Below are positions 1-64,000 of a stretch of DNA of 64,000 nucleotides, piece by piece. Both the position numbers and the translations under genes were made by a program. Numbering within the stretch: the first letter of the stretch is position 1; each line of letters opens with the position of its first letter. The notes under the pieces are model-generated. The model saw nothing but the letters and a program-made list of their open reading frames with translations. It searched no databases and had not been told where the DNA came from. Source of the DNA: a bacterium (GTDB taxonomy: Bacteria; SAR324; NAC60-12); the NCBI GenBank assembly GCA_965233585.1, contig CBDDTI010000745.1, forward strand, positions 384,001-448,000. Reading direction: 5' to 3'.

Positions 1-617
1 TTCAAATGGGTTGAGAATCCCACTAGAGACGAAGCGTCAAGCGTTAGAAATGTCTGTCAATAGTGTAGGCATCAGAAAGATAGCTCGTTTTGTGCAGGTG
101 TCTCCAACTTCTGTTCTCAACTGGATCAAAAAAGCCAGAGTGTCTCAAATCCCAAAAGACGCACCAAGTTTCCATGAACAAGTAGATAGTATAGAGATGG
201 ATGAGATCTATACTTTTGTTCAAAAAAAAGTCAAAGAGTAGCCGTTTGGACAGCAGACTCTCGTAGAAAGCAATGTGTGATTGCCTTTGTGATAGGCAAA
301 GGATTGGCAGCTGCCCAAAAGTTGTATGCACTAGTCAAAGAACAGCGACCTAGAATGAAGACGATCTATACCGATGCCAACTCATGCTATCAAGTGGCAT
401 TTGCTCAATGACAAATTCAACAGAACCACGAAATAGGCAAGAGAAATACTCATCTCATTGAATCTTCTAATTCTTCCATCAGAGATAACCTAGCTCGCTT
501 GATGAGAACATCTAAACGACATTCTAAAACTTTGGACATGCTACAACACTCTCTCAAACTCTTCTTTCACTATAAAAGACTTGAAAAATATCATGTCAAC
601 ACCAAGTGAACACTGCC
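1..617 (+). mobile_element. IS1-family insertion sequence (5' end cut off by window edge), probably defective
   Basis: InsA-like HTH ORF 11-241 (GIRKIARFVQVSPTSVLNWIK, IEMDEIYTFV). A8G slippery run at 222-230. The -1 frame gives InsB-like VWTADSR...IYTDANSCY...HLIESSNSSIRDNLARL with an in-frame TGA at 409-411. Terminal IR CAACACCAAGTGAACACTGCC ends at 617. Confidence 0.9.
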
Positions 618-938
618 GTCATTGCTCACCTTGACCCGCAATCTCCCTTGTTTTTTTCCCAATAACTCTTGTTTTTGAGATTCTGAATCAAGTTCAGAAT
701 GACGGATTTGAGTCATTCCCCTGTTTTCACAAGAGGCAGGCTCTGAGTTCTCTTCGTCATTCCTGCGAAAGCAGGAATCCATGCTTGGTTTGGTGATAGA
801 TTCCGCATCAAGTGCGGAATGACGATTTGCTCTTTTTTCCCATTCCCCCGTCATTGCGGGACCTGACCCGCAATCTCTCTTTTTTTCCTATACAGAACTT
901 TTTCACTTTTGAGATTCCGCATCAAGTGTTCCAATGAC
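618..938. repeat. Cluster of about 6 GTCATT-N-AATC palindromic repeats (REP/REPIN-like)
   Basis: GATTCTGAATCAAGTTCAGAATGAC (~679), GTCATTCCTGCGAAAGCAGGAATC (~756), GATTCCGCATCAAGTGCGGAATGAC (~799), GTCATTGCGGGACCTGACCCGCAATCTC (~850), arranged as inverted doublets. The same family recurs at 60.5-63.3 kb. Confidence 0.9.
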
Positions 939-1309
939 AAAAGATGTCATTTTTATTTTGTGCAAAGATGCAATACTGAAAAAATTTAATTTGTTTATTT
1001 AAAGGCTGTCCTAGATAGATACCCAATCATAGGTTAGATACCTATGCCAACCCCAAAACATTTCAAACAAATCAAACAAAATTTTTGTTTCAAATAAACT
1101 GTTCTGCTTGACTTAAAAAATTCATCAGATGGCATTGCCAATGCAGAGTTTTTTTAAAAAAAGCAAAAGGAGTCAAGCAACGTCTTCATTTTTAAATCTT
1201 TTTCAGTTATGCTCGTAGGCGTTCCCTAATTCAAGCAAAACTTGAATCAAAATTAAATCACGCTTAAATTGCTTAAATTCAACTTGAATCCAACCAGTAT
1301 AGGAATGTT

Positions 1310-2221
1310 ATGAATCGTATAGGAATTGACCTTGGAGGTACTAAGACAGAAATCATTTTAACGAAAGAAAACCCTTTAGATGTTGTAGAACGCAAGCGGA
1401 TTCCCACACAACAACACGCAGGCTATCACTTTGTTTTCAATCAACTGGCAAACCTCATCAATGATTTTCAAACGCTCTGCGAGACTCCCCCCATGATTGG
1501 CATGGGGATCCCGGGAATCATTGACCCCAATACAGGCATTGTCAAAAATGCCAATACGACTTGTCTCATTGGACAACCTCTGAAGGCAGACCTTGAATCT
1601 GTGATTGACAATCAAATCACCATCTCTAACGATGCCAACTGCTTTGCTTTGTCAGAAGCACTTTATGGTGCAGGACAGGGTTATCAGACAGTGCTTGGTA
1701 TCATTTTGGGGACAGGCACAGGAGGGGGATTGATTGCTCATGGTAAAGTTTGGGAAGGCAAGCATGGCATTGGTGCTGAGATTGGGCATGTGAGTTTGAA
1801 TCACAAAGGTCCGAAATGTTGGTGTGGCATCTCAGGTTGTATGGAACAATACATCTCAGGGACAGGCTTGCAACGACTTTATTTTAAAAAAACAAAGGTT
1901 AAAAAAACGGCTCAACAGATTCATGCCGATTATCGTGCCAAAGACCCCTCTGCCCAAGAAGTCTTTGCTGATTATTTCCGCTTTTTTGGTCAAGCAATCG
2001 GTGGATTGATTTGTGTGCTTGACCCTGAAATTATCGTATTGGGGGGCGGAGTGTCTAATATTCCTGAACTTTATACTTTGGGATTAGAATCTATTCAAGA
2101 CTTTGTACTTTCGGAGGGGGCGCAAATTTTGCTCGTGCCAAATCAATTAGGTGATTCAAGCGGTGTCTATGGTGCGGCTTTGCTGTCTCACCCTGAAGTC
2201 AAGCAGAATCTGAATTTATGA
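1310..2221 (+). CDS. ROK family sugar kinase (fructokinase/Mak-like)
   Basis: [43 protein letters not shown]n motif, [10 protein letters not shown]; no N-terminal HTH. Confidence 0.92.
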
Positions 2222-5055
2222 TTCCCGGACGTATTCGTACCAAAATTCTGCTAGCGTTCTTCTTCATTTGTGCCATTGCTCTAGCAGGGTATCTCTTCCT
2301 TTACTTTCAATTTAAACGTCAAAACCAAGTCATCAATCGCTTGATTGAGCAGCAACAACCCATGATTTTGGCATGGTCTCAGTTGTTAGGTGGCATCAAT
2401 CGTTCGCTGGCGGCAAGCCGTGGATACGCTCTTTTTGGCACTCAATCCTTTTTGAATGAAAGAAATCAGGCATGGAAGGAGCAGATTTATCCCACGATGG
2501 AAAAGCTCAAAATCTTCTACGACCAAGACCATGAAGAATTTCAAGCCCAAGAAGTGAGAATGTACTATGATTTGAGGCTTGATGTCTTGGAATTAGACCA
2601 AGTGCAAAAGGAAATAGGAAACATTGTGCAACGTCCAGAAAATATCCCTGCACTAGAGACCTTTGAGCAAACTATCTATCCTGCCATCTCTCAAATGGTG
2701 ACCAATCTCACTCAAATTTTCCAAAATTCTCCAGAGATTCAATATGCCACAACTCATCATCAACTTTGGGATATGATTGAGGCATTGAGATTTTTTATTT
2801 CTGAAGGACAAGAAGACCAATGGCAGGCAGTTTTGGCACTTTGGGCAACCAATGAACGTGTGTCACTTGATTTAAACTCTCAAAGCCAACAATTCTCCAA
2901 ACTACAAAAATCGCATTGGAGGCAATACCAAACGAACAGAAGACGAGTTGAAGGCACTTTGCCCCAAATTCATCAGCTCCGTCATTTAGAAGATTGGAAC
3001 ATCGCACATCATCGCATGACAGCGGTTGCTGTTCCACTAGTCAAAAAAATAGAATCGGACATCTCCAAGATTTTGCAGTGGCACTTTGATTCTGCAAGAA
3101 CCAACAATTTACAACTTCAAGAAGACTTGACGTTGTCGCTCACATGGCTTTTAGCGGTGGCACTTGGTGTCTTTTTGTTGGGAATTGTCCTTGCTATTTT
3201 ATTAAGACAACGGATTGTGCAACCTTTGATGGAGCTTCGCGATGCTGTCAGAAAAGTCAAATATGAAGATTTTGATGGGCATTTAGAACTCAACAGCCAA
3301 GATGAAGTAGGTGAGCTAGCAGGTGAGTTTGAGGAGATGCTTCATGCCATCAGTGAACGTACGAAAGATGCCAACCGCAGTCGTCAGATTTTGGAAAACT
3401 CTCCTTTTCCTGTGATGCTGGCAACCCCTGACAGAGAACTGGTTTATTTGAATGCCGCTGCCCTGCGTGAGTTGAAACGACTGGCTCAATTCCTGCCAGT
3501 GTCTCCTGACCAGATGCTTGGTCAAAACATTGACTTCATGTTGGAAATGGGAAAAGTCCAACCCTCTCGCTTGTCCCTTCCCTACACACTTCCCCCAAAA
3601 ACAGACATTCACATTGGCACACAAATTATTGAGATGACCTTCAGCCCCTTGCACGATGCAGACAACCAATTTCTTGGCTCTGCTCTTCATTGGAACAATG
3701 CCACACAAGAAAGGCAGACCCAACAAAAACTTTTGGAACTTGTCAGTCATCGCGAAGCAGAAGGGAAGAACCAGCAAAAAATGTTACAACAGCTTGAAAG
3801 TCAGAATGAAAAATTATTGGAGCAAGTCCGCATTGACCGCGCCCAAGCAGACATGTCAGAAATCATTCTTACCCTTGACATCAATGAAACCTTAGCCTCT
3901 GCTGTTCAAATTCTGGCAGAAGCCACAAATTCACAATTTGCTCTGCTTTATCTTGACGAACAACAAAACGCAACCTTGCAACTCAAACAATCCTATGCCA
4001 TAGACCGCAGTGTGTTGGACGCAGAGCTTTACAAGTCTGATGGCTTCCCAACTCATATTTTTCAAACACACCAAGCTCAAATGATTCGTCAGCCTGAAAT
4101 TCTTAAAACAAGCTCCTTTCAACTGGGATTTGGCATCGCCTCACCTGCAGTGGTGGCAGGCTATCCTTTAATGTTCCAAAAAACTTGTTTAGGAGTGCTG
4201 ATTTTGGCAAGCACGACTGAATTTCACGAGGTCATTTTACGTTTCATTGAAAACATCACCCCCCAAATCGCTGTCTCTTTGCAAAATGCAATGACCTTTC
4301 AAACTGCAGAAAACAGACGTGAAACCTTAGAAGTGGTCAATTTAGAACTAGAAGCGGCAACCCAAATGAAAAGTGAGTTTTTGGCAAATATGTCCCATGA
4401 GTTGCGTACGCCACTCAATGCCATTATCGGATTTGCAGACACCTTGCTTGATGAAGACAATGACCCATTGACTTCATACCAAAAAGACCGTCTTGGCAGG
4501 ATTCACAAAAGCGGGCAACATCTGCTGGAACTCATCAATTCCATTCTTGACATTTCCAAGATTGAGGCAGGCAAGATGCAGTTGCATGCAGATTGGTTTA
4601 GCTTCTATGATTTGGCAGAAGAAACACTTGGCGTCGTAGAACCCCTTGCCAGTCATAAACATTTAGCCCTCAACATGGAAGTCTCAAAAAGCATCGCCAA
4701 ATGCTACACAGACCAAGACAAAATCAGGCAAATTCTCATCAACTTGCTAGGGAATGCCATCAAGTTTACACAAGCAGGTGAGGTGTCCCTTTCTGCTAAA
4801 ATTGTTGATGATATGCTCACTTTTCAAGTGCAAGACACAGGTTGTGGCATTGAAGAGTCTCAGCTTGAGACCATTTTTGAAGTGTTTAATCAAGGCGATG
4901 CCTCCGATACAAGAAAATTTGAAGGCACAGGACTTGGACTAGCACTTGTTAAAAAAATGGCACAACTTCTTGGCGGTGATGTCTCTGTCAGCTCGCAACT
5001 TGGTCAAGGCTCACAATTCACACTCCAAATCCCAAGTCATTTCAAACAACTATGA
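2218..5055 (+). CDS. Membrane sensor histidine kinase (periplasmic helical sensor-HAMP-PAS-GAF-HisKA-HATPase)
   Basis: Two TM segments, HAMP ([10 protein letters not shown]), H-box [20 protein letters not shown]-box [11 protein letters not shown]-boxes DTGCGI and GTGLGL; ATGA overlap with the ROK gene. Confidence 0.92.
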
Positions 5056-5143
5056 AGAAACCAGCCCTCAAAGAACAACAAAGAAAAGTAAGGAGCAAGT
5101 CCAAGTGGGCAAGTAGGGAAGTTTTTAATGAATTTTTGAATCA

Positions 5144-6001
5144 ATGAGTTTCAAGGAAAAAAGAAAGATGATGCGATTTTTAGACATGAAGACAGATTAT
5201 GCCTTCAAGATGGTGTTTGGCAGTGAGCAGAACAAAGACATTTTAATCAGCCTACTCAATTCTATTGTTCACTTTGAAAATGACCACAAAATCAAAGACT
5301 TAACTTTGCAAGACCCCTACAATCTGCCTTTGTTAGAGGGCATGAAAAACTCCTTTGTAGATGTCAAAGCAAGGCTAGACAACGGCAAGCTGGTCATCAT
5401 TGAGATGCAAGTGCTGAAACATGAGGGTTTTGAACAGCGAATACTCTACAATGCCTGTAAGAATTATTCTGCACAACTTCAAGAAGGAGACCCCTACCAG
5501 CTCATCAATCCTATCATCGCTTTGAACTTTGTCAATTTTGTCATGTTTGGAGAGAATAAGCAGCTGATCAATCACTTTCAGTTGTTAGAAAAAACACTTT
5601 TTACCCGCTACTCTGGGGACATTGAACTGATTTTTGTAGAACTACCAAAATTCCAAAAAGGATTAGAAGAGTTGCAAGAATTGAAAGAACAATGGATTTA
5701 TTTTGTCAAAAATGCAGAACTGCTGCATGACATTCCAGAAAGCCTTGATTCACACATTCAAAAAGCCTTGGTGCAAGTCAATACCGCTGCAATGACACCA
5801 CAAGAATTGGAGAGAATCTACAAGCGGAGAGAATTTTCTGTTGTCATCAACAGTGTCAAACATCAGAGCTTTCAAGAAGGCAGAGAAGAAGGAATTGAGA
5901 AAGGGAAACTTGAGATTGCCCACAAAATGTTGGCATCTGGCACCGATTTAGAGACTGTTTGCCATCTAACAGGACTCACCAAACAACAACTTGAACAATA
6001 A
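5144..6001 (+). CDS. Rpn family PD-(D/E)XK nuclease / putative transposase
   Basis: FLDMKTDYAFKMVFG, DVKARLDNGKLVIIEMQ, FVELPKF, C-terminal EGREEGIEKGK...TGL tail; true start may be at MMRFLD. Confidence 0.88.
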   Translation: MSFKEKRKMMRFLDMKTDYAFKMVFGSEQNKDILISLLNSIVHFENDHKIKDLTLQDPYNLPLLEGMKNSFVDVKARLDNGKLVIIEMQVLKHEGFEQRILYNACKNYSAQLQEGDPYQLINPIIALNFVNFVMFGENKQLINHFQLLEKTLFTRYSGDIELIFVELPKFQKGLEELQELKEQWIYFVKNAELLHDIPESLDSHIQKALVQVNTAAMTPQELERIYKRREFSVVINSVKHQSFQEGREEGIEKGKLEIAHKMLASGTDLETVCHLTGLTKQQLEQ

Positions 6002-6054
6002 AATCGCTTACGAAGCATCAGACGATGTAGTGTTTCAATTCCCCTCTGACAAGA

Positions 6055-6827
6055 GGCAGTGTTCACTTGGTGTTGTTACCATGTTCTTTGAACCTTTTAT
6101 AGTCAAAGAAGAGTTTGAGAGAGTGTTGTAGCATGTCCAAAGTTTTAGAATGTCGTTTAGATGTTCTCATCAAGCGAGCTAGGTTATCTCTGATGGAAGA
6201 ATTAGAAGATTCAATGAGATGAGTCTTTTTTTGCCTATTTCATGGTTCTCTGGAATTTGTCATTGAGCAAATGCCACTTGATAGCATGAGTTGGCATCGG
6301 TATAGATTGTCTTCATTCTAGGTCGCTGTTCTTTGACTAGTGCATACAACTTTTGGGCAGCTGCCAATCCTTTGCCTATCACAAAGGCAATCACACATTG
6401 TTCTCTACGAGAGTCTGCTGTCCAAACAGCTACTCTTTGACTTTTTTTTGAACAAAAGTATAGATTTCATCCATCTCTATACGATCTACTTGCTCTTTGA
6501 AACTTGGTGCGTCTTTTGGGAATTGAGACACTCTGGCTTTTTTTGATCCAGTTGAGAACAGAAGTTGGAGATACCTGCACAAAACGAGCTATCTTTCTGA
6601 TGCCTACACTATTGACATACATTTCTAAAGCTTGACGCTTGGTCTCTAGTGGGATTCTCAACCCATTTGAACTGAATGACCTCCCACATGATTTGCAAGA
6701 ATATCTCTGCACTCCTTTGTAACAACCATTCTTGATGTAAGTCTGACTCCCACAATGATGACAACTTCTCATATTCATTCCTCAAATTTACTCTCACACG
6801 CAATAACAATACCAAGTGAACACTACT
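6055..6827 (-). mobile_element. IS1-family insertion sequence, full length but defective (inverted sister of the copy at 1-617)
   Basis: IRs GGCAGTGTTCACTTGGTGTTG (6055) and CAATACCAAGTGAACACTACT (ends 6827). InsA Zn-ribbon CHHC...CKSC ORF 6467-6778. An extra A (A7 vs A6) near 6538-6544 shifts the frame. Same in-frame TGA as copy 1 (6260-6262). Confidence 0.9.
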
Positions 6828-6899
6828 CTCTACTGGAGAGGTGTTTGCTCACAGCAAGTGGGATGGTTCAAAATTAAAAAAATCCCCTTCCTAATCTCT

Positions 6900-7440
6900 T
6901 AACCTTCTTCTTCCTTAAATTTTTCAAAATACTCTCAAGTCACAGCCTGAGTTTTTTGTACTTGTATAACCCAAGTTTCTAGTAAGAAGTAGTCCATATC
7001 TCGTGATAGAGTAGTGTTTTGACAATCAACTTTAATCCATCATGGTGGGACATAGACTACGAAATCATAAGAGTCTATTGCCTCCTTACGCAAAGATAAC
7101 CACAGCTGTAGTTGCCAACCTGTATTTTGTTTCAAATCACTAACAAGCTCAACAGTTTTTAAGAGAACACCGCTATATTCCTCACATGCTCAATAAAATC
7201 TGCTTTAACAAAAGATTGCACCAACTTCCTAAAGCCTTGTAGAGCCAAGTCTTTGTGACTTCTCAAGACAAACTCATCATGACAATGTTAGCCAAGAAGA
7301 TAGCATAGATAGTTTTCCAATTGCAGTTTGCCACAACCAAATCTCGGCTCTCTTTCCTAAATCTATTCATGCCGTCACCCAAAGAGGTTTCTATATCAAA
7401 GCAACTTCTTTTATCTGGGCTTTCTCTCTACCAAAATCAA
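6900..7440 (-). pseudogene. Possible decayed ORF of unknown function between the IS and the CRISPR trailer
   Basis: Protein-like minus-strand stretches (FVLRSHKDLALQGFRKLVQSFVKADFIEHV; GVLLKTVELVSDLKQNTGWQLQLWLSLRKEAIDSYDFVVYVPP*WIKVD...) broken by stops and frameshifts; family not recognised. Confidence 0.3.
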
Positions 7441-10400
7441 AAATTTACTAGTAACTTGAGTTATCTTAAATGAGCATCAGATACAAATTGGCATGTCATA
7501 GGTAGGGTACGGAAAACTTCGTATGATACCGCAAATCTACCGAGATCTACAACAGTAGAAATTAAATAAGTCTATTAGACGATACGGCTTAGATCTGAAT
7601 CCTTCATATCTACAACAGTAGAAATTAAATAAGTCTATTAGACTCTCATGGTTATAGAAACTCCTATATATCTACAACAGTAGAAATTAAATAAGTCTAT
7701 TAGACCAGCAATGGATTAATAAGATTGGTGCAATCTACAACAGTAGAAATTAAATAAGTCTATTAGACGCGGGAAGATTTACGGACATAGTTACCTAATC
7801 TACAACAGTAGAAATTAAATAAGTCTATTAGACAGTTTCGCAAGTCCTGTGATCTTGACATCTACAACAGTAGAAATTAAATAAGTCTATTAGACAATAA
7901 CGGAGGTTAGTGTTGGGACTTAGATCTACAACAGTAGAAATTAAATAAGTCTATTAGACGTTGTTGAATGGAAAAAACGACAGAAATCTACAACAGTAGA
8001 AATTAAATAAGTCTATTAGACGCTCCTGAACGAGCGAACTGCTTCATATCTACAACAGTAGAAATTAAATAAGTCTATTAGACGAGCCACAACAGAAGCT
8101 CCCACAGGATATCTACAACAGTAGAAATTAAATAAGTCTATTAGACTAAAAAAAGCTGTCAGACTTGCGTCTCTATCTACAACAGTAGAAATTAAATAAG
8201 TCTATTAGACTATGCGGTGGTGATTGATGCAGACTACATCTACAACAGTAGAAATTAAATAAGTCTATTAGACGCATCTTGGAACAAACAGAATTTTACA
8301 TCTACAACAGTAGAAATTAAATAAGTCTATTAGACGAGCCACAACAGAAGCTCCCACAGGATATCTACAACAGTAGAAATTAAATAAGTCTATTAGACTA
8401 TGCGGTGGTAATTGATGCAGACTACATCTACAACAGTAGAAATTAAATAAGTCTATTAGACGCATCTTGGAACAAACAGAATTTTACATCTACAACAGTA
8501 GAAATTAAATAAGTCTATTAGACATGCGAAAAGGACTAGAGTGATGAGTATCTACAACAGTAGAAATTAAATAAGTCTATTAGACGATCCACAACAGAAG
8601 CTCCCACAGGATATCTACAACAGTAGAAATTAAATAAGTCTATTAGACATGCGAAAAGGACTAGAGTGATGAGTATCTACAACAGTAGAAATTAAATAAG
8701 TCTATTAGACGCACAAATCTCCAAGGCACCAGTGCATATCTACAACAGTAGAAATTAAATAAGTCTATTAGACACTTCTGACCTTATAATATCCTATGTA
8801 TCTACAACAGTAGAAATTAAATAAGTCTATTAGACTAAAGCAAGAAATATGACGACGCAAGTATCTACAACAGTAGAAATTAAATAAGTCTATTAGACTA
8901 AAGCAAGAAATATGACGACGCAAGTATCTACAACAGTAGAAATTAAATAAGTCTATTAGACTATAATGACAATCTGCACACATGTCATCATCTACAACAG
9001 TAGAAATTAAATAAGTCTATTAGACGAACTCAAAGCAGTCAATGCCTCATTATCTACAACAGTAGAAATTAAATAAGTCTATTAGACAGCATTTATTTCC
9101 ATTCTGAACAGAAATCTACAACAGTAGAAATTAAATAAGTCTATTAGACGAACTCAAAGCAGTCAATGCCTCATTATCTACAACAGTAGAAATTAAATAA
9201 GTCTATTAGACGGCATTTATTTCCATTCTGAACAGAAATCTACAACAGTAGAAATTAAATAAGTCTATTAGACCAAAAGGCGCTAAAGGTGAACTAATAA
9301 TCTACAACAGTAGAAATTAAATAAGTCTATTAGACCGTTGAAGAAGTAATCATCAGAGACAATATCTACAACAGTAGAAATTAAATAAGTCTATTAGACA
9401 ATTGGAGCGAAAAAAAGACGTTGACGAAATCTACAACAGTAGAAATTAAATAAGTCTATTAGACAAGTCTCTGTGCGACTCATCAATGGTGATCTACAAC
9501 AGTAGAAATTAAATAAGTCTATTAGACGGTGCTGCAATCTGCCAAAACGGGTCGTATCTACAACAGTAGAAATTAAATAAGTCTATTAGACTTCCAAGAT
9601 TGAAGAGTCTTTTTGTCTTATCTACAACAGTAGAAATTAAATAAGTCTATTAGACTCAACACGATCTAGGTTGTCTTTGGTATCTACAACAGTAGAAATT
9701 AAATAAGTCTATTAGACTTTTTCTGGAATTGATGCATACATCTATCTACAACAGTAGAAATTAAATAAGTCTATTAGACTTGAGACGTTAGTCGAGATCA
9801 GTTCGGTATCTACAACAGTAGAAATTAAATAAGTCTATTAGACGTTTTTCTGGAATTGACACGTACACCTATCTACAACAGTAGAAATTAAATAAGTCTA
9901 TTAGACCAAACTATTGAAGTTGAATACAATATATCTACAACAGTAGAAATTAAATAAATCTATTAGACTTTTTCTGGAATTGATGCATACATCTATCTAC
10001 AACAGTAGAAATTAAATAAGTCTATTAGACTTGAGACGTTAGTCGAGATCAGTTCGGTATCTACAACAGTAGAAATTAAATAAGTCTATTAGACGTTTTT
10101 CTGGAATTGACACGTACACCTATCTACAACAGTAGAAATTAAATAAGTCTATTAGACCAAACTATTGAAGTTGAATACAATATATCTACAACAGTAGAAA
10201 TTAAATAAGTCTATTAGACGCAAGATGAATCTTTTGAGATATTTCTATCTACAACAGTAGAAATTAAATAAGTCTATTAGACTTTTGGACAATCATGTTT
10301 ATAGAATTAATCTACAACAGTAGAAATTAAATAAGTCTATTAGACAGACTTTTTCAAATCTAATCCCTCGTATCTACAACAGTAGAAATTAAATAAGTCT

Positions 10401-11837
10401 ATTAGACAACAACGAAATTAACTTGAACAACCCTATCTACAACAGTAGAAATTAAATAAGTCTATTAGACATCATTTTCCGAAACTTGGAGAAACCAATC
10501 TACAACAGTAGAAATTAAATAAGTCTATTAGACAATTCAGGAGGGTATCATTCCCATTCTAATCTACAACAGTAGAAATTAAATAAGTCTATTAGACATG
10601 GAGGGGGGAACATTCTCAACACATCTACAACAGTAGAAATTAAATAAGTCTATTAGACAAAAAGAATTACGTCCCATTCTGGAGATCTACAACAGTAGAA
10701 ATTAAATAAGTCTATTAGACATGATGATAATTATCATCATCATCTAATCTACAACAGTAGAAATTAAATAAGTCTATTAGACATTACTGGATTGGATATA
10801 TGTAAATCCATCTACAACAGTAGAAATTAAATAAGTCTATTAGACTTCACAACTATAAATCTTCACAACTAATCTACAACAGTAGAAATTAAATAAGTCT
10901 ATTAGACCCTCTCAATAGACTGGTGCTGGGTTCATCTACAACAGTAGAAATTAAATAAGTCTATTAGACCTAGCTTCTCAAAAGCAAATGACTCAGAATC
11001 TACAACAGTAGAAATTAAATAAGTCTATTAGACAAAAAGAATTACGTCCCATTCTGGAGATCTACAACAGTAGAAATTAAATAAGTCTATTAGACATGAT
11101 GATAATTATCATCATCATCTAATCTACAACAGTAGAAATTAAATAAGTCTATTAGACATTACTGGATTGGATATATGTAAATCCATCTACAACAGTAGAA
11201 ATTAAATAAGTCTATTAGACTTCACAACTATAAATCTTCACAACTAATCTACAACAGTAGAAATTAAATAAGTCTATTAGACCCTCTCAATAGACTGGTG
11301 CTGGGTTCATCTACAACAGTAGAAATTAAATAAGTCTATTAGACCTAGCTTCTCAAAAGCAAATGACTCAGAATCTACAACAGTAGAAATTAAATAAGTC
11401 TATTAGACAAGATTTGGATTTGAGGAAGATGAAACCATCTACAACAGTAGAAATTAAATAAGTCTATTAGACACTTTGATGTCTGCTGCTCCGTATTATC
11501 TACAACAGTAGAAATTAAATAAGTCTATTAAACAAAAATAACTTACAAAATTGACAATTAATCTACAACAGTAGAAATTAAATAAGTCTATTAGACATGC
11601 AAGATTTAATAGCTTTTTCAGAAATCTACAACAGTAGAAATTAAATAAGTCTATTAGACCAATTCAATAAGAGTATTCTCTCACACCATCTACAACAGTA
11701 GAAATTAAATAAGCCTATTAGACAGGTTTGTATCATTCTATGATTCCGGATCTACAACAGTAGAAATTAAATAAGTCTATTAGACATGGAAAAGCAACAG
11801 AAATGTTACTTATCTACAACAGTAGAAATTAAATAAG

Positions 11838-12636
11838 GGCATTGTTAAGTAATAAGTGATAGCTGATTATTCCGTTGGCATTGTTAAGTAATAAGTGATA
11901 GTTGATTATTCCGTTTTGCCATGAACAAAAGAACAGAATATTGTAATGCTTTAAGAGACTTGCTGTAACATTTGGTTTTCCTTCTCATTCTTGCCAAGAA
12001 ATGTCTCAAGAGAGAATTATACCCTTCTACCGTGTATGTTTCTGCCTTGGAACATGTATGAATTTCTTTGGGAATGACTTGTTTGTAAGCCTTCCAGTGA
12101 TCAGTCATCACCTGAAGAGGTTTTGTTTCCTTGACCTTGTCCCATAAATGCCTACAGGCTTTTGAGTCTCTGTTTCCAAGCACACAATTGATAAATTGCT
12201 TCCCACATCTATCAACAGCAATCCAGAGCCAGCAGTAGTTTTTTTTGACTGGATGTAGGTGTGCATTTCATCAATTTCCATAATTTCAATGTCTGTGTCC
12301 TTTCTTAATGCCTTGAGCTGTTCGCCAAAACTACAGACCCAATTATAAACTGAAACATGAGAACAATTCAGCAAACGACCGATTGACCTGAAACCAAGAC
12401 CCTCCAAATACAACTCTAATGCTCTTCTTTTGATCTGTGGTGAGATTTGACCACGATAGGACTTGGTATATTGATAGTTGCAGGCATTGCAACGCCTCCT
12501 CGGTTTACCATATAAAAAACCATTCTTAACCATCTTCTCACTTTCACATCTAGGACACGACTTCATTGCTACACCATGACTATCAATTCAATTAAATGAA
12601 CTTAATATCGCATATCACTTATAGTTTAACAATACC
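11838..12636 (-). mobile_element. IS1-family element inserted in a CRISPR repeat (intact unit 11877-12636 plus a 39-bp duplicated end at 11838-11876)
   Basis: IRs GGCATTGTTAA / TTAACAATACC. InsA ORF 12108-12566 (CPRC...CNAC, GLGFRSIGRLL). A8C slippery site at ~12238-12247. InsB part ends at 11884 (VMTDHWKAY, TYTVEGYNSLLRHFLAR). Flanked by duplicated GAAATTAAATAAG. Confidence 0.95.
11884..12566 (-). CDS. IS1-family transposase InsAB' (programmed -1 frameshift)
   Basis: Two overlapping ORFs joined at AAAAAAAAC; DDE residues in EIDE, MTD and VEGYN all present; no internal stop seen. Confidence 0.85.
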
Positions 12637-15600
12637 GAAATTAAATAAGTCTATTAGACAAAGATTCAACAACATTTCTGAGCCTAATCTACAACAGTAG
12701 AAATTAAATAAGTCTATTAGACATCTGTGTTTTACATGGTTTTCTATCTTTATCTACAACAGTAGAAATTAAATAAGTCTATTAGACCTATTTGAGCAAA
12801 GGTCAATCTTGAATATCTACAACAGTAGAAATTAAATAAGTCTATTAGACTTAGACAAAAACCTTTTAGACGACCTATCTACAACAGTAGAAATTAAATA
12901 AGTCTATTAGACTAAGAGAAAAAAAATATCCGTGCCAAATCTACAACAGTAGAAATTAAATAAGTCTATTAGACGTGATGTTTGAGACACACCATCTTTT
13001 ATCTACAACAGTAGAAATTAAATAAGTCTATTAGACAGAATCATCAGACTCAATAGATTCAAATCTACAACAGTAGAAATTAAATAAGTCTATTAGACTA
13101 TAATGTTTAATCATTATTCTCTTAATCTACAACAGTAGAAATTAAATAAGTCTATTAGACTTTATTCTAAAAAATAAAATGAATAACATCTACAACAGTA
13201 GAAATTAAATAAGTCTATTAGACCCCCTAAAGTGATTTTTTTTGCATATTATCTACAACAGTAGAAATTAAATAAGTCTATTAGACATAAATACCCTAAA
13301 TTAGTTTGATTATATCTACAACAGTAGAAATTAAATAAGTCTATTAGACAACAATCAAAGAATCTTCAGAATCAAATCTACAACAGTAGAAATTAAATAA
13401 GTCTATTAGACAGAATTTTCTTTGACAAATCCTAGTTTATCTACAACAGTAGAAATTAAATAAGTCTATTAGACAAAGCACTGTCAGCAGAAAACCACAC
13501 ATCTACAACAGTAGAAATTAAATAAGTCTATTAGACCAAAAAAAATATGATGAACTCAATAACATCTACAACAGTAGAAATTAAATAAGTCTATTAGACG
13601 TCATTCAATCGCAACAAGAGTTGATTATCTACAACAGTAGAAATTAAATAAGTCTATTAGACGTTTTGGATTTAAGCCTAGTAAATACAATCTACAACAG
13701 TAGAAATTAAATAAGTCTATTAGACACAAACTTCATTTTTAGAAGAGAAACCATCTACAACAGTAGAAATTAAATAAGTCTATTAGACGATGCAAGAGCT
13801 AATAGCTTATGCAATATCTACAACAGTAGAAATTAAATAAGTCTATTAGACCAAGAACTCAAGAAATTGAATCTTTTATCTACAACAGTAGAAATTAAAT
13901 AAGTCTATTAGACAAGCGACAAAACAACTGGCATTTTGTATCTACAACAGTAGAAATTAAATAAGTCTATTAGACCGCATTCGTAATAGGGAGGATCCAG
14001 AATCTACAACAGTAGAAATTAAATAAGTCTATTAGACAAGAGGGGAACGAACTGTTTCCCCTTATCTACAACAGTAGAAATTAAATAAGTCTATTAGACG
14101 GGGAGCAGTCAGCTACATTGCTTCAATCTACAACAGTAGAAATTAAATAAGTCTATTAGACTCTGATTGGTTTCGGAAGATCAAAAAAATATCTACAACA
14201 GTAGAAATTAAATAAGTCTATTAGACGAGAAAAAAGTTTTGGAAATTGAACTCATCTACAACAGTAGAAATTAAATAAGTCTATTAGACCGCCAGTGCGG
14301 CAGAAAAATCAGCCACATCTACAACAGTAGAAATTAAATAAGTCTATTAGACTTTTAGATGCTGGTCAAGGTGTCCAAATCTACAACAGTAGAAATTAAA
14401 TAAGTCTATTAGACTTTTAGATGCTGGTCAAGGTGTCCAAATCTACAACAGTAGAAATTAAATAAGTCTATTAGACTCAAAAAATGGTCTATCTCTTTTG
14501 TCATCTACAACAGTAGAAATTAAATAAGTCTATTAGACGGTCTAAAAATGGTTTATCTCTTCTTTATCTACAACAGTAGAAATTAAATAAGTCTATTAGA
14601 CCTTCAAATAGGTCTATCTTCATATTGGATCTACAACAGTAGAAATTAAATAAGTCTATTAGACATTCAAATAATTATATGCGTTCCTTAATCTACAACA
14701 GTAGAAATTAAATAAGTCTATTAGACATTCAGATTTTGACAAATCTAATTATATCTACAACAGTAGAAATTAAATAAGTCTATTAGACGTGTGCTAGACT
14801 AGAGGCTTCTTTGGAATCTACAACAGTAGAAATTAAATAAGTCTATTAGACTCTTCAAAAGTAGAAGACCATCATGCCATCTACAACAGTAGAAATTAAA
14901 TAAGTCTATTAGACTGATGTAGCAAAAGTAACACCACCATATCTACAACAGTAGAAATTAAATAAGTCTATTAGACGTGTGCTAGACTAGAGGCTTCTTT
15001 GGAATCTACAACAGTAGAAATTAAATAAGTCTATTAGACCTTTCTCTGATAATGGAATGCCAACTATCTACAACAGTAGAAATTAAATAAGTCTATTAGA
15101 CTCTAATCTTTTAGCGCTTCTTTGGAATCTACAACAGTAGAAATTAAATAAGTCTATTAGACTTGAAAAACTGGGTTTTGATGCAAGTTATCTACAACAG
15201 TAGAAATTAAATAAGTCTATTAGACTTTAGTAACTAATCAATTCTTTTCCATATCTACAACAGTAGAAATTAAATAAGTCTATTAGACTTTGCGGAGTGG
15301 CTCCAGTGGAGCTGTATCTACAACAGTAGAAATTAAATAAGTCTATTAGACCGCAAGTTTTTGGATTTGGAACTGATATCTACAACAGTAGAAATTAAAT
15401 AAGTCTATTAGACAACAAAATAAACACAGAATTGAACAATGATCTACAACAGTAGAAATTAAATAAGTCTATTAGACTGTAAAGCATAAGACTCCTGCAC
15501 TCCATCTACAACAGTAGAAATTAAATAAGTCTATTAGACCGAGATGACCTAGCAGCAAGAATCGGATCTACAACAGTAGAAATTAAATAAGTCTATTAGA

Positions 15601-18600
15601 CTCAAAAAAAAAATGACATTTCCACTTTATCTACAACAGTAGAAATTAAATAAGTCTATTAGACTGTGCTAGACTAGATGATTCTTTAGAATCTACAACA
15701 GTAGAAATTAAATAAGTCTATTAGACGAGTATAGGAATCTTTTTGGACTCTTATCTACAACAGTAGAAATTAAATAAGTCTATTAGACGTATTTATAAAT
15801 ATTGATTCCTCTACATCTACAACAGTAGAAATTAAATAAGTCTATTAGACATCAGAATCCAAAGACTCATCAGAATCATCTACAACAGTAGAAATTAAAT
15901 AAGTCTATTAGACTTCCGAGTACTTTTGACTTGCAAAAGATCTACAACAGTAGAAATTAAATAAGTCTATTAGACGATGAAAATTAACCTATAGAATAAA
16001 ATCTACAACAGTAGAAATTAAATAAGTCTATTAGACAAGGAGAGCTAGGAGTAGTTAATTCGTATCTACAACAGTAGAAATTAAATAAGTCTATTAGACT
16101 TAAAAGGATCAATAGAAACAGAATAATCTACAACAGTAGAAATTAAATAAGTCTATTAGACGTTAAGTCCTAATGAAGATCATATTACATCTACAACAGT
16201 AGAAATTAAATAAGTCTATTAGACTATTGACCCAACAGACATGAGAACAAATCTACAACAGTAGAAATTAAATAAGTCTATTAGACCCTAAACATGTTTA
16301 ACTTCTGTGAGTATCTACAACAGTAGAAATTAAATAAGTCTATTAGACCAGAGCATCATTGAGCGTTTTATTTATCTACAACAGTAGAAATTAAATAAGT
16401 CTATTAGACAACCAGATTGGTGAGCCAAATAAGCAAATCTACAACAGTAGAAATTAAATAAGTCTATTAGACCCGACAATCAACATTTTAAGAACATACA
16501 TCTACAACAGTAGAAATTAAATAAGTCTATTAGACATTTTTATCTTCCCTTTTTTCTCTGGTATCTACAACAGTAGAAATTAAATAAGTCTATTAGACGA
16601 TCGCATTGCATCTATCAGGAGAAAATCTACAACAGTAGAAATTAAATAAGTCTATTAGACCTCTTCAGGTTTGACTTTTCCTTCTTTATCTACAACAGTA
16701 GAAATTAAATAAGTCTATTAGACATTGAATCGGAGCGGTTTTGATTCAAATCTACAACAGTAGAAATTAAATAAGTCTATTAGACATGTAGATTGTTTAC
16801 ATTGCGGGCATTATCTACAACAGTAGAAATTAAATAAGTCTATTAGACGATTCTTTAATTGGTTCTGATGAGTCTATCTACAACAGTAGAAATTAAATAA
16901 GTCTATTAGACCCTCATCAGGAGCGTCAGGACGATCAGATCTACAACAGTAGAAATTAAATAAGTCTATTAGACGCGCCATTGACCAGTGGCTTCAGTTG
17001 ATCTACAACAGTAGAAATTAAATAAGTCTATTAGACACACATCGCATCTATTCCCTTATCCCTATCTACAACAGTAGAAATTAAATAAGTCTATTAGACG
17101 TGATGACGTTCCCCCGAGAAAACAGACATCTACAACAGTAGAAATTAAATAAGTCTATTAGACTGGTGAAAGAGCAGGCAGACATACTCATCTACAACAG
17201 TAGAAATTAAATAAGTCTATTAGACTTTGTTACCTTTATCTCCTGTCTGTCCCTATCTACAACAGTAGAAATTAAATAAGTCTATTAGACAAATTGAAAG
17301 TCTTCAGCGTTTCACTATCTACAACAGTAGAAATTAAATAAGTCTATTAGACACTACTGCCAAACGATTCAAATCTGAATATCTACAACAGTAGAAATTA
17401 AATAAGTCTATTAGACATTACAAGTGGAATCATAGCAGTGAAAAATCTACAACAGTAGAAATTAAATAAGTCTATTAGACCCTGATGCAATGGAGGGATC
17501 AAGTCCATCTACAACAGTAGAAATTAAATAAGTCTATTAGACTCGTAAAGTTAAAAATTCTTCTGGAAATCTACAACAGTAGAAATTAAATAAGTCTATT
17601 AGACATTGACAGAAGGAATGATGTTAAGAATCTACAACAGTAGAAATTAAATAAGTCTATTAGACAATGAATGGGCTTAAAGCAAAAACTTTGATCTACA
17701 ACAGTAGAAATTAAATAAGTCTATTAGACCAAACTTCGCTGAATATCTAAGTCTAATCTACAACAGTAGAAATTAAATAAGTCTATTAGACAGAGAGGTG
17801 TAGAGGTTACACTCAATATCTACAACAGTAGAAATTAAATAAGTCTATTAGACTTTTTTATCTTGTAAATTGTAAACAGAATCTACAACAGTAGAAATTA
17901 AATAAGTCTATTAGACGTCCGTCAAATGGTCTCGCTGTTCAACATCTACAACAGTAGAAATTAAATAAGTCTATTAGACGTCCGTCAAATGGTCTCGCTG
18001 TTCAACATCTACAACAGTAGAAATTAAATAAGTCTATTAGACATTGTTGATTCCTTTGTTTATTCTGTATCTACAACAGTAGAAATTAAATAAGTCTATT
18101 AGACAAAATGAATACAGAAACAAACCATGATGATCTACAACAGTAGAAATTAAATAAGTCTATTAGACATTTATTATTTATAATGAGACCATTGATCTAC
18201 AACAGTAGAAATTAAATAAGTCTATTAGACAAAATTAAAGAAAACTCATTGGCTATAATCTACAACAGTAGAAATTAAATAAGTCTATTAGACAAAATCA
18301 ACAACATTGTTGGTCACCGCATCTACAACAGTAGAAATTAAATAAGTCTATTAGACCTCACTGGCATTGACTTTTCTAGTGCATCTACAACAGTAGAAAT
18401 TAAATAAGTCTATTAGACGAGATTTATTTTTTTGAATCTTATTTTATCTACAACAGTAGAAATTAAATAAGTCTATTAGACAGATGAGAATGACAACTTA
18501 TTTGACTATCTACAACAGTAGAAATTAAATAAGTCTATTAGACCTCACAAAAAAACCAGCATGCTGGCAATCTACAACAGTAGAAATTAAATAAGTCTAT

Positions 18601-20723
18601 TAGACTAAACCTAAACAATCCCAAGACTCTTATCTACAACAGTAGAAATTAAATAAGTCTATTAGACAGGATAAAAATGACAAAGAAAATAAAAATCTAC
18701 AACAGTAGAAATTAAATAAGTCTATTAGACGGAGTTACGTTGACTGCAGACAATGTATCTACAACAGTAGAAATTAAATAAGTCTATTAGACTCCCCGTT
18801 GGCTACATCGTTACCAGTATCTACAACAGTAGAAATTAAATAAGTCTATTAGACGGTTTTAATCTTGTCCAGCCTCCTGAATCTACAACAGTAGAAATTA
18901 AATAAGTCTATTAGACATTTTTCAGATATGTTTACAACGAAACATCTACAACAGTAGAAATTAAATAAGTCTATTAGACAGTCTTGTTGTCAAAGTCAAA
19001 GACAAATCTACAACAGTAGAAATTAAATAAGTCTATTAGACGAGATTGCGGGTCAAGCCCGCAATCTCATCTACAACAGTAGAAATTAAATAAGTCTATT
19101 AGACGCTAAAGCAGTCACCTCTGTCGCTTTATCTACAACAGTAGAAATTAAATAAGTCTATTAGACCAAGAGATCACCATTGCATGGTGCAAATCTACAA
19201 CAGTAGAAATTAAATAAGTCTATTAGACTGATTCAATGTTTTTTAACCTTTATTATCTACAACAGTAGAAATTAAATAAGTCTATTAGACTCTACTCCAG
19301 TCAAAAAAAGACCGCATCTACAACAGTAGAAATTAAATAAGTCTATTAGACCAAGGAGAACAACATGTTTCATTTTTTATCTACAACAGTAGAAATTAAA
19401 TAAGTCTATTAGACTTTTAGATTTTTCATTTTCTCCTTTAAATCTACAACAGTAGAAATTAAATAAGTCTATTAGACTTGGGCTTCACAGGTTGCCCATT
19501 GATGATCTACAACAGTAGAAATTAAATAAGTCTATTAGACCTTCCCTGTTGAGCTGAAACAATAAATCTACAACAGTAGAAATTAAATAAGTCTATTAGA
19601 CAAGCAAGCTTTAGCAAATTCCCCTCATCTACAACAGTAGAAATTAAATAAGTCTATTAGACACGGAAAGCATTGCCACGATTTCAGGATCTACAACAGT
19701 AGAAATTAAATAAGTCTATTAGACGAATTAATCCATGTTTATCAAGTGTATCTACAACAGTAGAAATTAAATAAGTCTATTAGACTCTGGGTTGACAACT
19801 ACGTATTTGTGTATCTACAACAGTAGAAATTAAATAAGTCTATTAGACTCATGGCTTCGAACTCGCCTATCGCAACATCTACAACAGTAGAAATTAAATA
19901 AGTCTATTAGACTCAAAATCTGCAGGTTTGGACTTCAATCTACAACAGTAGAAATTAAATAAGTCTATTAGACGTTTTTCAATGGATCATTTTGAATGAA
20001 TCTACAACAGTAGAAATTAAATAAGTCTATTAGACTGTATTGGATTTTTTCACCCGCGATGATCTACAACAGTAGAAATTAAATAAGTCTATTAGACAGA
20101 CAAAAAAAAATCGTGTTCAAAACATCTACAACAGTAGAAATTAAATAAGTCTATTAGACAATCAAACAAAACATAATGCGTTAACAATCTACAACAGTAG
20201 AAATTAAATAAGTCTATTAGACGGTATCACAATCGTGATTTGTTTTACATCTACAACAGTAGAAATTAAATAAGTCTATTAGACACAGAAATGAAATAAA
20301 TCTAAACATGCTATCTACAACAGTAGAAATTAAATAAGTCTATTAGACCCTCTCCATACCTTATCACGGACAAAGATCTACAACAGTAGAAATTAAATAA
20401 GTCTATTAGACGCCTTATGTCTCTGCATGGATAGAGACGATCTACAACAGTAGAAATTAAATAAGTCTATTAGACCATATTCACTAGTTTTTGAATCCAT
20501 AATCTACAACAGTAGAAATTAAATAAGTCTATTAGACATGAGTTTATCAATATTTATTGATGAATCTACAACAGTAGAAATTAAATAAGTCTATTAGACA
20601 CTAAAATGTCATAAATATCGTCAATATCTACAACAGTAGAAATTAAATAAGTCTATTAGACCAAAGACTCTTCAGTCCCGTCAGTCTATCTACAACAGTA
20701 GAAATTAAATAAGTCTATTAGAC

Positions 20724-20996
20724 AGATAACATGCCTGCAACCCGCATATCTTGGTGAAAAAACAAAGACAAAAGTGCGAATTTTGAGCGATTTCTGCCAT
20801 TAAGACCGAGGTTTGCAATTTTTCAAGAAAGAAGCGATCCATCAGCGGTATCACTCCTCACTTCGCACCCCACACATTGACAACAGTCAAGACCCAAAGA
20901 AGGCTTTTAAAAGTGCGACCAAAATTGCCTAAAAAAGCACGATAGACTTTAGCCTAATAGACAAGTCAGCCATTCTAAACGTTCTTATCTCACAAG
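20724..20996 (-). promoter_or_regulatory. CRISPR leader
   Basis: 273-bp non-coding region between the cas2 stop and the first repeat in transcription direction. Confidence 0.75.
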
Positions 20997-21272
20997 TCAA
21001 GAGATCATTATCAAATCAGACTCATCATTTTTGGCATAACCAAAACGTGTGATTTTGCATTGTTGGCTTAAATTAAAAATGATGATGCTGTCTGACTGGC
21101 TAAACGATTTGCTAAAGTCTGTCTCTATCTGCGTTTCAATCAAGTCCAAAATTCGTTTGCTATTTTCAATCTCAAAGACTGAATATTGCAGACGGTAGCC
21201 AAATTTTTTAAGAAACTCTGAGAACCTTGTCCGCAAAGGTGTCTCTGAAATATCATACGTCACAATCAACAT
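20997..21272 (-). CDS. cas2: CRISPR-associated endonuclease Cas2
   Basis: MLIVTYDIS...LKKFGYRLQYSVFEI, 91 aa, adjacent to cas1 and the array. Confidence 0.96.
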   Translation of the reverse strand: MLIVTYDISETPLRTRFSEFLKKFGYRLQYSVFEIENSKRILDLIETQIETDFSKSFSQSDSIIIFNLSQQCKITRFGYAKNDESDLIMIS

Positions 21273-21284
21273 GTCATACCTCCT

Positions 21285-22283
21285 CTATTGAATTTGCTTG
21301 GTTTCATTCTTTGCCTGACGCCTCATGCTAAAAACAGGGTAGTCCGCAATGGGCTTGTCCCTCATAAAAGAACGATAATAACTTTGCATATACAAAAACA
21401 TCTCTATCTTATACTCCAGCAAAACCTCCATATAAAGTTGAGTGTAAGGCTTGGCGTCTTTGCCAAAAAGTTTATATTGATTGTTGATGACCTTAAAATC
21501 TTCTTCTTTCACTTGTCCCAGCTGATACGCCTTGCGTGTCCTGTAATCAATCAAAGGACGGAACGGCTCTATCAAATCACAAACCAACGCCTTGCGTTGA
21601 AAAAACTCTTTGTGATACACGCCACGATACAAATCAAACCCGTAAATCTGCAAAAGAGCCTCAATCAAGTTAAACAACAAGGTATAGCCAATATCCAGCA
21701 AACAATTAATAGAATCTGCCTTCACTCTGGGTCTTCTGGCTTGCCAAGGATACACAGAAAAGATTTGCTTAAAATACACCCGCGAGGCAATCCCTTCCAG
21801 CCCCAAAATCTGCTGCAAATCTAAACCCTCCGTTTGAAGTTGCCCCCGATACTCCTTTAAACTGCTGATGGCTCTTTGGCAAGCAAGCGACTTTTCACGA
21901 ATCCGACCCAACGCCTCAATTTGATTGGACAACTTATTGCCTACCAGATGCCTTGCCACCTCAAGCCCGTCATAGTCATATTGTTTTTTTCTCAAACGGA
22001 CATTGCCCTCTATTTTCGTATTCCAAGACCCGTAAGGACGCAGACCATAATTCAAAAAAATGATGCTAAACCCAAACCGCTTAGCACGTTCCAACAAGCC
22101 AGAACTCACCGTACAATGACCCGAGATAAACAAAGCAAACAAACGATGACAAGTAGATTGATGCTTCAGCTGACCCTCCTTGTCATAAATCATAATATTG
22201 TCATTTTTGTAGCTAAATTTTTCTCCTAGGTTAGAAAACACAAAGAGAATCTGCTTCTTTTCAAAATCTGGTTTACTCAACAT
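21285..22283 (-). CDS. cas1: Type V-A CRISPR-associated endonuclease Cas1
   Basis: Likely start MLSKPDFEKKQI (ATG at 22283, overlapping the cas4 end); ILGLEGIASRVYF, INCLLDIGYTLL, GVYH, LVCDLIEPFRPLID. Confidence 0.96.
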   Translation of the reverse strand: MLSKPDFEKKQILFVFSNLGEKFSYKNDNIMIYDKEGQLKHQSTCHRLFALFISGHCTVSSGLLERAKRFGFSIIFLNYGLRPYGSWNTKIEGNVRLRKKQYDYDGLEVARHLVGNKLSNQIEALGRIREKSLACQRAISSLKEYRGQLQTEGLDLQQILGLEGIASRVYFKQIFSVYPWQARRPRVKADSINCLLDIGYTLLFNLIEALLQIYGFDLYRGVYHKEFFQRKALVCDLIEPFRPLIDYRTRKAYQLGQVKEEDFKVINNQYKLFGKDAKPYTQLYMEVLLEYKIEMFLYMQSYYRSFMRDKPIADYPVFSMRRQAKNETKQIQ

Positions 22284-22839
22284 CAGCCAAAGAATAATCG
22301 CAAAGGTTATGATAAATACAGCCACGACATTTAGCCGCAACAGGCGTAAAGTCTGCACTCATGTCAAAATCCCTCAAATCAGCAAGGCATTGTTCAAAGG
22401 CTTGAAAATCTTCAGGGCTATCTTCAGGCTTCTTCACGGGGTAACTTTTGTTGTCAACCATGCTGTACAACTTCAACTTCTCCACCTCATACCCCATCTC
22501 ACGCAAACAAAAATACTGGGCATACAACTGAAAAATATAACCCTGATACACCAGCCGAATCTGACGTTTACGTTCCACCAACTCCCGCTTCTTCTCATCA
22601 TAAATGTCAATCTTTCCGCACAATCCGTAACGTTCACAATACACATCTATCCCCTGCAACACATGACGAGAGGTGCTGTAACCCTTTTCATCAATACTCT
22701 GATGCGCCGCACGACCCTTCCTTTGAGCCGTGCCATGATACAACCACTCTGACGTCTGTGCATACAGCTGATGAAAGTAAATAGAACGAGGACAAAACAG
22801 AAAATCATTTAAATACGAAATTAAAATGTAACTCTCCAT
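22273..22839 (-). CDS. cas4: Type V-A CRISPR-associated protein Cas4
   Basis: LNDFLFCPRSIYFH, GKIDIY, LVERK, QLYAQYFCL, C-terminal CRGCIYHNLC Fe-S cysteines; RBS GGAGG upstream. Confidence 0.96.
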   Translation of the reverse strand: MESYILISYLNDFLFCPRSIYFHQLYAQTSEWLYHGTAQRKGRAAHQSIDEKGYSTSRHVLQGIDVYCERYGLCGKIDIYDEKKRELVERKRQIRLVYQGYIFQLYAQYFCLREMGYEVEKLKLYSMVDNKSYPVKKPEDSPEDFQAFEQCLADLRDFDMSADFTPVAAKCRGCIYHNLCDYSLADVE

Positions 22840-22918
22840 TCAAAACCCTCCTCAAAAACTCAAAAGACTAAAAAAACAAAAAATCTAACATCACGAAAAT
22901 TCAACATCACAAAAGCCC

Positions 22919-22946
22919 AAAAAAGTTGACTTTGCAGACTCAACCT
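22919..22946 (-). terminator. Putative intrinsic terminator between cas12a and cas4
   Basis: Minus strand AGGTTGA-GTCTGCAAAG-TCAACT followed by a T run, about 35 nt after the cas12a stop. Confidence 0.45.
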
Positions 22947-22981
22947 TGACCACCGCAAAGACCTCATCTGCAAATCACTTT

Positions 22982-25900
22982 TTAGTCCTCTTCACTGTCT
23001 TTGTTGATAATCTCATACTTTGCCTTTTGCTTTTCTACAATTTCCTCCTTTTGAGAAAAATTTTGCCAATCAGTTTTTGTAATAGATAAATTCAGTTTAT
23101 CCTCCTCTTTCTCCTTAACAAAATCTCTTATTCTTTCCAATATCATGACTCCTTTTCTAGCAATGTTATAAGCTCCATTAGCATCGCTATCTACTGGCAA
23201 AGGAGCTTCACTTGGTTTATAGTTTTTTAACTGCCTACTATCAAAAAAAGGTTCAACAGGAGAAAGGATAAAATCATCTTTATTATTTTGGTCTCCTATA
23301 AAAACTCTCATATCTAAAAGCCGCTTCAAGTAAGCAATCAGTTTTGCTAAAAATTTAGATTCTTCAAATTGTTCTGTTAAATCTTGGCTACAAATAAAAT
23401 CCTTATAATCCTTGTTTTCTAAACCATCTTTTAACTCCTTATTGAATAAATCTACTAGTTTTTGATTGACATCAACTTTGACATTTTTTCTCCATTTGCC
23501 ATTAACTGCTTCTTTATATTCATCTTGTTTTCTTTGTTCTTCCGTTAGTTTAACCTCTTTATATTGCGACCTTTCTACATGACTACAAATAGTCCAAATC
23601 TTATTGATTTTTTCTTCATCTAAATCTTTCTTATCCTCATAAGACCCTGTCATTCCCTTTAGATTTTTTAAATTATAGGTAAATTCAAAAAACTTACCAT
23701 TGTATTTAATAGAATTAAATTTGCTAAAAAACTCTTGAGCTTTTTTAGCCTCGCTATACTTAGGATAAAGTCCTCTCATATATCCCGTGACAGGATCAGT
23801 TTTAGATGTATAACTAGCATCAGTGTAAAACAAAATTCCAGATTGAATTCCTATGTCACTAAAAGTTTTAAATTTATTAGTAAGTTGATAACCTTTTAGG
23901 TAATGTCCTGTTTTCTCAAAATCAGTTTCTTTTTTGTTCACTAAATAGTTAAGTTTATGGATCAATGCCATTTCAAACTTCTGATAAACCTGTTTTTCAA
24001 ATTTAAATCTTCCCCCTTTAAATCCAGCATTTAGGTTTTCTAAAACTACAATCGCATTATGTTTTAAGATTAACTGAGCAAGCTGATGCACGACTTGAGA
24101 AAGATAACCGTTTTTTAAGTCTTTGATGTTTTCTACTTTTTCCCAATTCTCTCTTGCTTTTCCTCTTGCTTTTTGTTTCTCATCTAATTTTTGATGATAA
24201 TCTATTTTTTGAGTTTCTTGACTTCCAGCAGGTTGAAAACCACTGTCAATTTCATTAAAACTTCCTTGTTCTAAAATTTTACCGTCTTTATCAATGACAC
24301 TATAATAAAGTAAATTCTTTTCACCCCTGTCTATCCCGATAATATTAATATCTTGGTAATGTTCTTTAAGAAAATCATTAATATCACTACTAATGTAGTC
24401 TCTCCCCTCGCTTTTAAAATTAATGGTAATCGAACAATGGAATAAAATTTTATCTTCACTATATCTTTTATCCTTTATTATTGGATAGCTGAATTTACTT
24501 TTTAACTCTTGGTAATGATGCCCTTTTTCTCTTTTTTCTTTTGAATAATTTAAAGAAGCCTTACGATAAAAAAGCTCTGCCTGTCCGTTGAGCTTAATAA
24601 CAACATCCTTTAAATTTTGCTCTTCAAATAATGCTTTCCAATAAATTGTATGAAGGTTAGGTCTGCCTTGACTTCTTTTTGAAAAATCTTTACTGTAAAT
24701 TTCAAAGAGATAAAATTTTTGATTTTCTACCATTCTATCCACATAAGATTGTGAGATATTAGAAAATTCTATTTTGTAGCCTTGCTTATTAATATCATCT
24801 GTAAACTCTTTTAGATTGTTGTACTCTTCAGTTTTTTCAAATTTTAAATCTGCCCATTTCCAGTAGCTTAAAGCACATTTTTTATAGTAATCAATAAGTT
24901 TTATCAAATCTTCTTTTACTATATCAGTACCTTTGTATGTTCCTTTTTCTCTTATTTTTTGTATTTCAGGACAATGTTTTTTCCTTATGACATCTAATCC
25001 TTTGGTAAATCTTTCCGCTTTACCATTGACATAAACCAAGTTATGAATATCTAATGCTGGATTAGCAACCTGTTTATAATCCATTTTTTTATACATGGAA
25101 GAATGATCACTTAGCAAGCTCAAATCAATTTCTAACCCCTGTATCTCTTCTTGAAGTATTGATATTTCAGACTTTAATTCTTTGTAAGTTTTTGTTCCTT
25201 CTTTCTTTTCAGAAAGATTTTTTTCTTTCTTTTTAATTTTTTTCTTTTTATCTTCTAAATCTTTCTCTAATTTAGTAAAATCAAAAAGATTTTTATTGTC
25301 TCTGCTCATTATCCCAAGATAATACTTTCCATCTTTGAGCAAAATGACACAAGTATTATCGGTTTCTTTGTTTTTATCCCAACCATTTGCCAACGTAGGA
25401 TTTTCAAAATTCAACTTGTACTTATCTTCATTAAATTCTTTTTTTGTTAAAAAATTTCTCACTTTATTATAGAATTTTGTAATATTATTCCTATCGGAAT
25501 TAGTAAATCTAATCACCGTATCATTCCAAATTTGTTCTTGATTTGCCCCCTTATCCGAATGAGTAAAATCTTTTTCCTTAACATTGAAACTTCTTAAAAA
25601 TCGGTATAAATCTTGTGAAGCGTCAAGATATTTTTTAATACTATTCTTTTCTTCTTGTTCAAAAGGATTTGTTAAACACTTCGCATTTTCTAGAATCTTT
25701 GAGTTTTCTAAATTTCTTAAATGCTCTTTTTGTTGCTTTAACAAATAAGTAAATTTATTCGCCAAATAAGTAAACAAAAAATCTTCTTCTGGCAAATCTT
25801 TTAAAAAAGCTCTTTTCTTTTTTATACCCTCTTGTTGATCTACTTGTCCAAAATTATCTTTTATTGGCTTAATAAATTGAGTATAAAAATTTGCTGATTC

Positions 25901-27616
25901 TTTCTTTTCTTCTTCTCCCAGATTAATCCATTCTCTTTTTTCATTTAACTTTTTCTGTAATTCTCCAAAAGTATAAACTTTTCTTCGGTGTTGCTTTTTG
26001 ACTTCTTTATCGTCAAAACTAGCTAAATACCAAGTTTCAAGACCTTTCCAACTAGATACTAAATCTTGCGAAAAAAACCTTAAAACTTCTTTGCTAACAT
26101 AAACATCATCTAAGTTTAGATGACTTCCATCATCTTTGTTTTGTTCTTTTCCATATTCCAATAATTCTGTAAAAGATAAATCACCGTTCTCTTTTTGAGT
26201 TTTATCTATATCTCTTATAAAATCTTCTTCTTTTTCTACAAATTTTTTTAATTCTTCTATAAGATGTTTATTGTCTTGAATTGTTTCAATGAATGCTCCT
26301 TTTTTACTTAAAATTTGTTTATAAAATTCTTTTAGAGATGGAAAGTTTTTTCTATCACCATCAATCTGTTGCCTTGTCAGATTAATAATTTCATTGAGTC
26401 CTTGTATTTTGGGGTTTTGTTCCTCTGCTTTCTGTCCCCCGATTATCAGATTATAGTCATCTACTCCTGTTTGAGAAAAGAATCTAAAAAAACTTTCAGG
26501 ACTCAAAAAAACTTCTGCTGAAAAATTTAGCTGTCGTTCTACTTTTCCTATTCTTTCCTGAAAATTCCAACTTTTTTCTTCCAGTTGTTTTTTAATTTCT
26601 TCTTTATTTAAGTATTCTTTTAACTTTTGCCATTTCAAAATATTATCAAAATGAAATTTTATATTCTGCTCAAATAAACGAAAAGCAATAGAAGTAGATT
26701 TAAAAATGCTATCTTTATTTTTAGCATTCTTATTTTCAATATCATAAACATTCTGTCTTGTTGTATTAAAGCCAGAAAAATAAGTATGAAAGGCATCAAA
26801 TTTTTTGATTGAATCAGTTACCTCTTGATTGTTAATAAAATATAACCTTAACAAAGTGAACAGATTATCAGTTTTGTCATAAAGATTTTTAGATTCAGAG
26901 AATTTGTAACCCTCGCATTTTTTGAGTTCTTTAATCTCTTTTTTTAAGTTGTTGATTTTTTGTTCCAATTCTTCTTTTTGTTTTATAAACTCTTCTTTCT
27001 GTTCTTTACTTTCCTTTAAAGTTTTTTTAATTTTTTGTTGTAGGTCACCTTTATAACTTTCAAGCTCATTTTTTTCTTCTTGTTTTTCATCAAGAAGATT
27101 TTCAAGATATTCTCTTTGCTCTGTAAAATTTTCTTCCAAAAATTTTGGAGCATTGGTATCAAGAACACTTTTTAAGTGCTTAGCAAGTTGTTTTTGAATT
27201 TCTATAATTTCTTTGTTATTCTTATCAATTTTACTGATAATTGCTTCTTGGTTTTCTGATTGTTTCTTCTTTTTTAGGTTTTTTAACTCTTTTTTTAAAG
27301 TTACATTTTCAGAATACTTTCCATAAAATTTATTAATTTCATCTTTTAATAAATTTTTAATTTCTTCTGACAAATTTTCTTTATCTAAGGCAAAAGATAA
27401 AAAATGACGGTGCAAGTCGTCTATTGCTTTTTTCACTTGCCTATATACCTCTGATTTTTCCCAATCTTCATAAATGAGTGGAGATAAAGGATTATTAAAA
27501 TCACTTTCCTCTTTTAGCTTTCTTATAATTTCTCTAGTCGCTCCCACAGGTTCCAAGCCAAAGCGAAGGGTTTTTTGCAACGAATATTGATTAATGAATT
27601 TTTTGAAAATGCTCAT
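22982..27616 (-). CDS. cas12a: Type V-A effector Cas12a (Cpf1), 1544 aa
   Basis: N-terminal FINQYSLQKTLRFGLEPVG, FYNKVRNFLTKK, KLNFENPTLANGWDKNKE, NLHTIYWKALF, RuvC-I IIGIDRGEKNLLY, RuvC-II IVVLENLN, RuvC-III DSDANGAYNIARKG; all three catalytic acidic residues present. Confidence 0.98.
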   Translation of the reverse strand: MSIFKKFINQYSLQKTLRFGLEPVGATREIIRKLKEESDFNNPLSPLIYEDWEKSEVYRQVKKAIDDLHRHFLSFALDKENLSEEIKNLLKDEINKFYGKYSENVTLKKELKNLKKKKQSENQEAIISKIDKNNKEIIEIQKQLAKHLKSVLDTNAPKFLEENFTEQREYLENLLDEKQEEKNELESYKGDLQQKIKKTLKESKEQKEEFIKQKEELEQKINNLKKEIKELKKCEGYKFSESKNLYDKTDNLFTLLRLYFINNQEVTDSIKKFDAFHTYFSGFNTTRQNVYDIENKNAKNKDSIFKSTSIAFRLFEQNIKFHFDNILKWQKLKEYLNKEEIKKQLEEKSWNFQERIGKVERQLNFSAEVFLSPESFFRFFSQTGVDDYNLIIGGQKAEEQNPKIQGLNEIINLTRQQIDGDRKNFPSLKEFYKQILSKKGAFIETIQDNKHLIEELKKFVEKEEDFIRDIDKTQKENGDLSFTELLEYGKEQNKDDGSHLNLDDVYVSKEVLRFFSQDLVSSWKGLETWYLASFDDKEVKKQHRRKVYTFGELQKKLNEKREWINLGEEEKKESANFYTQFIKPIKDNFGQVDQQEGIKKKRAFLKDLPEEDFLFTYLANKFTYLLKQQKEHLRNLENSKILENAKCLTNPFEQEEKNSIKKYLDASQDLYRFLRSFNVKEKDFTHSDKGANQEQIWNDTVIRFTNSDRNNITKFYNKVRNFLTKKEFNEDKYKLNFENPTLANGWDKNKETDNTCVILLKDGKYYLGIMSRDNKNLFDFTKLEKDLEDKKKKIKKKEKNLSEKKEGTKTYKELKSEISILQEEIQGLEIDLSLLSDHSSMYKKMDYKQVANPALDIHNLVYVNGKAERFTKGLDVIRKKHCPEIQKIREKGTYKGTDIVKEDLIKLIDYYKKCALSYWKWADLKFEKTEEYNNLKEFTDDINKQGYKIEFSNISQSYVDRMVENQKFYLFEIYSKDFSKRSQGRPNLHTIYWKALFEEQNLKDVVIKLNGQAELFYRKASLNYSKEKREKGHHYQELKSKFSYPIIKDKRYSEDKILFHCSITINFKSEGRDYISSDINDFLKEHYQDINIIGIDRGEKNLLYYSVIDKDGKILEQGSFNEIDSGFQPAGSQETQKIDYHQKLDEKQKARGKARENWEKVENIKDLKNGYLSQVVHQLAQLILKHNAIVVLENLNAGFKGGRFKFEKQVYQKFEMALIHKLNYLVNKKETDFEKTGHYLKGYQLTNKFKTFSDIGIQSGILFYTDASYTSKTDPVTGYMRGLYPKYSEAKKAQEFFSKFNSIKYNGKFFEFTYNLKNLKGMTGSYEDKKDLDEEKINKIWTICSHVERSQYKEVKLTEEQRKQDEYKEAVNGKWRKNVKVDVNQKLVDLFNKELKDGLENKDYKDFICSQDLTEQFEESKFLAKLIAYLKRLLDMRVFIGDQNNKDDFILSPVEPFFDSRQLKNYKPSEAPLPVDSDANGAYNIARKGVMILERIRDFVKEKEEDKLNLSITKTDWQNFSQKEEIVEKQKAKYEIINKDSEED

Positions 27617-27654
27617 AATAATTCCTAGAATTGAGTTAATGAAAAAACCAATCA

Positions 27655-27682
27655 GGATAGCATGGCTTTCACAAGAATCAAA
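27655..27682 (-). promoter_or_regulatory. Putative sigma70 promoter for cas12a
   Basis: Minus strand TTGATT-N16-TATCCT with an extended -10 TG, about 40 nt upstream of the ATG. Confidence 0.35.
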
Positions 27683-27863
27683 GATTTTTCTGCCATTTTG
27701 CGAGAGCTGACCCTTGCTGTCTTTGAAGGCAAGCCTTTTGGTGATTTTGCAAAAAAGATTGCAAAGAAGATGAAAAGAGAAAAAGAAGTCAGGCAGATTG
27801 TGTGAATCTGAACGATAGGTTTGGCTGGAATGATAGAGTTTTCTTTGGGACTAAATGAAGAAC

Positions 27864-29015
27864 CTAAATGAAAGAACTTGCAGTCTGGCGTCCCCACCTG
27901 TCAGCTTCAAAATAGCATTCTAAATCTTGGGTATGATGAAAATCCTGACAAGCAGTTTTCCATTGTTGCATGACACGTTGCAGGGTGGTTGCGATGTCAG
28001 TCAAACCGATGTGTTCGTCAAGAAACGCCTTAACAACACACTCATTTGCACCATTCAACACTGCAGGTGCAAGACCTCCCAAAGATGCGGCATCAAGTGC
28101 AATCTGAAAGCAGGGATAACGTTTGTGACAAATCGGCTCAAAATGCAAGGTGTTTAAACCTTGAGCAGACAATCGGGGCAGTTTGAGAGGAAGCCTTTGA
28201 GGAAAGGATAAGCAGTAAGCAATGGGGAGCCGCATGTCTGGTGCAGACATTTGAGCCATCATAGATCCGTCCACGTATTCTACTAAAGAATGCACATGGC
28301 TTTGCCTATGAATCACAGCTTGAAAAGAAGCAAGGGGAATGTCAAACAAATGAGAGGCTTCCATGAGTTCCAAACCCTTGTTCATCATGGTTGCAGAATC
28401 TACCGTAATCTTGTCTCCCATCTCCCAGTTAGGGTGTTGCAAGACTTCATGCCGTTTGACCTTTGGCAGTTGTTCCAGCGGAACATCACGCAAAGCCCCC
28501 CCAGATGCTGTTAACGTGATTTGATGAACATCTTCTTTCTGCTGTCCTTGCAATGTTTGAAAAATGCCATTGTGTTCGCTGTCCACTGGCAAAATCAGGC
28601 TTCCTGAACGTCTAGCTTCACTCATCATCAAATCCCCTGCCAGCACTAAGGATTCTTTGTTTGCCAAAGCAACAGTCTTGCCTGCACAAATCGCCGCGTA
28701 TGTTGACCTTGCCCCTGCAACACCTACAATGGCAGCCACCACAAAATCCACTTGCGAAAGACTCGCCACCTGTTGTAACCCTTCGCTCCCATGCAATAAC
28801 TTCAGATGCTCTGGCAACGCCCCCAAATCTATCTGTTGCTCTGACGCCACACAGGCAAAAGCAGGCTGGAACTCTTGAATTTGAGAATACAAAAGGTCTG
28901 TGTTGGAATAGCAAGTTAAGGCTTCCACTTGGAAGTGTTCAGGGAATTGCCTGACAATGTCCAACGTACTTTGACCAATAGACCCTGTTGAACCCAAAAT
29001 GGCAATCTTTTTCAC
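27864..29015 (-). CDS. dxr: 1-deoxy-D-xylulose-5-phosphate reductoisomerase
   Basis: ILGSTGSIG, LANKESLV, LPVDSEH, HPNWEMGDKITVDSATMMNKGLE. Confidence 0.97.
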   Translation of the reverse strand: MKKIAILGSTGSIGQSTLDIVRQFPEHFQVEALTCYSNTDLLYSQIQEFQPAFACVASEQQIDLGALPEHLKLLHGSEGLQQVASLSQVDFVVAAIVGVAGARSTYAAICAGKTVALANKESLVLAGDLMMSEARRSGSLILPVDSEHNGIFQTLQGQQKEDVHQITLTASGGALRDVPLEQLPKVKRHEVLQHPNWEMGDKITVDSATMMNKGLELMEASHLFDIPLASFQAVIHRQSHVHSLVEYVDGSMMAQMSAPDMRLPIAYCLSFPQRLPLKLPRLSAQGLNTLHFEPICHKRYPCFQIALDAASLGGLAPAVLNGANECVVKAFLDEHIGLTDIATTLQRVMQQWKTACQDFHHTQDLECYFEADRWGRQTASSFI

Positions 29016-29791
29016 AGCACCAAAGCCAAATAATACACTACGACCAAAGAAGGCAATACCGAATCCAGACGGTCCAGCACCCCTCCATGTCCTGCCAAAA
29101 AGTACCCCGAATCTTTCGCGTCACAAAAACGTTTCAAACGAGACTCTATCAAATCTCCCAACTGCCCCACGATTCCAATTGCCACCCCCACAATCAGCGC
29201 ATCAAACAACGATAAAAATTCAACCAAAAGAGGCATTGAAATCACAGCAAAGACAATCCCTGCCAAGACACCACACAACGCACCTTCCACCGTCTTACCC
29301 GGACTCACACCCGGGCAAAGTTTCACCTTCCCCCAACGTTTACCCCCTAAATACGCTGCAGAATCAACAACCCAAATAGACAACACCACCAGCACAAGCA
29401 GACTTGAACCCTCCTGAAGTTGAGACAAAGCAACCAAATGAGCAAGAGGCAAAGGAATCCAAAAGAGAGCCATCGCAAAAAGCAAGTCCTGCCTCCAGTC
29501 TTTCTCTTGCATGAAGCAACTCAAGGCAAACTTAGCCAATACCAAAGCCCATGCAACGAATGGAGAAAACTCTGCAGAACTGACAATCACAATGGAACAA
29601 AATACCATCGTATATTGAGGCAAGCTGATTTGCTGTTTTTTAAGAAGATGACAAAACTCACAAATGGCAACCCCACCCACCATGGCACACAGTCCTATTA
29701 AAATGAAAACGTTGCCATACCCCAATAAAAAGAGCATGCCAAGAGCAATAGGGGTGGCAGACATCAGGCGTTGCTTCATGTCGCTGTTCAT
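29012..29791 (-). CDS. cdsA: Phosphatidate cytidylyltransferase
   Basis: Multi-TM; DSAAY, SPGKTVEG, GDLIESRLKR...KDSG...GHGGVLDRLDS; uppS-cdsA-dxr synteny. Confidence 0.95.
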   Translation of the reverse strand: MNSDMKQRLMSATPIALGMLFLLGYGNVFILIGLCAMVGGVAICEFCHLLKKQQISLPQYTMVFCSIVIVSSAEFSPFVAWALVLAKFALSCFMQEKDWRQDLLFAMALFWIPLPLAHLVALSQLQEGSSLLVLVVLSIWVVDSAAYLGGKRWGKVKLCPGVSPGKTVEGALCGVLAGIVFAVISMPLLVEFLSLFDALIVGVAIGIVGQLGDLIESRLKRFCDAKDSGYFLAGHGGVLDRLDSVLPSLVVVYYLALVL

Positions 29792-30501
29792 TCTGCACCC
29801 ATTCTACGTTGACGTGTCTGATAGTCTGCAATGGCATGTAAAAACTCTTCTCTTCCAAAATCAGGCCACAAGACAGAGGTGAAGTAAAGTTCTGCATAAG
29901 CAGACTGCCACAGTAAAAAGTTAGACAGCCGTTGCTCGTTGCTGGTGCGAATCACCAAATCTAATTCTGGAAGCCCTGCGGTGTAAAGATGTTTGGCAAG
30001 CAAAGGCTCATCAATCGCTTCAATGCTGAAGTCCCCTTGTCTCACCTTATCAGCGATTTTTTGAGTCGCCTGAACCAGCTCATCTCTGCCACCATAGTTG
30101 ACAGCAAGATTCAAAACAAGTCCTGAATTTTGAGCCGTTTGCGTCAGTGCCTCCTTGAGAGAAGCATGAGTAAAAGTTGGCAAATCATGGATCCTACCTG
30201 AAGTTTTAAGGCAGATGTTATGTTCAACCAACGTGCTAAGCTCCTTTTCCAAATATTCTACAAAAAGTTGCATCAGCACATTGACTTCTTCTTTGGGACG
30301 TTTCCAGTTTTCAGTAGAAAACGCATAAAGGGTCAAAGCACGAATGCCAAGTTCCACAGACGTCTCTACAACAGCCCGTACAGATTGGACAGCATTGCGA
30401 TGCCCTTGCGTTTTTTCAAACATTCTTTTAGAAGCCCAGCGACGATTGCCGTCCATGATGATTGCCACATGTTGAGGTAAGTTATCCAAATCTAAATTCA
30501 T
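29788..30501 (-). CDS. uppS: Undecaprenyl diphosphate synthase
   Basis: PQHVAIIMDGNRRWA, YAFSTENWKRP, NYGGRDE, IRTSNEQRLSNFLLWQ; likely start MNLDLDNLP at 30501. Confidence 0.96.
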   Translation of the reverse strand: MNLDLDNLPQHVAIIMDGNRRWASKRMFEKTQGHRNAVQSVRAVVETSVELGIRALTLYAFSTENWKRPKEEVNVLMQLFVEYLEKELSTLVEHNICLKTSGRIHDLPTFTHASLKEALTQTAQNSGLVLNLAVNYGGRDELVQATQKIADKVRQGDFSIEAIDEPLLAKHLYTAGLPELDLVIRTSNEQRLSNFLLWQSAYAELYFTSVLWPDFGREEFLHAIADYQTRQRRMGAE

Positions 30502-30791
30502 ACCAAACAAAAGAAACAGCAAAGGATAGCATAGAACTCTCACAAATGTTAGAACATTTCAAAATTCCTGACTCCATCTTGCCATTTCTACCTTGTCAAA
30601 CTCTCTGCTTAAATCCCAGTTTTTTCTACTCCCCAAGCCCCATTTCATCTATAAAGGGAGGACTCTTTTATAAAGATGATTTGAATTTTTTGAAAGAAAC
30701 ATCTTTTTTTTTGGACTCCTTTTTGCTACAATGGTCAACTTGTCTTTTGTGTTCGTAATTTGATTAACTTATTTATAATTAAGAGGTTCTT

Positions 30792-31481
30792 ATGCTTAAT
30801 TCTTATGCTGAAAATACGTATTATCATATACGTCCTGTTGCAGAGACATCTGTACAGGAAAAAATGACTTTCCTCAAGAAAGTCTATGGACTGCTCACCG
30901 CTTCAATGGTGTCTGCCACTTTAGGCAGTGTGATTGGAATGCAACTTGCTCCCATACTTGCCAGAATGGGATTTTTGACCATCATCTTATGGTTTGGTGC
31001 ATTCTTCTTTCTCAAATATACCGAGCGGAAGCCGGGGCTGAACATGGTAGGGTTGTTTACCTTCACAACGCTTTCAGGACTGATGATTGGACCAATGCTG
31101 ATGATGTATATTTCTGCAGGTATGGGAATGGTCGTTGTGCAGGCATTGGCATTGACTGCTGTGACATTTTTGGGTCTGACAGGCTATGTGATTTTTTCCA
31201 AAAAAGACTTCAGCTTCATGTCAGGTTTTTTAACTGTGGGCATCATCGTTTTGATTGCAGGAGTTCTGATTAACTTGTTTGTGCAAAGCTCTATGATGCA
31301 CTTCGTGTTTTCAGGTCTTGGAGTCTTTTTATTCAGTGGATTTATCCTTTATGACACAAGCAACATCATGCGTCGCCACGACTCTTCAGGTTATGTTGAT
31401 GCTACGGTTTGCTTATTCCTTGATGTGTTTAATCTGTTTGTTCATTTACTGAGCTTACTAGGGATTATGAACCGCGATTAA
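30792..31481 (+). CDS. Bax inhibitor-1/YccA family membrane protein
   Basis: About 7 TM; FLKKVYGLL, KKDFSFM, FILYDTSNI, LFLDVFNLF. Confidence 0.9.
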   Translation: MLNSYAENTYYHIRPVAETSVQEKMTFLKKVYGLLTASMVSATLGSVIGMQLAPILARMGFLTIILWFGAFFFLKYTERKPGLNMVGLFTFTTLSGLMIGPMLMMYISAGMGMVVVQALALTAVTFLGLTGYVIFSKKDFSFMSGFLTVGIIVLIAGVLINLFVQSSMMHFVFSGLGVFLFSGFILYDTSNIMRRHDSSGYVDATVCLFLDVFNLFVHLLSLLGIMNRD

Positions 31482-31507
31482 ACTCAAATGAGGCAGGTAA
31501 CTGGCGA

Positions 31508-33343
31508 ATGCTTCACTCTTTCAAAGTTACCTGCTCTCTCCTTTCTTGCCTCTTTCTCCTTGCCTCAACGTCTTTTCTCATTGCTCTAGTCCTTAACTTC
31601 TCTCAAATCATCACAGATTTTCAAAACGCCCTCCAAAATTTACCAGAAAATACCTTGCTGTATGACAGAAACACCTCTGTTTATGCCACCATCAAAGGAG
31701 TTGAAAATAGAGAGTCTATCACACTGAACCAGATGGGAGGTCATATACCCTTTGCTACCGTTGCCGCAGAAGATTCAAGGTTCTTTCATCACTGGGGAGT
31801 TGACCCCATTGGAATTATACGTGCGTTGCTTGTCAATCTCACAACCCAAAGCTATCAGCAAGGGGCAAGCACCATCACCCAACAACTTTCAAAATTACTA
31901 CTGCTTTCACCCAAACCCACCTTGAGACGCAAGGCACAAGAGATTTTAAGTGCCATCTCCTTAACCATTCAATACGACAAAACATTCCTGCTGCAAACGT
32001 ACCTCAACACTGTTTATTTTGGTCATGGACTCTATGGCATAGAGCAGGCATCAAAAGGGTATTTTCAAAAATCTACCAAAGACCTGACTCTGGAAGAAGC
32101 CGCTTTTTTGGCAGCAATCATCAAAAAACCTTCCTACTACATGAGACGCTCAAAGGAACATCAAACCCCCTCAGGATTCTTCCCCCAAGAAACCCTAAAA
32201 AAAGCATTGACAAGAAAGAATTATGTCTTAAAAAAAATGTATGAAAACGAATGGATTAGTCAAAAACAATATGAGCAGGCATTACAACAACCAATCCGTG
32301 TGTCTGTGCCAAAATCAAAGCCCAATCATGCACATTACTTTGTCCAACACGTAAGAAAGCTATTAAATGCCAAAGGTTACTCTGTGGCAGGCAGTGGATA
32401 CCACATTCAAACCACACTTGATTTAGGATTACAGCAAAACGCTGAACAAGTGGTGCAGGACATCTTTAACCAACCACAATCATTTGACCAAGTGGCATTA
32501 GTGTCCCTTCATGCCAAAACAGGAGAAGTCTTAGCTTTGATTGGGGGAAGGGATTTTGAGCAATCACAGTTTAACCGTGCCACACAAGCCAGACGTCAAG
32601 TTGGGTCAGTCTTCAAAACATTCATTTATGCCTTAGCATTAGAAAAAGAGTTCTCACCCCAGCAAAAGTTCATTGACGAACCCCTCACATTTGTCTGGTA
32701 TGACCAAAACAACCAGCAACACATCTATCAACCACAAAATTTTGACAATCAGTACGGACTAGAACGACTGACTCAAGACTCTGTTTCTCTCCAAGAAGCC
32801 TTTCAAATCTCACTCAATACAACGGCAGTGCAGTTATTGCATCAAATTGGCATCAAATATGCTGTTCAAGTGTTGAACCAGATGAATTTAAAACTGTCTG
32901 AAGAACAAGGATTGTGCTTGGCTTTGGGTTGTTCTGAAAACACACCCCTTGAAATGACGTCTGCCTATTTGGCTTTGAGCAATCAGGGGCAATACAAGCA
33001 ACCCTCTTTTATCAAAAAAATACACACTCAAGAATTTCAAAACACCCAACCAACTCAAACTATTTTTTCCAAAAAAACTGCTCGTCAGATGAAAGAACTG
33101 TTACACAAGGCTTTGAGTCAAGGCACAGGTCGCTTGGCATATTGGAAGCATCAAGGCTATTTAGGAGGCAAGACAGGAACTAGCAATGACCACAGGGACG
33201 CATGGTTCATCGGTTTTTCTGATGACCTCATCACTGGAGTTTGGCTCGGCAATGACGATGGCACTCCAACCGAAGAAACAGGGGGCAAGACAGCCGCACA
33301 GATTTGGAAAACATTCATGCAAAAATGCCTGAAAAAACCATAA
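31508..33343 (+). CDS. Class A penicillin-binding protein (transglycosylase-transpeptidase, PBP1A family)
   Basis: EDSRFFHHWG, GASTITQQL, RKAQE, SxxK (GSVFK), SLN, KTGT. Confidence 0.92.
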   Translation: MLHSFKVTCSLLSCLFLLASTSFLIALVLNFSQIITDFQNALQNLPENTLLYDRNTSVYATIKGVENRESITLNQMGGHIPFATVAAEDSRFFHHWGVDPIGIIRALLVNLTTQSYQQGASTITQQLSKLLLLSPKPTLRRKAQEILSAISLTIQYDKTFLLQTYLNTVYFGHGLYGIEQASKGYFQKSTKDLTLEEAAFLAAIIKKPSYYMRRSKEHQTPSGFFPQETLKKALTRKNYVLKKMYENEWISQKQYEQALQQPIRVSVPKSKPNHAHYFVQHVRKLLNAKGYSVAGSGYHIQTTLDLGLQQNAEQVVQDIFNQPQSFDQVALVSLHAKTGEVLALIGGRDFEQSQFNRATQARRQVGSVFKTFIYALALEKEFSPQQKFIDEPLTFVWYDQNNQQHIYQPQNFDNQYGLERLTQDSVSLQEAFQISLNTTAVQLLHQIGIKYAVQVLNQMNLKLSEEQGLCLALGCSENTPLEMTSAYLALSNQGQYKQPSFIKKIHTQEFQNTQPTQTIFSKKTARQMKELLHKALSQGTGRLAYWKHQGYLGGKTGTSNDHRDAWFIGFSDDLITGVWLGNDDGTPTEETGGKTAAQIWKTFMQKCLKKP

Positions 33344-33363
33344 TTAAAAGAAGCTATGATGAT

Positions 33364-34305
33364 ATGATTCACAGAACACTCCTTGTCTGCCTCACTCTGT
33401 TCTTCTCTTTTCATGCCTTTGCAGGTGAACCTTTGCAAGAGTCCATTTTGCACTTTTGGAAGACGAACCAAAAGTCTCTAGGGCAACAAGACCAACTTTC
33501 TCTAGCCGTGCAAGATTTACAAACAAACCAAATCCTTGTTGAAATTGCAACAACGACTTCTATCAAATCTGCAAGTTTGATTAAATTATTGGTTTTGGAG
33601 GAATTTTTGAGGCATCAAGCCCAAAACCAGACAGTTCAAAATGGCTCAACTCAAAAAGGTCAAGAAGATTTGGTCAAAATGATTCAATACAGTAGCAATA
33701 CCAGCTTTAATAAACTGGTCAAGAAACTGGGAGGGCTTGAAAAAACTCAGAAATTATTGCGTCAAAACTATCCCAACACTACATTAGCCGAATATATTCC
33801 AGAAACAGGCAGAACCTATCAAAATAAAATCATTGTAGAAGAGTTGAGAACCATGCTTCACAGACTGTGGCAACATCGCATCTTAGGAGACCAGTTTTCA
33901 CAACAAGCCAATCGCCAAGCATCACTTGAAATCCTCTGGCTCATGCAACTCCCTCCACCTTCACAAATTGCAGACCGTCTTTACTCCAAAACATGCTTGA
34001 CCCAAGACCCTCATACGCGTTTGTGGGACAAAACGGGATTTGTTCGGGGTTCCAACGGCAATGCAGGAGTGATTGGTTTTCAGGTCAATGACAAAACACA
34101 GGCATACATCATTGTCAGTGTAATTTGGAGAAAAAACCATCAAAGCATCAATTCCGGTGGGAAACTCTGGTTTCAGAAATCAAACTTCATTCATCGCCGC
34201 ATCTCTGAAATGACTTACGCCTACTTCCAAAAACTCTATTCCGGACCCAGCACTTGCGGTGCAACTTTGTTAGAAAAACATCAAAAAGAATCAGTCAAGT
34301 TTTGA
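33364..34305 (+). CDS. Secreted serine hydrolase, class A beta-lactamase-like fold
   Basis: Signal peptide MIHRTLLVCLTLFFSFHAFA (likely start 33364); SLIK (SxxK), SSN, KTG motifs. Confidence 0.75.
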   Translation: MIHRTLLVCLTLFFSFHAFAGEPLQESILHFWKTNQKSLGQQDQLSLAVQDLQTNQILVEIATTTSIKSASLIKLLVLEEFLRHQAQNQTVQNGSTQKGQEDLVKMIQYSSNTSFNKLVKKLGGLEKTQKLLRQNYPNTTLAEYIPETGRTYQNKIIVEELRTMLHRLWQHRILGDQFSQQANRQASLEILWLMQLPPPSQIADRLYSKTCLTQDPHTRLWDKTGFVRGSNGNAGVIGFQVNDKTQAYIIVSVIWRKNHQSINSGGKLWFQKSNFIHRRISEMTYAYFQKLYSGPSTCGATLLEKHQKESVKF

Positions 34306-34438
34306 AATTTAGAAAAGATTCAAGAGGCAATACTGTGAAGATTGTGATGCAATGGGTCTTCAGTTTGATTTAAAAACTTGTCTTATCAACTCATCTGTCA
34401 TATCATGGTTGGTTTTGTTTATTTTAGGGAAGGTTATC

Positions 34439-34750
34439 ATGTATGCAATTATTGAAGCGCAAGGCAAACAGCATCAGGTCTCACCGGGTGATCTCATTAG
34501 TGTAGATCGCCTTGATGCAGAGGTAGGTTCTGTCTTTGAGACAGATAAAGTTTTATTCGTGAAAGATGGTGAGACAGTGAAGGTCGGGACTCCAACAGTG
34601 ACGGGGGCAAAGGTCAAAGGTGAAGTTGTCAAGCATGAGCTTGGCAAGAAAATTCTTGTGTTCAAAATGAAACGTCGTAAAAGATACCGAAAAACACAAG
34701 GATACCGCCATCAGCATACCACCATTAAAATTCAATCCATTGAAAGTTGA
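34439..34750 (+). CDS. rplU: 50S ribosomal protein L21
   Basis: MYAIIEAQGKQHQV...VFKMKRRKRYRKTQGYRH; start corrected to 34439. Confidence 0.97.
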   Translation: MYAIIEAQGKQHQVSPGDLISVDRLDAEVGSVFETDKVLFVKDGETVKVGTPTVTGAKVKGEVVKHELGKKILVFKMKRRKRYRKTQGYRHQHTTIKIQSIES

Positions 34751-34818
34751 TTACTTTCTGAGGGTGAATCTTCTTTTTTGATTTTTAACAACATTTATTT
34801 GAGAACAACGAGGATATT

Positions 34819-35076
34819 ATGGCTCATAAAAAAGCAGGCGGTAGCAGCCGCAATGGTCGTGATTCAGCAGGGAAAAGGCGAGGCGTCAAGAAATTTGGAG
34901 GACAAGCTGTCAGGGGTGGCACTGTCTTAGTTCGTCAAGTTGGCTCTACTTTTCACGAAGGAAAAAATGTAGGCAGGGGCAAAGATTTTACCTTGTTTGC
35001 TTTGATTGACGGCATCGTTTCTTTTTCCAAAAGGAAAGGTCGTAAATTTGTCCATGTTGAACCTGCTCACGCATGA
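34819..35076 (+). CDS. rpmA: 50S ribosomal protein L27
   Basis: [16 protein letters not shown]...[12 protein letters not shown]. Confidence 0.98.
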
Positions 35077-36047
35077 GTTTACGGTCTCTTTCTGGAATCA
35101 AACCCACAGGAAGTCCCCATCTAGGCAACTATTTGGGGATGATGAAACCCGCCTTAAAACTTCAACAACAATTCCAAACTTTTTACTTCATTGCAGATTA
35201 TCATGCAATGACCACCTTGCCAGACCCTCAATTCTTACAAAAATCTGCTTACGATCTCACTGCCTCTTTTCTTGCACTTGGGCTTTCTACCAAAGGTCAT
35301 GCGTTCTTTAAACAATCTGATATTCCTGAAGTGACAGAACTGGCTTGGATTCTTGCATGCCTTGCTCATAAAGGAGTGCTTGACCGAGCGCATGCTTACA
35401 AAGATGCGATTGCTAAAAAGATAGAAGTCAACGTTGGGCTGTTTTGCTACCCTATTTTAATGGCGGCAGATATTTTAATTTATGACTCTACTCACGTGCC
35501 TGTTGGGCAAGACCAAAAACAACATCTTGAGATGACACGCGACCTTGCGCTCCGTTTTAATCATGTTTACGGAGAAACCTTTGTCATTCCAGAAGCATTG
35601 ATTGAAAAAGAAGTCGCTACCATTCCCGGCATTGATGGTCAGAAGATGAGCAAATCCTACAACAACACCATTCCTCTTTTTGCAGAAGAAAAAAAGCTCA
35701 AGAAGCTGGTGATGAAAATCGTGACAGACTCCTTGCCTGTGGAAGCCCAAAAAAACCCTGAACACTGCCGCATCTTTGCACTCTTTAAGTTTTTTTCGTC
35801 AGAACAAGAGCAAAAGGAGCTGGCAAAACAATACCAAAAAGGAGGCATGGGATATGGTGAAGCCAAACAAATTTGCTTTGAAGCCATCAATCGTGAGCTG
35901 AAAGATGCCAGAGACAAGTATGTTTCTTTTCGTCAAGACTTGAAAACTCTGGACGGCATTTTGGAACAAGGGAGAGACGATGCACGAAAGGTTGCACAGT
36001 CTGTGATGACTCGCGTCAGAAACAAAATAGGATTATGTCTGAAGTAA
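35073..36047 (+). CDS. trpS: Tryptophan--tRNA ligase
   Basis: [41 protein letters not shown]. Confidence 0.97.
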
Positions 36048-37462
36048 ACCTTGACATTCTTTCTTCACGTTATGCAAGTGAGGCAATGAATCAAATTTGG
36101 TCATTGCGTGGTCGCTTCAAGACAGAACGTCAGCTTTGGGTCGCTGTAATGAAAGCCCAAAAAGAACAAGGTTTAGACATTCCGCAAGAAGCGATTGATG
36201 CCTATGAGAATGTGGTTGATGACATTGACCTTGAAAGCATAGAACAGCGGGAAAAGATTTTGAGGCATGATGTGAAAGCACGGATTGAAGAATTTTGTGC
36301 AAAGGCAGGACATGAGCAAATTCACAAAGGCATGACAAGCCGTGATTTAACTGACAATGTGGAACAGTTGCAGGTTTTTCAATCTTTGAAACTAATTGCT
36401 CAAAAATACGTCGCCTGTCTGCTTTCTCTCTCCAACCACTGTGAACGACATGCAACAACCCCTTTAATCGCAAGAACGCATAACGTCCCCGCACAGCCTT
36501 CATCTTTGGGAAAGCGATTAGCCATGTTTGCAGAAGACATGCTGTTTGCTTTGCAGAGACTTGAGGAACTGATTGACGCCTATCCTTTGAGGGGACTCAA
36601 AGGAGCGGTGGGAACACAGCTAGACCAGCAAACTTTGTTTGAGGGACATCTGGAATCTGTTCAAGTGTTAGATGAAAAAGTTCGTCAGTTTTTGGGTTTC
36701 ACAAACAGCCTGCACGCTGTGGGGCAAATTTATTCAAGAAGCCTTGATTATCAAAGTGTCAATCGTCTTTGTTCGCTAAGCGCACCTATTTCAAGTCTGG
36801 CAACAACGTTGCGTTTGATGGCAGGGCATGAGCTGGTCTCTGAGGGGTTTCAAAAAGGACAAGTAGGGTCATCTGCCATGCCCCATAAAATGAATATGCG
36901 GAGTTGTGAGCGTCTTTGCGGGTTTCATCAAATTTTAAACGGCTATTTGACCATGCTTTCAGGCTTAAATGGCGGACAGTGGAATGAAGGCGATGTTTCA
37001 GATTCTGTGGTCAGACGAGTCGCATTGCCAAGTGCTATGTTTGCAATAGATGGTCAGCTTGAGACTTTTTTGACCATTCTTGACGAAATGACGTTTTATC
37101 CGTCATCATTAAACCAAGAATGGCAAAAGCATCTTCCCTTTGCCTCAACCACCGTTTTATTGATGGAAGCCCTCAAAAAAGGCATTGGCAGAGAAGAAGG
37201 GCATGAGGTCATTAAGCAACACGCAGTCGCAACACTCCAAGCCATTCGTCATGGACAAGGTGAGGCGTCTGACTTTGCCAAAAATTTGGGAACAGACCCC
37301 CACTTCCCAATGAATCAAGAAGAGATTCAAACCCTTCTTTCAGATTCAACACGTTTCTTTGCCTCTGCTCATCGGCAAACATTACAGATTGTGAAACAAA
37401 TTCAAGCTCTTCAAAAACGTTACCCAAACGCCTCGCAAATCCGACCCGCTCAAATTCTGTAA
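36035..37462 (+). CDS. purB: Adenylosuccinate lyase
   Basis: SRYAS, RHDVKA, IHKGMTSRD, GSSAMPHKMN. Confidence 0.95.
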   Translation: MSEVNLDILSSRYASEAMNQIWSLRGRFKTERQLWVAVMKAQKEQGLDIPQEAIDAYENVVDDIDLESIEQREKILRHDVKARIEEFCAKAGHEQIHKGMTSRDLTDNVEQLQVFQSLKLIAQKYVACLLSLSNHCERHATTPLIARTHNVPAQPSSLGKRLAMFAEDMLFALQRLEELIDAYPLRGLKGAVGTQLDQQTLFEGHLESVQVLDEKVRQFLGFTNSLHAVGQIYSRSLDYQSVNRLCSLSAPISSLATTLRLMAGHELVSEGFQKGQVGSSAMPHKMNMRSCERLCGFHQILNGYLTMLSGLNGGQWNEGDVSDSVVRRVALPSAMFAIDGQLETFLTILDEMTFYPSSLNQEWQKHLPFASTTVLLMEALKKGIGREEGHEVIKQHAVATLQAIRHGQGEASDFAKNLGTDPHFPMNQEEIQTLLSDSTRFFASAHRQTLQIVKQIQALQKRYPNASQIRPAQIL

Positions 37463-37501
37463 AAGAATGTCAAAATTTTCTCATCTTCTGAAAACCTTCC
37501 A

Positions 37502-38209
37502 ATGAGACACTCCAGTCAAAACCCTCGTCAGCTCTCACCCCAAGATTTTCAAAAACGCATCAAACACAATCCTTATCTAGGCAAAATCTACAATTATCAA
37601 GATTGTCTCATTGCACACCCTAACCCAAGCACAAAGCAACGCATTGCCAATTTTTCCAAAGATTCACCACTACATGTTGAGATTGGTTGCGGGTCAGGAC
37701 TTTATATTTCAGAACTTGCCAAGAACCAAAAAGATGCTTGCTTTGTGGGCTTTGAAATCCGTTACAAACGTTTGGTCAGCATTGCCAAAAAAATTGACTT
37801 AAACCATCTTTCAAATGTCTTGATTTTGCGTGAAAAAGGGGAGTATCTTGCAGATTTTTTTGGTGAAGACTCACTGGACTCGGTGCATGTCAATTTTCCA
37901 GACCCTTGGGCGAAGAAATCTCAAAAAAAGCATCGTCTTTTGCAACATTCTTTTTTTGAAACATTGACCAGACTACTGAAGCACAAAGGACGTTTCTTCT
38001 TCAAAACAGACCACCAAGACTATTTTCACTCCGTGACTCAACTTTTGACACATTTCCGTCAGTTTGAAATTGTAGAATATTCTGAGGATTTGCACCAAAG
38101 CCCTTATTTGCAAAATAATATCAAAACAGAGTTTGAAAAATTGTTTTTGTCAAAACTGCAATCTTGCATTTATTATTTGCAATTCATTTATCAAAACCCC
38201 AGCGTATGA
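37502..38209 (+). CDS. trmB: tRNA (guanine-N7)-methyltransferase
   Basis: VEIGCGSG, GFEIR, VNFPDPWAKKSQKKHRL, FKTDHQDY, TEFE. Confidence 0.93.
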   Translation: MRHSSQNPRQLSPQDFQKRIKHNPYLGKIYNYQDCLIAHPNPSTKQRIANFSKDSPLHVEIGCGSGLYISELAKNQKDACFVGFEIRYKRLVSIAKKIDLNHLSNVLILREKGEYLADFFGEDSLDSVHVNFPDPWAKKSQKKHRLLQHSFFETLTRLLKHKGRFFFKTDHQDYFHSVTQLLTHFRQFEIVEYSEDLHQSPYLQNNIKTEFEKLFLSKLQSCIYYLQFIYQNPSV

Positions 38210-39123
38210 TGCCCCTAGAACCTAAAAAAGTGATTGCATTGGTTGGTGCAACAGGTAGTGGCAAGACAGAATTGGCAGTTGAAATTGCCCAAAAGTTTAA
38301 TGGTGAGATTGTTTGTACAGATTCGGTGCAAGTTTATCGTGAATTTGACATCGGGTCTGCCAAACCTAGCCACGAACAACAGCAAGCAGTGAAACACCAC
38401 CAAATTGATGTGATTGAACCTGATGGCTACTACTCTGTGGCAAATTTTGCAAACGATGCAAAAAGGTGCATTCAGCAAATCCATGATGCAGGGAAGCTAC
38501 CCATTTTAACTGGGGGTTCAGGATTGTACTACCGTTGTGCAATCTCGGAAATCGCTGCGATTCCTAGCATTCCCCGACAGATTAAACAGCTGGTGAATGA
38601 ATGGCATCAACAAGGGATTTTGTTTTGCTACCAACAATTAGAAAAACTAGACCCCCAAAGTGCCAATGTGCTAAACGCAGGTGATACATCAAGAATTTTG
38701 CGAGCATTGGAAGTCATGTTGTCCACAGGAAGATCTATTAGAGAACATTGGAATTTAGAAACATTTGGTCAACCCTGTTATGACCTGTTAAGTGTAGGAA
38801 TTTTTTATGAACGTCCAACACTTTACCAAAGAATCAATGCCCGTACCTTGGAAATGCTCAAAGCAGGTTGGGTTGAAGAAACGCAGTCTTTGCGTCAAAA
38901 CTATTCCAAAAATTTACATGCCCTTGGCTCCATTGGATACAAACAGATTGGGATTTTTCTGGAACAAAACATCAGTTATAAATTGATGGTTGAAAAAATC
39001 CAGCAAAAAACTAGAAATTATGCTAAACGTCAGCTGACTTGGTTCCGTAAAGAACGAGATATTCAATGGTTCTCACCAGAACAAAAGCAAAACTGCTTTG
39101 ATGCCATCAGCCAATTCCTTTAG
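38206..39123 (+). CDS. miaA: tRNA dimethylallyltransferase
   Basis: GATGSGKT, DSVQVY, DIGSAKP, GGSGLY, TRNYAKRQLTWF; start coupled to the trmB stop. Confidence 0.96.
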   Translation: MMPLEPKKVIALVGATGSGKTELAVEIAQKFNGEIVCTDSVQVYREFDIGSAKPSHEQQQAVKHHQIDVIEPDGYYSVANFANDAKRCIQQIHDAGKLPILTGGSGLYYRCAISEIAAIPSIPRQIKQLVNEWHQQGILFCYQQLEKLDPQSANVLNAGDTSRILRALEVMLSTGRSIREHWNLETFGQPCYDLLSVGIFYERPTLYQRINARTLEMLKAGWVEETQSLRQNYSKNLHALGSIGYKQIGIFLEQNISYKLMVEKIQQKTRNYAKRQLTWFRKERDIQWFSPEQKQNCFDAISQFL

Positions 39124-39288
39124 GTCTCCTGCCTAACGCATTTCTGCCAACTCTCCCCCCATTCTTTTTCATAAATTTCACACTCCCAAAAAACTGTAAA
39201 AATCCTGAAATGTTAATCTTGCAAAAATATTTATTAAAGGCATAATGTACATCTTTTTTTAGCCAGTCACCTCTTTTCCAAAATTCGT

Positions 39289-41082
39289 ATGACAGCTTCA
39301 CCCAAATTGGTAAAAGACTTCACAGACTTTGGTTTGGCAGTCTTGCAAGACAGATACTTGTTAAAAGGAGAAACACCTGATGCGATGTTTATGAGAGTCG
39401 CCAAAAGCTATGCCTACGACGAAGAACACAAACAACGTATGTACGGTTACATGCGTGCCATGTGGTTCATGCCAGCAACTCCCATTTTATCTAATGCGGG
39501 TACTAACAGAGGGCTACCGATTAGCTGTTTTTTGAATAATGTTGACGATTCGCTTGAGTCCATTTCTAGCACGTGGAATGAGAATGTCTGGCTGGCGGCA
39601 AAAGGTGGTGGAATAGGAACTTGTTGGTCTGATGTGAGAAGTGTTGGGCAAACTGTTCAGGGTCGGGGTGGGTCCTCTGGAATCATTCCATTTGTAAAGG
39701 TGATGGATTCTTTGACACTGGCTATTTCACAAGGAAGTTTAAGACGCGGGGCGTCTGCTTGCTATCTGGATATTTCTCACCCTGAAATTGAAGAGTTTTT
39801 AGAAATCAGAAAACCAACAGGAGACTTCAATCGTAAGAGTTTAAACATCCATCAAGGCATCACCATCTCTGATGATTTTATGCGTGCTGTGGTTAATAAC
39901 AAAAGATGGAATTTGATTGACCCTGCAACTAAGGAAGTCAAAAGTAGTGTCGTGGCAAGGGAGCTTTTCCAAAAAGTCATTGAGACACGTATCTCAACAG
40001 GCGAACCTTACATCGTCTTTTCTGACACAGTCAATCGTCATTTAGCACCTCATCATCAAGAACTTGGGCTTCAAGTGAGGCAGTCTAATCTTTGCAGTGA
40101 GATCATGCTCCCCACAGGAGTTGACTACAACGGACAACAAAGAACAGCCGTTTGTTGTTTAGGCAGTGTGAATTTGGAACATTTTGACGAATGGGAAAAT
40201 GACCCGCTTTTCATTGAAGATTGCTTGCTTTTCTTAGACCGTGTCCTGCAAAACTTCATTGAACTGACAGAAAATTTGGAAGGATTTGACAAGGCAAGAT
40301 ACTCTGCCATGCAAGAAAATTCTGTGGGGCTTGGTGCAATGGGTTTTCAATCTTTCTTGCAAAAGAAAAGAATTGGTTTTGAATCAGTGGTTGCCAAATC
40401 TTTGAACGTCAAAATTTTTAAACACATTCATCAACAAGCCACCCAAGCCAATGTGAAGCTGTCAGAATTGCTAGGAGCTTGCCCTGACGCAAAAAACAAA
40501 AGCTATGAGAGACGTTTCAGCTACATGCTTGCGATTGCTCCGACTGCCAACATTTCCATCATTGCAGGTGGTTGCTCCCCTTGTATTGAGCCAATCAACA
40601 GCAACATCTATACTCACAAAACTTTGACAGGCAGTTTTGAGGTCAAGAATAAATATTTGGTCAAACTCCTACAAGAAAAAGACAAAGACACTCAAGAAGT
40701 CTGGGACAAGATCATTGAAGAACAAGGCTCTGTCCAAAAGTTAGATTTTTTGACTGATGATGAAAAAGCAGTCTTTCAAACAGCATTTGAAATTGATCAA
40801 CGTTGGCTAGTAGAGTTTGCAGGCGAACGTGCAGCATACATAGACCAAGGGCAAAGTGTAAATTTATTTATGAAAGGTGATGCCGATAAGTGGGATTTAC
40901 TGATGATTCACATTAAAGCATGGCAATTAGGAATCAAAAGTTTATATTACTTAAGAAGTAGAAGCATACAACGTGCAGGTTTTGCCGGTGGTGTAGAACG
41001 AGACAACACAATCAAACGAGATAAAGTTTTTGCAACTTCGGTTGAAAGAGTTGACTACGAAGAATGCTTATCTTGCCAATGA
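39289..41082 (+). CDS. nrdA: Class Ia ribonucleotide reductase alpha subunit (no N-terminal ATP cone)
   Basis: PISCF, QSNLCSEI, AIAPTANIS, SLYYLRS, C-terminal CLSCQ; 597 aa. Confidence 0.95.
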   Translation: MTASPKLVKDFTDFGLAVLQDRYLLKGETPDAMFMRVAKSYAYDEEHKQRMYGYMRAMWFMPATPILSNAGTNRGLPISCFLNNVDDSLESISSTWNENVWLAAKGGGIGTCWSDVRSVGQTVQGRGGSSGIIPFVKVMDSLTLAISQGSLRRGASACYLDISHPEIEEFLEIRKPTGDFNRKSLNIHQGITISDDFMRAVVNNKRWNLIDPATKEVKSSVVARELFQKVIETRISTGEPYIVFSDTVNRHLAPHHQELGLQVRQSNLCSEIMLPTGVDYNGQQRTAVCCLGSVNLEHFDEWENDPLFIEDCLLFLDRVLQNFIELTENLEGFDKARYSAMQENSVGLGAMGFQSFLQKKRIGFESVVAKSLNVKIFKHIHQQATQANVKLSELLGACPDAKNKSYERRFSYMLAIAPTANISIIAGGCSPCIEPINSNIYTHKTLTGSFEVKNKYLVKLLQEKDKDTQEVWDKIIEEQGSVQKLDFLTDDEKAVFQTAFEIDQRWLVEFAGERAAYIDQGQSVNLFMKGDADKWDLLMIHIKAWQLGIKSLYYLRSRSIQRAGFAGGVERDNTIKRDKVFATSVERVDYEECLSCQ

Positions 41083-41123
41083 CCACAATTTGATCATCAC
41101 AAACAACACAACAAAGGAATCTT

Positions 41124-42149
41124 ATGAAAGCGACTCAACTGACACAGGAAAGCAAAGCATACAAACCATTCAACTATCCTTGGGCTTATGAATTTTGGCA
41201 AAAGCAACAACAGATTCATTGGCTACCCGAAGAAATCCCGTTAAGCGAAGATGTGAAAGACTGGAATAGTAAACTCACAGATTGTGAACGTGAATTTTTG
41301 ACCCAAATCTTCCGCTTTTTCACGCAAGCTGACATTGATGTCAGTGGAGGCTATATTGACCGATACATGCCCTTCTTTAAGCCTGTGGAGGTACGTATGA
41401 TGATGAGTGCCTTTGCCAATATGGAAACGGTGCATATTGCCGCTTATGCCTTGCTGATTGAGACAATCGGCATGCCTGATGTAGAGTTTTCAAAATTTCT
41501 GGAATACCAAGAGATGGCAGACAAGCATGAGTTTCTGAACAACTTCAACATGGACACCGAGCAAAATGTTTTAAAAACGATTGCCGCCTTTTCTGGATTT
41601 ACTGAAGGACTGCAACTGTTTGCATCATTTGCAATGCTTCTCAACTTTCCAAGATTTGGCAAAATGCGGGGCATGGGTCAAGTCATCACATGGAGTGTCA
41701 GAGATGAATCCTTGCATTGTGAAGGCATGATTAAGTTGTTCCACGAGTACGCAAATGAAACAGGGGCTTATGATGACAGTGTGAAAAAATCAATCATTGA
41801 TGTTGCCAAACAGTCTGTGGCTCTTGAAGACCGCTTCATTGATTTAGTCTTTCAAGCAGGTGTGATTCATGGCATTGATGCAGATTCATTAAAGCGATAT
41901 ATCAGGTATATTTGTGATTGGCGTCTGAATCAACTGGGAATAGAGGCTCTTTATCACATCAAAGAATACCCTCTGCTTTGGTTGAGAAGCCTGCTGAATG
42001 GTGTAGAACATGCTAACTTTTTTGAAACACGGGCGACAGAATATTCCAAAGGTGCAACTTCTGGAACATGGCAAGACACATGGATTCATTTTGACAAAGC
42101 CTACTCCCACACTCTACAAACATCTGAACCGTTTGAAGAAGCTGCATAA
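41124..42149 (+). CDS. nrdB: Ribonucleotide reductase beta subunit
   Basis: HWLPEE, FFTQAD, ETVHIAAY (radical Tyr), EGLQLF, RDESLH, NFFETRATEY. Confidence 0.95.
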   Translation: MKATQLTQESKAYKPFNYPWAYEFWQKQQQIHWLPEEIPLSEDVKDWNSKLTDCEREFLTQIFRFFTQADIDVSGGYIDRYMPFFKPVEVRMMMSAFANMETVHIAAYALLIETIGMPDVEFSKFLEYQEMADKHEFLNNFNMDTEQNVLKTIAAFSGFTEGLQLFASFAMLLNFPRFGKMRGMGQVITWSVRDESLHCEGMIKLFHEYANETGAYDDSVKKSIIDVAKQSVALEDRFIDLVFQAGVIHGIDADSLKRYIRYICDWRLNQLGIEALYHIKEYPLLWLRSLLNGVEHANFFETRATEYSKGATSGTWQDTWIHFDKAYSHTLQTSEPFEEAA

Positions 42150-42385
42150 ATTCCTATTCCTTCAAAACAACTTTGCAAGTTCTCAACATTGAATCAATAA
42201 CATTGATTGAATCCAGAATTTGCAAAAGCCTGTAACCTTCCAAATGGCAAAGTGGAATTGAAGTGCTGACGACGATTTGCCAGCCTCTCTCAAAACCCCA
42301 TACCTTCATCTCCTGTACTCATTAAATCTTCAAAATGGTTAGGCTTCATTCTTTGAGCTAAAACTTTTCTGAACGTTCAGAAAAA

Positions 42386-44206
42386 CTATTTCACGGTGAC
42401 TGATTTTGCTAAATTTCTAGGTTTGTCAATGTTTCTATTGAGCTTGACTGCCGTGTAATATGCAAAAAGTTGTGCAGCAATCAGTTGAAGTAAAGGAGCT
42501 AACCAAATATGAGTTTTAGGCAAAGTCATGTTCAAATCAACCGCCTGTTTAGCAACGTCATCACCCTCAAATGAAAGACCTATCACAAACCCTTGCCGTG
42601 CTTTGATTTGTTCAATGGCAATTAAAGACCTTTCCCATAGTTCAGATTGCTCTGGTGGTGGAATAAAAAACAGAGAATCAACAGACTGGTCAATCATGGC
42701 AAGCGTTCCATGCTTCAAAAACCCTGCTGACATGCCTTCTGCATGAATATAAGCGACCTCTTTCATTTTTAGAGCTGACTCCATAGCGATTGGGAAGTAA
42801 GCACCACAGCCTAGAAAAAAACAATGATGCTTGAGTTCCATTTCTGCAACAAGGCTTTGAATCGTCTGTGATTGTGTCTGAATCATGGATTGAATGAGAG
42901 AGGGAAATGATTTGAGTGCTTGATGAAAGGTGTCGTACTGTGCTTTTGCGTCTTCGTGCTGAATGACCTGCACTTCAAAGGCAGTTTTAAGCAGAATCAG
43001 CATTTGAGCCAATGCAGCTTTAGTAGAAAGGACACAAATTTCAGGACCAGAACCTTGCATGATGGTGAAGTCTGCAATTTGGCTGATGGTAGAACCCATG
43101 ACATTCACAATCGCCACTGTTGGAGTCTCGTGTAATTTAGCATATTCTAAGGCACAACGCGTGTCATAAGTTTCCCCTGATTGAGAAATCGCTAGTGCAA
43201 ATCCATCTTTTCCTAAAACTGCTAAACTTTCAAATTCATCAGCACTGACTGCCATCGCATGAGTTTTTGAAATTTGAGCCAAGCAATATTGTGCAAATTG
43301 TGCCACGTAGTGAGTTGTTCCAATTCCAACCAAATAACTGTTACGGGATTTTAGCAAAGAACGAGCTAACTTTTGAATGTCTTCTTGGGCAATTTGTAGC
43401 ACTTGCTCACAAGTTTCAGGTTGTTCAAAAATCTCTTTCAGCATGTAATGGTCATAGCCTCCCTTTTTGGTGGCTTGAGTCGTCCATTCCAAAGTCAAGA
43501 CTTCAGATAAAACTTGTTGTTGTGCTTGTAAGGTTTTTACACAATAGAAGTCACTTTTGACACAGGCATATTCTTGGTCACGCAAGATGACAGCTCGTTT
43601 AGTGTGTTCCAAAAAGGCGTTGGCATCAGAGGCAATGAAGTTTTGAGTCTCTCCTAATCCCAAAATAAGAGGGGATTTGTATTTTGCACAAAATAAAGTT
43701 TCAGGCTCGTAGAGGCTCATCATGCAAACAGCAAACGCTCCTTGCATTTGACAGACTGCATGGACAAATGCCTGTTCAACTGACTGAAGCCTTCGGTATT
43801 CACTGGAAATGAGATGTACAAAAACTTCAGAATCTGTTGAAGATTGAAACATAACTCCTTCTGCCTCTAGCTGATGACGTATGCTTTGATGATTGGAAAA
43901 GATGCCATTATGCACGATGGCAAAGTCTTGTTTTTCTGAAAGATGCGGGTGAGAGTTGGGACGATTAACCTTTCCATGTGTTGCCCAACGTGTGTGTGCA
44001 ATGCCAATATGCCCACTCATTGACAAAAAATCTTCCTTGACGTTGACCTCTCTCACTGTCCCTGTGTTCTTTCTTAAATCCATCTGATTTTGATTTAAAA
44101 TTGCCATGCCACAAGAATCATATCCTCTATACTCCAAACTTTTGAGAGCATTCAACAGGTGATTGGCAACAGACATTTGACCCACAATTCCACTAATTCC
44201 ACACAT
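42386..44206 (-). CDS. glmS: Glutamine--fructose-6-phosphate aminotransferase
   Basis: MCGISG, EYRGYDS, HTRWATHG, SQSGET, PRNLAKSVT. Confidence 0.97.
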   Translation of the reverse strand: MCGISGIVGQMSVANHLLNALKSLEYRGYDSCGMAILNQNQMDLRKNTGTVREVNVKEDFLSMSGHIGIAHTRWATHGKVNRPNSHPHLSEKQDFAIVHNGIFSNHQSIRHQLEAEGVMFQSSTDSEVFVHLISSEYRRLQSVEQAFVHAVCQMQGAFAVCMMSLYEPETLFCAKYKSPLILGLGETQNFIASDANAFLEHTKRAVILRDQEYACVKSDFYCVKTLQAQQQVLSEVLTLEWTTQATKKGGYDHYMLKEIFEQPETCEQVLQIAQEDIQKLARSLLKSRNSYLVGIGTTHYVAQFAQYCLAQISKTHAMAVSADEFESLAVLGKDGFALAISQSGETYDTRCALEYAKLHETPTVAIVNVMGSTISQIADFTIMQGSGPEICVLSTKAALAQMLILLKTAFEVQVIQHEDAKAQYDTFHQALKSFPSLIQSMIQTQSQTIQSLVAEMELKHHCFFLGCGAYFPIAMESALKMKEVAYIHAEGMSAGFLKHGTLAMIDQSVDSLFFIPPPEQSELWERSLIAIEQIKARQGFVIGLSFEGDDVAKQAVDLNMTLPKTHIWLAPLLQLIAAQLFAYYTAVKLNRNIDKPRNLAKSVTVK

Positions 44207-44239
44207 AAAATAAGATTTAAAAAAGATTAAGAGAGAGAG

Positions 44240-44923
44240 TTATTTTGATTGTTTTAATTCAATGGCATCTAAAATCAGATGAAACACTTGATCAATTTTT
44301 TGATGATCAGTGTCCAGCTCAATCGCATCTGGTGCAGGAATAAGAGGAGCAAGGGAACGTTCTTGGTCTCGTTGATCTCGTTCTTGCATTTGTTTCAACA
44401 CCTCTTCATACTTTGCAAAATTGTTTTGTTCTTGAAGTTGTAGCAATCGTCTTTTTGCCCTGACTTCACCAGATGCTTTCAGGAAAAATTTACAAAAAGC
44501 ATCAGGAAAAATGACTGTTCCAATATCTCTACCCTCCAAAACAGCGCCTTGCTTGAGTCCTTCTTCTTCTGCGGCACTGACAAGTGACCTTTGCTGCAGT
44601 TTCATGTGTTCTCTTATTTCAGAAAAGCAACTAATCTGAGAAGCCAATTTTGAAATCTCCTCCGTGCGAATCGCTTGCGTAACATCAACCCCATTACAAA
44701 AAAAAGTTTGGTCTTGGAAGTGCAATTTGGTTTGACTTCCAATGTCTGACAACACTTGTGGTGTAGTCTCCAGATTTCGTTCCTTCCAAACATAAGCAAG
44801 GCAACGAAACATGGCGCCTGTGTCAACATAAAGGGAGTTTGTCTTGACTGCAATCATCTTGGCAAGGGTGCTTTTTCCTACCCCTGATGGTCCATCTATC
44901 GTAATAATTTGAAATGATTTCAT
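44240..44923 (-). CDS. cmk: Cytidylate kinase
   Basis: IDGPSGVGKST, DTGAMFR, EGRDIGTVIFPDA, RDQRDQER. Confidence 0.96.
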   Translation of the reverse strand: MKSFQIITIDGPSGVGKSTLAKMIAVKTNSLYVDTGAMFRCLAYVWKERNLETTPQVLSDIGSQTKLHFQDQTFFCNGVDVTQAIRTEEISKLASQISCFSEIREHMKLQQRSLVSAAEEEGLKQGAVLEGRDIGTVIFPDAFCKFFLKASGEVRAKRRLLQLQEQNNFAKYEEVLKQMQERDQRDQERSLAPLIPAPDAIELDTDHQKIDQVFHLILDAIELKQSK

Positions 44924-47454
44924 TTTTGGTTTAGAGAGTGTGTGAGCTTTTCAATCGCCTCTTGTTCTTTAGGTTTTTTAAGTTGTTGGTAGGCGAATTT
45001 GATTTTTTCAAAAATTTTCTTCTTCTCTGGTTGAGGCATTTTTGGGTTGAGATAGATCAACCTCAAGTAAGAGGCAATCGCTGTTTCATACTCTTTGCTT
45101 TGGAACGCCTGTGAGCCTTTTTCTCTAAAAAAAACAAGAGGTGGTTCCGTGTCAAGTGTCTGCAATGCTGTTTGAAGAGACTTTTGAGACTGTTTAAATT
45201 GCCTCATCGCAGTTTGTTCATGGGCTAGTTGAATATTCAAAGCCACTCGTTTTTGTTTGGAAATTTTGGGAGATTTAAGGAAAAACTGATACGCCTGAAT
45301 GAGATTGTTTCGTGTACGTTGCAGCTTTTTAGCCTCCTTTTTGGGGTTATAATGTGACGTCATCAACAACAAAATTTCAAGATATTGTTCATCATAAATT
45401 TGAATGGACTCAAACGATTCAGCATGTTGAATAAATTTAGATTTTAATTGGAGTTGGTTGGCAAGAGATGCGATGTGATAATAACAGATTCTACGATTTT
45501 CAGCGACTGCATAATTTAAAGCATTTTCATAGTATTTCAAAGCATCTTGTTTGTTTTGCAGAGTCAATGCCGTAGATGCCCGTTTCATCAAAATCCATTC
45601 TTTCTGTCTTGGAGTCAGTCGTACTTTTAACATTTGACTACTGGTGCTAATCAGGGTCTCAAGTTGCTTTTTTTGCTCAAGAGCATCAAGTTGCATTCTC
45701 ATCACAGGATACTGTTTGCGGTGTCCAAATTGTTCTATGAGAGAAAGCGCATTGTCCCAGTCTTTTAAAGCCATGGACGACTGCATCCACAATTCTAAAT
45801 GATAGTTTGAAACAGGGTTTTGAGGGTAGTCTTGATGCCACTTTTCAAACAACTTTTTAGAGGTCATATAATCTCTTTGAACAAAGGCAATTTGTGCAAG
45901 TCTATAATAACTTTCATCAATGTACCTGGAGTCTGGGTAACGTTTTATTAAATTCTGAAAAGACCTGTGAGCATTAGAAAAACGATATTGAGACAAGTAA
46001 AATTGACCTAGAAAAAATTGCTTGTCATCACCTCTTTCGCTAGAAGGAGACACTTGATGAAAAGCGAGTCGGTAGAGTTTTTGATGTAATTGATAATGCG
46101 TGACTCCTAACCAGAAAAAAAACTCAGAACTCTGTTCTAACTCCGAAAAGTCTGCAACTAGACGTTGTAAAAATTGAGACGCCTCTTTGATTTTTTTCTG
46201 CTTCAATCTCAAGGCTGCTTGATTAAAGAGCGCTGCTCCTGCTATTGATTTTTGATTTGATGAGCCAATAGCCATATTGTATAAATCAAAAGCAAGTCGT
46301 TGTTTGTTTAACTCTTCATAGGCAATACCTTGCAGTAAATAGTGTTCGCTTAAAAAGAAGTATTGAGGAAGAATTGGGGGATCAAATTGTGCTAGAAAAG
46401 AAAAATTTTTTTGCAAAAAAGCAGCTTTTGCAAGATTGATTGTTTCAGTTCCTGACGTCTCTGGTGGTAGTTGTTTTAAAAGCTGATGCGCTTGTTGAAT
46501 CTGATTTTGAATCAAAGCGAGATAAAACTCTGCCTGAATCAGCAAAAGAGGATTATTTAAACCCCTCTGTTGAAGCATTTGAAAATGTCTAGTCGCTGTT
46601 TTCCAATTTTTATCAAGAAGCTCCAACCAAAACTGGACAACAAAAACTTTCTCCATTTCTGGGTAATTGTAGAGGGTATGTTGGTAGTCTTGGACAAGGC
46701 GAACCACAATCTGTTTGTCTCTTTTTAAAAAGCTGATTTCTGCAATCCAGCCAATAATTGAAACAATATGAGGAGACCTTGGGAATTGTCTTTGAATGCT
46801 TGCAAAAACCTGAAGAGTTTGCTCATAATTTTTTTGACTCATGTAAGTATATGCTTTGAGATACAAAATGCTTTCAATAAATTCTGGCTTTTTAAAATGC
46901 TTTTGGTAGTCTTCAATAGACTGGGTTGCAAGGTTCAACTTTCTACGTTTGACAAGAATCCAAACAAGTGCGTATGCACTTCGTGCAGCATAATCAGTTT
47001 CCATGTTTTGACCTACTGCTTGTTTAAAGTAATTCCTAGCTCTTGTGAGCTGTTTTTGTTCTAACCAAGTTCGTCCAATCCAATAAAGCGAGGCTTGCAC
47101 GATTCTTGGGTCATCTTCACTTTCTAAAATAGCTTTTTCAAATTGGGCAACACTACCCTCAAAATCTCTTGCTTCGTAACGTTTGACTCCCTCAAAAAAG
47201 TAATCCTTTGCATCAACCCAAAAGCTAGGAAAAGACCAATCTTTTGGGACAGGATGTTGATATTGCTCAAAAGGGGGAATTTGTTGAGATTCCAATTCAA
47301 ATGGTTTGGGAATCTGAATGTTCACGTTTTTAGGATAGGGAATTTGAAGATCATAATTGCCTAATTCTGTTGAAATCTCTTGGGGGTATGCAAAAGTCCC
47401 CACTATGACTAAGAAAAATGTGAAGAAGAGTTGCTGACTAAATTTTTGGATCAT
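44920..47454 (-). CDS. Exported tetratricopeptide-repeat protein
   Basis: Signal peptide; repeated TPR-like helical units (YWIG...A..YF, FQNLIKRYPDS...YYRLA). Confidence 0.75.
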   Translation of the reverse strand: MIQKFSQQLFFTFFLVIVGTFAYPQEISTELGNYDLQIPYPKNVNIQIPKPFELESQQIPPFEQYQHPVPKDWSFPSFWVDAKDYFFEGVKRYEARDFEGSVAQFEKAILESEDDPRIVQASLYWIGRTWLEQKQLTRARNYFKQAVGQNMETDYAARSAYALVWILVKRRKLNLATQSIEDYQKHFKKPEFIESILYLKAYTYMSQKNYEQTLQVFASIQRQFPRSPHIVSIIGWIAEISFLKRDKQIVVRLVQDYQHTLYNYPEMEKVFVVQFWLELLDKNWKTATRHFQMLQQRGLNNPLLLIQAEFYLALIQNQIQQAHQLLKQLPPETSGTETINLAKAAFLQKNFSFLAQFDPPILPQYFFLSEHYLLQGIAYEELNKQRLAFDLYNMAIGSSNQKSIAGAALFNQAALRLKQKKIKEASQFLQRLVADFSELEQSSEFFFWLGVTHYQLHQKLYRLAFHQVSPSSERGDDKQFFLGQFYLSQYRFSNAHRSFQNLIKRYPDSRYIDESYYRLAQIAFVQRDYMTSKKLFEKWHQDYPQNPVSNYHLELWMQSSMALKDWDNALSLIEQFGHRKQYPVMRMQLDALEQKKQLETLISTSSQMLKVRLTPRQKEWILMKRASTALTLQNKQDALKYYENALNYAVAENRRICYYHIASLANQLQLKSKFIQHAESFESIQIYDEQYLEILLLMTSHYNPKKEAKKLQRTRNNLIQAYQFFLKSPKISKQKRVALNIQLAHEQTAMRQFKQSQKSLQTALQTLDTEPPLVFFREKGSQAFQSKEYETAIASYLRLIYLNPKMPQPEKKKIFEKIKFAYQQLKKPKEQEAIEKLTHSLNQK

Positions 47455-47620
47455 TGGTTTAACTAATTGGTTTAATTAAAAGAGTTTAAGAGGTTGCTAA
47501 ATGTTGCTAGAATGCAAGTTTGGAAATTTTTTGAAGACCCGTTTTTTCGGTTCTTATCATTTTTCGTCAATCATTTTTGGTGATATGACAACTTTTTAAC
47601 AAACTTTTTGAAAAAGACAG

Positions 47621-48625
47621 ATGCAGATTAATTTTACTAAATGTCATGGTTCTGGCAATGATTTTGTGTTGTTAGACAATGATTTAATTGCAAAAACTTG
47701 GAAAATTGAACAGATCAGTGATTTTGCAAAAAAGGTTTGCCAAAGAACCAGTCTTGTCGGTGCAGATAGCTTAATTTTGATAGAAAGTGATGCCCAATAT
47801 GACGCCCAAATGACTGCCTATAATGCTGATGGAACACCTGCTGAAATGTGCGGAAATGCGTTGCGTTGTGTAGCCAGAAAGTTAATGGAATCCCAACCTC
47901 ATGTTAACTCTTTTCAAGTTAAGATTAGCGATGGAACAGTTTTAAATTGCTGGAAAGATACAATGCTAGCAGACAAGGTTGTGACAATGGGAGTTGAAAT
48001 AGGCAAGGCATCTTTAAACATGGTCAAATGGTTGCCAACATTGATGCAAGAACATGAAGTCTTTCTAAATCAACAAATAGAGATGCTTGATACACAACAA
48101 ACCTTTAGTGCCGTTGCCATTCCAAATCCTCACTTAGTTGCATTTGTAGAAGAAATAGATCAAAAAAAGTTGTCTCAATGGGGTCAGACAGTCTCTGCAA
48201 ACTCTGAAGTTTTCCCTTATGGACTCAATGTCAGCATGGCATCATTGATTGATGCAAACACCATGTTTGTTTTAACTTATGAACGGGGGTGCGGCATCAC
48301 AGCCGCATGCGGTACTGCCATTTCTTCAAGTTGTTATTTGGGAATCCTCCATCAGTTTTTTAGTGAAGGGGAAAAAATCACGGTACATACTCCCGGTGGC
48401 GTCGCAAGTTGCATTGTTCCCTCAATCAAAAAAGGCATCATTCAGTTTTCTGGTAACGCTACTTTTGAGTATCATGCAACCTTAGAATATGACCATCAAA
48501 ATCAGGTTTGTTCAAACCTAAGAAAGTTGCAAGAGTTCAAGACCGAACAAATGGCTTTTGAACACTTTTTGAAGCAAAGACCTTCTGCCGTTTTGGATAT
48601 TCTAAACAACGAAAAAAAGCATTGA
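47621..48625 (+). CDS. dapF: Diaminopimelate epimerase
   Basis: FTKCHGSGNDF, AEMCGNALRC, PNPH, TYERGCGITAACGT. Confidence 0.96.
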   Translation: MQINFTKCHGSGNDFVLLDNDLIAKTWKIEQISDFAKKVCQRTSLVGADSLILIESDAQYDAQMTAYNADGTPAEMCGNALRCVARKLMESQPHVNSFQVKISDGTVLNCWKDTMLADKVVTMGVEIGKASLNMVKWLPTLMQEHEVFLNQQIEMLDTQQTFSAVAIPNPHLVAFVEEIDQKKLSQWGQTVSANSEVFPYGLNVSMASLIDANTMFVLTYERGCGITAACGTAISSSCYLGILHQFFSEGEKITVHTPGGVASCIVPSIKKGIIQFSGNATFEYHATLEYDHQNQVCSNLRKLQEFKTEQMAFEHFLKQRPSAVLDILNNEKKH

Positions 48626-48702
48626 TTATCGCTAATTGATGCTAATTGACCTTTCTTAAAAGACCGACTTTTTCGGGGTGCAAACCCTAAGTGTTTTCTT
48701 CT

Positions 48703-50280
48703 TTATAATTTAACAGAATGAATCAAAAGGATTCCTGTTTGTTTCTGAAGTGTTTCAATCACTTGGGGTGCAATGGGTTCATCAATGCCAATCAAAGCCA
48801 TAGCTTTACCTCCTTTGGTGTTTCTTGAAAGGTCAAAACGAGCGATGTTGACGTTCTGATTGCCAAGAGCTGTGCCAATGCTACCGATGACTCCCGGTAT
48901 GTCTCGGTTCACTAAAACAATGAGATTTCCAAAGGCTTCCATCTCAAATCTAAAATCATTGAGCAAGGTAATCCTTTGGTCTATGCCCCCAAGAATCCCA
49001 CCACCAATCACCAATGAATGAGAATCATCATGGAGTTTGAAAGAAAGAACAGTTTTGTAAGATTCGTGTTTGGCAACAACATGACTGCTGATATTCACCC
49101 CAGCATTTTTAGCAATTTGTAGAGCATTGACATAGCTAACGTCATGTGTTTTTTGGAAAAACCCTTTAAGAAAAGCTAATTTCAACAGCATGTCGTCTTC
49201 TTGAGCAAGGACTCCAGAACGTTGGATGAATAATTTTTGAGGTCTAAAATGGAACAACTGGCAGGCAAAGCGTCCTAATTTTTCTGCAAGAGAAGTATAT
49301 TGAGCCACCTGAGAACTCACAGACTGAATGAGGGGCATATTGACAGGGTGATCTACTACTTGACCACGCAATGCTAAAGGGACTTGTTTGGAGATGCTTG
49401 ATGCAATTTTGATTTGGGCTTCCTTCGTTGATGCTCCAATATGAGGAGACATCACCACTTGTTCTAATTTTTGCAAAGGATTCTCTTTCAATGGTTCGTC
49501 TTCCCACGTGTCTATTCCAGCAGCTGCAATCATTCCTGAAACAAGCGCTTGGTATAAATCTGACTCTACAACGATGCCACCACGTGCGGCATTGATGACA
49601 ATCGCACAGGGCTTCATCTGCTCAAAACTTTTTGCATCAATCATTCCTATTGTCTCCTCTGTTTTTGTCGCATGAATGCTAATAAAATCCGATTGTTGTA
49701 GCAGTTTTTCAAGGCAGACAGACTCCACATTTCTATTGACGAAGGCTTCATCAGAGATATAAGGGTCATAAGCCATAACATTCATATCAAAGCCTTGAGC
49801 AAACTTGGCAACGCGAGACCCTACTGTTCCCAGCCCAATGATGCCAAGAGTCTTTTGTTGAAGTTCCAAACCCACAAAAAGATGCCTGTTCCATTTTCCA
49901 TTTGCAGTAGAATGATGAGCAGGAATTAACTTTCTGGCAGCTGCCAAAAGCAGAGCAAAAGTCAACTCTGCTGCAGAGTTCGTATTTTGTGCAGGAGTGT
50001 TCAAGACAAGAATCCCTTTTTGTGTGGCATATTGAATGTCAATGTTATCTACACCAACAGCGGCACGGGCAATCACTTTCAGCTTTGATGCCTTATCAAT
50101 CAATTCTTTTGAAATGGGTGTTTCAGAGCGTGTGATGATGCAATGATACTGGTGAATCACTTCAAGAATTTTATTGGGGTCAAGTTCAGGCAAGAAATCA
50201 ACAGCAAGGTCTGGTTCTTGTTTCAGTGCATCAATCCCAGAGTCATGGATTGTCCCAGTAATCAAAATACGAAATGTCAT
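48703..50280 (-). CDS. serA: D-3-phosphoglycerate dehydrogenase
   Basis: ARAAVGVDNID, GLGTVG, INAARGG, PHIGASTKEAQ, C-terminal ACT domain NRDIPGVIG. Confidence 0.93.
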   Translation of the reverse strand: MTFRILITGTIHDSGIDALKQEPDLAVDFLPELDPNKILEVIHQYHCIITRSETPISKELIDKASKLKVIARAAVGVDNIDIQYATQKGILVLNTPAQNTNSAAELTFALLLAAARKLIPAHHSTANGKWNRHLFVGLELQQKTLGIIGLGTVGSRVAKFAQGFDMNVMAYDPYISDEAFVNRNVESVCLEKLLQQSDFISIHATKTEETIGMIDAKSFEQMKPCAIVINAARGGIVVESDLYQALVSGMIAAAGIDTWEDEPLKENPLQKLEQVVMSPHIGASTKEAQIKIASSISKQVPLALRGQVVDHPVNMPLIQSVSSQVAQYTSLAEKLGRFACQLFHFRPQKLFIQRSGVLAQEDDMLLKLAFLKGFFQKTHDVSYVNALQIAKNAGVNISSHVVAKHESYKTVLSFKLHDDSHSLVIGGGILGGIDQRITLLNDFRFEMEAFGNLIVLVNRDIPGVIGSIGTALGNQNVNIARFDLSRNTKGGKAMALIGIDEPIAPQVIETLQKQTGILLIHSVKL

Positions 50281-50551
50281 GGTCTTTTTAGATAGTTATT
50301 TTTTGTGATAATTGTTTTTTATGAGGGTTGGAAGTGTTTGACCAGAAAAGACCCCATCTTTTTTGTCAAAAACCCCGAGTTATTTGAGTTTTAGGCAAAA
50401 GTATCAGGAAAACAAAAACTTATTCTAGCATAGTTTTTTGTCATCTGTGATTCTGTGCTGTGTCATTTCATTTTAATCCAGATTTGTGTTAACTTATCTC
50501 AAAGACACACTTGCTCAAAATCATCTCTCCAAACTTTTTTGACTGGTAAGC

Positions 50552-51733
50552 ATGCAAGAATTATTGAGATTTTCTGTTGTAAGCAGTACTGATGAAGAGA
50601 AAAGGACTTTGATAAGTCGTCTGGTTTGTGAAAGCAACTTGCTGATGCAAAGATTGGTTGGCAAAAAGCATACAAAAAAGGCATCTGATCTTAAAAAATC
50701 TTCAATCGCTAATGACAAACCTTCATTGGATTCTGTGCATCTCCACTTCCAAACACCCAATCGCCAATTTACAATGATAGATTTTCTGCATGAGTCGCAA
50801 AATATTAATCATTTGGTTATGAATGCCTCGCATTATGATTTGGTAGTCATCTTGCTTGATGCCCAAAAAATTCCTTCAGAAGACACTTTAAGATACTTTC
50901 ATCTTGCCCAATTTTTAGGACTTGCAAACATTGTCATCTGTGTCAACCAAATAGACCAAACTGGGTACTCTCAACAAGCATTTGATGCCGTCAAAGCTCA
51001 ACTTTTTGTTGAATCTGCTGAAACAAAAGACAACATGCCTGCATTCATTCCTATTTCCACACTCAAAGGAGATAACCTTGCAGAACCTTCCAAAAAAATG
51101 TCATGGTATCAAGGCGACTCACTTTTAAGGCATCTTGAAGAAGTCACCCTACCCCAAAGGCAACATGCCACCCGCTTTGCCATACAGCTAGCTTTGCAAG
51201 GTAGATATGTTGGAAACTTGCTACAAGGTCAACTGAATGTAGGTGAGCAGGTTGGTTTAGGATTGTCTGGAACTCGTACCACCATACAATCCATAGAACG
51301 TAGCGGGCAAGAGGTTTCTTCACTTCAAGCAGGGCAAAGTGCTATTTTGACTTTGTCTGAAACATTTGACCTCAAATGTGGTGATTGGATTTATCGCAAC
51401 CCCACACCTATTTTTGAAAATTATTTTTGTGCCAATTTGTATTGGCAAGGCAGCAATCCTTTTCAAGAGGGTCAACAGTTTGAACTGCGTCAAGGTTGTC
51501 TGAAAACTGTTTGCCGTGTAGATGAATTGATAGGCGTCATTAAAATTAGAAATGGTAGATTAGTGGTGTCTGACCAAAAAAAAGTAGAAGTCAATGACCT
51601 GTTGCAAGCCTCATTGATTGTGGCTGACCCCATCTTATTAGAAGATTACCGAGCTTCCAAAGAACTGGGCATGCTGAGGTTAATTGACGAAAAGACAGGC
51701 TTGACCTGTGCAATAGGAATGCTTGAAGCATAG
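50552..51733 (+). CDS. CysN-like (sulfate adenylyltransferase subunit 1 fold) protein with degenerate GTPase motifs
   Basis: LLRF..., FQTPNRQF, PISTLKGDNL, MSWYQGDSLLRHLE, LIDEKTGLTCAIGM match the CysN architecture, but G1/G3/G4 are altered. Confidence 0.75.
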   Translation: MQELLRFSVVSSTDEEKRTLISRLVCESNLLMQRLVGKKHTKKASDLKKSSIANDKPSLDSVHLHFQTPNRQFTMIDFLHESQNINHLVMNASHYDLVVILLDAQKIPSEDTLRYFHLAQFLGLANIVICVNQIDQTGYSQQAFDAVKAQLFVESAETKDNMPAFIPISTLKGDNLAEPSKKMSWYQGDSLLRHLEEVTLPQRQHATRFAIQLALQGRYVGNLLQGQLNVGEQVGLGLSGTRTTIQSIERSGQEVSSLQAGQSAILTLSETFDLKCGDWIYRNPTPIFENYFCANLYWQGSNPFQEGQQFELRQGCLKTVCRVDELIGVIKIRNGRLVVSDQKKVEVNDLLQASLIVADPILLEDYRASKELGMLRLIDEKTGLTCAIGMLEA

Positions 51734-51742
51734 CAATCATTT

Positions 51743-54700
51743 ATGACTTTTCTACGTATTCTTCTGTTGTCCTGCATCACCTTTTCCTCTGCACTTCCTG
51801 CATATCCCCAAGAAGAAGTCGCTTTAAAAGAATACCTTTGGCAACGCATTTATTACACCTTCATCAATGGTGAAAAATCCCTTGCCTATGTCAATGAATT
51901 TGTCCGTCCTTTGCTCACTTTTGGAGACCTCAATGGGGACGGAGAACCTGATTTATTGGTTGGGAAACTAGATGGCACCGTTGCCTATTTTGAAAAAACA
52001 GAAGAAGGCTTTCAGCTGATTGAAGAACAAATGAAAGTTTGGACTAAACAGGCTGATGGAAGCCGTATGTTGAAAAAAATTGACGTTGGAGGTGCCGCCG
52101 CTCCAGAACTTGGAGACTTAGATGGTGATGGTGATTTGGATTTACTCATTGGCTCAAAAGATGGCAGTCTTTTTTATTATGTGAATCAAGGCAACAAGGT
52201 TTTGCATGCCTTAGAGTTGGAAAGTTCTGCATATATGTTCCTGCGTCCGGGCAATGACAGTGTGCCTCGTTTGCATGACACCAACGCTGACCGCTCACTG
52301 GATTTGATTATTGGAACACGTCAAGGTCGCCTCATGTTCTTTCAAAATGCTGGCACTTCTCTGAACGCTAAGTTTTGCTATGCAGGTGAACCCAACTGTC
52401 CAACACCACCTGTTGAGATTGGCAACATCTCACCCGAAGTGAATGCTGTCCCTGAATGGGTAGATTGGAATAGAGATGGACTGCCAGACCTTGCGATTGG
52501 TCGTTCTGATGGTCGGATCAGCTTTTACTACAATCAAGGCACTCGTTTCAACCCTCAATGGCAACTGGAATCCAAACGTTTTTTGTTTCTTGACGCTGGA
52601 AGCTATGCTGCTCCCAACTTTTATGATTTGAACAATGACGGATTTGATGACTTGATTTTAAGCAGTGAATCTTCAAACATCGCACTTTATGAAAACCAAG
52701 AGATTTTGAAAAAAACCTTAAAAGACCATTTTCAACAAAACGAAATCAATTGGAATAACCCCGCCCAACGAATCCTTGACCAATTTTGTCAAGAATTTGA
52801 CGTCCTTTTGGAATGCCTGACAACACTCCAAAACCTTTTTGAAATGACCCCACAAATTGAAAGAACACTTGATGCCTACACCTCAGAAATCTTAAAGCCT
52901 CGTCTTGATGACAGAATCCTCGTGGAACAAAAAGAAGAACCCCTAGAGGAAGCCCTTCAAGAACCAAACGAAGAAGAAGAAGAACAACCAGCCCCTGCCC
53001 AAGACCAGCAACAAGATTCTGAAAGCAATGACCAAGAACCCACTTTTTCAAGGCAAGAAAGTTACCGCAATGAGTTATGGCTGGTGTCCAATAACCTACT
53101 TCAGTTTAAATCTTTTATTCCGGGGGATACTCGCGCCATCTTTTCATCAGGAGACTGGGACCAAGATGGAGACCTAGACCTTATTGTTGGTAGTGCTTCA
53201 GGCATGTTATACGGTTATCAAAATGTTGGCACAGCCAAAGAGGCTCGCTGGCAGACTGTTTCTTCCAAAGCATTTGAGCCATTTCAACGGACATTCAGCG
53301 CTCCAACACTTGGCGACCTTGATGGAGACGGAGACCTAGACCTTCTTGTTGGCAGTCAGAAAGGCACAATAGAATGGATTCGCAATGATGGCACAGCCAA
53401 AGAACCAAGATGGGTGACTGCTGAATTAGAGTTTGCCTCTATCTATGCAGGAGAGTACACCGTTCCCATTTTGCATGATTTGAATCAAGACCAAAAACCA
53501 GACCTCATCATTGGCAACAAAAATGGACAACTTCTTGTCTATAACAACAATAACGTTTGGGACTCCTCACCTTCACATGTGTTTAGAACATCAGGAGAGA
53601 ACCACATTGTGCCAATGTTATTTCAATGGGATCAAGACAACACTCTGGACATTGGTTTTGGAAGTGAAAAAGGTTTTTTAAAAACAATCCGTTCTCATGG
53701 AAGCAAGAATTTTCCAACAAATTGGCTTCTTGAAGAATTACCAGTCTCTGAAGTCCAAATGCCTCCTCAGTTGGCACCCCATGCAATAGACCTCAACGGA
53801 GATGGACAAGCAGACATTCTTGCCAGCAATCAATCTGGAGCCGTCACAGCATGGCTCAATCTTGGGCAAAGAAAAGAAGAAAAAAAGGAGGTTGTCAAAG
53901 CTGCCATTCCAGAAACACCTCCAGTAGAAACTCAATTTGAGGAATTAACGCCAGAAGTCAAAAAATTGCCCAAAATTCCACCAAAGTTTGAAAGGGTGAG
54001 TTCATCTTACCTGACACCCCACCCACCCAAAAGGTCTGCTCCTGCCTTTATGAATGTTGACGGAGATCAAGACCTAGATTTGATTGTTGGCACACGCAGT
54101 GGTGCTTTGTGGCTTTACCTAAACAAAGGGACTGCTCAAAAACCTGTCTGGGAGCTGGATTCAAAAAACTTTTTGCAATATCAGGATTATCCAAACTCTA
54201 CGCCATTGGTTGCTGATTTGGACAATGATGGAGACCAAGACTTGATTGTGAGCAGTGCCACAGGAGTTTTAGCCTATTGGAAGAATGAAGGAGCAGCAGA
54301 CTTTCCAGAACTGGTAAGGGATTTCGTGACGTTGAGCAAGGTCAATGCAGGGTTGAATTCTGTCCCTGCTGTCTTAGACCTCAATCAAGACCAGCTCCCC
54401 GATTTAATCATTGGCATTTTTCGTGGAACATTGGTGCAGTATCAACAATCCATCAATGGACAACTTCCCAAATTCAGTCTGACTAACAGAAGGTATCTTG
54501 ACCTAGATGTTGGAGTTGGCGCCTTACCCATTTTTATAGACCTAGACCGAGACCAACAAGTTGAGCTGATTGTTGGATCTGATAGTGGCAAACTGAAAGT
54601 CTTCAAACAAACAAAAGCAGAAAATCCAAAATCTCTCATTCAGTGGCAAGAAGACACCTCATTCAAGTTGTTTTCCATGCCGATTGGGGCAATCCCTACT

Positions 54701-54793
54701 TTTGCTGACATTGATGCAGATGGAGACATGGACGCATTGGTCGGTAGTGAGGCAGGAACACTCTATTTTTACGAAAATCAAAGTCGTCCCTAA
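51743..54793 (+). CDS. Secreted FG-GAP/VCBS repeat beta-propeller protein
   Basis: Signal peptide; many DxD/NGDGDxDLxxG repeats with YYxNxGT strands; acidic Glu/Gln-rich linker. Confidence 0.88.
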   Translation: MTFLRILLLSCITFSSALPAYPQEEVALKEYLWQRIYYTFINGEKSLAYVNEFVRPLLTFGDLNGDGEPDLLVGKLDGTVAYFEKTEEGFQLIEEQMKVWTKQADGSRMLKKIDVGGAAAPELGDLDGDGDLDLLIGSKDGSLFYYVNQGNKVLHALELESSAYMFLRPGNDSVPRLHDTNADRSLDLIIGTRQGRLMFFQNAGTSLNAKFCYAGEPNCPTPPVEIGNISPEVNAVPEWVDWNRDGLPDLAIGRSDGRISFYYNQGTRFNPQWQLESKRFLFLDAGSYAAPNFYDLNNDGFDDLILSSESSNIALYENQEILKKTLKDHFQQNEINWNNPAQRILDQFCQEFDVLLECLTTLQNLFEMTPQIERTLDAYTSEILKPRLDDRILVEQKEEPLEEALQEPNEEEEEQPAPAQDQQQDSESNDQEPTFSRQESYRNELWLVSNNLLQFKSFIPGDTRAIFSSGDWDQDGDLDLIVGSASGMLYGYQNVGTAKEARWQTVSSKAFEPFQRTFSAPTLGDLDGDGDLDLLVGSQKGTIEWIRNDGTAKEPRWVTAELEFASIYAGEYTVPILHDLNQDQKPDLIIGNKNGQLLVYNNNNVWDSSPSHVFRTSGENHIVPMLFQWDQDNTLDIGFGSEKGFLKTIRSHGSKNFPTNWLLEELPVSEVQMPPQLAPHAIDLNGDGQADILASNQSGAVTAWLNLGQRKEEKKEVVKAAIPETPPVETQFEELTPEVKKLPKIPPKFERVSSSYLTPHPPKRSAPAFMNVDGDQDLDLIVGTRSGALWLYLNKGTAQKPVWELDSKNFLQYQDYPNSTPLVADLDNDGDQDLIVSSATGVLAYWKNEGAADFPELVRDFVTLSKVNAGLNSVPAVLDLNQDQLPDLIIGIFRGTLVQYQQSINGQLPKFSLTNRRYLDLDVGVGALPIFIDLDRDQQVELIVGSDSGKLKVFKQTKAENPKSLIQWQEDTSFKLFSMPIGAIPTFADIDADGDMDALVGSEAGTLYFYENQSRP

Positions 54794-54858
54794 ATTTTTT
54801 GACAAAATATTTTTAAAAGCATTTGACCCTGCTTCAAACACCAAACTTGACAGATTTC

Positions 54859-54887
54859 TTGAAAGATTTGTTTGATGTGGCTAGAAT
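54859..54887 (+). promoter_or_regulatory. Putative sigma70 promoter
   Basis: TTGAAA-N17-TAGAAT upstream of the small membrane ORF and hpf. Confidence 0.45.
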
Positions 54888-54954
54888 CTAAGCATTGACT
54901 TCACCAATCAATTTGTGTAGCATTGCCTTCTTTAAGCCAGAGATTTTTAAAAAA

Positions 54955-55146
54955 ATGCGTATCTTAATCCTTGTGGGCATTGGTGTTGCCTCTTTTCTTC
55001 TGTTCTTTATTCCCGGATATTTCTTGTTTGTTTCTAACGATGAATCAATGGATCAAGTTCCGACAGCTTTGGACCAAAGCGACATAGAGCCTTTGCCTCC
55101 TCCCGCTTTTCCTGAGACGCCCGGAGCAGAACCCAATTCTGGTTAG
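54955..55146 (+). CDS. Small single-pass membrane hypothetical protein
   Basis: MRILILVGIGVASFLLFFIPGYFLFV hydrophobic segment, then an acidic/Pro-rich tail. Confidence 0.5.
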   Translation: MRILILVGIGVASFLLFFIPGYFLFVSNDESMDQVPTALDQSDIEPLPPPAFPETPGAEPNSG

Positions 55147-55185
55147 CTTCATCAATCTTTAACCTTATTCCTTTGCAAAAATACT

Positions 55186-55515
55186 ATGTCTATACATGTC
55201 TCATTTAAAAACCTGAAACAGTCTGAAACAGTCATTGAACATGTGGAAGACCTCATGGCAGACCTTGTCAAAATGACAGATGGCAGATGCCCCTTTCATG
55301 TCAATTTAAACAAAAAAAATGACGAGACTCATCATGTCAACATCATCTGTCACTTCAGAGGAAAGTCTCTTGCCAGCGAAGCAGACCACGAAAACCTTTA
55401 TAAAGCGTTGTCTAAAAGCGTGCAATCTATGAAGACACAGGTGATTCGTAGGAACGAAAAACAAAACGCACATCACTCACTCACTCCCGATTCAGCTGAA
55501 TCCTCTACCCTTTAA
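55186..55515 (+). CDS. HPF/RaiA family ribosome-associated protein
   Basis: MSIHVSFKNLKQSETVIEHVE...ASEADHENLYKAL...KTQVIRRNEK pattern, 109 aa. Confidence 0.8.
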   Translation: MSIHVSFKNLKQSETVIEHVEDLMADLVKMTDGRCPFHVNLNKKNDETHHVNIICHFRGKSLASEADHENLYKALSKSVQSMKTQVIRRNEKQNAHHSLTPDSAESSTL

Positions 55516-55524
55516 AACTCTTAA

Positions 55525-58500
55525 ATGTTCAAGAATTTTTCTTTATTCTTGATAATCCTGTCTTCTTTAGGGTTAGGTGGATTCTACCTGACCCGCTACT
55601 CTCTTAATCATTTTGAACAGGTTGTTTTGTCTTACACAGGTCTGCGTCCTGTTGTTGGGGGTTTTTCATGGCAACACAACCCAGACCAAACTCTGGACAT
55701 CATTTTGGAAGACACTGCTTTGTTTTCTGAAGGTCAGCAACGCAATGTTTTTTCACTAAAAAAGTTGTACGTCCGTTTGAATCTTGATGCCATTTGGAAG
55801 GCAAAACTTCATCTTTTAGATTTCACCTTAGATTCTCCCAAAATGGAGCTATTCATTGATGAAGAAAGCAAAGTGTATCTGGGAGAGTGGAAACTGCCAA
55901 TGAGTTTAAAAACTGCTAGCAATGCTCAATCTTTCATACAAATTGACAAAAAGTTCTTAGTTCAAAATGGTCAAATCTCCTTCAAATATGGTCAATTCAT
56001 TAATCATCAGTTGCAAAATCTTAACATTCATCTTCAAGAGACGGACAACTCACAAGTAATAGTTGGCACTGCAAACTTGGCAAGGGAGCAACAAGAGGCA
56101 GGCGATCTTGCCTTCTTTGCTACATTTCAACAAGACAAGCTGGAAGTCAAATATCAAGCCAAAGACTTCCAAATGCTTTTTGCATCTCCGTCAAATATTT
56201 CAAAAATACAAAGCACTTTGGGCATAGAAGGTCGTTACCTTTTCAATAAAGCCACCAAGCAACACACTCTATTCACAAACTTTCAGGCTCAAGAGACCCT
56301 TTTGCAAACGTTCCAACCTGTCAAACAGTCCATTGCATTTGGAAAAATAAAAGGGTTGATAGACTGGGACAGCAAGCGAGATGGTCAAGTCATACAGATT
56401 AACGTTGAACCTTTTCAATTTCCTCTTGGAAGACTAAAGACCAACATCACACTCAATGTTTCAGAGGACTCTCTTGTCAAAGTCAACTTGACAAGCACAC
56501 CCTTCAGCATTGAAGAAGCAAAACCTTATCTTTTGATGTTTGTGCCACCAGAGGCAACAGATTGGATCAACCGCTCTTTGCTGGGTGGCAACGTTCAAGA
56601 TTTAACTGCACAAATTGAGCTTCCATTTGACAGCCCCAGCATGCTCAAACCTCAATTTCACCTTAAAGCAAATGTTTCTGAAGCAAGCATTGAAACTTAC
56701 GGAGGACTGCCCCAATTCAGGCAAGCGGCAGGTAGCCTTGTTGTCAACAATGAAGGCTTATTTGTCAATGTGGCAAAAGGAAGGTTTTCATCAGTTCAAG
56801 CTAAAGGAGTTGTGGAAATTTTGTTTGATTCGCCTCAAGGTCATGTTCCTTTAAAGGTGGAAGCATCAGGAACGGGTCAAATCAGCCCCGTTTGGCAGGA
56901 CGTGCAACAGTTCTTAGACCTAGAAGTGCTTAATTCACTGACATTGCAAGGCACTGCTGACGCAGCTTTCAGCTTGAAGACCAATTTAGATGATGACTCT
57001 GCTTGGGATATGCTGGTGCATGTGAAACCACAAAAAAGCTCAGGTTTGTTTCAACAGCAAAGAGATTGGAAGTTGGAGCAGATTCAAGGAGATATTTTGG
57101 TCTCCCTTAATGACATCACCTTTCAAAAGGTGCAAACCAAATTAGAAGGGTTTTCTACAACACTAGACGGAGTGATTCATTTTTTCCCACTTTACGGAGA
57201 AGGTCAGTTGCATCTTGCACAACTTCAAACATTGTTACCGATGATAGACCAGCAGTTTGAACCACTACTTCCCAAAAAACTTGATGCGTTTGCTCAAATT
57301 TCTTTTGAAAGGGACGCTTTTGAAAACATTCTTGTCAAATCACAAATGCAACTTCAAGATGGACAAGGAGGCAAGACCAGCGGAACATTGAACTTTGACA
57401 CCTCACACATCAACTTGACACAACAAGGAAGGCTTGCAGGCTCAAAAATCAATCTGCAATACAATCTGGAACACTACAAATTAGAACATCAATCAGGCAA
57501 CTTGGAAATTGAAAATAATGATTTACAGCTCAAACTTGACTTAAAAGCCTCCTCAAATTCCTATGTTGTGGACGTTGATGCCAATGAGATTGACATTGAA
57601 AAAGCGATGCAATGGCAACTTTCCCCCAAGCTGCTCAGCTGGTTTCCTAACCTGTCAAACAATTCTTCATTTTCTGCTCAATCCATCAGTGCCAACCTTG
57701 ATATTCAAAAGGTCATGATCATGCAGTACGAAGGTTTATTACAAGGACGTTTTAATTTTAAAAGGTATGATTCATCTAGTTATGAAGTCAAGGCATCTCA
57801 AGTCAAACTTGATGGCGTACAAGGCAGCGGACTTTTTAAACAGACCCAAAGTCAAAACTTTGTCACGCTTAATTTTCAATTCATTGACCTGCCAAAAATT
57901 CATTCATATTACCAAAAATTTTATCCCACATTTAAAAACTCAACCCCTTCTATGTCTGAAACGGGGTTGTATCATGTAGATTTTTCTATTTACGCATCTC
58001 AAGTCAAATTTTCTGAAGATTTTGTCATTCCAATTCAAACAGAAGGTTCATTCAACATTGCGGATAACAGACAACTCATTTATGCCATTTTTGATCAATT
58101 TCAGTGGGGAGACCAGACTTTGCAACTCTATCTGGTGGATTATCAAGAAGATTTAAAGCTCTATCTCTATTCTCCCAAAGTGCTGTTAGAACCTTATCTT
58201 GAACTTTTTCAACAATTCTCTTTTTTAACAGAGGGAACAGAAGGCAAGGATTCTGCTGATGTTTCGGTAGGCATTCAACTGGTGACCCCAAACTTCCAGA
58301 TAGACCCTCAAATGACAGTGTCTTTGAACACAACCTTTGAGCTTCAAACCCAAGCAGATGATGCCTTTAAACTTAATTTTCAATACCTTGCTTTAAACCA
58401 TTACCAGATGAGGGGAAAGATGTCTCTTGACCAAAACGATGAGAACAATACAAACAATGTGAACATTCAAGCAACATTTGATGACCTCAACTTGTTACTA

Positions 58501-59775
58501 CTCTACCAAGACATCAAACGATGGTCTCCCATTCTCCGTCAACGTTTGATAACAGACTCTCAATCTGCTCAACCTACCGAATCCCACAAAGAATGGTCTG
58601 TTCAATTTGACTTGCAAACCAGTCAGTTGTTCCTTTCTCAACTTGAGACGCCTAGCCTATGGGAGTTACAAAAAGCTAAAGAGTTGACTCTGCAAGGTCA
58701 GTTAGATTTAAGTCCGCAGCAAAGTCATTTACAAATAGACCATTTTCGGTGGGGAGGTCAAAAAGCATCAGGCAAGGCAAACTTGGAAAAAGAAGAATGG
58801 AAGGTATTATTAGACTTTCAACGTTTTGAGCTTCAAGAATGGCTTGATGTGTCTCATTTGATTACAATGTCCCAACCACAGCAAACTAACGATCAGTCTT
58901 CCAATCTTTGGGCTTTTCAGCTTCCAGATTTGTGCCTAGATTTTCAGCTGACTGCTGAGCAATTCCTGTTAAAAGCAGAAGAGTTAGACGATTTAGAATT
59001 GGCTTTTCAGGTGGACGATCAATTACTTGCCATTCATCAACTACGTTGGAGCAAAAATAATGAACAAGTGTTGTCTCTCAACACCACTTTAAGCCCTAAA
59101 GACCAAGAATGGCAGGGAACGTTCAAAAGTGAGATTCAAAGTATTGATGCCTTGCTTGACTTCTTCATTGCATCAGATTCTACCGAATCCTCATCATATT
59201 TGACCCAACGTTCCAATGCTTTGTTAGAAGGAAAGGTGAAATTGGTTCAACTTCCAGAAGGTCTATGGCAACCTGAAATAGACTTTGATTTTACTTTAGA
59301 AGATGGGTCAATTTTGGAAGAATCCACGACTGCCTTGATTCTTGCACCCATTTCTATTCAAAGTTATGTCCGACTCTTCAAGGGGGAGTCTTCTACTTTC
59401 ACACAAGAAGAAATTGTTTATGACAAGATTCATGCACAAGGCAAACTTCAAGGTGCTTTTTTGTCTCTTGAAAGTTTTATCTTTGAAACACCCTTGTTTA
59501 ACTTAGCAGCATCAGGTGAAGCAAAGTTTGACACAGAACAAGCCAGAATGCTTGTTTGCTTGCAACCCTTCAATACATTGGATAGCCTGATTCAAAACAT
59601 TCCTGCAGTTGGCGAGTCATTAGTCAGCGAGTATGGAGGTATTTTTGAGGGTTGTTATTTGAATATTCAGGAGTTTGGAGAGAACACTCAAATCTTTTTA
59701 CCAACTTCTATTGTCCCCGGCGCTTTGAAAAATCATTTGCTGACCGACCCTTCATTTGAGACTTCTAGCAGTTAA
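55525..59775 (+). CDS. AsmA-like / YhdP-type bridge-like envelope protein
   Basis: N-terminal TM anchor, long beta-rich body, DWINRSLLGGNV, C-terminal AsmA_2-like IVYDKIHAQG...TLDSLIQNIPAVG. Confidence 0.7.
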   Translation: MFKNFSLFLIILSSLGLGGFYLTRYSLNHFEQVVLSYTGLRPVVGGFSWQHNPDQTLDIILEDTALFSEGQQRNVFSLKKLYVRLNLDAIWKAKLHLLDFTLDSPKMELFIDEESKVYLGEWKLPMSLKTASNAQSFIQIDKKFLVQNGQISFKYGQFINHQLQNLNIHLQETDNSQVIVGTANLAREQQEAGDLAFFATFQQDKLEVKYQAKDFQMLFASPSNISKIQSTLGIEGRYLFNKATKQHTLFTNFQAQETLLQTFQPVKQSIAFGKIKGLIDWDSKRDGQVIQINVEPFQFPLGRLKTNITLNVSEDSLVKVNLTSTPFSIEEAKPYLLMFVPPEATDWINRSLLGGNVQDLTAQIELPFDSPSMLKPQFHLKANVSEASIETYGGLPQFRQAAGSLVVNNEGLFVNVAKGRFSSVQAKGVVEILFDSPQGHVPLKVEASGTGQISPVWQDVQQFLDLEVLNSLTLQGTADAAFSLKTNLDDDSAWDMLVHVKPQKSSGLFQQQRDWKLEQIQGDILVSLNDITFQKVQTKLEGFSTTLDGVIHFFPLYGEGQLHLAQLQTLLPMIDQQFEPLLPKKLDAFAQISFERDAFENILVKSQMQLQDGQGGKTSGTLNFDTSHINLTQQGRLAGSKINLQYNLEHYKLEHQSGNLEIENNDLQLKLDLKASSNSYVVDVDANEIDIEKAMQWQLSPKLLSWFPNLSNNSSFSAQSISANLDIQKVMIMQYEGLLQGRFNFKRYDSSSYEVKASQVKLDGVQGSGLFKQTQSQNFVTLNFQFIDLPKIHSYYQKFYPTFKNSTPSMSETGLYHVDFSIYASQVKFSEDFVIPIQTEGSFNIADNRQLIYAIFDQFQWGDQTLQLYLVDYQEDLKLYLYSPKVLLEPYLELFQQFSFLTEGTEGKDSADVSVGIQLVTPNFQIDPQMTVSLNTTFELQTQADDAFKLNFQYLALNHYQMRGKMSLDQNDENNTNNVNIQATFDDLNLLLLYQDIKRWSPILRQRLITDSQSAQPTESHKEWSVQFDLQTSQLFLSQLETPSLWELQKAKELTLQGQLDLSPQQSHLQIDHFRWGGQKASGKANLEKEEWKVLLDFQRFELQEWLDVSHLITMSQPQQTNDQSSNLWAFQLPDLCLDFQLTAEQFLLKAEELDDLELAFQVDDQLLAIHQLRWSKNNEQVLSLNTTLSPKDQEWQGTFKSEIQSIDALLDFFIASDSTESSSYLTQRSNALLEGKVKLVQLPEGLWQPEIDFDFTLEDGSILEESTTALILAPISIQSYVRLFKGESSTFTQEEIVYDKIHAQGKLQGAFLSLESFIFETPLFNLAASGEAKFDTEQARMLVCLQPFNTLDSLIQNIPAVGESLVSEYGGIFEGCYLNIQEFGENTQIFLPTSIVPGALKNHLLTDPSFETSSS

Positions 59776-59832
59776 TTCTGCTAATTAACAAAAATTTCTG
59801 TTCACCATTCGCAACCCTTATCCTATTTTCTT

Positions 59833-60480
59833 ATGACACAAATTGACCTTAAAACATTACGACAAGAATACATGCTTGCAGGTTTAACACGCAGTGATTT
59901 AAATCTGAACCCTTTTGAGCAGTTCCAAAAATGGTTTCAACAAGCGTGTGACTCCCAAATTCCCATGCCAAATGCCATGCTCCTTGCCACAGTAGATTTG
60001 TCAGGGAATCCCTCAACAAGAGCAGTCTTGTTGAATGAGCTACAAGATGAAAGATTCTTATTTTTTACAAACTATGGAAGTAGCAAGGGGCAACACATTC
60101 AAAATCATTCTACTGTGAGCTTGCATTTTCTGTGGGCGGCACTTGAAAGGCAAATCAGGATTGTAGGCACTGCCACAAAAACAAGTTTGGAACAATCCCA
60201 AAAATACTTTGCCTCGCGCCCCAGAGGCAGTCAGATTTCAGCATGGTCATCTCAACAAAGCCAGCCTGTGAACTCACGTGCAGATTTAGAAGCAGACTTT
60301 GAAACCTTTAGCAAAAAATTTGAAGGTCAAGACGTCCCTTTGCCTGAACACTGGGGAGGCTATGCTGTCCAAGCCACTCATTTTGAGTTTTGGCAAGGTC
60401 GCAGAGACCGTTTGCATGACCGCTTTCAATACCAGCTAGATGCACAAAATCATTGGACTATCCAAAGGCTGTCTCCTTAA
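59833..60480 (+). CDS. pdxH: Pyridoxine/pyridoxamine 5'-phosphate oxidase
   Basis: LRQEY, PNAMLLAT, FFTNYGSSKG, YFASRPRGSQ, EFWQGRRDRLHDR, RLSP. Confidence 0.97.
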   Translation: MTQIDLKTLRQEYMLAGLTRSDLNLNPFEQFQKWFQQACDSQIPMPNAMLLATVDLSGNPSTRAVLLNELQDERFLFFTNYGSSKGQHIQNHSTVSLHFLWAALERQIRIVGTATKTSLEQSQKYFASRPRGSQISAWSSQQSQPVNSRADLEADFETFSKKFEGQDVPLPEHWGGYAVQATHFEFWQGRRDRLHDRFQYQLDAQNHWTIQRLSP

Positions 60481-60518
60481 CTGCTACGTCAGACTTTGCC
60501 TACCAGAAGAGTCTCTTT

Positions 60519-60842
60519 GTCATTGAATGCTTGATACAAAATCTCAAAGAAAGAACATGAATACTCTCAAAAAAGAGAGATTGCGGGTCAAGCCCGCAAT
60601 GACTAAGTCCAAGTTAAGCAATAACCAAAAGAAACAAACACGTCACTTGAGTTTTTGACACAAAATCTCAAAGAAAGAACATGAATACTCTCAAAAAAGA
60701 GAGATTGCGGGTCAAGCCTGCAATGACGGGAGGCTTCTTTTCCCCTTCTTTGAAGGTCAACAAGCCAGCGGCTTGTTGCTGGCGGGCGTGCCTGACGGGG
60801 TAGTCCTTACTTCTTCGCCATGGCTCACCTTGATCCGCAACT
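60519..60842. repeat. REP-like palindrome cluster
   Basis: GAGATTGCGGGTCAAGCCCGCAATGAC at 60577 and a variant at 60701, with degenerate GTCA... partners and a duplicated linker. Confidence 0.88.
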
Positions 60843-61487
60843 ATTCCTGTTTATCCTCTATTTTTCTTTTACTTTATTTTCAACTCTTTCTTAAAAAATC
60901 TGCTAGACTAGATGTTTTTAAATTTAGAAAATTTCAGCTGAGAGGTCAGGATGTCAGAACGTTTAGATAGAATAGAAAAAATCTTAGCAGAAGCCAGTAT
61001 CATTGCTAAAGAAGCCAGTATCATTGCTAAAGAAGCCCATGAAACAGTCAAAGCTGTTGCCAAACAGCAAGAAAAAACTGATGCTCAAATTGCAAGAACT
61101 GATGCCCAAATTGCCAAAGTATCTAAACAACTAGGGGGTTTTGTTAACAACGCAGGTTTAATCCTAGAAGACCGAATCTATCGTTGTTTTGAAGAGGCTT
61201 TAGGACAGAACATTTCTATTGAAATAGAAGGCATTCACTATGACCGTCTCAACAGGAATATCAGTGGAAAATTTGGTCCAACAACTGGACAATATGACAT
61301 CTCTTTGTTCAATCACGACCATGTCTTGATTATAGAAGTCAAAAGAAAAGCACATGTCAACGACATTGAGCAGATTCTCAAGCAAAAGCAAACCTTTCCT
61401 ATTGTTTTTCCTCACTTCAAAAATTTTACCTTTCACTTAGCATTAGCCAGTGAATCTTTTGACAAAGATTTGATGCAAGAAGCCAAA
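60632..61487 (+). repeat. Long direct repeat, copy 1 (copy 2 at 63145 to window end; offset 2513 bp)
   Basis: Near-identical REP doublet + upstream region + coiled-coil/nuclease ORF. Confidence 0.95.
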
Positions 61488-61547
61488 GCCAACCAGATTT
61501 ACCTAATGCAAGAAAAAGCAGGAGTCATTCAAATCATTGCTCCCTAA
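60951..61547 (+). CDS. Heptad coiled-coil + PD-(D/E)XK-like nuclease-fold protein (DUF3782-like)
   Basis: EASIIAK x2 (exact 21-bp tandem at 60990), KTDAQIA/RTDAQIA, then GLILE...QYDI...IIEVK motif. Confidence 0.7.
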   Translation: MSERLDRIEKILAEASIIAKEASIIAKEAHETVKAVAKQQEKTDAQIARTDAQIAKVSKQLGGFVNNAGLILEDRIYRCFEEALGQNISIEIEGIHYDRLNRNISGKFGPTTGQYDISLFNHDHVLIIEVKRKAHVNDIEQILKQKQTFPIVFPHFKNFTFHLALASESFDKDLMQEAKANQIYLMQEKAGVIQIIAP

Positions 61548-61574
61548 CAGCTTAAACTTCCTTCCTTCCTTCTC

Positions 61575-61925
61575 CGTCATTCCGCACTTGATGCGGAATC
61601 TTAAAAACAAGAGTATGAACACTTTCAAAAAAGAGAGATTGCGGGTCAAGCCCGCAATGACTAAGAAACAAGCACATCATTTGAGCTTTTGACACAGAAT
61701 CTCAAACGCTCTCCGTCATTCCGCACTTGATGCGGAATCTATCACCAAACCAAGCATGGATTCCTAGCGTGAATGGATTCCTGCGAAAGCAGGAATGACA
61801 ACTATTGTCATTGAGTTTTTGACACAAAATCTCTCTTAAACCAAGCATGGATTCCTAGCGTGAATGGATTCCTGCGAAAGCAGGAATGACAGGAGAAGTT
61901 TGCAGGCTTGACACGGAATGATGGT
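61575..61925. repeat. REP-like palindrome cluster (inverted doublets)
   Basis: GTCATTCCGCACTTGATGCGGAATC x2, GAGATTGCGGGTCAAGCCCGCAATGAC at 61635, GATTCCTGCGAAAGCAGGAATGAC x2; the doublet at ~61714 shares its linker with the reverse complement of 755-824. Confidence 0.9.
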
Positions 61926-62009
61926 TGGCAAGTTGGTACAATTCAGGAGAGATTTCTGTTGGCATATCTAATTCGGCAGTGCACATAGTTAATTTATCTA
62001 TCTTTTTGC

Positions 62010-62038
62010 TTGACAAATTTAGGTTTATCTGGTAGAAC
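62010..62038 (+). promoter_or_regulatory. Putative sigma70 promoter for the two-gene cargo
   Basis: TTGACA-N17-TAGAAC with an extended -10 TG. Confidence 0.4.
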
Positions 62039-62235
62039 AGTGAGTTTATTAATTTCCATTAAGTTAGCTTATCTATAAAGTTAGCTATCTGAACAATTTT
62101 CTCAATCCAATTCAGACAATATTGTCTGATAATTTTACCCTCTAAACCAACAGGCTATTTTCTCCGATTTCTTTCATAGAGTTGACTTAGAGTAAATTAA
62201 CCTCAAAAAACTTCACTGACTTCATTAACATCAAA

Positions 62236-62454
62236 ATGATGAACCTAGATGACTTAGATCAAGAGCTTGAAGCGATTAGCCAAGAGCAACCCCTCAAAAA
62301 TGTATCCAAATTTCAGATCCCTAATGATGAGGAAGATTTTGACTCTATCTCTAAACAAGGTTTGAAATCTATGTCAGAAGATAAAAGCCTTATAGAAGGA
62401 GCCATCAAAATTCAGGAGAAGTTAGAAAAGAATGAATCAAACAGTTGCCAGTGA
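62236..62454 (+). CDS. Small acidic hypothetical protein
   Basis: 72-aa D/E-rich ORF overlapping the next gene by 23 bp. Confidence 0.55.
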   Translation: MMNLDDLDQELEAISQEQPLKNVSKFQIPNDEEDFDSISKQGLKSMSEDKSLIEGAIKIQEKLEKNESNSCQ

Positions 62455-62914
62455 AAAAGAGCTTCGCTCTCATATTGTTCAAGTTGTCAAAAAATTTGAC
62501 GACGAATTTTTGAAAGATTCCAGAATTGTTGAGTCAAAACTCTATCCGCATATTCACCTCAACAAAAGAGTTCTTGTTGAAGCAATCAAGCATGCAAGGC
62601 TTGATATAGAAAGGATGTCATCTTTTCACATTCCCAAGAACTGCCGTTTGGGGAAAAGTAAGTATGCAGGATTTTTGTCCAAATGGATTGCTAAAATGGT
62701 ACCTTTTTATATTGAGGATGGTCATCCTCTCTCTGAAAACATGTACCTGCTCAACAGTTATTTTGCATTTTGGGTCTTTCGTTCTTTTTTGGATAAGAAT
62801 ATCCCAGAAAAATTTCATATTTATCTTATCTATTCATTACATTTTCGTGATGAAAGAGGTGAAACACTAGCTCTACTTGCTCTGACGTTTCAATCTATCT
62901 CACCCCCAAAATAG
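62432..62914 (+). CDS. Hypothetical helical protein
   Basis: 160-aa ORF with a purine-rich upstream region; no family I can name. Confidence 0.7.
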   Translation: MNQTVASEKELRSHIVQVVKKFDDEFLKDSRIVESKLYPHIHLNKRVLVEAIKHARLDIERMSSFHIPKNCRLGKSKYAGFLSKWIAKMVPFYIEDGHPLSENMYLLNSYFAFWVFRSFLDKNIPEKFHIYLIYSLHFRDERGETLALLALTFQSISPPK

Positions 62915-62992
62915 ATTTTTTTAAATCACTCAAACGCATCAGCACTGATGCCACCGTCTTGGCAGCTTCCCGAGTCTCTTCTAAAACAGCAT

Positions 62993-63352
62993 CGTCATTC
63001 CTGCGAAAGCAGGAATCTTAAAAACAAAAGTGAGATTGCGGGTCAAGCCCGCAATGACCAAAAAACAAACACGTCACTTGAGTGCTTGGCACAGAATCTT
63101 AAAAACAAAAGTGAGATTGCGGGTCAAGCCTGCAATGACCAAAAAAACAAACACGTCACTTGAGTTTTTGACACAAAATCTCAAAGAAAGAACATGAATA
63201 CTCTCAAAAAAGAGAGATTGCGGGTCAAGCCCGCAATGACGGAAGGCTTCTTTTCCCCTTCTTTGAAGGTCAACAAGCCAGCGGCTTGTTGCTGGCGTGC
63301 GTGCCTGACGGGGTAGTCCTTACTTCTTCGCCATGGCTCACCTTGATCCGCA
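62993..63352. repeat. REP-like palindrome cluster
   Basis: GTCATTCCTGCGAAAGCAGGAATC (~62994); GAGATTGCGGGTCAAGCCCGCAATGAC at 63032 and 63214, variant at 63113; about 81-bp tandem unit. Confidence 0.9.
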
Positions 63353-63463
63353 ACTATTCCTGTTTATCCTCTATTTTTCTTTTACTTTATTTTCAACTCT
63401 TTCTTAAAAAATCTGCTAGACTAGATGTTTTTAAATTTAGAAAATTTCAGCTGAGAGGTCAGG

Positions 63464-64000
63464 ATGTCAGAACGTTTAGATAGAATAGAAAAAATCTTAG
63501 CAGAAGCCAGTATCATTGCTAAAGAAGCCAGTATCATTGCTAAAGAAGCCCATGAAACAGTCAAAGCTGTTGCCAAACAGCAAGAAAAAACTGATGCTCA
63601 AATTGCAAGAACTGATACTCAAATTGCCAAAGTGTCCAAACAACTAGGGGGTTTTGTTAACAACGCGGGTTTAATCCTAGAAGACCGAATCTATCGTTGT
63701 TTTGAAGAGACGTTAGGGCAGAATATGTCTATTGAAATAGAAGGCATTCACTATGACCGACTCAACAGAAACATCAGTGGCAAATTTGGTCAGACCACTG
63801 GACAATTTGACATCTCTTTGTTCAATCACTGCCACGTCTTGATTATAGAAGTCAAAAGAAAAGCACATGTCAACGACATTGAGCAGATTCTCAAGCAAAA
63901 GCAAACCTTTCCTATTGTTTTTCCTCACTTCAAAAACTTTACCTTTCACTTAGCATTAGCCAGTGAATCCTTTGACAAAGATTTGATGCAAGAAGCCAAA
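63464..64000 (+). CDS. Second paralog of the coiled-coil/PD-(D/E)XK-like protein (runs off window end)
   Basis: ATGTCAGAACGTTTAGAT start identical to 60951; open to the window end. Confidence 0.85.
   Translation, partial: MSERLDRIEKILAEASIIAKEASIIAKEAHETVKAVAKQQEKTDAQIARTDTQIAKVSKQLGGFVNNAGLILEDRIYRCFEETLGQNMSIEIEGIHYDRLNRNISGKFGQTTGQFDISLFNHCHVLIIEVKRKAHVNDIEQILKQKQTFPIVFPHFKNFTFHLALASESFDKDLMQEAK

Follow-up and report, generated by a model that had tools for sequence, protein, structure and literature searches.

The 1544-aa product of one open reading frame in the window (the whole 64,000-nt stretch of DNA analyzed) is, judged from its sequence, an intact and unusually long Cas12a, a type V-A effector belonging to a branch of large family members. 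The enzyme is thus of a known type, though this relative is unstudied, and it does not represent a new kind of system. In our overall reading, which we consider probable, the protein (hereafter the query) is a functional type V-A Cas12a whose extra length consists mostly of inherited surface hairpins, perhaps acting as steric or structural decoration, and whose gene looks recently transferred. The locus is ordered cas12a-cas4-cas1-cas2-leader-array on one strand, with cas4, cas1, and cas2 directly downstream of cas12a:

22982..27616, minus strand: cas12a coding sequence (P0001), 1544 aa (open reading frame list, Pfam, NCBIfam, and PDB sequence matches)
22273..22839, minus strand: cas4, 188 aa (Pfam Cas_Cas4, 29.7 bits)
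21285..22358, minus strand: cas1, 357 aa if the listed GTG start is used (Pfam Cas_Cas1, 168 bits)
20997..21272, minus strand: cas2, 91 aa (Pfam CRISPR_Cas2, 49 bits)
20724..20996, minus strand: putative leader separating cas2 from the first repeat (from position only)
7545..20723, minus strand: CRISPR array of 197 intact 36-nt repeats, 129 leader-proximal and 68 distal (repeat search)
11838..12636, minus strand: IS1-family element, 799 bp, interrupting a single repeat (13 bp of repeat sequence duplicated at its flanks)

The preliminary description had called the protein an oversized Cas12a of 1544 aa, and this was borne out. The assignment follows from the score against the NCBIfam Cas12a equivalog model TIGR04330 (776.7 bits; cut-off, 300), matches to four Pfam domains (RuvC_1, REC1, NUC, and Cpf1_PI-like), fold superposition, invariant catalytic residues, a canonical repeat, the accompanying cas4-cas1-cas2 genes, and the 197 repeats. 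All 26 PDB sequences matched at an E value of ≤0.001 were Cas12a/Cpf1 or the ReChb protein. Cas12a2 and Cas12a3 are RNA-triggered relatives with Cas12a repeats, in which divergent domains replace the PI and Nuc domains of Cas12a. Both were rejected as identities for the query on the basis of this domain description, given its Cas12a-type NUC and PI Pfam domains, its TIGR04330 score, and its 26 PDB matches.

Repeats were exact in 194 of 197 cases, with one mismatch in each of the other 3, and spacers were 25 to 29 nt long. The Cas12a stem-loop TCTACTGTTGTAGAT closes the repeat (coding-strand end AATTTCTACTGTTGTAGAT, the 5′-handle stem-loop, in 197 copies) and was also present in the arrays of 62 of 80 related loci. 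The array had been described as nearly mutation free, which holds for its repeats; the array itself is interrupted by the IS1 element, and 18 spacers occur twice. The earlier view that the system is active fits a locus that looks intact in its cas genes, catalytic residues, and array.

The three RuvC motifs, reported at the outset as intact, were located as follows:

24320..24340, minus strand: RuvC-I motif IGIDRGE, aa 1093-1099, with D1096 (motif position, clade alignment)
24029..24043, minus strand: RuvC-II motif LENLN, aa 1192-1196, with E1193 (motif position, clade alignment)
23165..23191, minus strand: RuvC-III motif DSDANGAYN, aa 1476-1484, with D1478 (motif position, clade alignment)

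D1096, E1193, and D1478 were invariant in a 12-sequence clade alignment, as was R1437 (in LLDMRV), the conserved arginine of the Nuc domain (Pfam RuvC_1, 288.7 bits; NUC, 59.3 bits). By homology, the enzyme would itself process the pre-crRNA made from the 36-nt repeats, recognize a PAM via WED, REC1, and PI before R-loop formation, and cut DNA at a single RuvC site with Nuc assistance. The WED-III ribonuclease residues for pre-crRNA processing are presumably those at Fn positions 843 (His), 852 (Lys), and 869 (Lys). In the HMMER alignment, both lysines were present in the query and Fn 843 faced an Asn. A GHH conserved in the clade stands in a gappy loop, 11 to 12 residues beyond the position aligned to Fn H843, and precedes the IIKDKR lysine by 14 to 15 residues in the query versus 26 in Fn. 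Because the processing-site histidine is thus out of register with Fn H843, processing by the query is ascribed by homology only.

The extra residues, roughly 240 to 300 in total, are spread over four surface sites, namely, REC1, REC2 (∼40 extra aa), WED-II, and Nuc:

27128..27367, minus strand: REC1 helices aa 84-117 and 121-163, the canonical REC1 pair (AF2, alignment)
27221..27307, minus strand: tip extension of this pair, aa ∼104-132, ∼28 aa (alignments)
26912..27124, minus strand: second REC1 helical hairpin, aa 165-235, helices 165-198 and 204-235 (AF2, alignments)
25094..25306, minus strand: WED-II linker, 71 aa (771-841), with a two-helix hairpin at aa 781-836 (motif positions, AF2, alignments)
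23366..23659, minus strand: variable Nuc segment, aa 1320-1417, ∼27 extra residues (homolog distances, alignments)

The K/E-rich, heptad-like character claimed for REC1 was confirmed, with 23% K, 18% E, and hydrophobic residues recurring every 3.5 to 3.6 residues across aa 84-240. In the canonical pair, the second half of helix 121-163 (IQKQLAKHL..LD) matched a helix found in all Cas12a sizes (L-INS-i, 21 hand-picked sequences), and Q141, L144, D153, and F159 at the helix base were invariant in the 12-sequence clade alignment. The tip extension, which contains a weak 22-bp direct repeat (27230-27271), was present at full length only in the query when compared with its 11 nearest relatives; on these alignments, it alone is peculiar to this protein. 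The second hairpin is clade specific, shortened in P0009, P0011, and P0012 and missing from small Cas12a proteins. Indels among relatives fall at aa 118-120 and 199-203, both predicted to be breaks between helices, which is where hairpin tips should vary.

In WED-II, exactly 71 aa lie between YYLGIM (765-770) and YKKMDYK (842-848), as first counted. The anchor-to-anchor distance was 77 in the query; across 120 homologs, the median was 39 and the 10th percentile 25, and linkers at this site ranged from 25 to 83 aa. Homologs of the LbCas12a size class had distances of 25 to 30 aa, in agreement with the short LbCas12a linker given in the preliminary description. The hairpin is located at the tip of the WED-II beta-hairpin and consists of helices aa 781-803 (net charge, +4) and 809-836 (net charge, −3) with the turn motif KKEGTKTY. 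AlphaFold2 (AF2) was run on two overlapping fragments (aa 1-900 and 701-1544) and predicted both the REC1 and the WED inserts as ordered helices, in support of the helical hairpins proposed earlier (pLDDT, 93 to 98 for aa 81-240, and 88 to 97 for aa 781-830, from fragments modeled independently of each other), although AF2 tends to score long K/E-rich helices highly and pLDDT may overstate order. A check of characterized homologs showed the WED hairpin in none of the solved Cas12a sequences; all 26 PDB sequences aligned only to the first 45 to 65 residues of the piece aa 731-866. The extra Nuc sequence was also found, the string quoted in the preliminary description lying at aa 1353-1375 (nt 23492-23560); the YTSKTDP-to-DANGAYN distance was 209, versus a median of 182 in 120 homologs, an excess of ∼27 aa.

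Neither its size nor its inserts make the query singular. Phylogeny and homolog counts show inheritance within a large clade, and oversize is a clade trait, with 22 of the 118 nearest homologs at least 1,500 aa long. A homologous long WED linker or hairpin occurs in 28 of these 118 and a long REC1 N-terminal segment in 53, and homologs with either include Leptospira proteins named Cas12a by NCBI. Among 150 listed 50%-identity representatives, at least 13 aligned straight through the WED hairpin. The tree, whose midpoint root is compatible with either gain or loss of the hairpin, grouped the query with P0002 as its sister (support, 100); the pair falls in a clade (support, 100) whose 11 members are 1,405 to 1,638 aa long, 9 of them with WED linkers of at least 60 aa. 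When the 28 long-linker homologs were aligned, the turn motif KKxG[TS]KxY recurred in separate clades, and 13 of the 28 long forms measured 75 to 78 aa. Since homologous versions occur in many relatives, these alignments indicate that the REC1 and WED hairpins are inherited by descent and common to a large clade rather than newly invented here.

The best solved sequence matches were FnCas12a (PDB 5NG6, 6I1K, and 8Y0B) and ReChb Cas12a (8QWD-8QWF), with E values of 1.5e-196 and 1.9e-182; they were also the best fold matches to the C-terminal-half model (TMq, 0.67 to 0.72). Both resemble the query in the order of their domains, in the RuvC D/E/D and Nuc arginine, and in having a short WED-III (150 to 152 residues; query, 145), but they are only 1,261 to 1,300 aa long and lack the WED hairpin; ReChb has ∼12 residues opposite query aa 84-203 and ∼5 opposite aa 781-836. 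LbCas12a (PDB 5XUS and 6NMA; 1,228 aa), with a short-class WED-II linker and a short WED-III like that of the query, matched the C-terminal half at a TMq of 0.71 to 0.73 (rmsd, 4.8 to 5.1). The architecture of the query is found in its sister P0002, a large uncharacterized Cas12a (1,638 aa; 55% identity), in P0003 from a “Candidatus Woesearchaeota” MAG (locus L001; 1,556 aa; about 47 to 48% Cas12a identity), and in the Cas12a proteins of Leptospira sp. 96542 and L. ilyithenensis (P0063, 1,555 aa; P0067, 1,562 aa). All four have a homologous WED helical hairpin (linker, 67 to 77 aa) and a REC1 N-terminal segment of 207 to 248 aa, compared with 263 in the query, the longest of 120 homologs. Full-text literature searches returned no characterization of these four proteins.

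The PI domain of the query departs from the usual type at its start:

24710..25093, minus strand: PI domain region, aa 842-969 (Pfam, anchor distances)
25037..25057, minus strand: PI start ALDIHNL, aa 854-860 (homolog column comparison)

Pfam Cpf1_PI-like matched only aa 881-947 (profile positions 22-91; 44.5 bits; cut-off, 27). At the positions of L855 and N859, K is the residue in 96 and 88, respectively, of 120 homologs, and a non-K variant at the second column is common to 28 of the 120. Homologs show a KMLPK-type start, presumably that of FnCas12a, unlike the ALDIHNL of the query; the PI type also differs between the query and its sister P0002. A search for protospacers found none, and so no PAM was derived for the query system.

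The sole experimental precedent found for the function of such an insertion is the helical bundle that AsCas12a, too, carries as an insert in its WED domain and that blocks AcrVA4 sterically in swap experiments (Knott et al. 2019, eLife, PMC6711708). That bundle is described there in WED-III beside the processing nuclease, whereas the query hairpin is in WED-II. An AsCas12a-type AcrVA4 shield was rejected for the query, whose LFEIY-to-IGIDRGE distance of 123 aa falls in the short class (long class, 170 to 181) and in which the precedent site has the short, exposed Lb/Fn-like form. Over the WED-III region, the alignment to Lb, Fn, ReChb, Mb, and Lb2 (17 of 26 PDB sequences) was unbroken, and that to 8 AsCas12a variants and AmCas12a (9 of 26) split in two, so the query lacks the bundle. 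The long form was found in 14 of 118 homologs, P0002 among them.

By analogy with that bundle, the likeliest selective role of the hairpins, put forward tentatively, would be to cover surfaces exploited by anti-CRISPRs. They adjoin, in sequence, elements forming the PAM channel and would add no new chemistry. Decoration rather than core is suggested because the inserts are the least conserved regions (identity to the query, 28% for the REC1 insert and 20% for the WED hairpin, versus 44% overall). By keeping its length class and turn motif, the WED hairpin hints at a function more specific than passive shielding. The hairpins could, less probably, provide extra nucleic-acid contacts, clamping DNA upstream of the PAM or the pre-crRNA and altering PAM range, DNA loading, or processivity. 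The WED hairpin follows the TLANGWDKNKETDN loop (aa 741-754) and precedes the PI start (aa 842 onward), and the second REC1 hairpin ends ∼40 residues ahead of the TYFSGF motif; we take this loop, the PI start, and TYFSGF to be PAM-contacting elements in AsCas12a. Helices 84-117 and 781-803 contain lysine runs (KKKKIKKKEK in the latter) and have net charges of +4 each, which leaves room for local contact, and compensating contacts would make sense beside a PI start without the usual lysines. However, every basic helix has an acidic partner, and the net charge of whole inserts is near zero (aa 84-240, +3; aa 771-841, +1), which disfavors strong DNA binding and the extended DNA contacts first envisaged. 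The low conservation of the inserts also counts against such contacts, as does the fall of the lysine run on a slippage-prone T/C-rich tract.

The inserts may instead be functionless, selectively neutral low-complexity expansions tolerated at surface loops by an AT-rich gene (GC content, 28.0%; GC3, 21.5%), a possible but doubtful reading. It would accommodate their composition (54 to 69% K/E/Q/N/D/R), their low conservation, small tandem repeats within them (25218-25254 and 27230-27271), the wide range of WED-site linker lengths, and the tip extension found in the query alone; it sits poorly with the narrow length class of the WED hairpin, a turn motif kept across deep clades, retained amphipathic periodicity with confident helix prediction, and invariant residues at the base of the REC1 helices. 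That the hairpins are coiled-coil-like docking or dimerization modules recruiting Cas4-Cas1-Cas2 or a second Cas12a seems very improbable. The argument for it is that amphipathic helical hairpins generally tend to mediate protein contacts and that cas genes are adjacent; the adaptation genes, however, differ from cas12a in GC3 and nearest relatives, which argues against a coevolved interface, and relatives whose adaptation modules are diverse carry these same hairpins.

The histories of cas12a and the neighboring adaptation module are discordant. GC3 is 42 to 48% in cas4, cas1, and cas2, and the flanking genes have a GC content of ∼41%. At the nearest Cas12a locus (L001), the Cas1 match is only 37% and partial, and at the loci with the best Cas1 matches (57 to 59%), Cas12a identity is merely 32 to 42%. 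Because of this GC and GC3 gap and the mismatched nearest relatives of Cas12a and Cas1, cas12a appears to have been acquired recently from a low-GC donor and would now stand beside an adaptation module of other history.

The gene from which the analysis started is listed here:
22982..27616, minus strand: cas12a, a single open reading frame of 1544 aa

This 1544-aa Cas12a, proposed in the preliminary description, was confirmed by a score of 776.7 bits against TIGR04330 (NCBIfam equivalog for Cas12a; cut-off, 300) and carries the Pfam domains RuvC_1 (288.7 bits), REC1, NUC, and Cpf1_PI-like. Its N-terminus, MSIFKKFINQYSLQKTLRF, is the family start as in the FnCas12a alignment. All 26 distinct PDB sequences at E ≤ 0.001 were Cas12a/Cpf1 or ReChb Cas12a, with ReChb (1261 aa; E, 1.5e-196) and FnCas12a as top matches; in view of these profile and PDB matches, Cas12a2 and Cas12a3 were rejected as identities. 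The three RuvC motifs (aa 1093-1099, 1192-1196, and 1476-1484) are intact, as had been stated, and D1096, E1193, D1478, and R1437 show no variation across the aligned query and its 11 nearest homologs. In the pre-crRNA processing loop (window 24458-24541; aa ~1026-1053), the Fn histidine column holds Asn, and a clade-conserved GHH lies 14 to 15 residues ahead of the IIKDKR lysine (26 residues in Fn).

Cas12a is of major importance for genome editing and diagnostics, and to our knowledge the well-studied orthologs are all 1200 to 1370 aa long. The query and the best 119 of 2245 homologs were aligned, and residues were counted between eleven well-conserved anchor motifs.

Residues between anchor motifs, query and median of the aligned sequences
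REC1 N-terminal part (KTLRF to TYFSGF): query 263; median 187.5; longest of the 120 listed, with 140-145 in 1200-1300-aa proteins
REC2 (GLNEIINL to YNKVRN): query 310; median 270.5
WED-II linker (YYLGIM to YKKMDYK): query 77; median 39; 10th percentile 25
Nuc (YTSKTDP to DANGAYN): query 209; median 182
WED-III (LFEIY to IGIDRGE): query 123; median 125; long class of 170-181 also present

The WED-III distance therefore puts the query in the short class. HMMER left aa 84-203, 781-836, and 1320-1417 unaligned against ReChb and Fn. The sequence features first reported by eye were reproduced: exactly 71 aa (aa 771-841) lie between YYLGIM and YKKMDYK, the REC1 stretch at aa 84-240 is rich in Lys and Glu (23% K, 18% E), and Nuc is longer than the median.

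AlphaFold2 models were built for two fragments (aa 1-900 and aa 701-1544), with 85 of the 119 homologs aligned as input to each; mean pLDDT was 84.4 (pTM, 0.61) for the N-terminal and 84.8 (pTM, 0.80) for the C-terminal model. Ten-residue block means were 93-98 over aa 81-240, and the WED hairpin was predicted as helices 781-803 and 809-836 in the N-terminal model (88-97) and as helices 780-803 and 809-835 in the C-terminal model (94-97). The inserts thus come out as confident helices (pLDDT, 88-98) rather than disordered sequence, on a method that is generous to long charged helices. The extra Nuc segment was modeled for the most part as short strands (pLDDT, 62-97; C-terminal model). Foldseek searches of the PDB gave only Cas12a as top matches (TMq, 0.60-0.73 for the C-terminal half; the N-terminal half, which is flexible, reached 0.28-0.42).

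When the piece aa 731-866 was compared with the 26 PDB sequences, all aligned within its first 45 to 65 residues only; the WED hairpin therefore occurs in no solved Cas12a. Over WED-III (aa 960-1105), 17 of the 26 (Fn, ReChb, Mb, Lb2, and Lb) align as one stretch of 150-152 residues, and eight AsCas12a sequence variants and AmCas12a are split in two, which fits the helical bundle of AsCas12a (PMC6711708).

For REC1, 21 hand-picked representatives were realigned with L-INS-i. The second half of helix 121-163 (IQKQLAKHL...LD; Q141, L144, D153, and F159 invariant) is found in Cas12a of all sizes, so helices 84-117 and 121-163 form the canonical pair, which in the query alone is lengthened by ~28 residues at its tip (aa 104-132). 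Helices 165-198 and 204-235, judged from this alignment, are a true clade-specific REC1 insertion: this second pair spans ~70 aa in P0001 (the query) to P0008 and in P0010, is shorter in P0009, P0011, and P0012, and is lacking in small proteins. Relatives differ by indels in two ranges (aa ~104-132 and ~186-222) that straddle the helix breaks predicted at aa 118-120 and 199-203, a pattern expected if the breaks are hairpin tips; we infer a hairpin topology for REC1 from this agreement of alignment and model.

Among the best 120 of 2245 homologs, 118 are near full length (P0041 and P0062, fragments of <1190 aa, were dropped). Lengths of at least 1500 aa were found in 22 of these and of at least 1400 aa in 38; the REC1 N-terminal segment reaches at least 200 aa in 53/118, and the WED linker at least 60 aa in 28/118. 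In a FastTree tree on 1116 well-filled columns (insert columns largely left out), P0002 (1638 aa) is sister to the query (support, 100), and both fall within an 11-protein clade (1405-1638 aa; support, 100), nine members of which have a long WED linker. Oversize and inserts are thus an inherited clade trait and not peculiar to this protein; the tip extension remains unique to it. Once the 28 long linkers are aligned, a turn motif, KKxG[TS]KxY, and an amphipathic helix after it are seen to recur in several separate clades, and the WED hairpin is therefore homologous and old; with midpoint rooting, loss by short forms and gain by long forms are not separable. Alignment runs straight through the WED hairpin in 13 of the 150 listed 50%-identity representatives. 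NCBI-annotated Cas12a proteins of Leptospira sp. 96542 and L. ilyithenensis are 1555 and 1562 aa long, and the nearest genome match among those listed is a Candidatus Woesearchaeota metagenome-assembled genome (48% identity).

A full-text literature search found no description of these insertions. The available portions of a large survey (PMC12375029) describe screening of proteins of <1500 aa only, and those of PMC13330018 and PMC12567085 are silent on size and insertions. As a sound annotation, the query is a member of an uncharacterized large branch of a known family, which would not surprise a specialist.

Across a clade of 12 sequences, the REC1 insert has 28% identity to the query and the WED hairpin 20%, against 44% overall, 67% for WED-II, and 70% for RuvC-II. 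The two inserts carry little net charge (+3 over aa 84-240, +1 over aa 771-841), and each holds a small tandem repeat, one in the WED lysine run (25218-25254) and one in the tip extension peculiar to the query (27230-27271). Together, low identity, near-neutral charge, and tandem repeats argue for ordered but loosely constrained surface modules rather than a strongly DNA-binding element.

Several roles, not mutually exclusive, may be considered for these modules. Neutral expansion, which would agree with their loose constraint, is possible but tentative. An extra nucleic-acid contact is rather unlikely: the helices 84-117 and 781-803 are basic (each +4), yet they are paired with acidic ones, and the low net charge and conservation argue against the extension of DNA contacts put forward earlier. 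Docking of a partner is very improbable; a two-copy complex prediction of REC1 aa 60-260 (score, 0.02; mark, 0.42), run without controls, speaks neither for nor against binding. A steric, anti-anti-CRISPR role is, by analogy, a tentative possibility. In the available part of PMC6711708 (Knott et al.), domain swaps show that AcrVA4 is blocked by the AsCas12a WED-III helical bundle, and indels in Cas effectors are suggested to be possibly shaped by anti-CRISPR pressure; the query has no such bundle, and the precedent therefore applies by analogy only, from a different site. On the best-supported reading, the query would work by the ordinary Cas12a mechanism and would carry inherited, ordered helical decorations near the PAM channel.

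The PI domain of the query starts with ALDIHNL (window 25037-25057; aa 854-860), where most homologs have NKMLPK or TTMIPK. The columns of L855 and N859 hold Lys in 96/120 and 88/120 listed sequences, and the query has neither lysine; Leu occurs in the first column in 3/120 only, and 28/120 (mostly GKDIQN) have no Lys or Arg in the second. The second lysine would correspond to the one that reads the PAM (K607 in As, K595 in Lb) and is the target of AcrVA5. In P0002, the sister, the PI start is As-like and the PI segment 100 aa longer (228 aa; 128 aa in the query); even the closest relatives therefore differ in their PI module, and PI identity to the query is 22% in the 12-sequence clade. From these residues, the PAM may be non-canonical. 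In blastn-short searches of 80 related loci and the remainder of the window, the 195 spacers gave chance matches of 14-18 nt only, and neither array half had a perfect match of spacer length among 50,697 phage records; no PAM was therefore inferred. The sole strong phage-record match of the array is a repeat look-alike in Capybara microvirus Cap1_SP_161 (MK496734.1 2204-2233; positions 151-179 of the locus extracted from it), a solitary near-copy of the 3' 26-30 nt of the Cas12a repeat (TTATTTTAATTTCTACTGTTGTAGAT). It is unannotated, directly follows a CDS, has a GC hairpin with a T-run ~20 nt beyond, and looks like a lone repeat unit.

Downstream of cas12a, on the same strand, lie cas4, cas1, and cas2, then a presumed leader of 273 bp and the array. 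A 16-bp tandem repeat (2.4 copies; window 22876-22914) occupies part of the 142-bp cas12a-cas4 gap. The array has 197 intact 36-nt repeats (194 exact; 3 with a single mismatch, all leader-distal) and 195 spacers of 25-29 nt, of which 177 are unique. Eighteen spacers are present twice (positions 8084-11372, 14353-14441, 14789-15003, and 17917-18006), 15 of them in the distal, older part; blocks of four consecutive spacers (9718-9932, again at 9969-10183) and of six (10659-10997, again at 11034-11372) point to segmental duplications within the array, mostly in its older part. It is interrupted by one element:
11838-12636: IS1-family element of 799 bp, within one further CRISPR repeat

The element has a DDE_Tnp_IS1 match (44 bits), a helix-turn-helix open reading frame, two overlapping frames around an A-run, and, at one end, a 39-bp tandem duplication; it is bordered on both sides by 13 bp of duplicated repeat sequence. 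Of the intact repeats, 129 lie on its leader side and 68 on its distal side; a reading as two independent arrays, with a second leader, was rejected, since the 901-bp gap is the IS1 element in its split repeat and shows no leader similarity. The array had been called nearly mutation-free, which is true of its repeats but not of the whole, given the IS1 split and the duplicated spacers. Its 195 spacers argue for a system active in nature.

The upstream neighbors of cas12a are the housekeeping genes dxr, cdsA, uppS, and a class A PBP gene, and the closest named relatives of Dxr are SAR324-cluster bacteria, at only 53-55% identity, which would place the host there only tentatively. An 81-aa open reading frame (window 27652-27897) between dxr and cas12a overlaps the dxr end, lacks a Pfam match, and is probably not a gene. 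The whole window, compared with Rfam at gathering thresholds, yielded no match (no rRNA or tRNA).

Base composition of the locus
cas12a: GC 28.0%; GC3 21.5%
cas4: GC3 45.5%
cas1: GC3 47.8%
cas2: GC3 42.4%
Flanking genes: GC about 41%; GC3 40-49%

Of the 80 related loci, L001 (OZ242164.1, Candidatus Woesearchaeota; GC, 29%) has the Cas12a most similar to the query (47-48% identity); its Cas1 match is partial (194 aa, 37%), and its 6-kb flanks contain no repeat stem-loop motif. An archaeal, DPANN-type genome is thus the closest genomic relative, among matches listed, of this bacterial protein. The best matches for Cas1 (57-59%), Cas4 (59-63%), and Cas2 (68-70%) come from loci whose Cas12a is of ordinary size and 32-42% identical. 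The GC3 gap and the differing nearest relatives suggest a recent arrival of cas12a from a low-GC donor, either within or beside an adaptation module of other history. Effector and adaptation modules seem, from composition and similarity, to have separate histories, and the gap makes a tidy case of such separate evolution.

AcrVA1- and AcrVA5-like anti-CRISPRs attack the PAM site. Taken jointly, hairpins flanking the PAM-duplex channel and a PI lacking lysines at L855 and N859 could mark a lineage with a non-canonical PAM or DNA-loading mode, inherently insensitive to such PAM-site inhibitors, its gene a recent acquisition from a low-GC source, perhaps archaeal, that replaced a resident effector; as a whole, this reading is decidedly unlikely. 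The locus is a clean, intact example of the large Cas12a branch, with extra modules that are recurrent and, by prediction, ordered, and the query is worth an expression-and-PAM experiment. If the hairpins and PI variant are neutral, it would be an ordinary size variant. If either changes which PAM is chosen, how DNA is loaded, or how sensitive the enzyme is to anti-CRISPRs, the branch would offer new enzyme properties and a second test of the idea that anti-CRISPR pressure shapes indels in Cas effectors.
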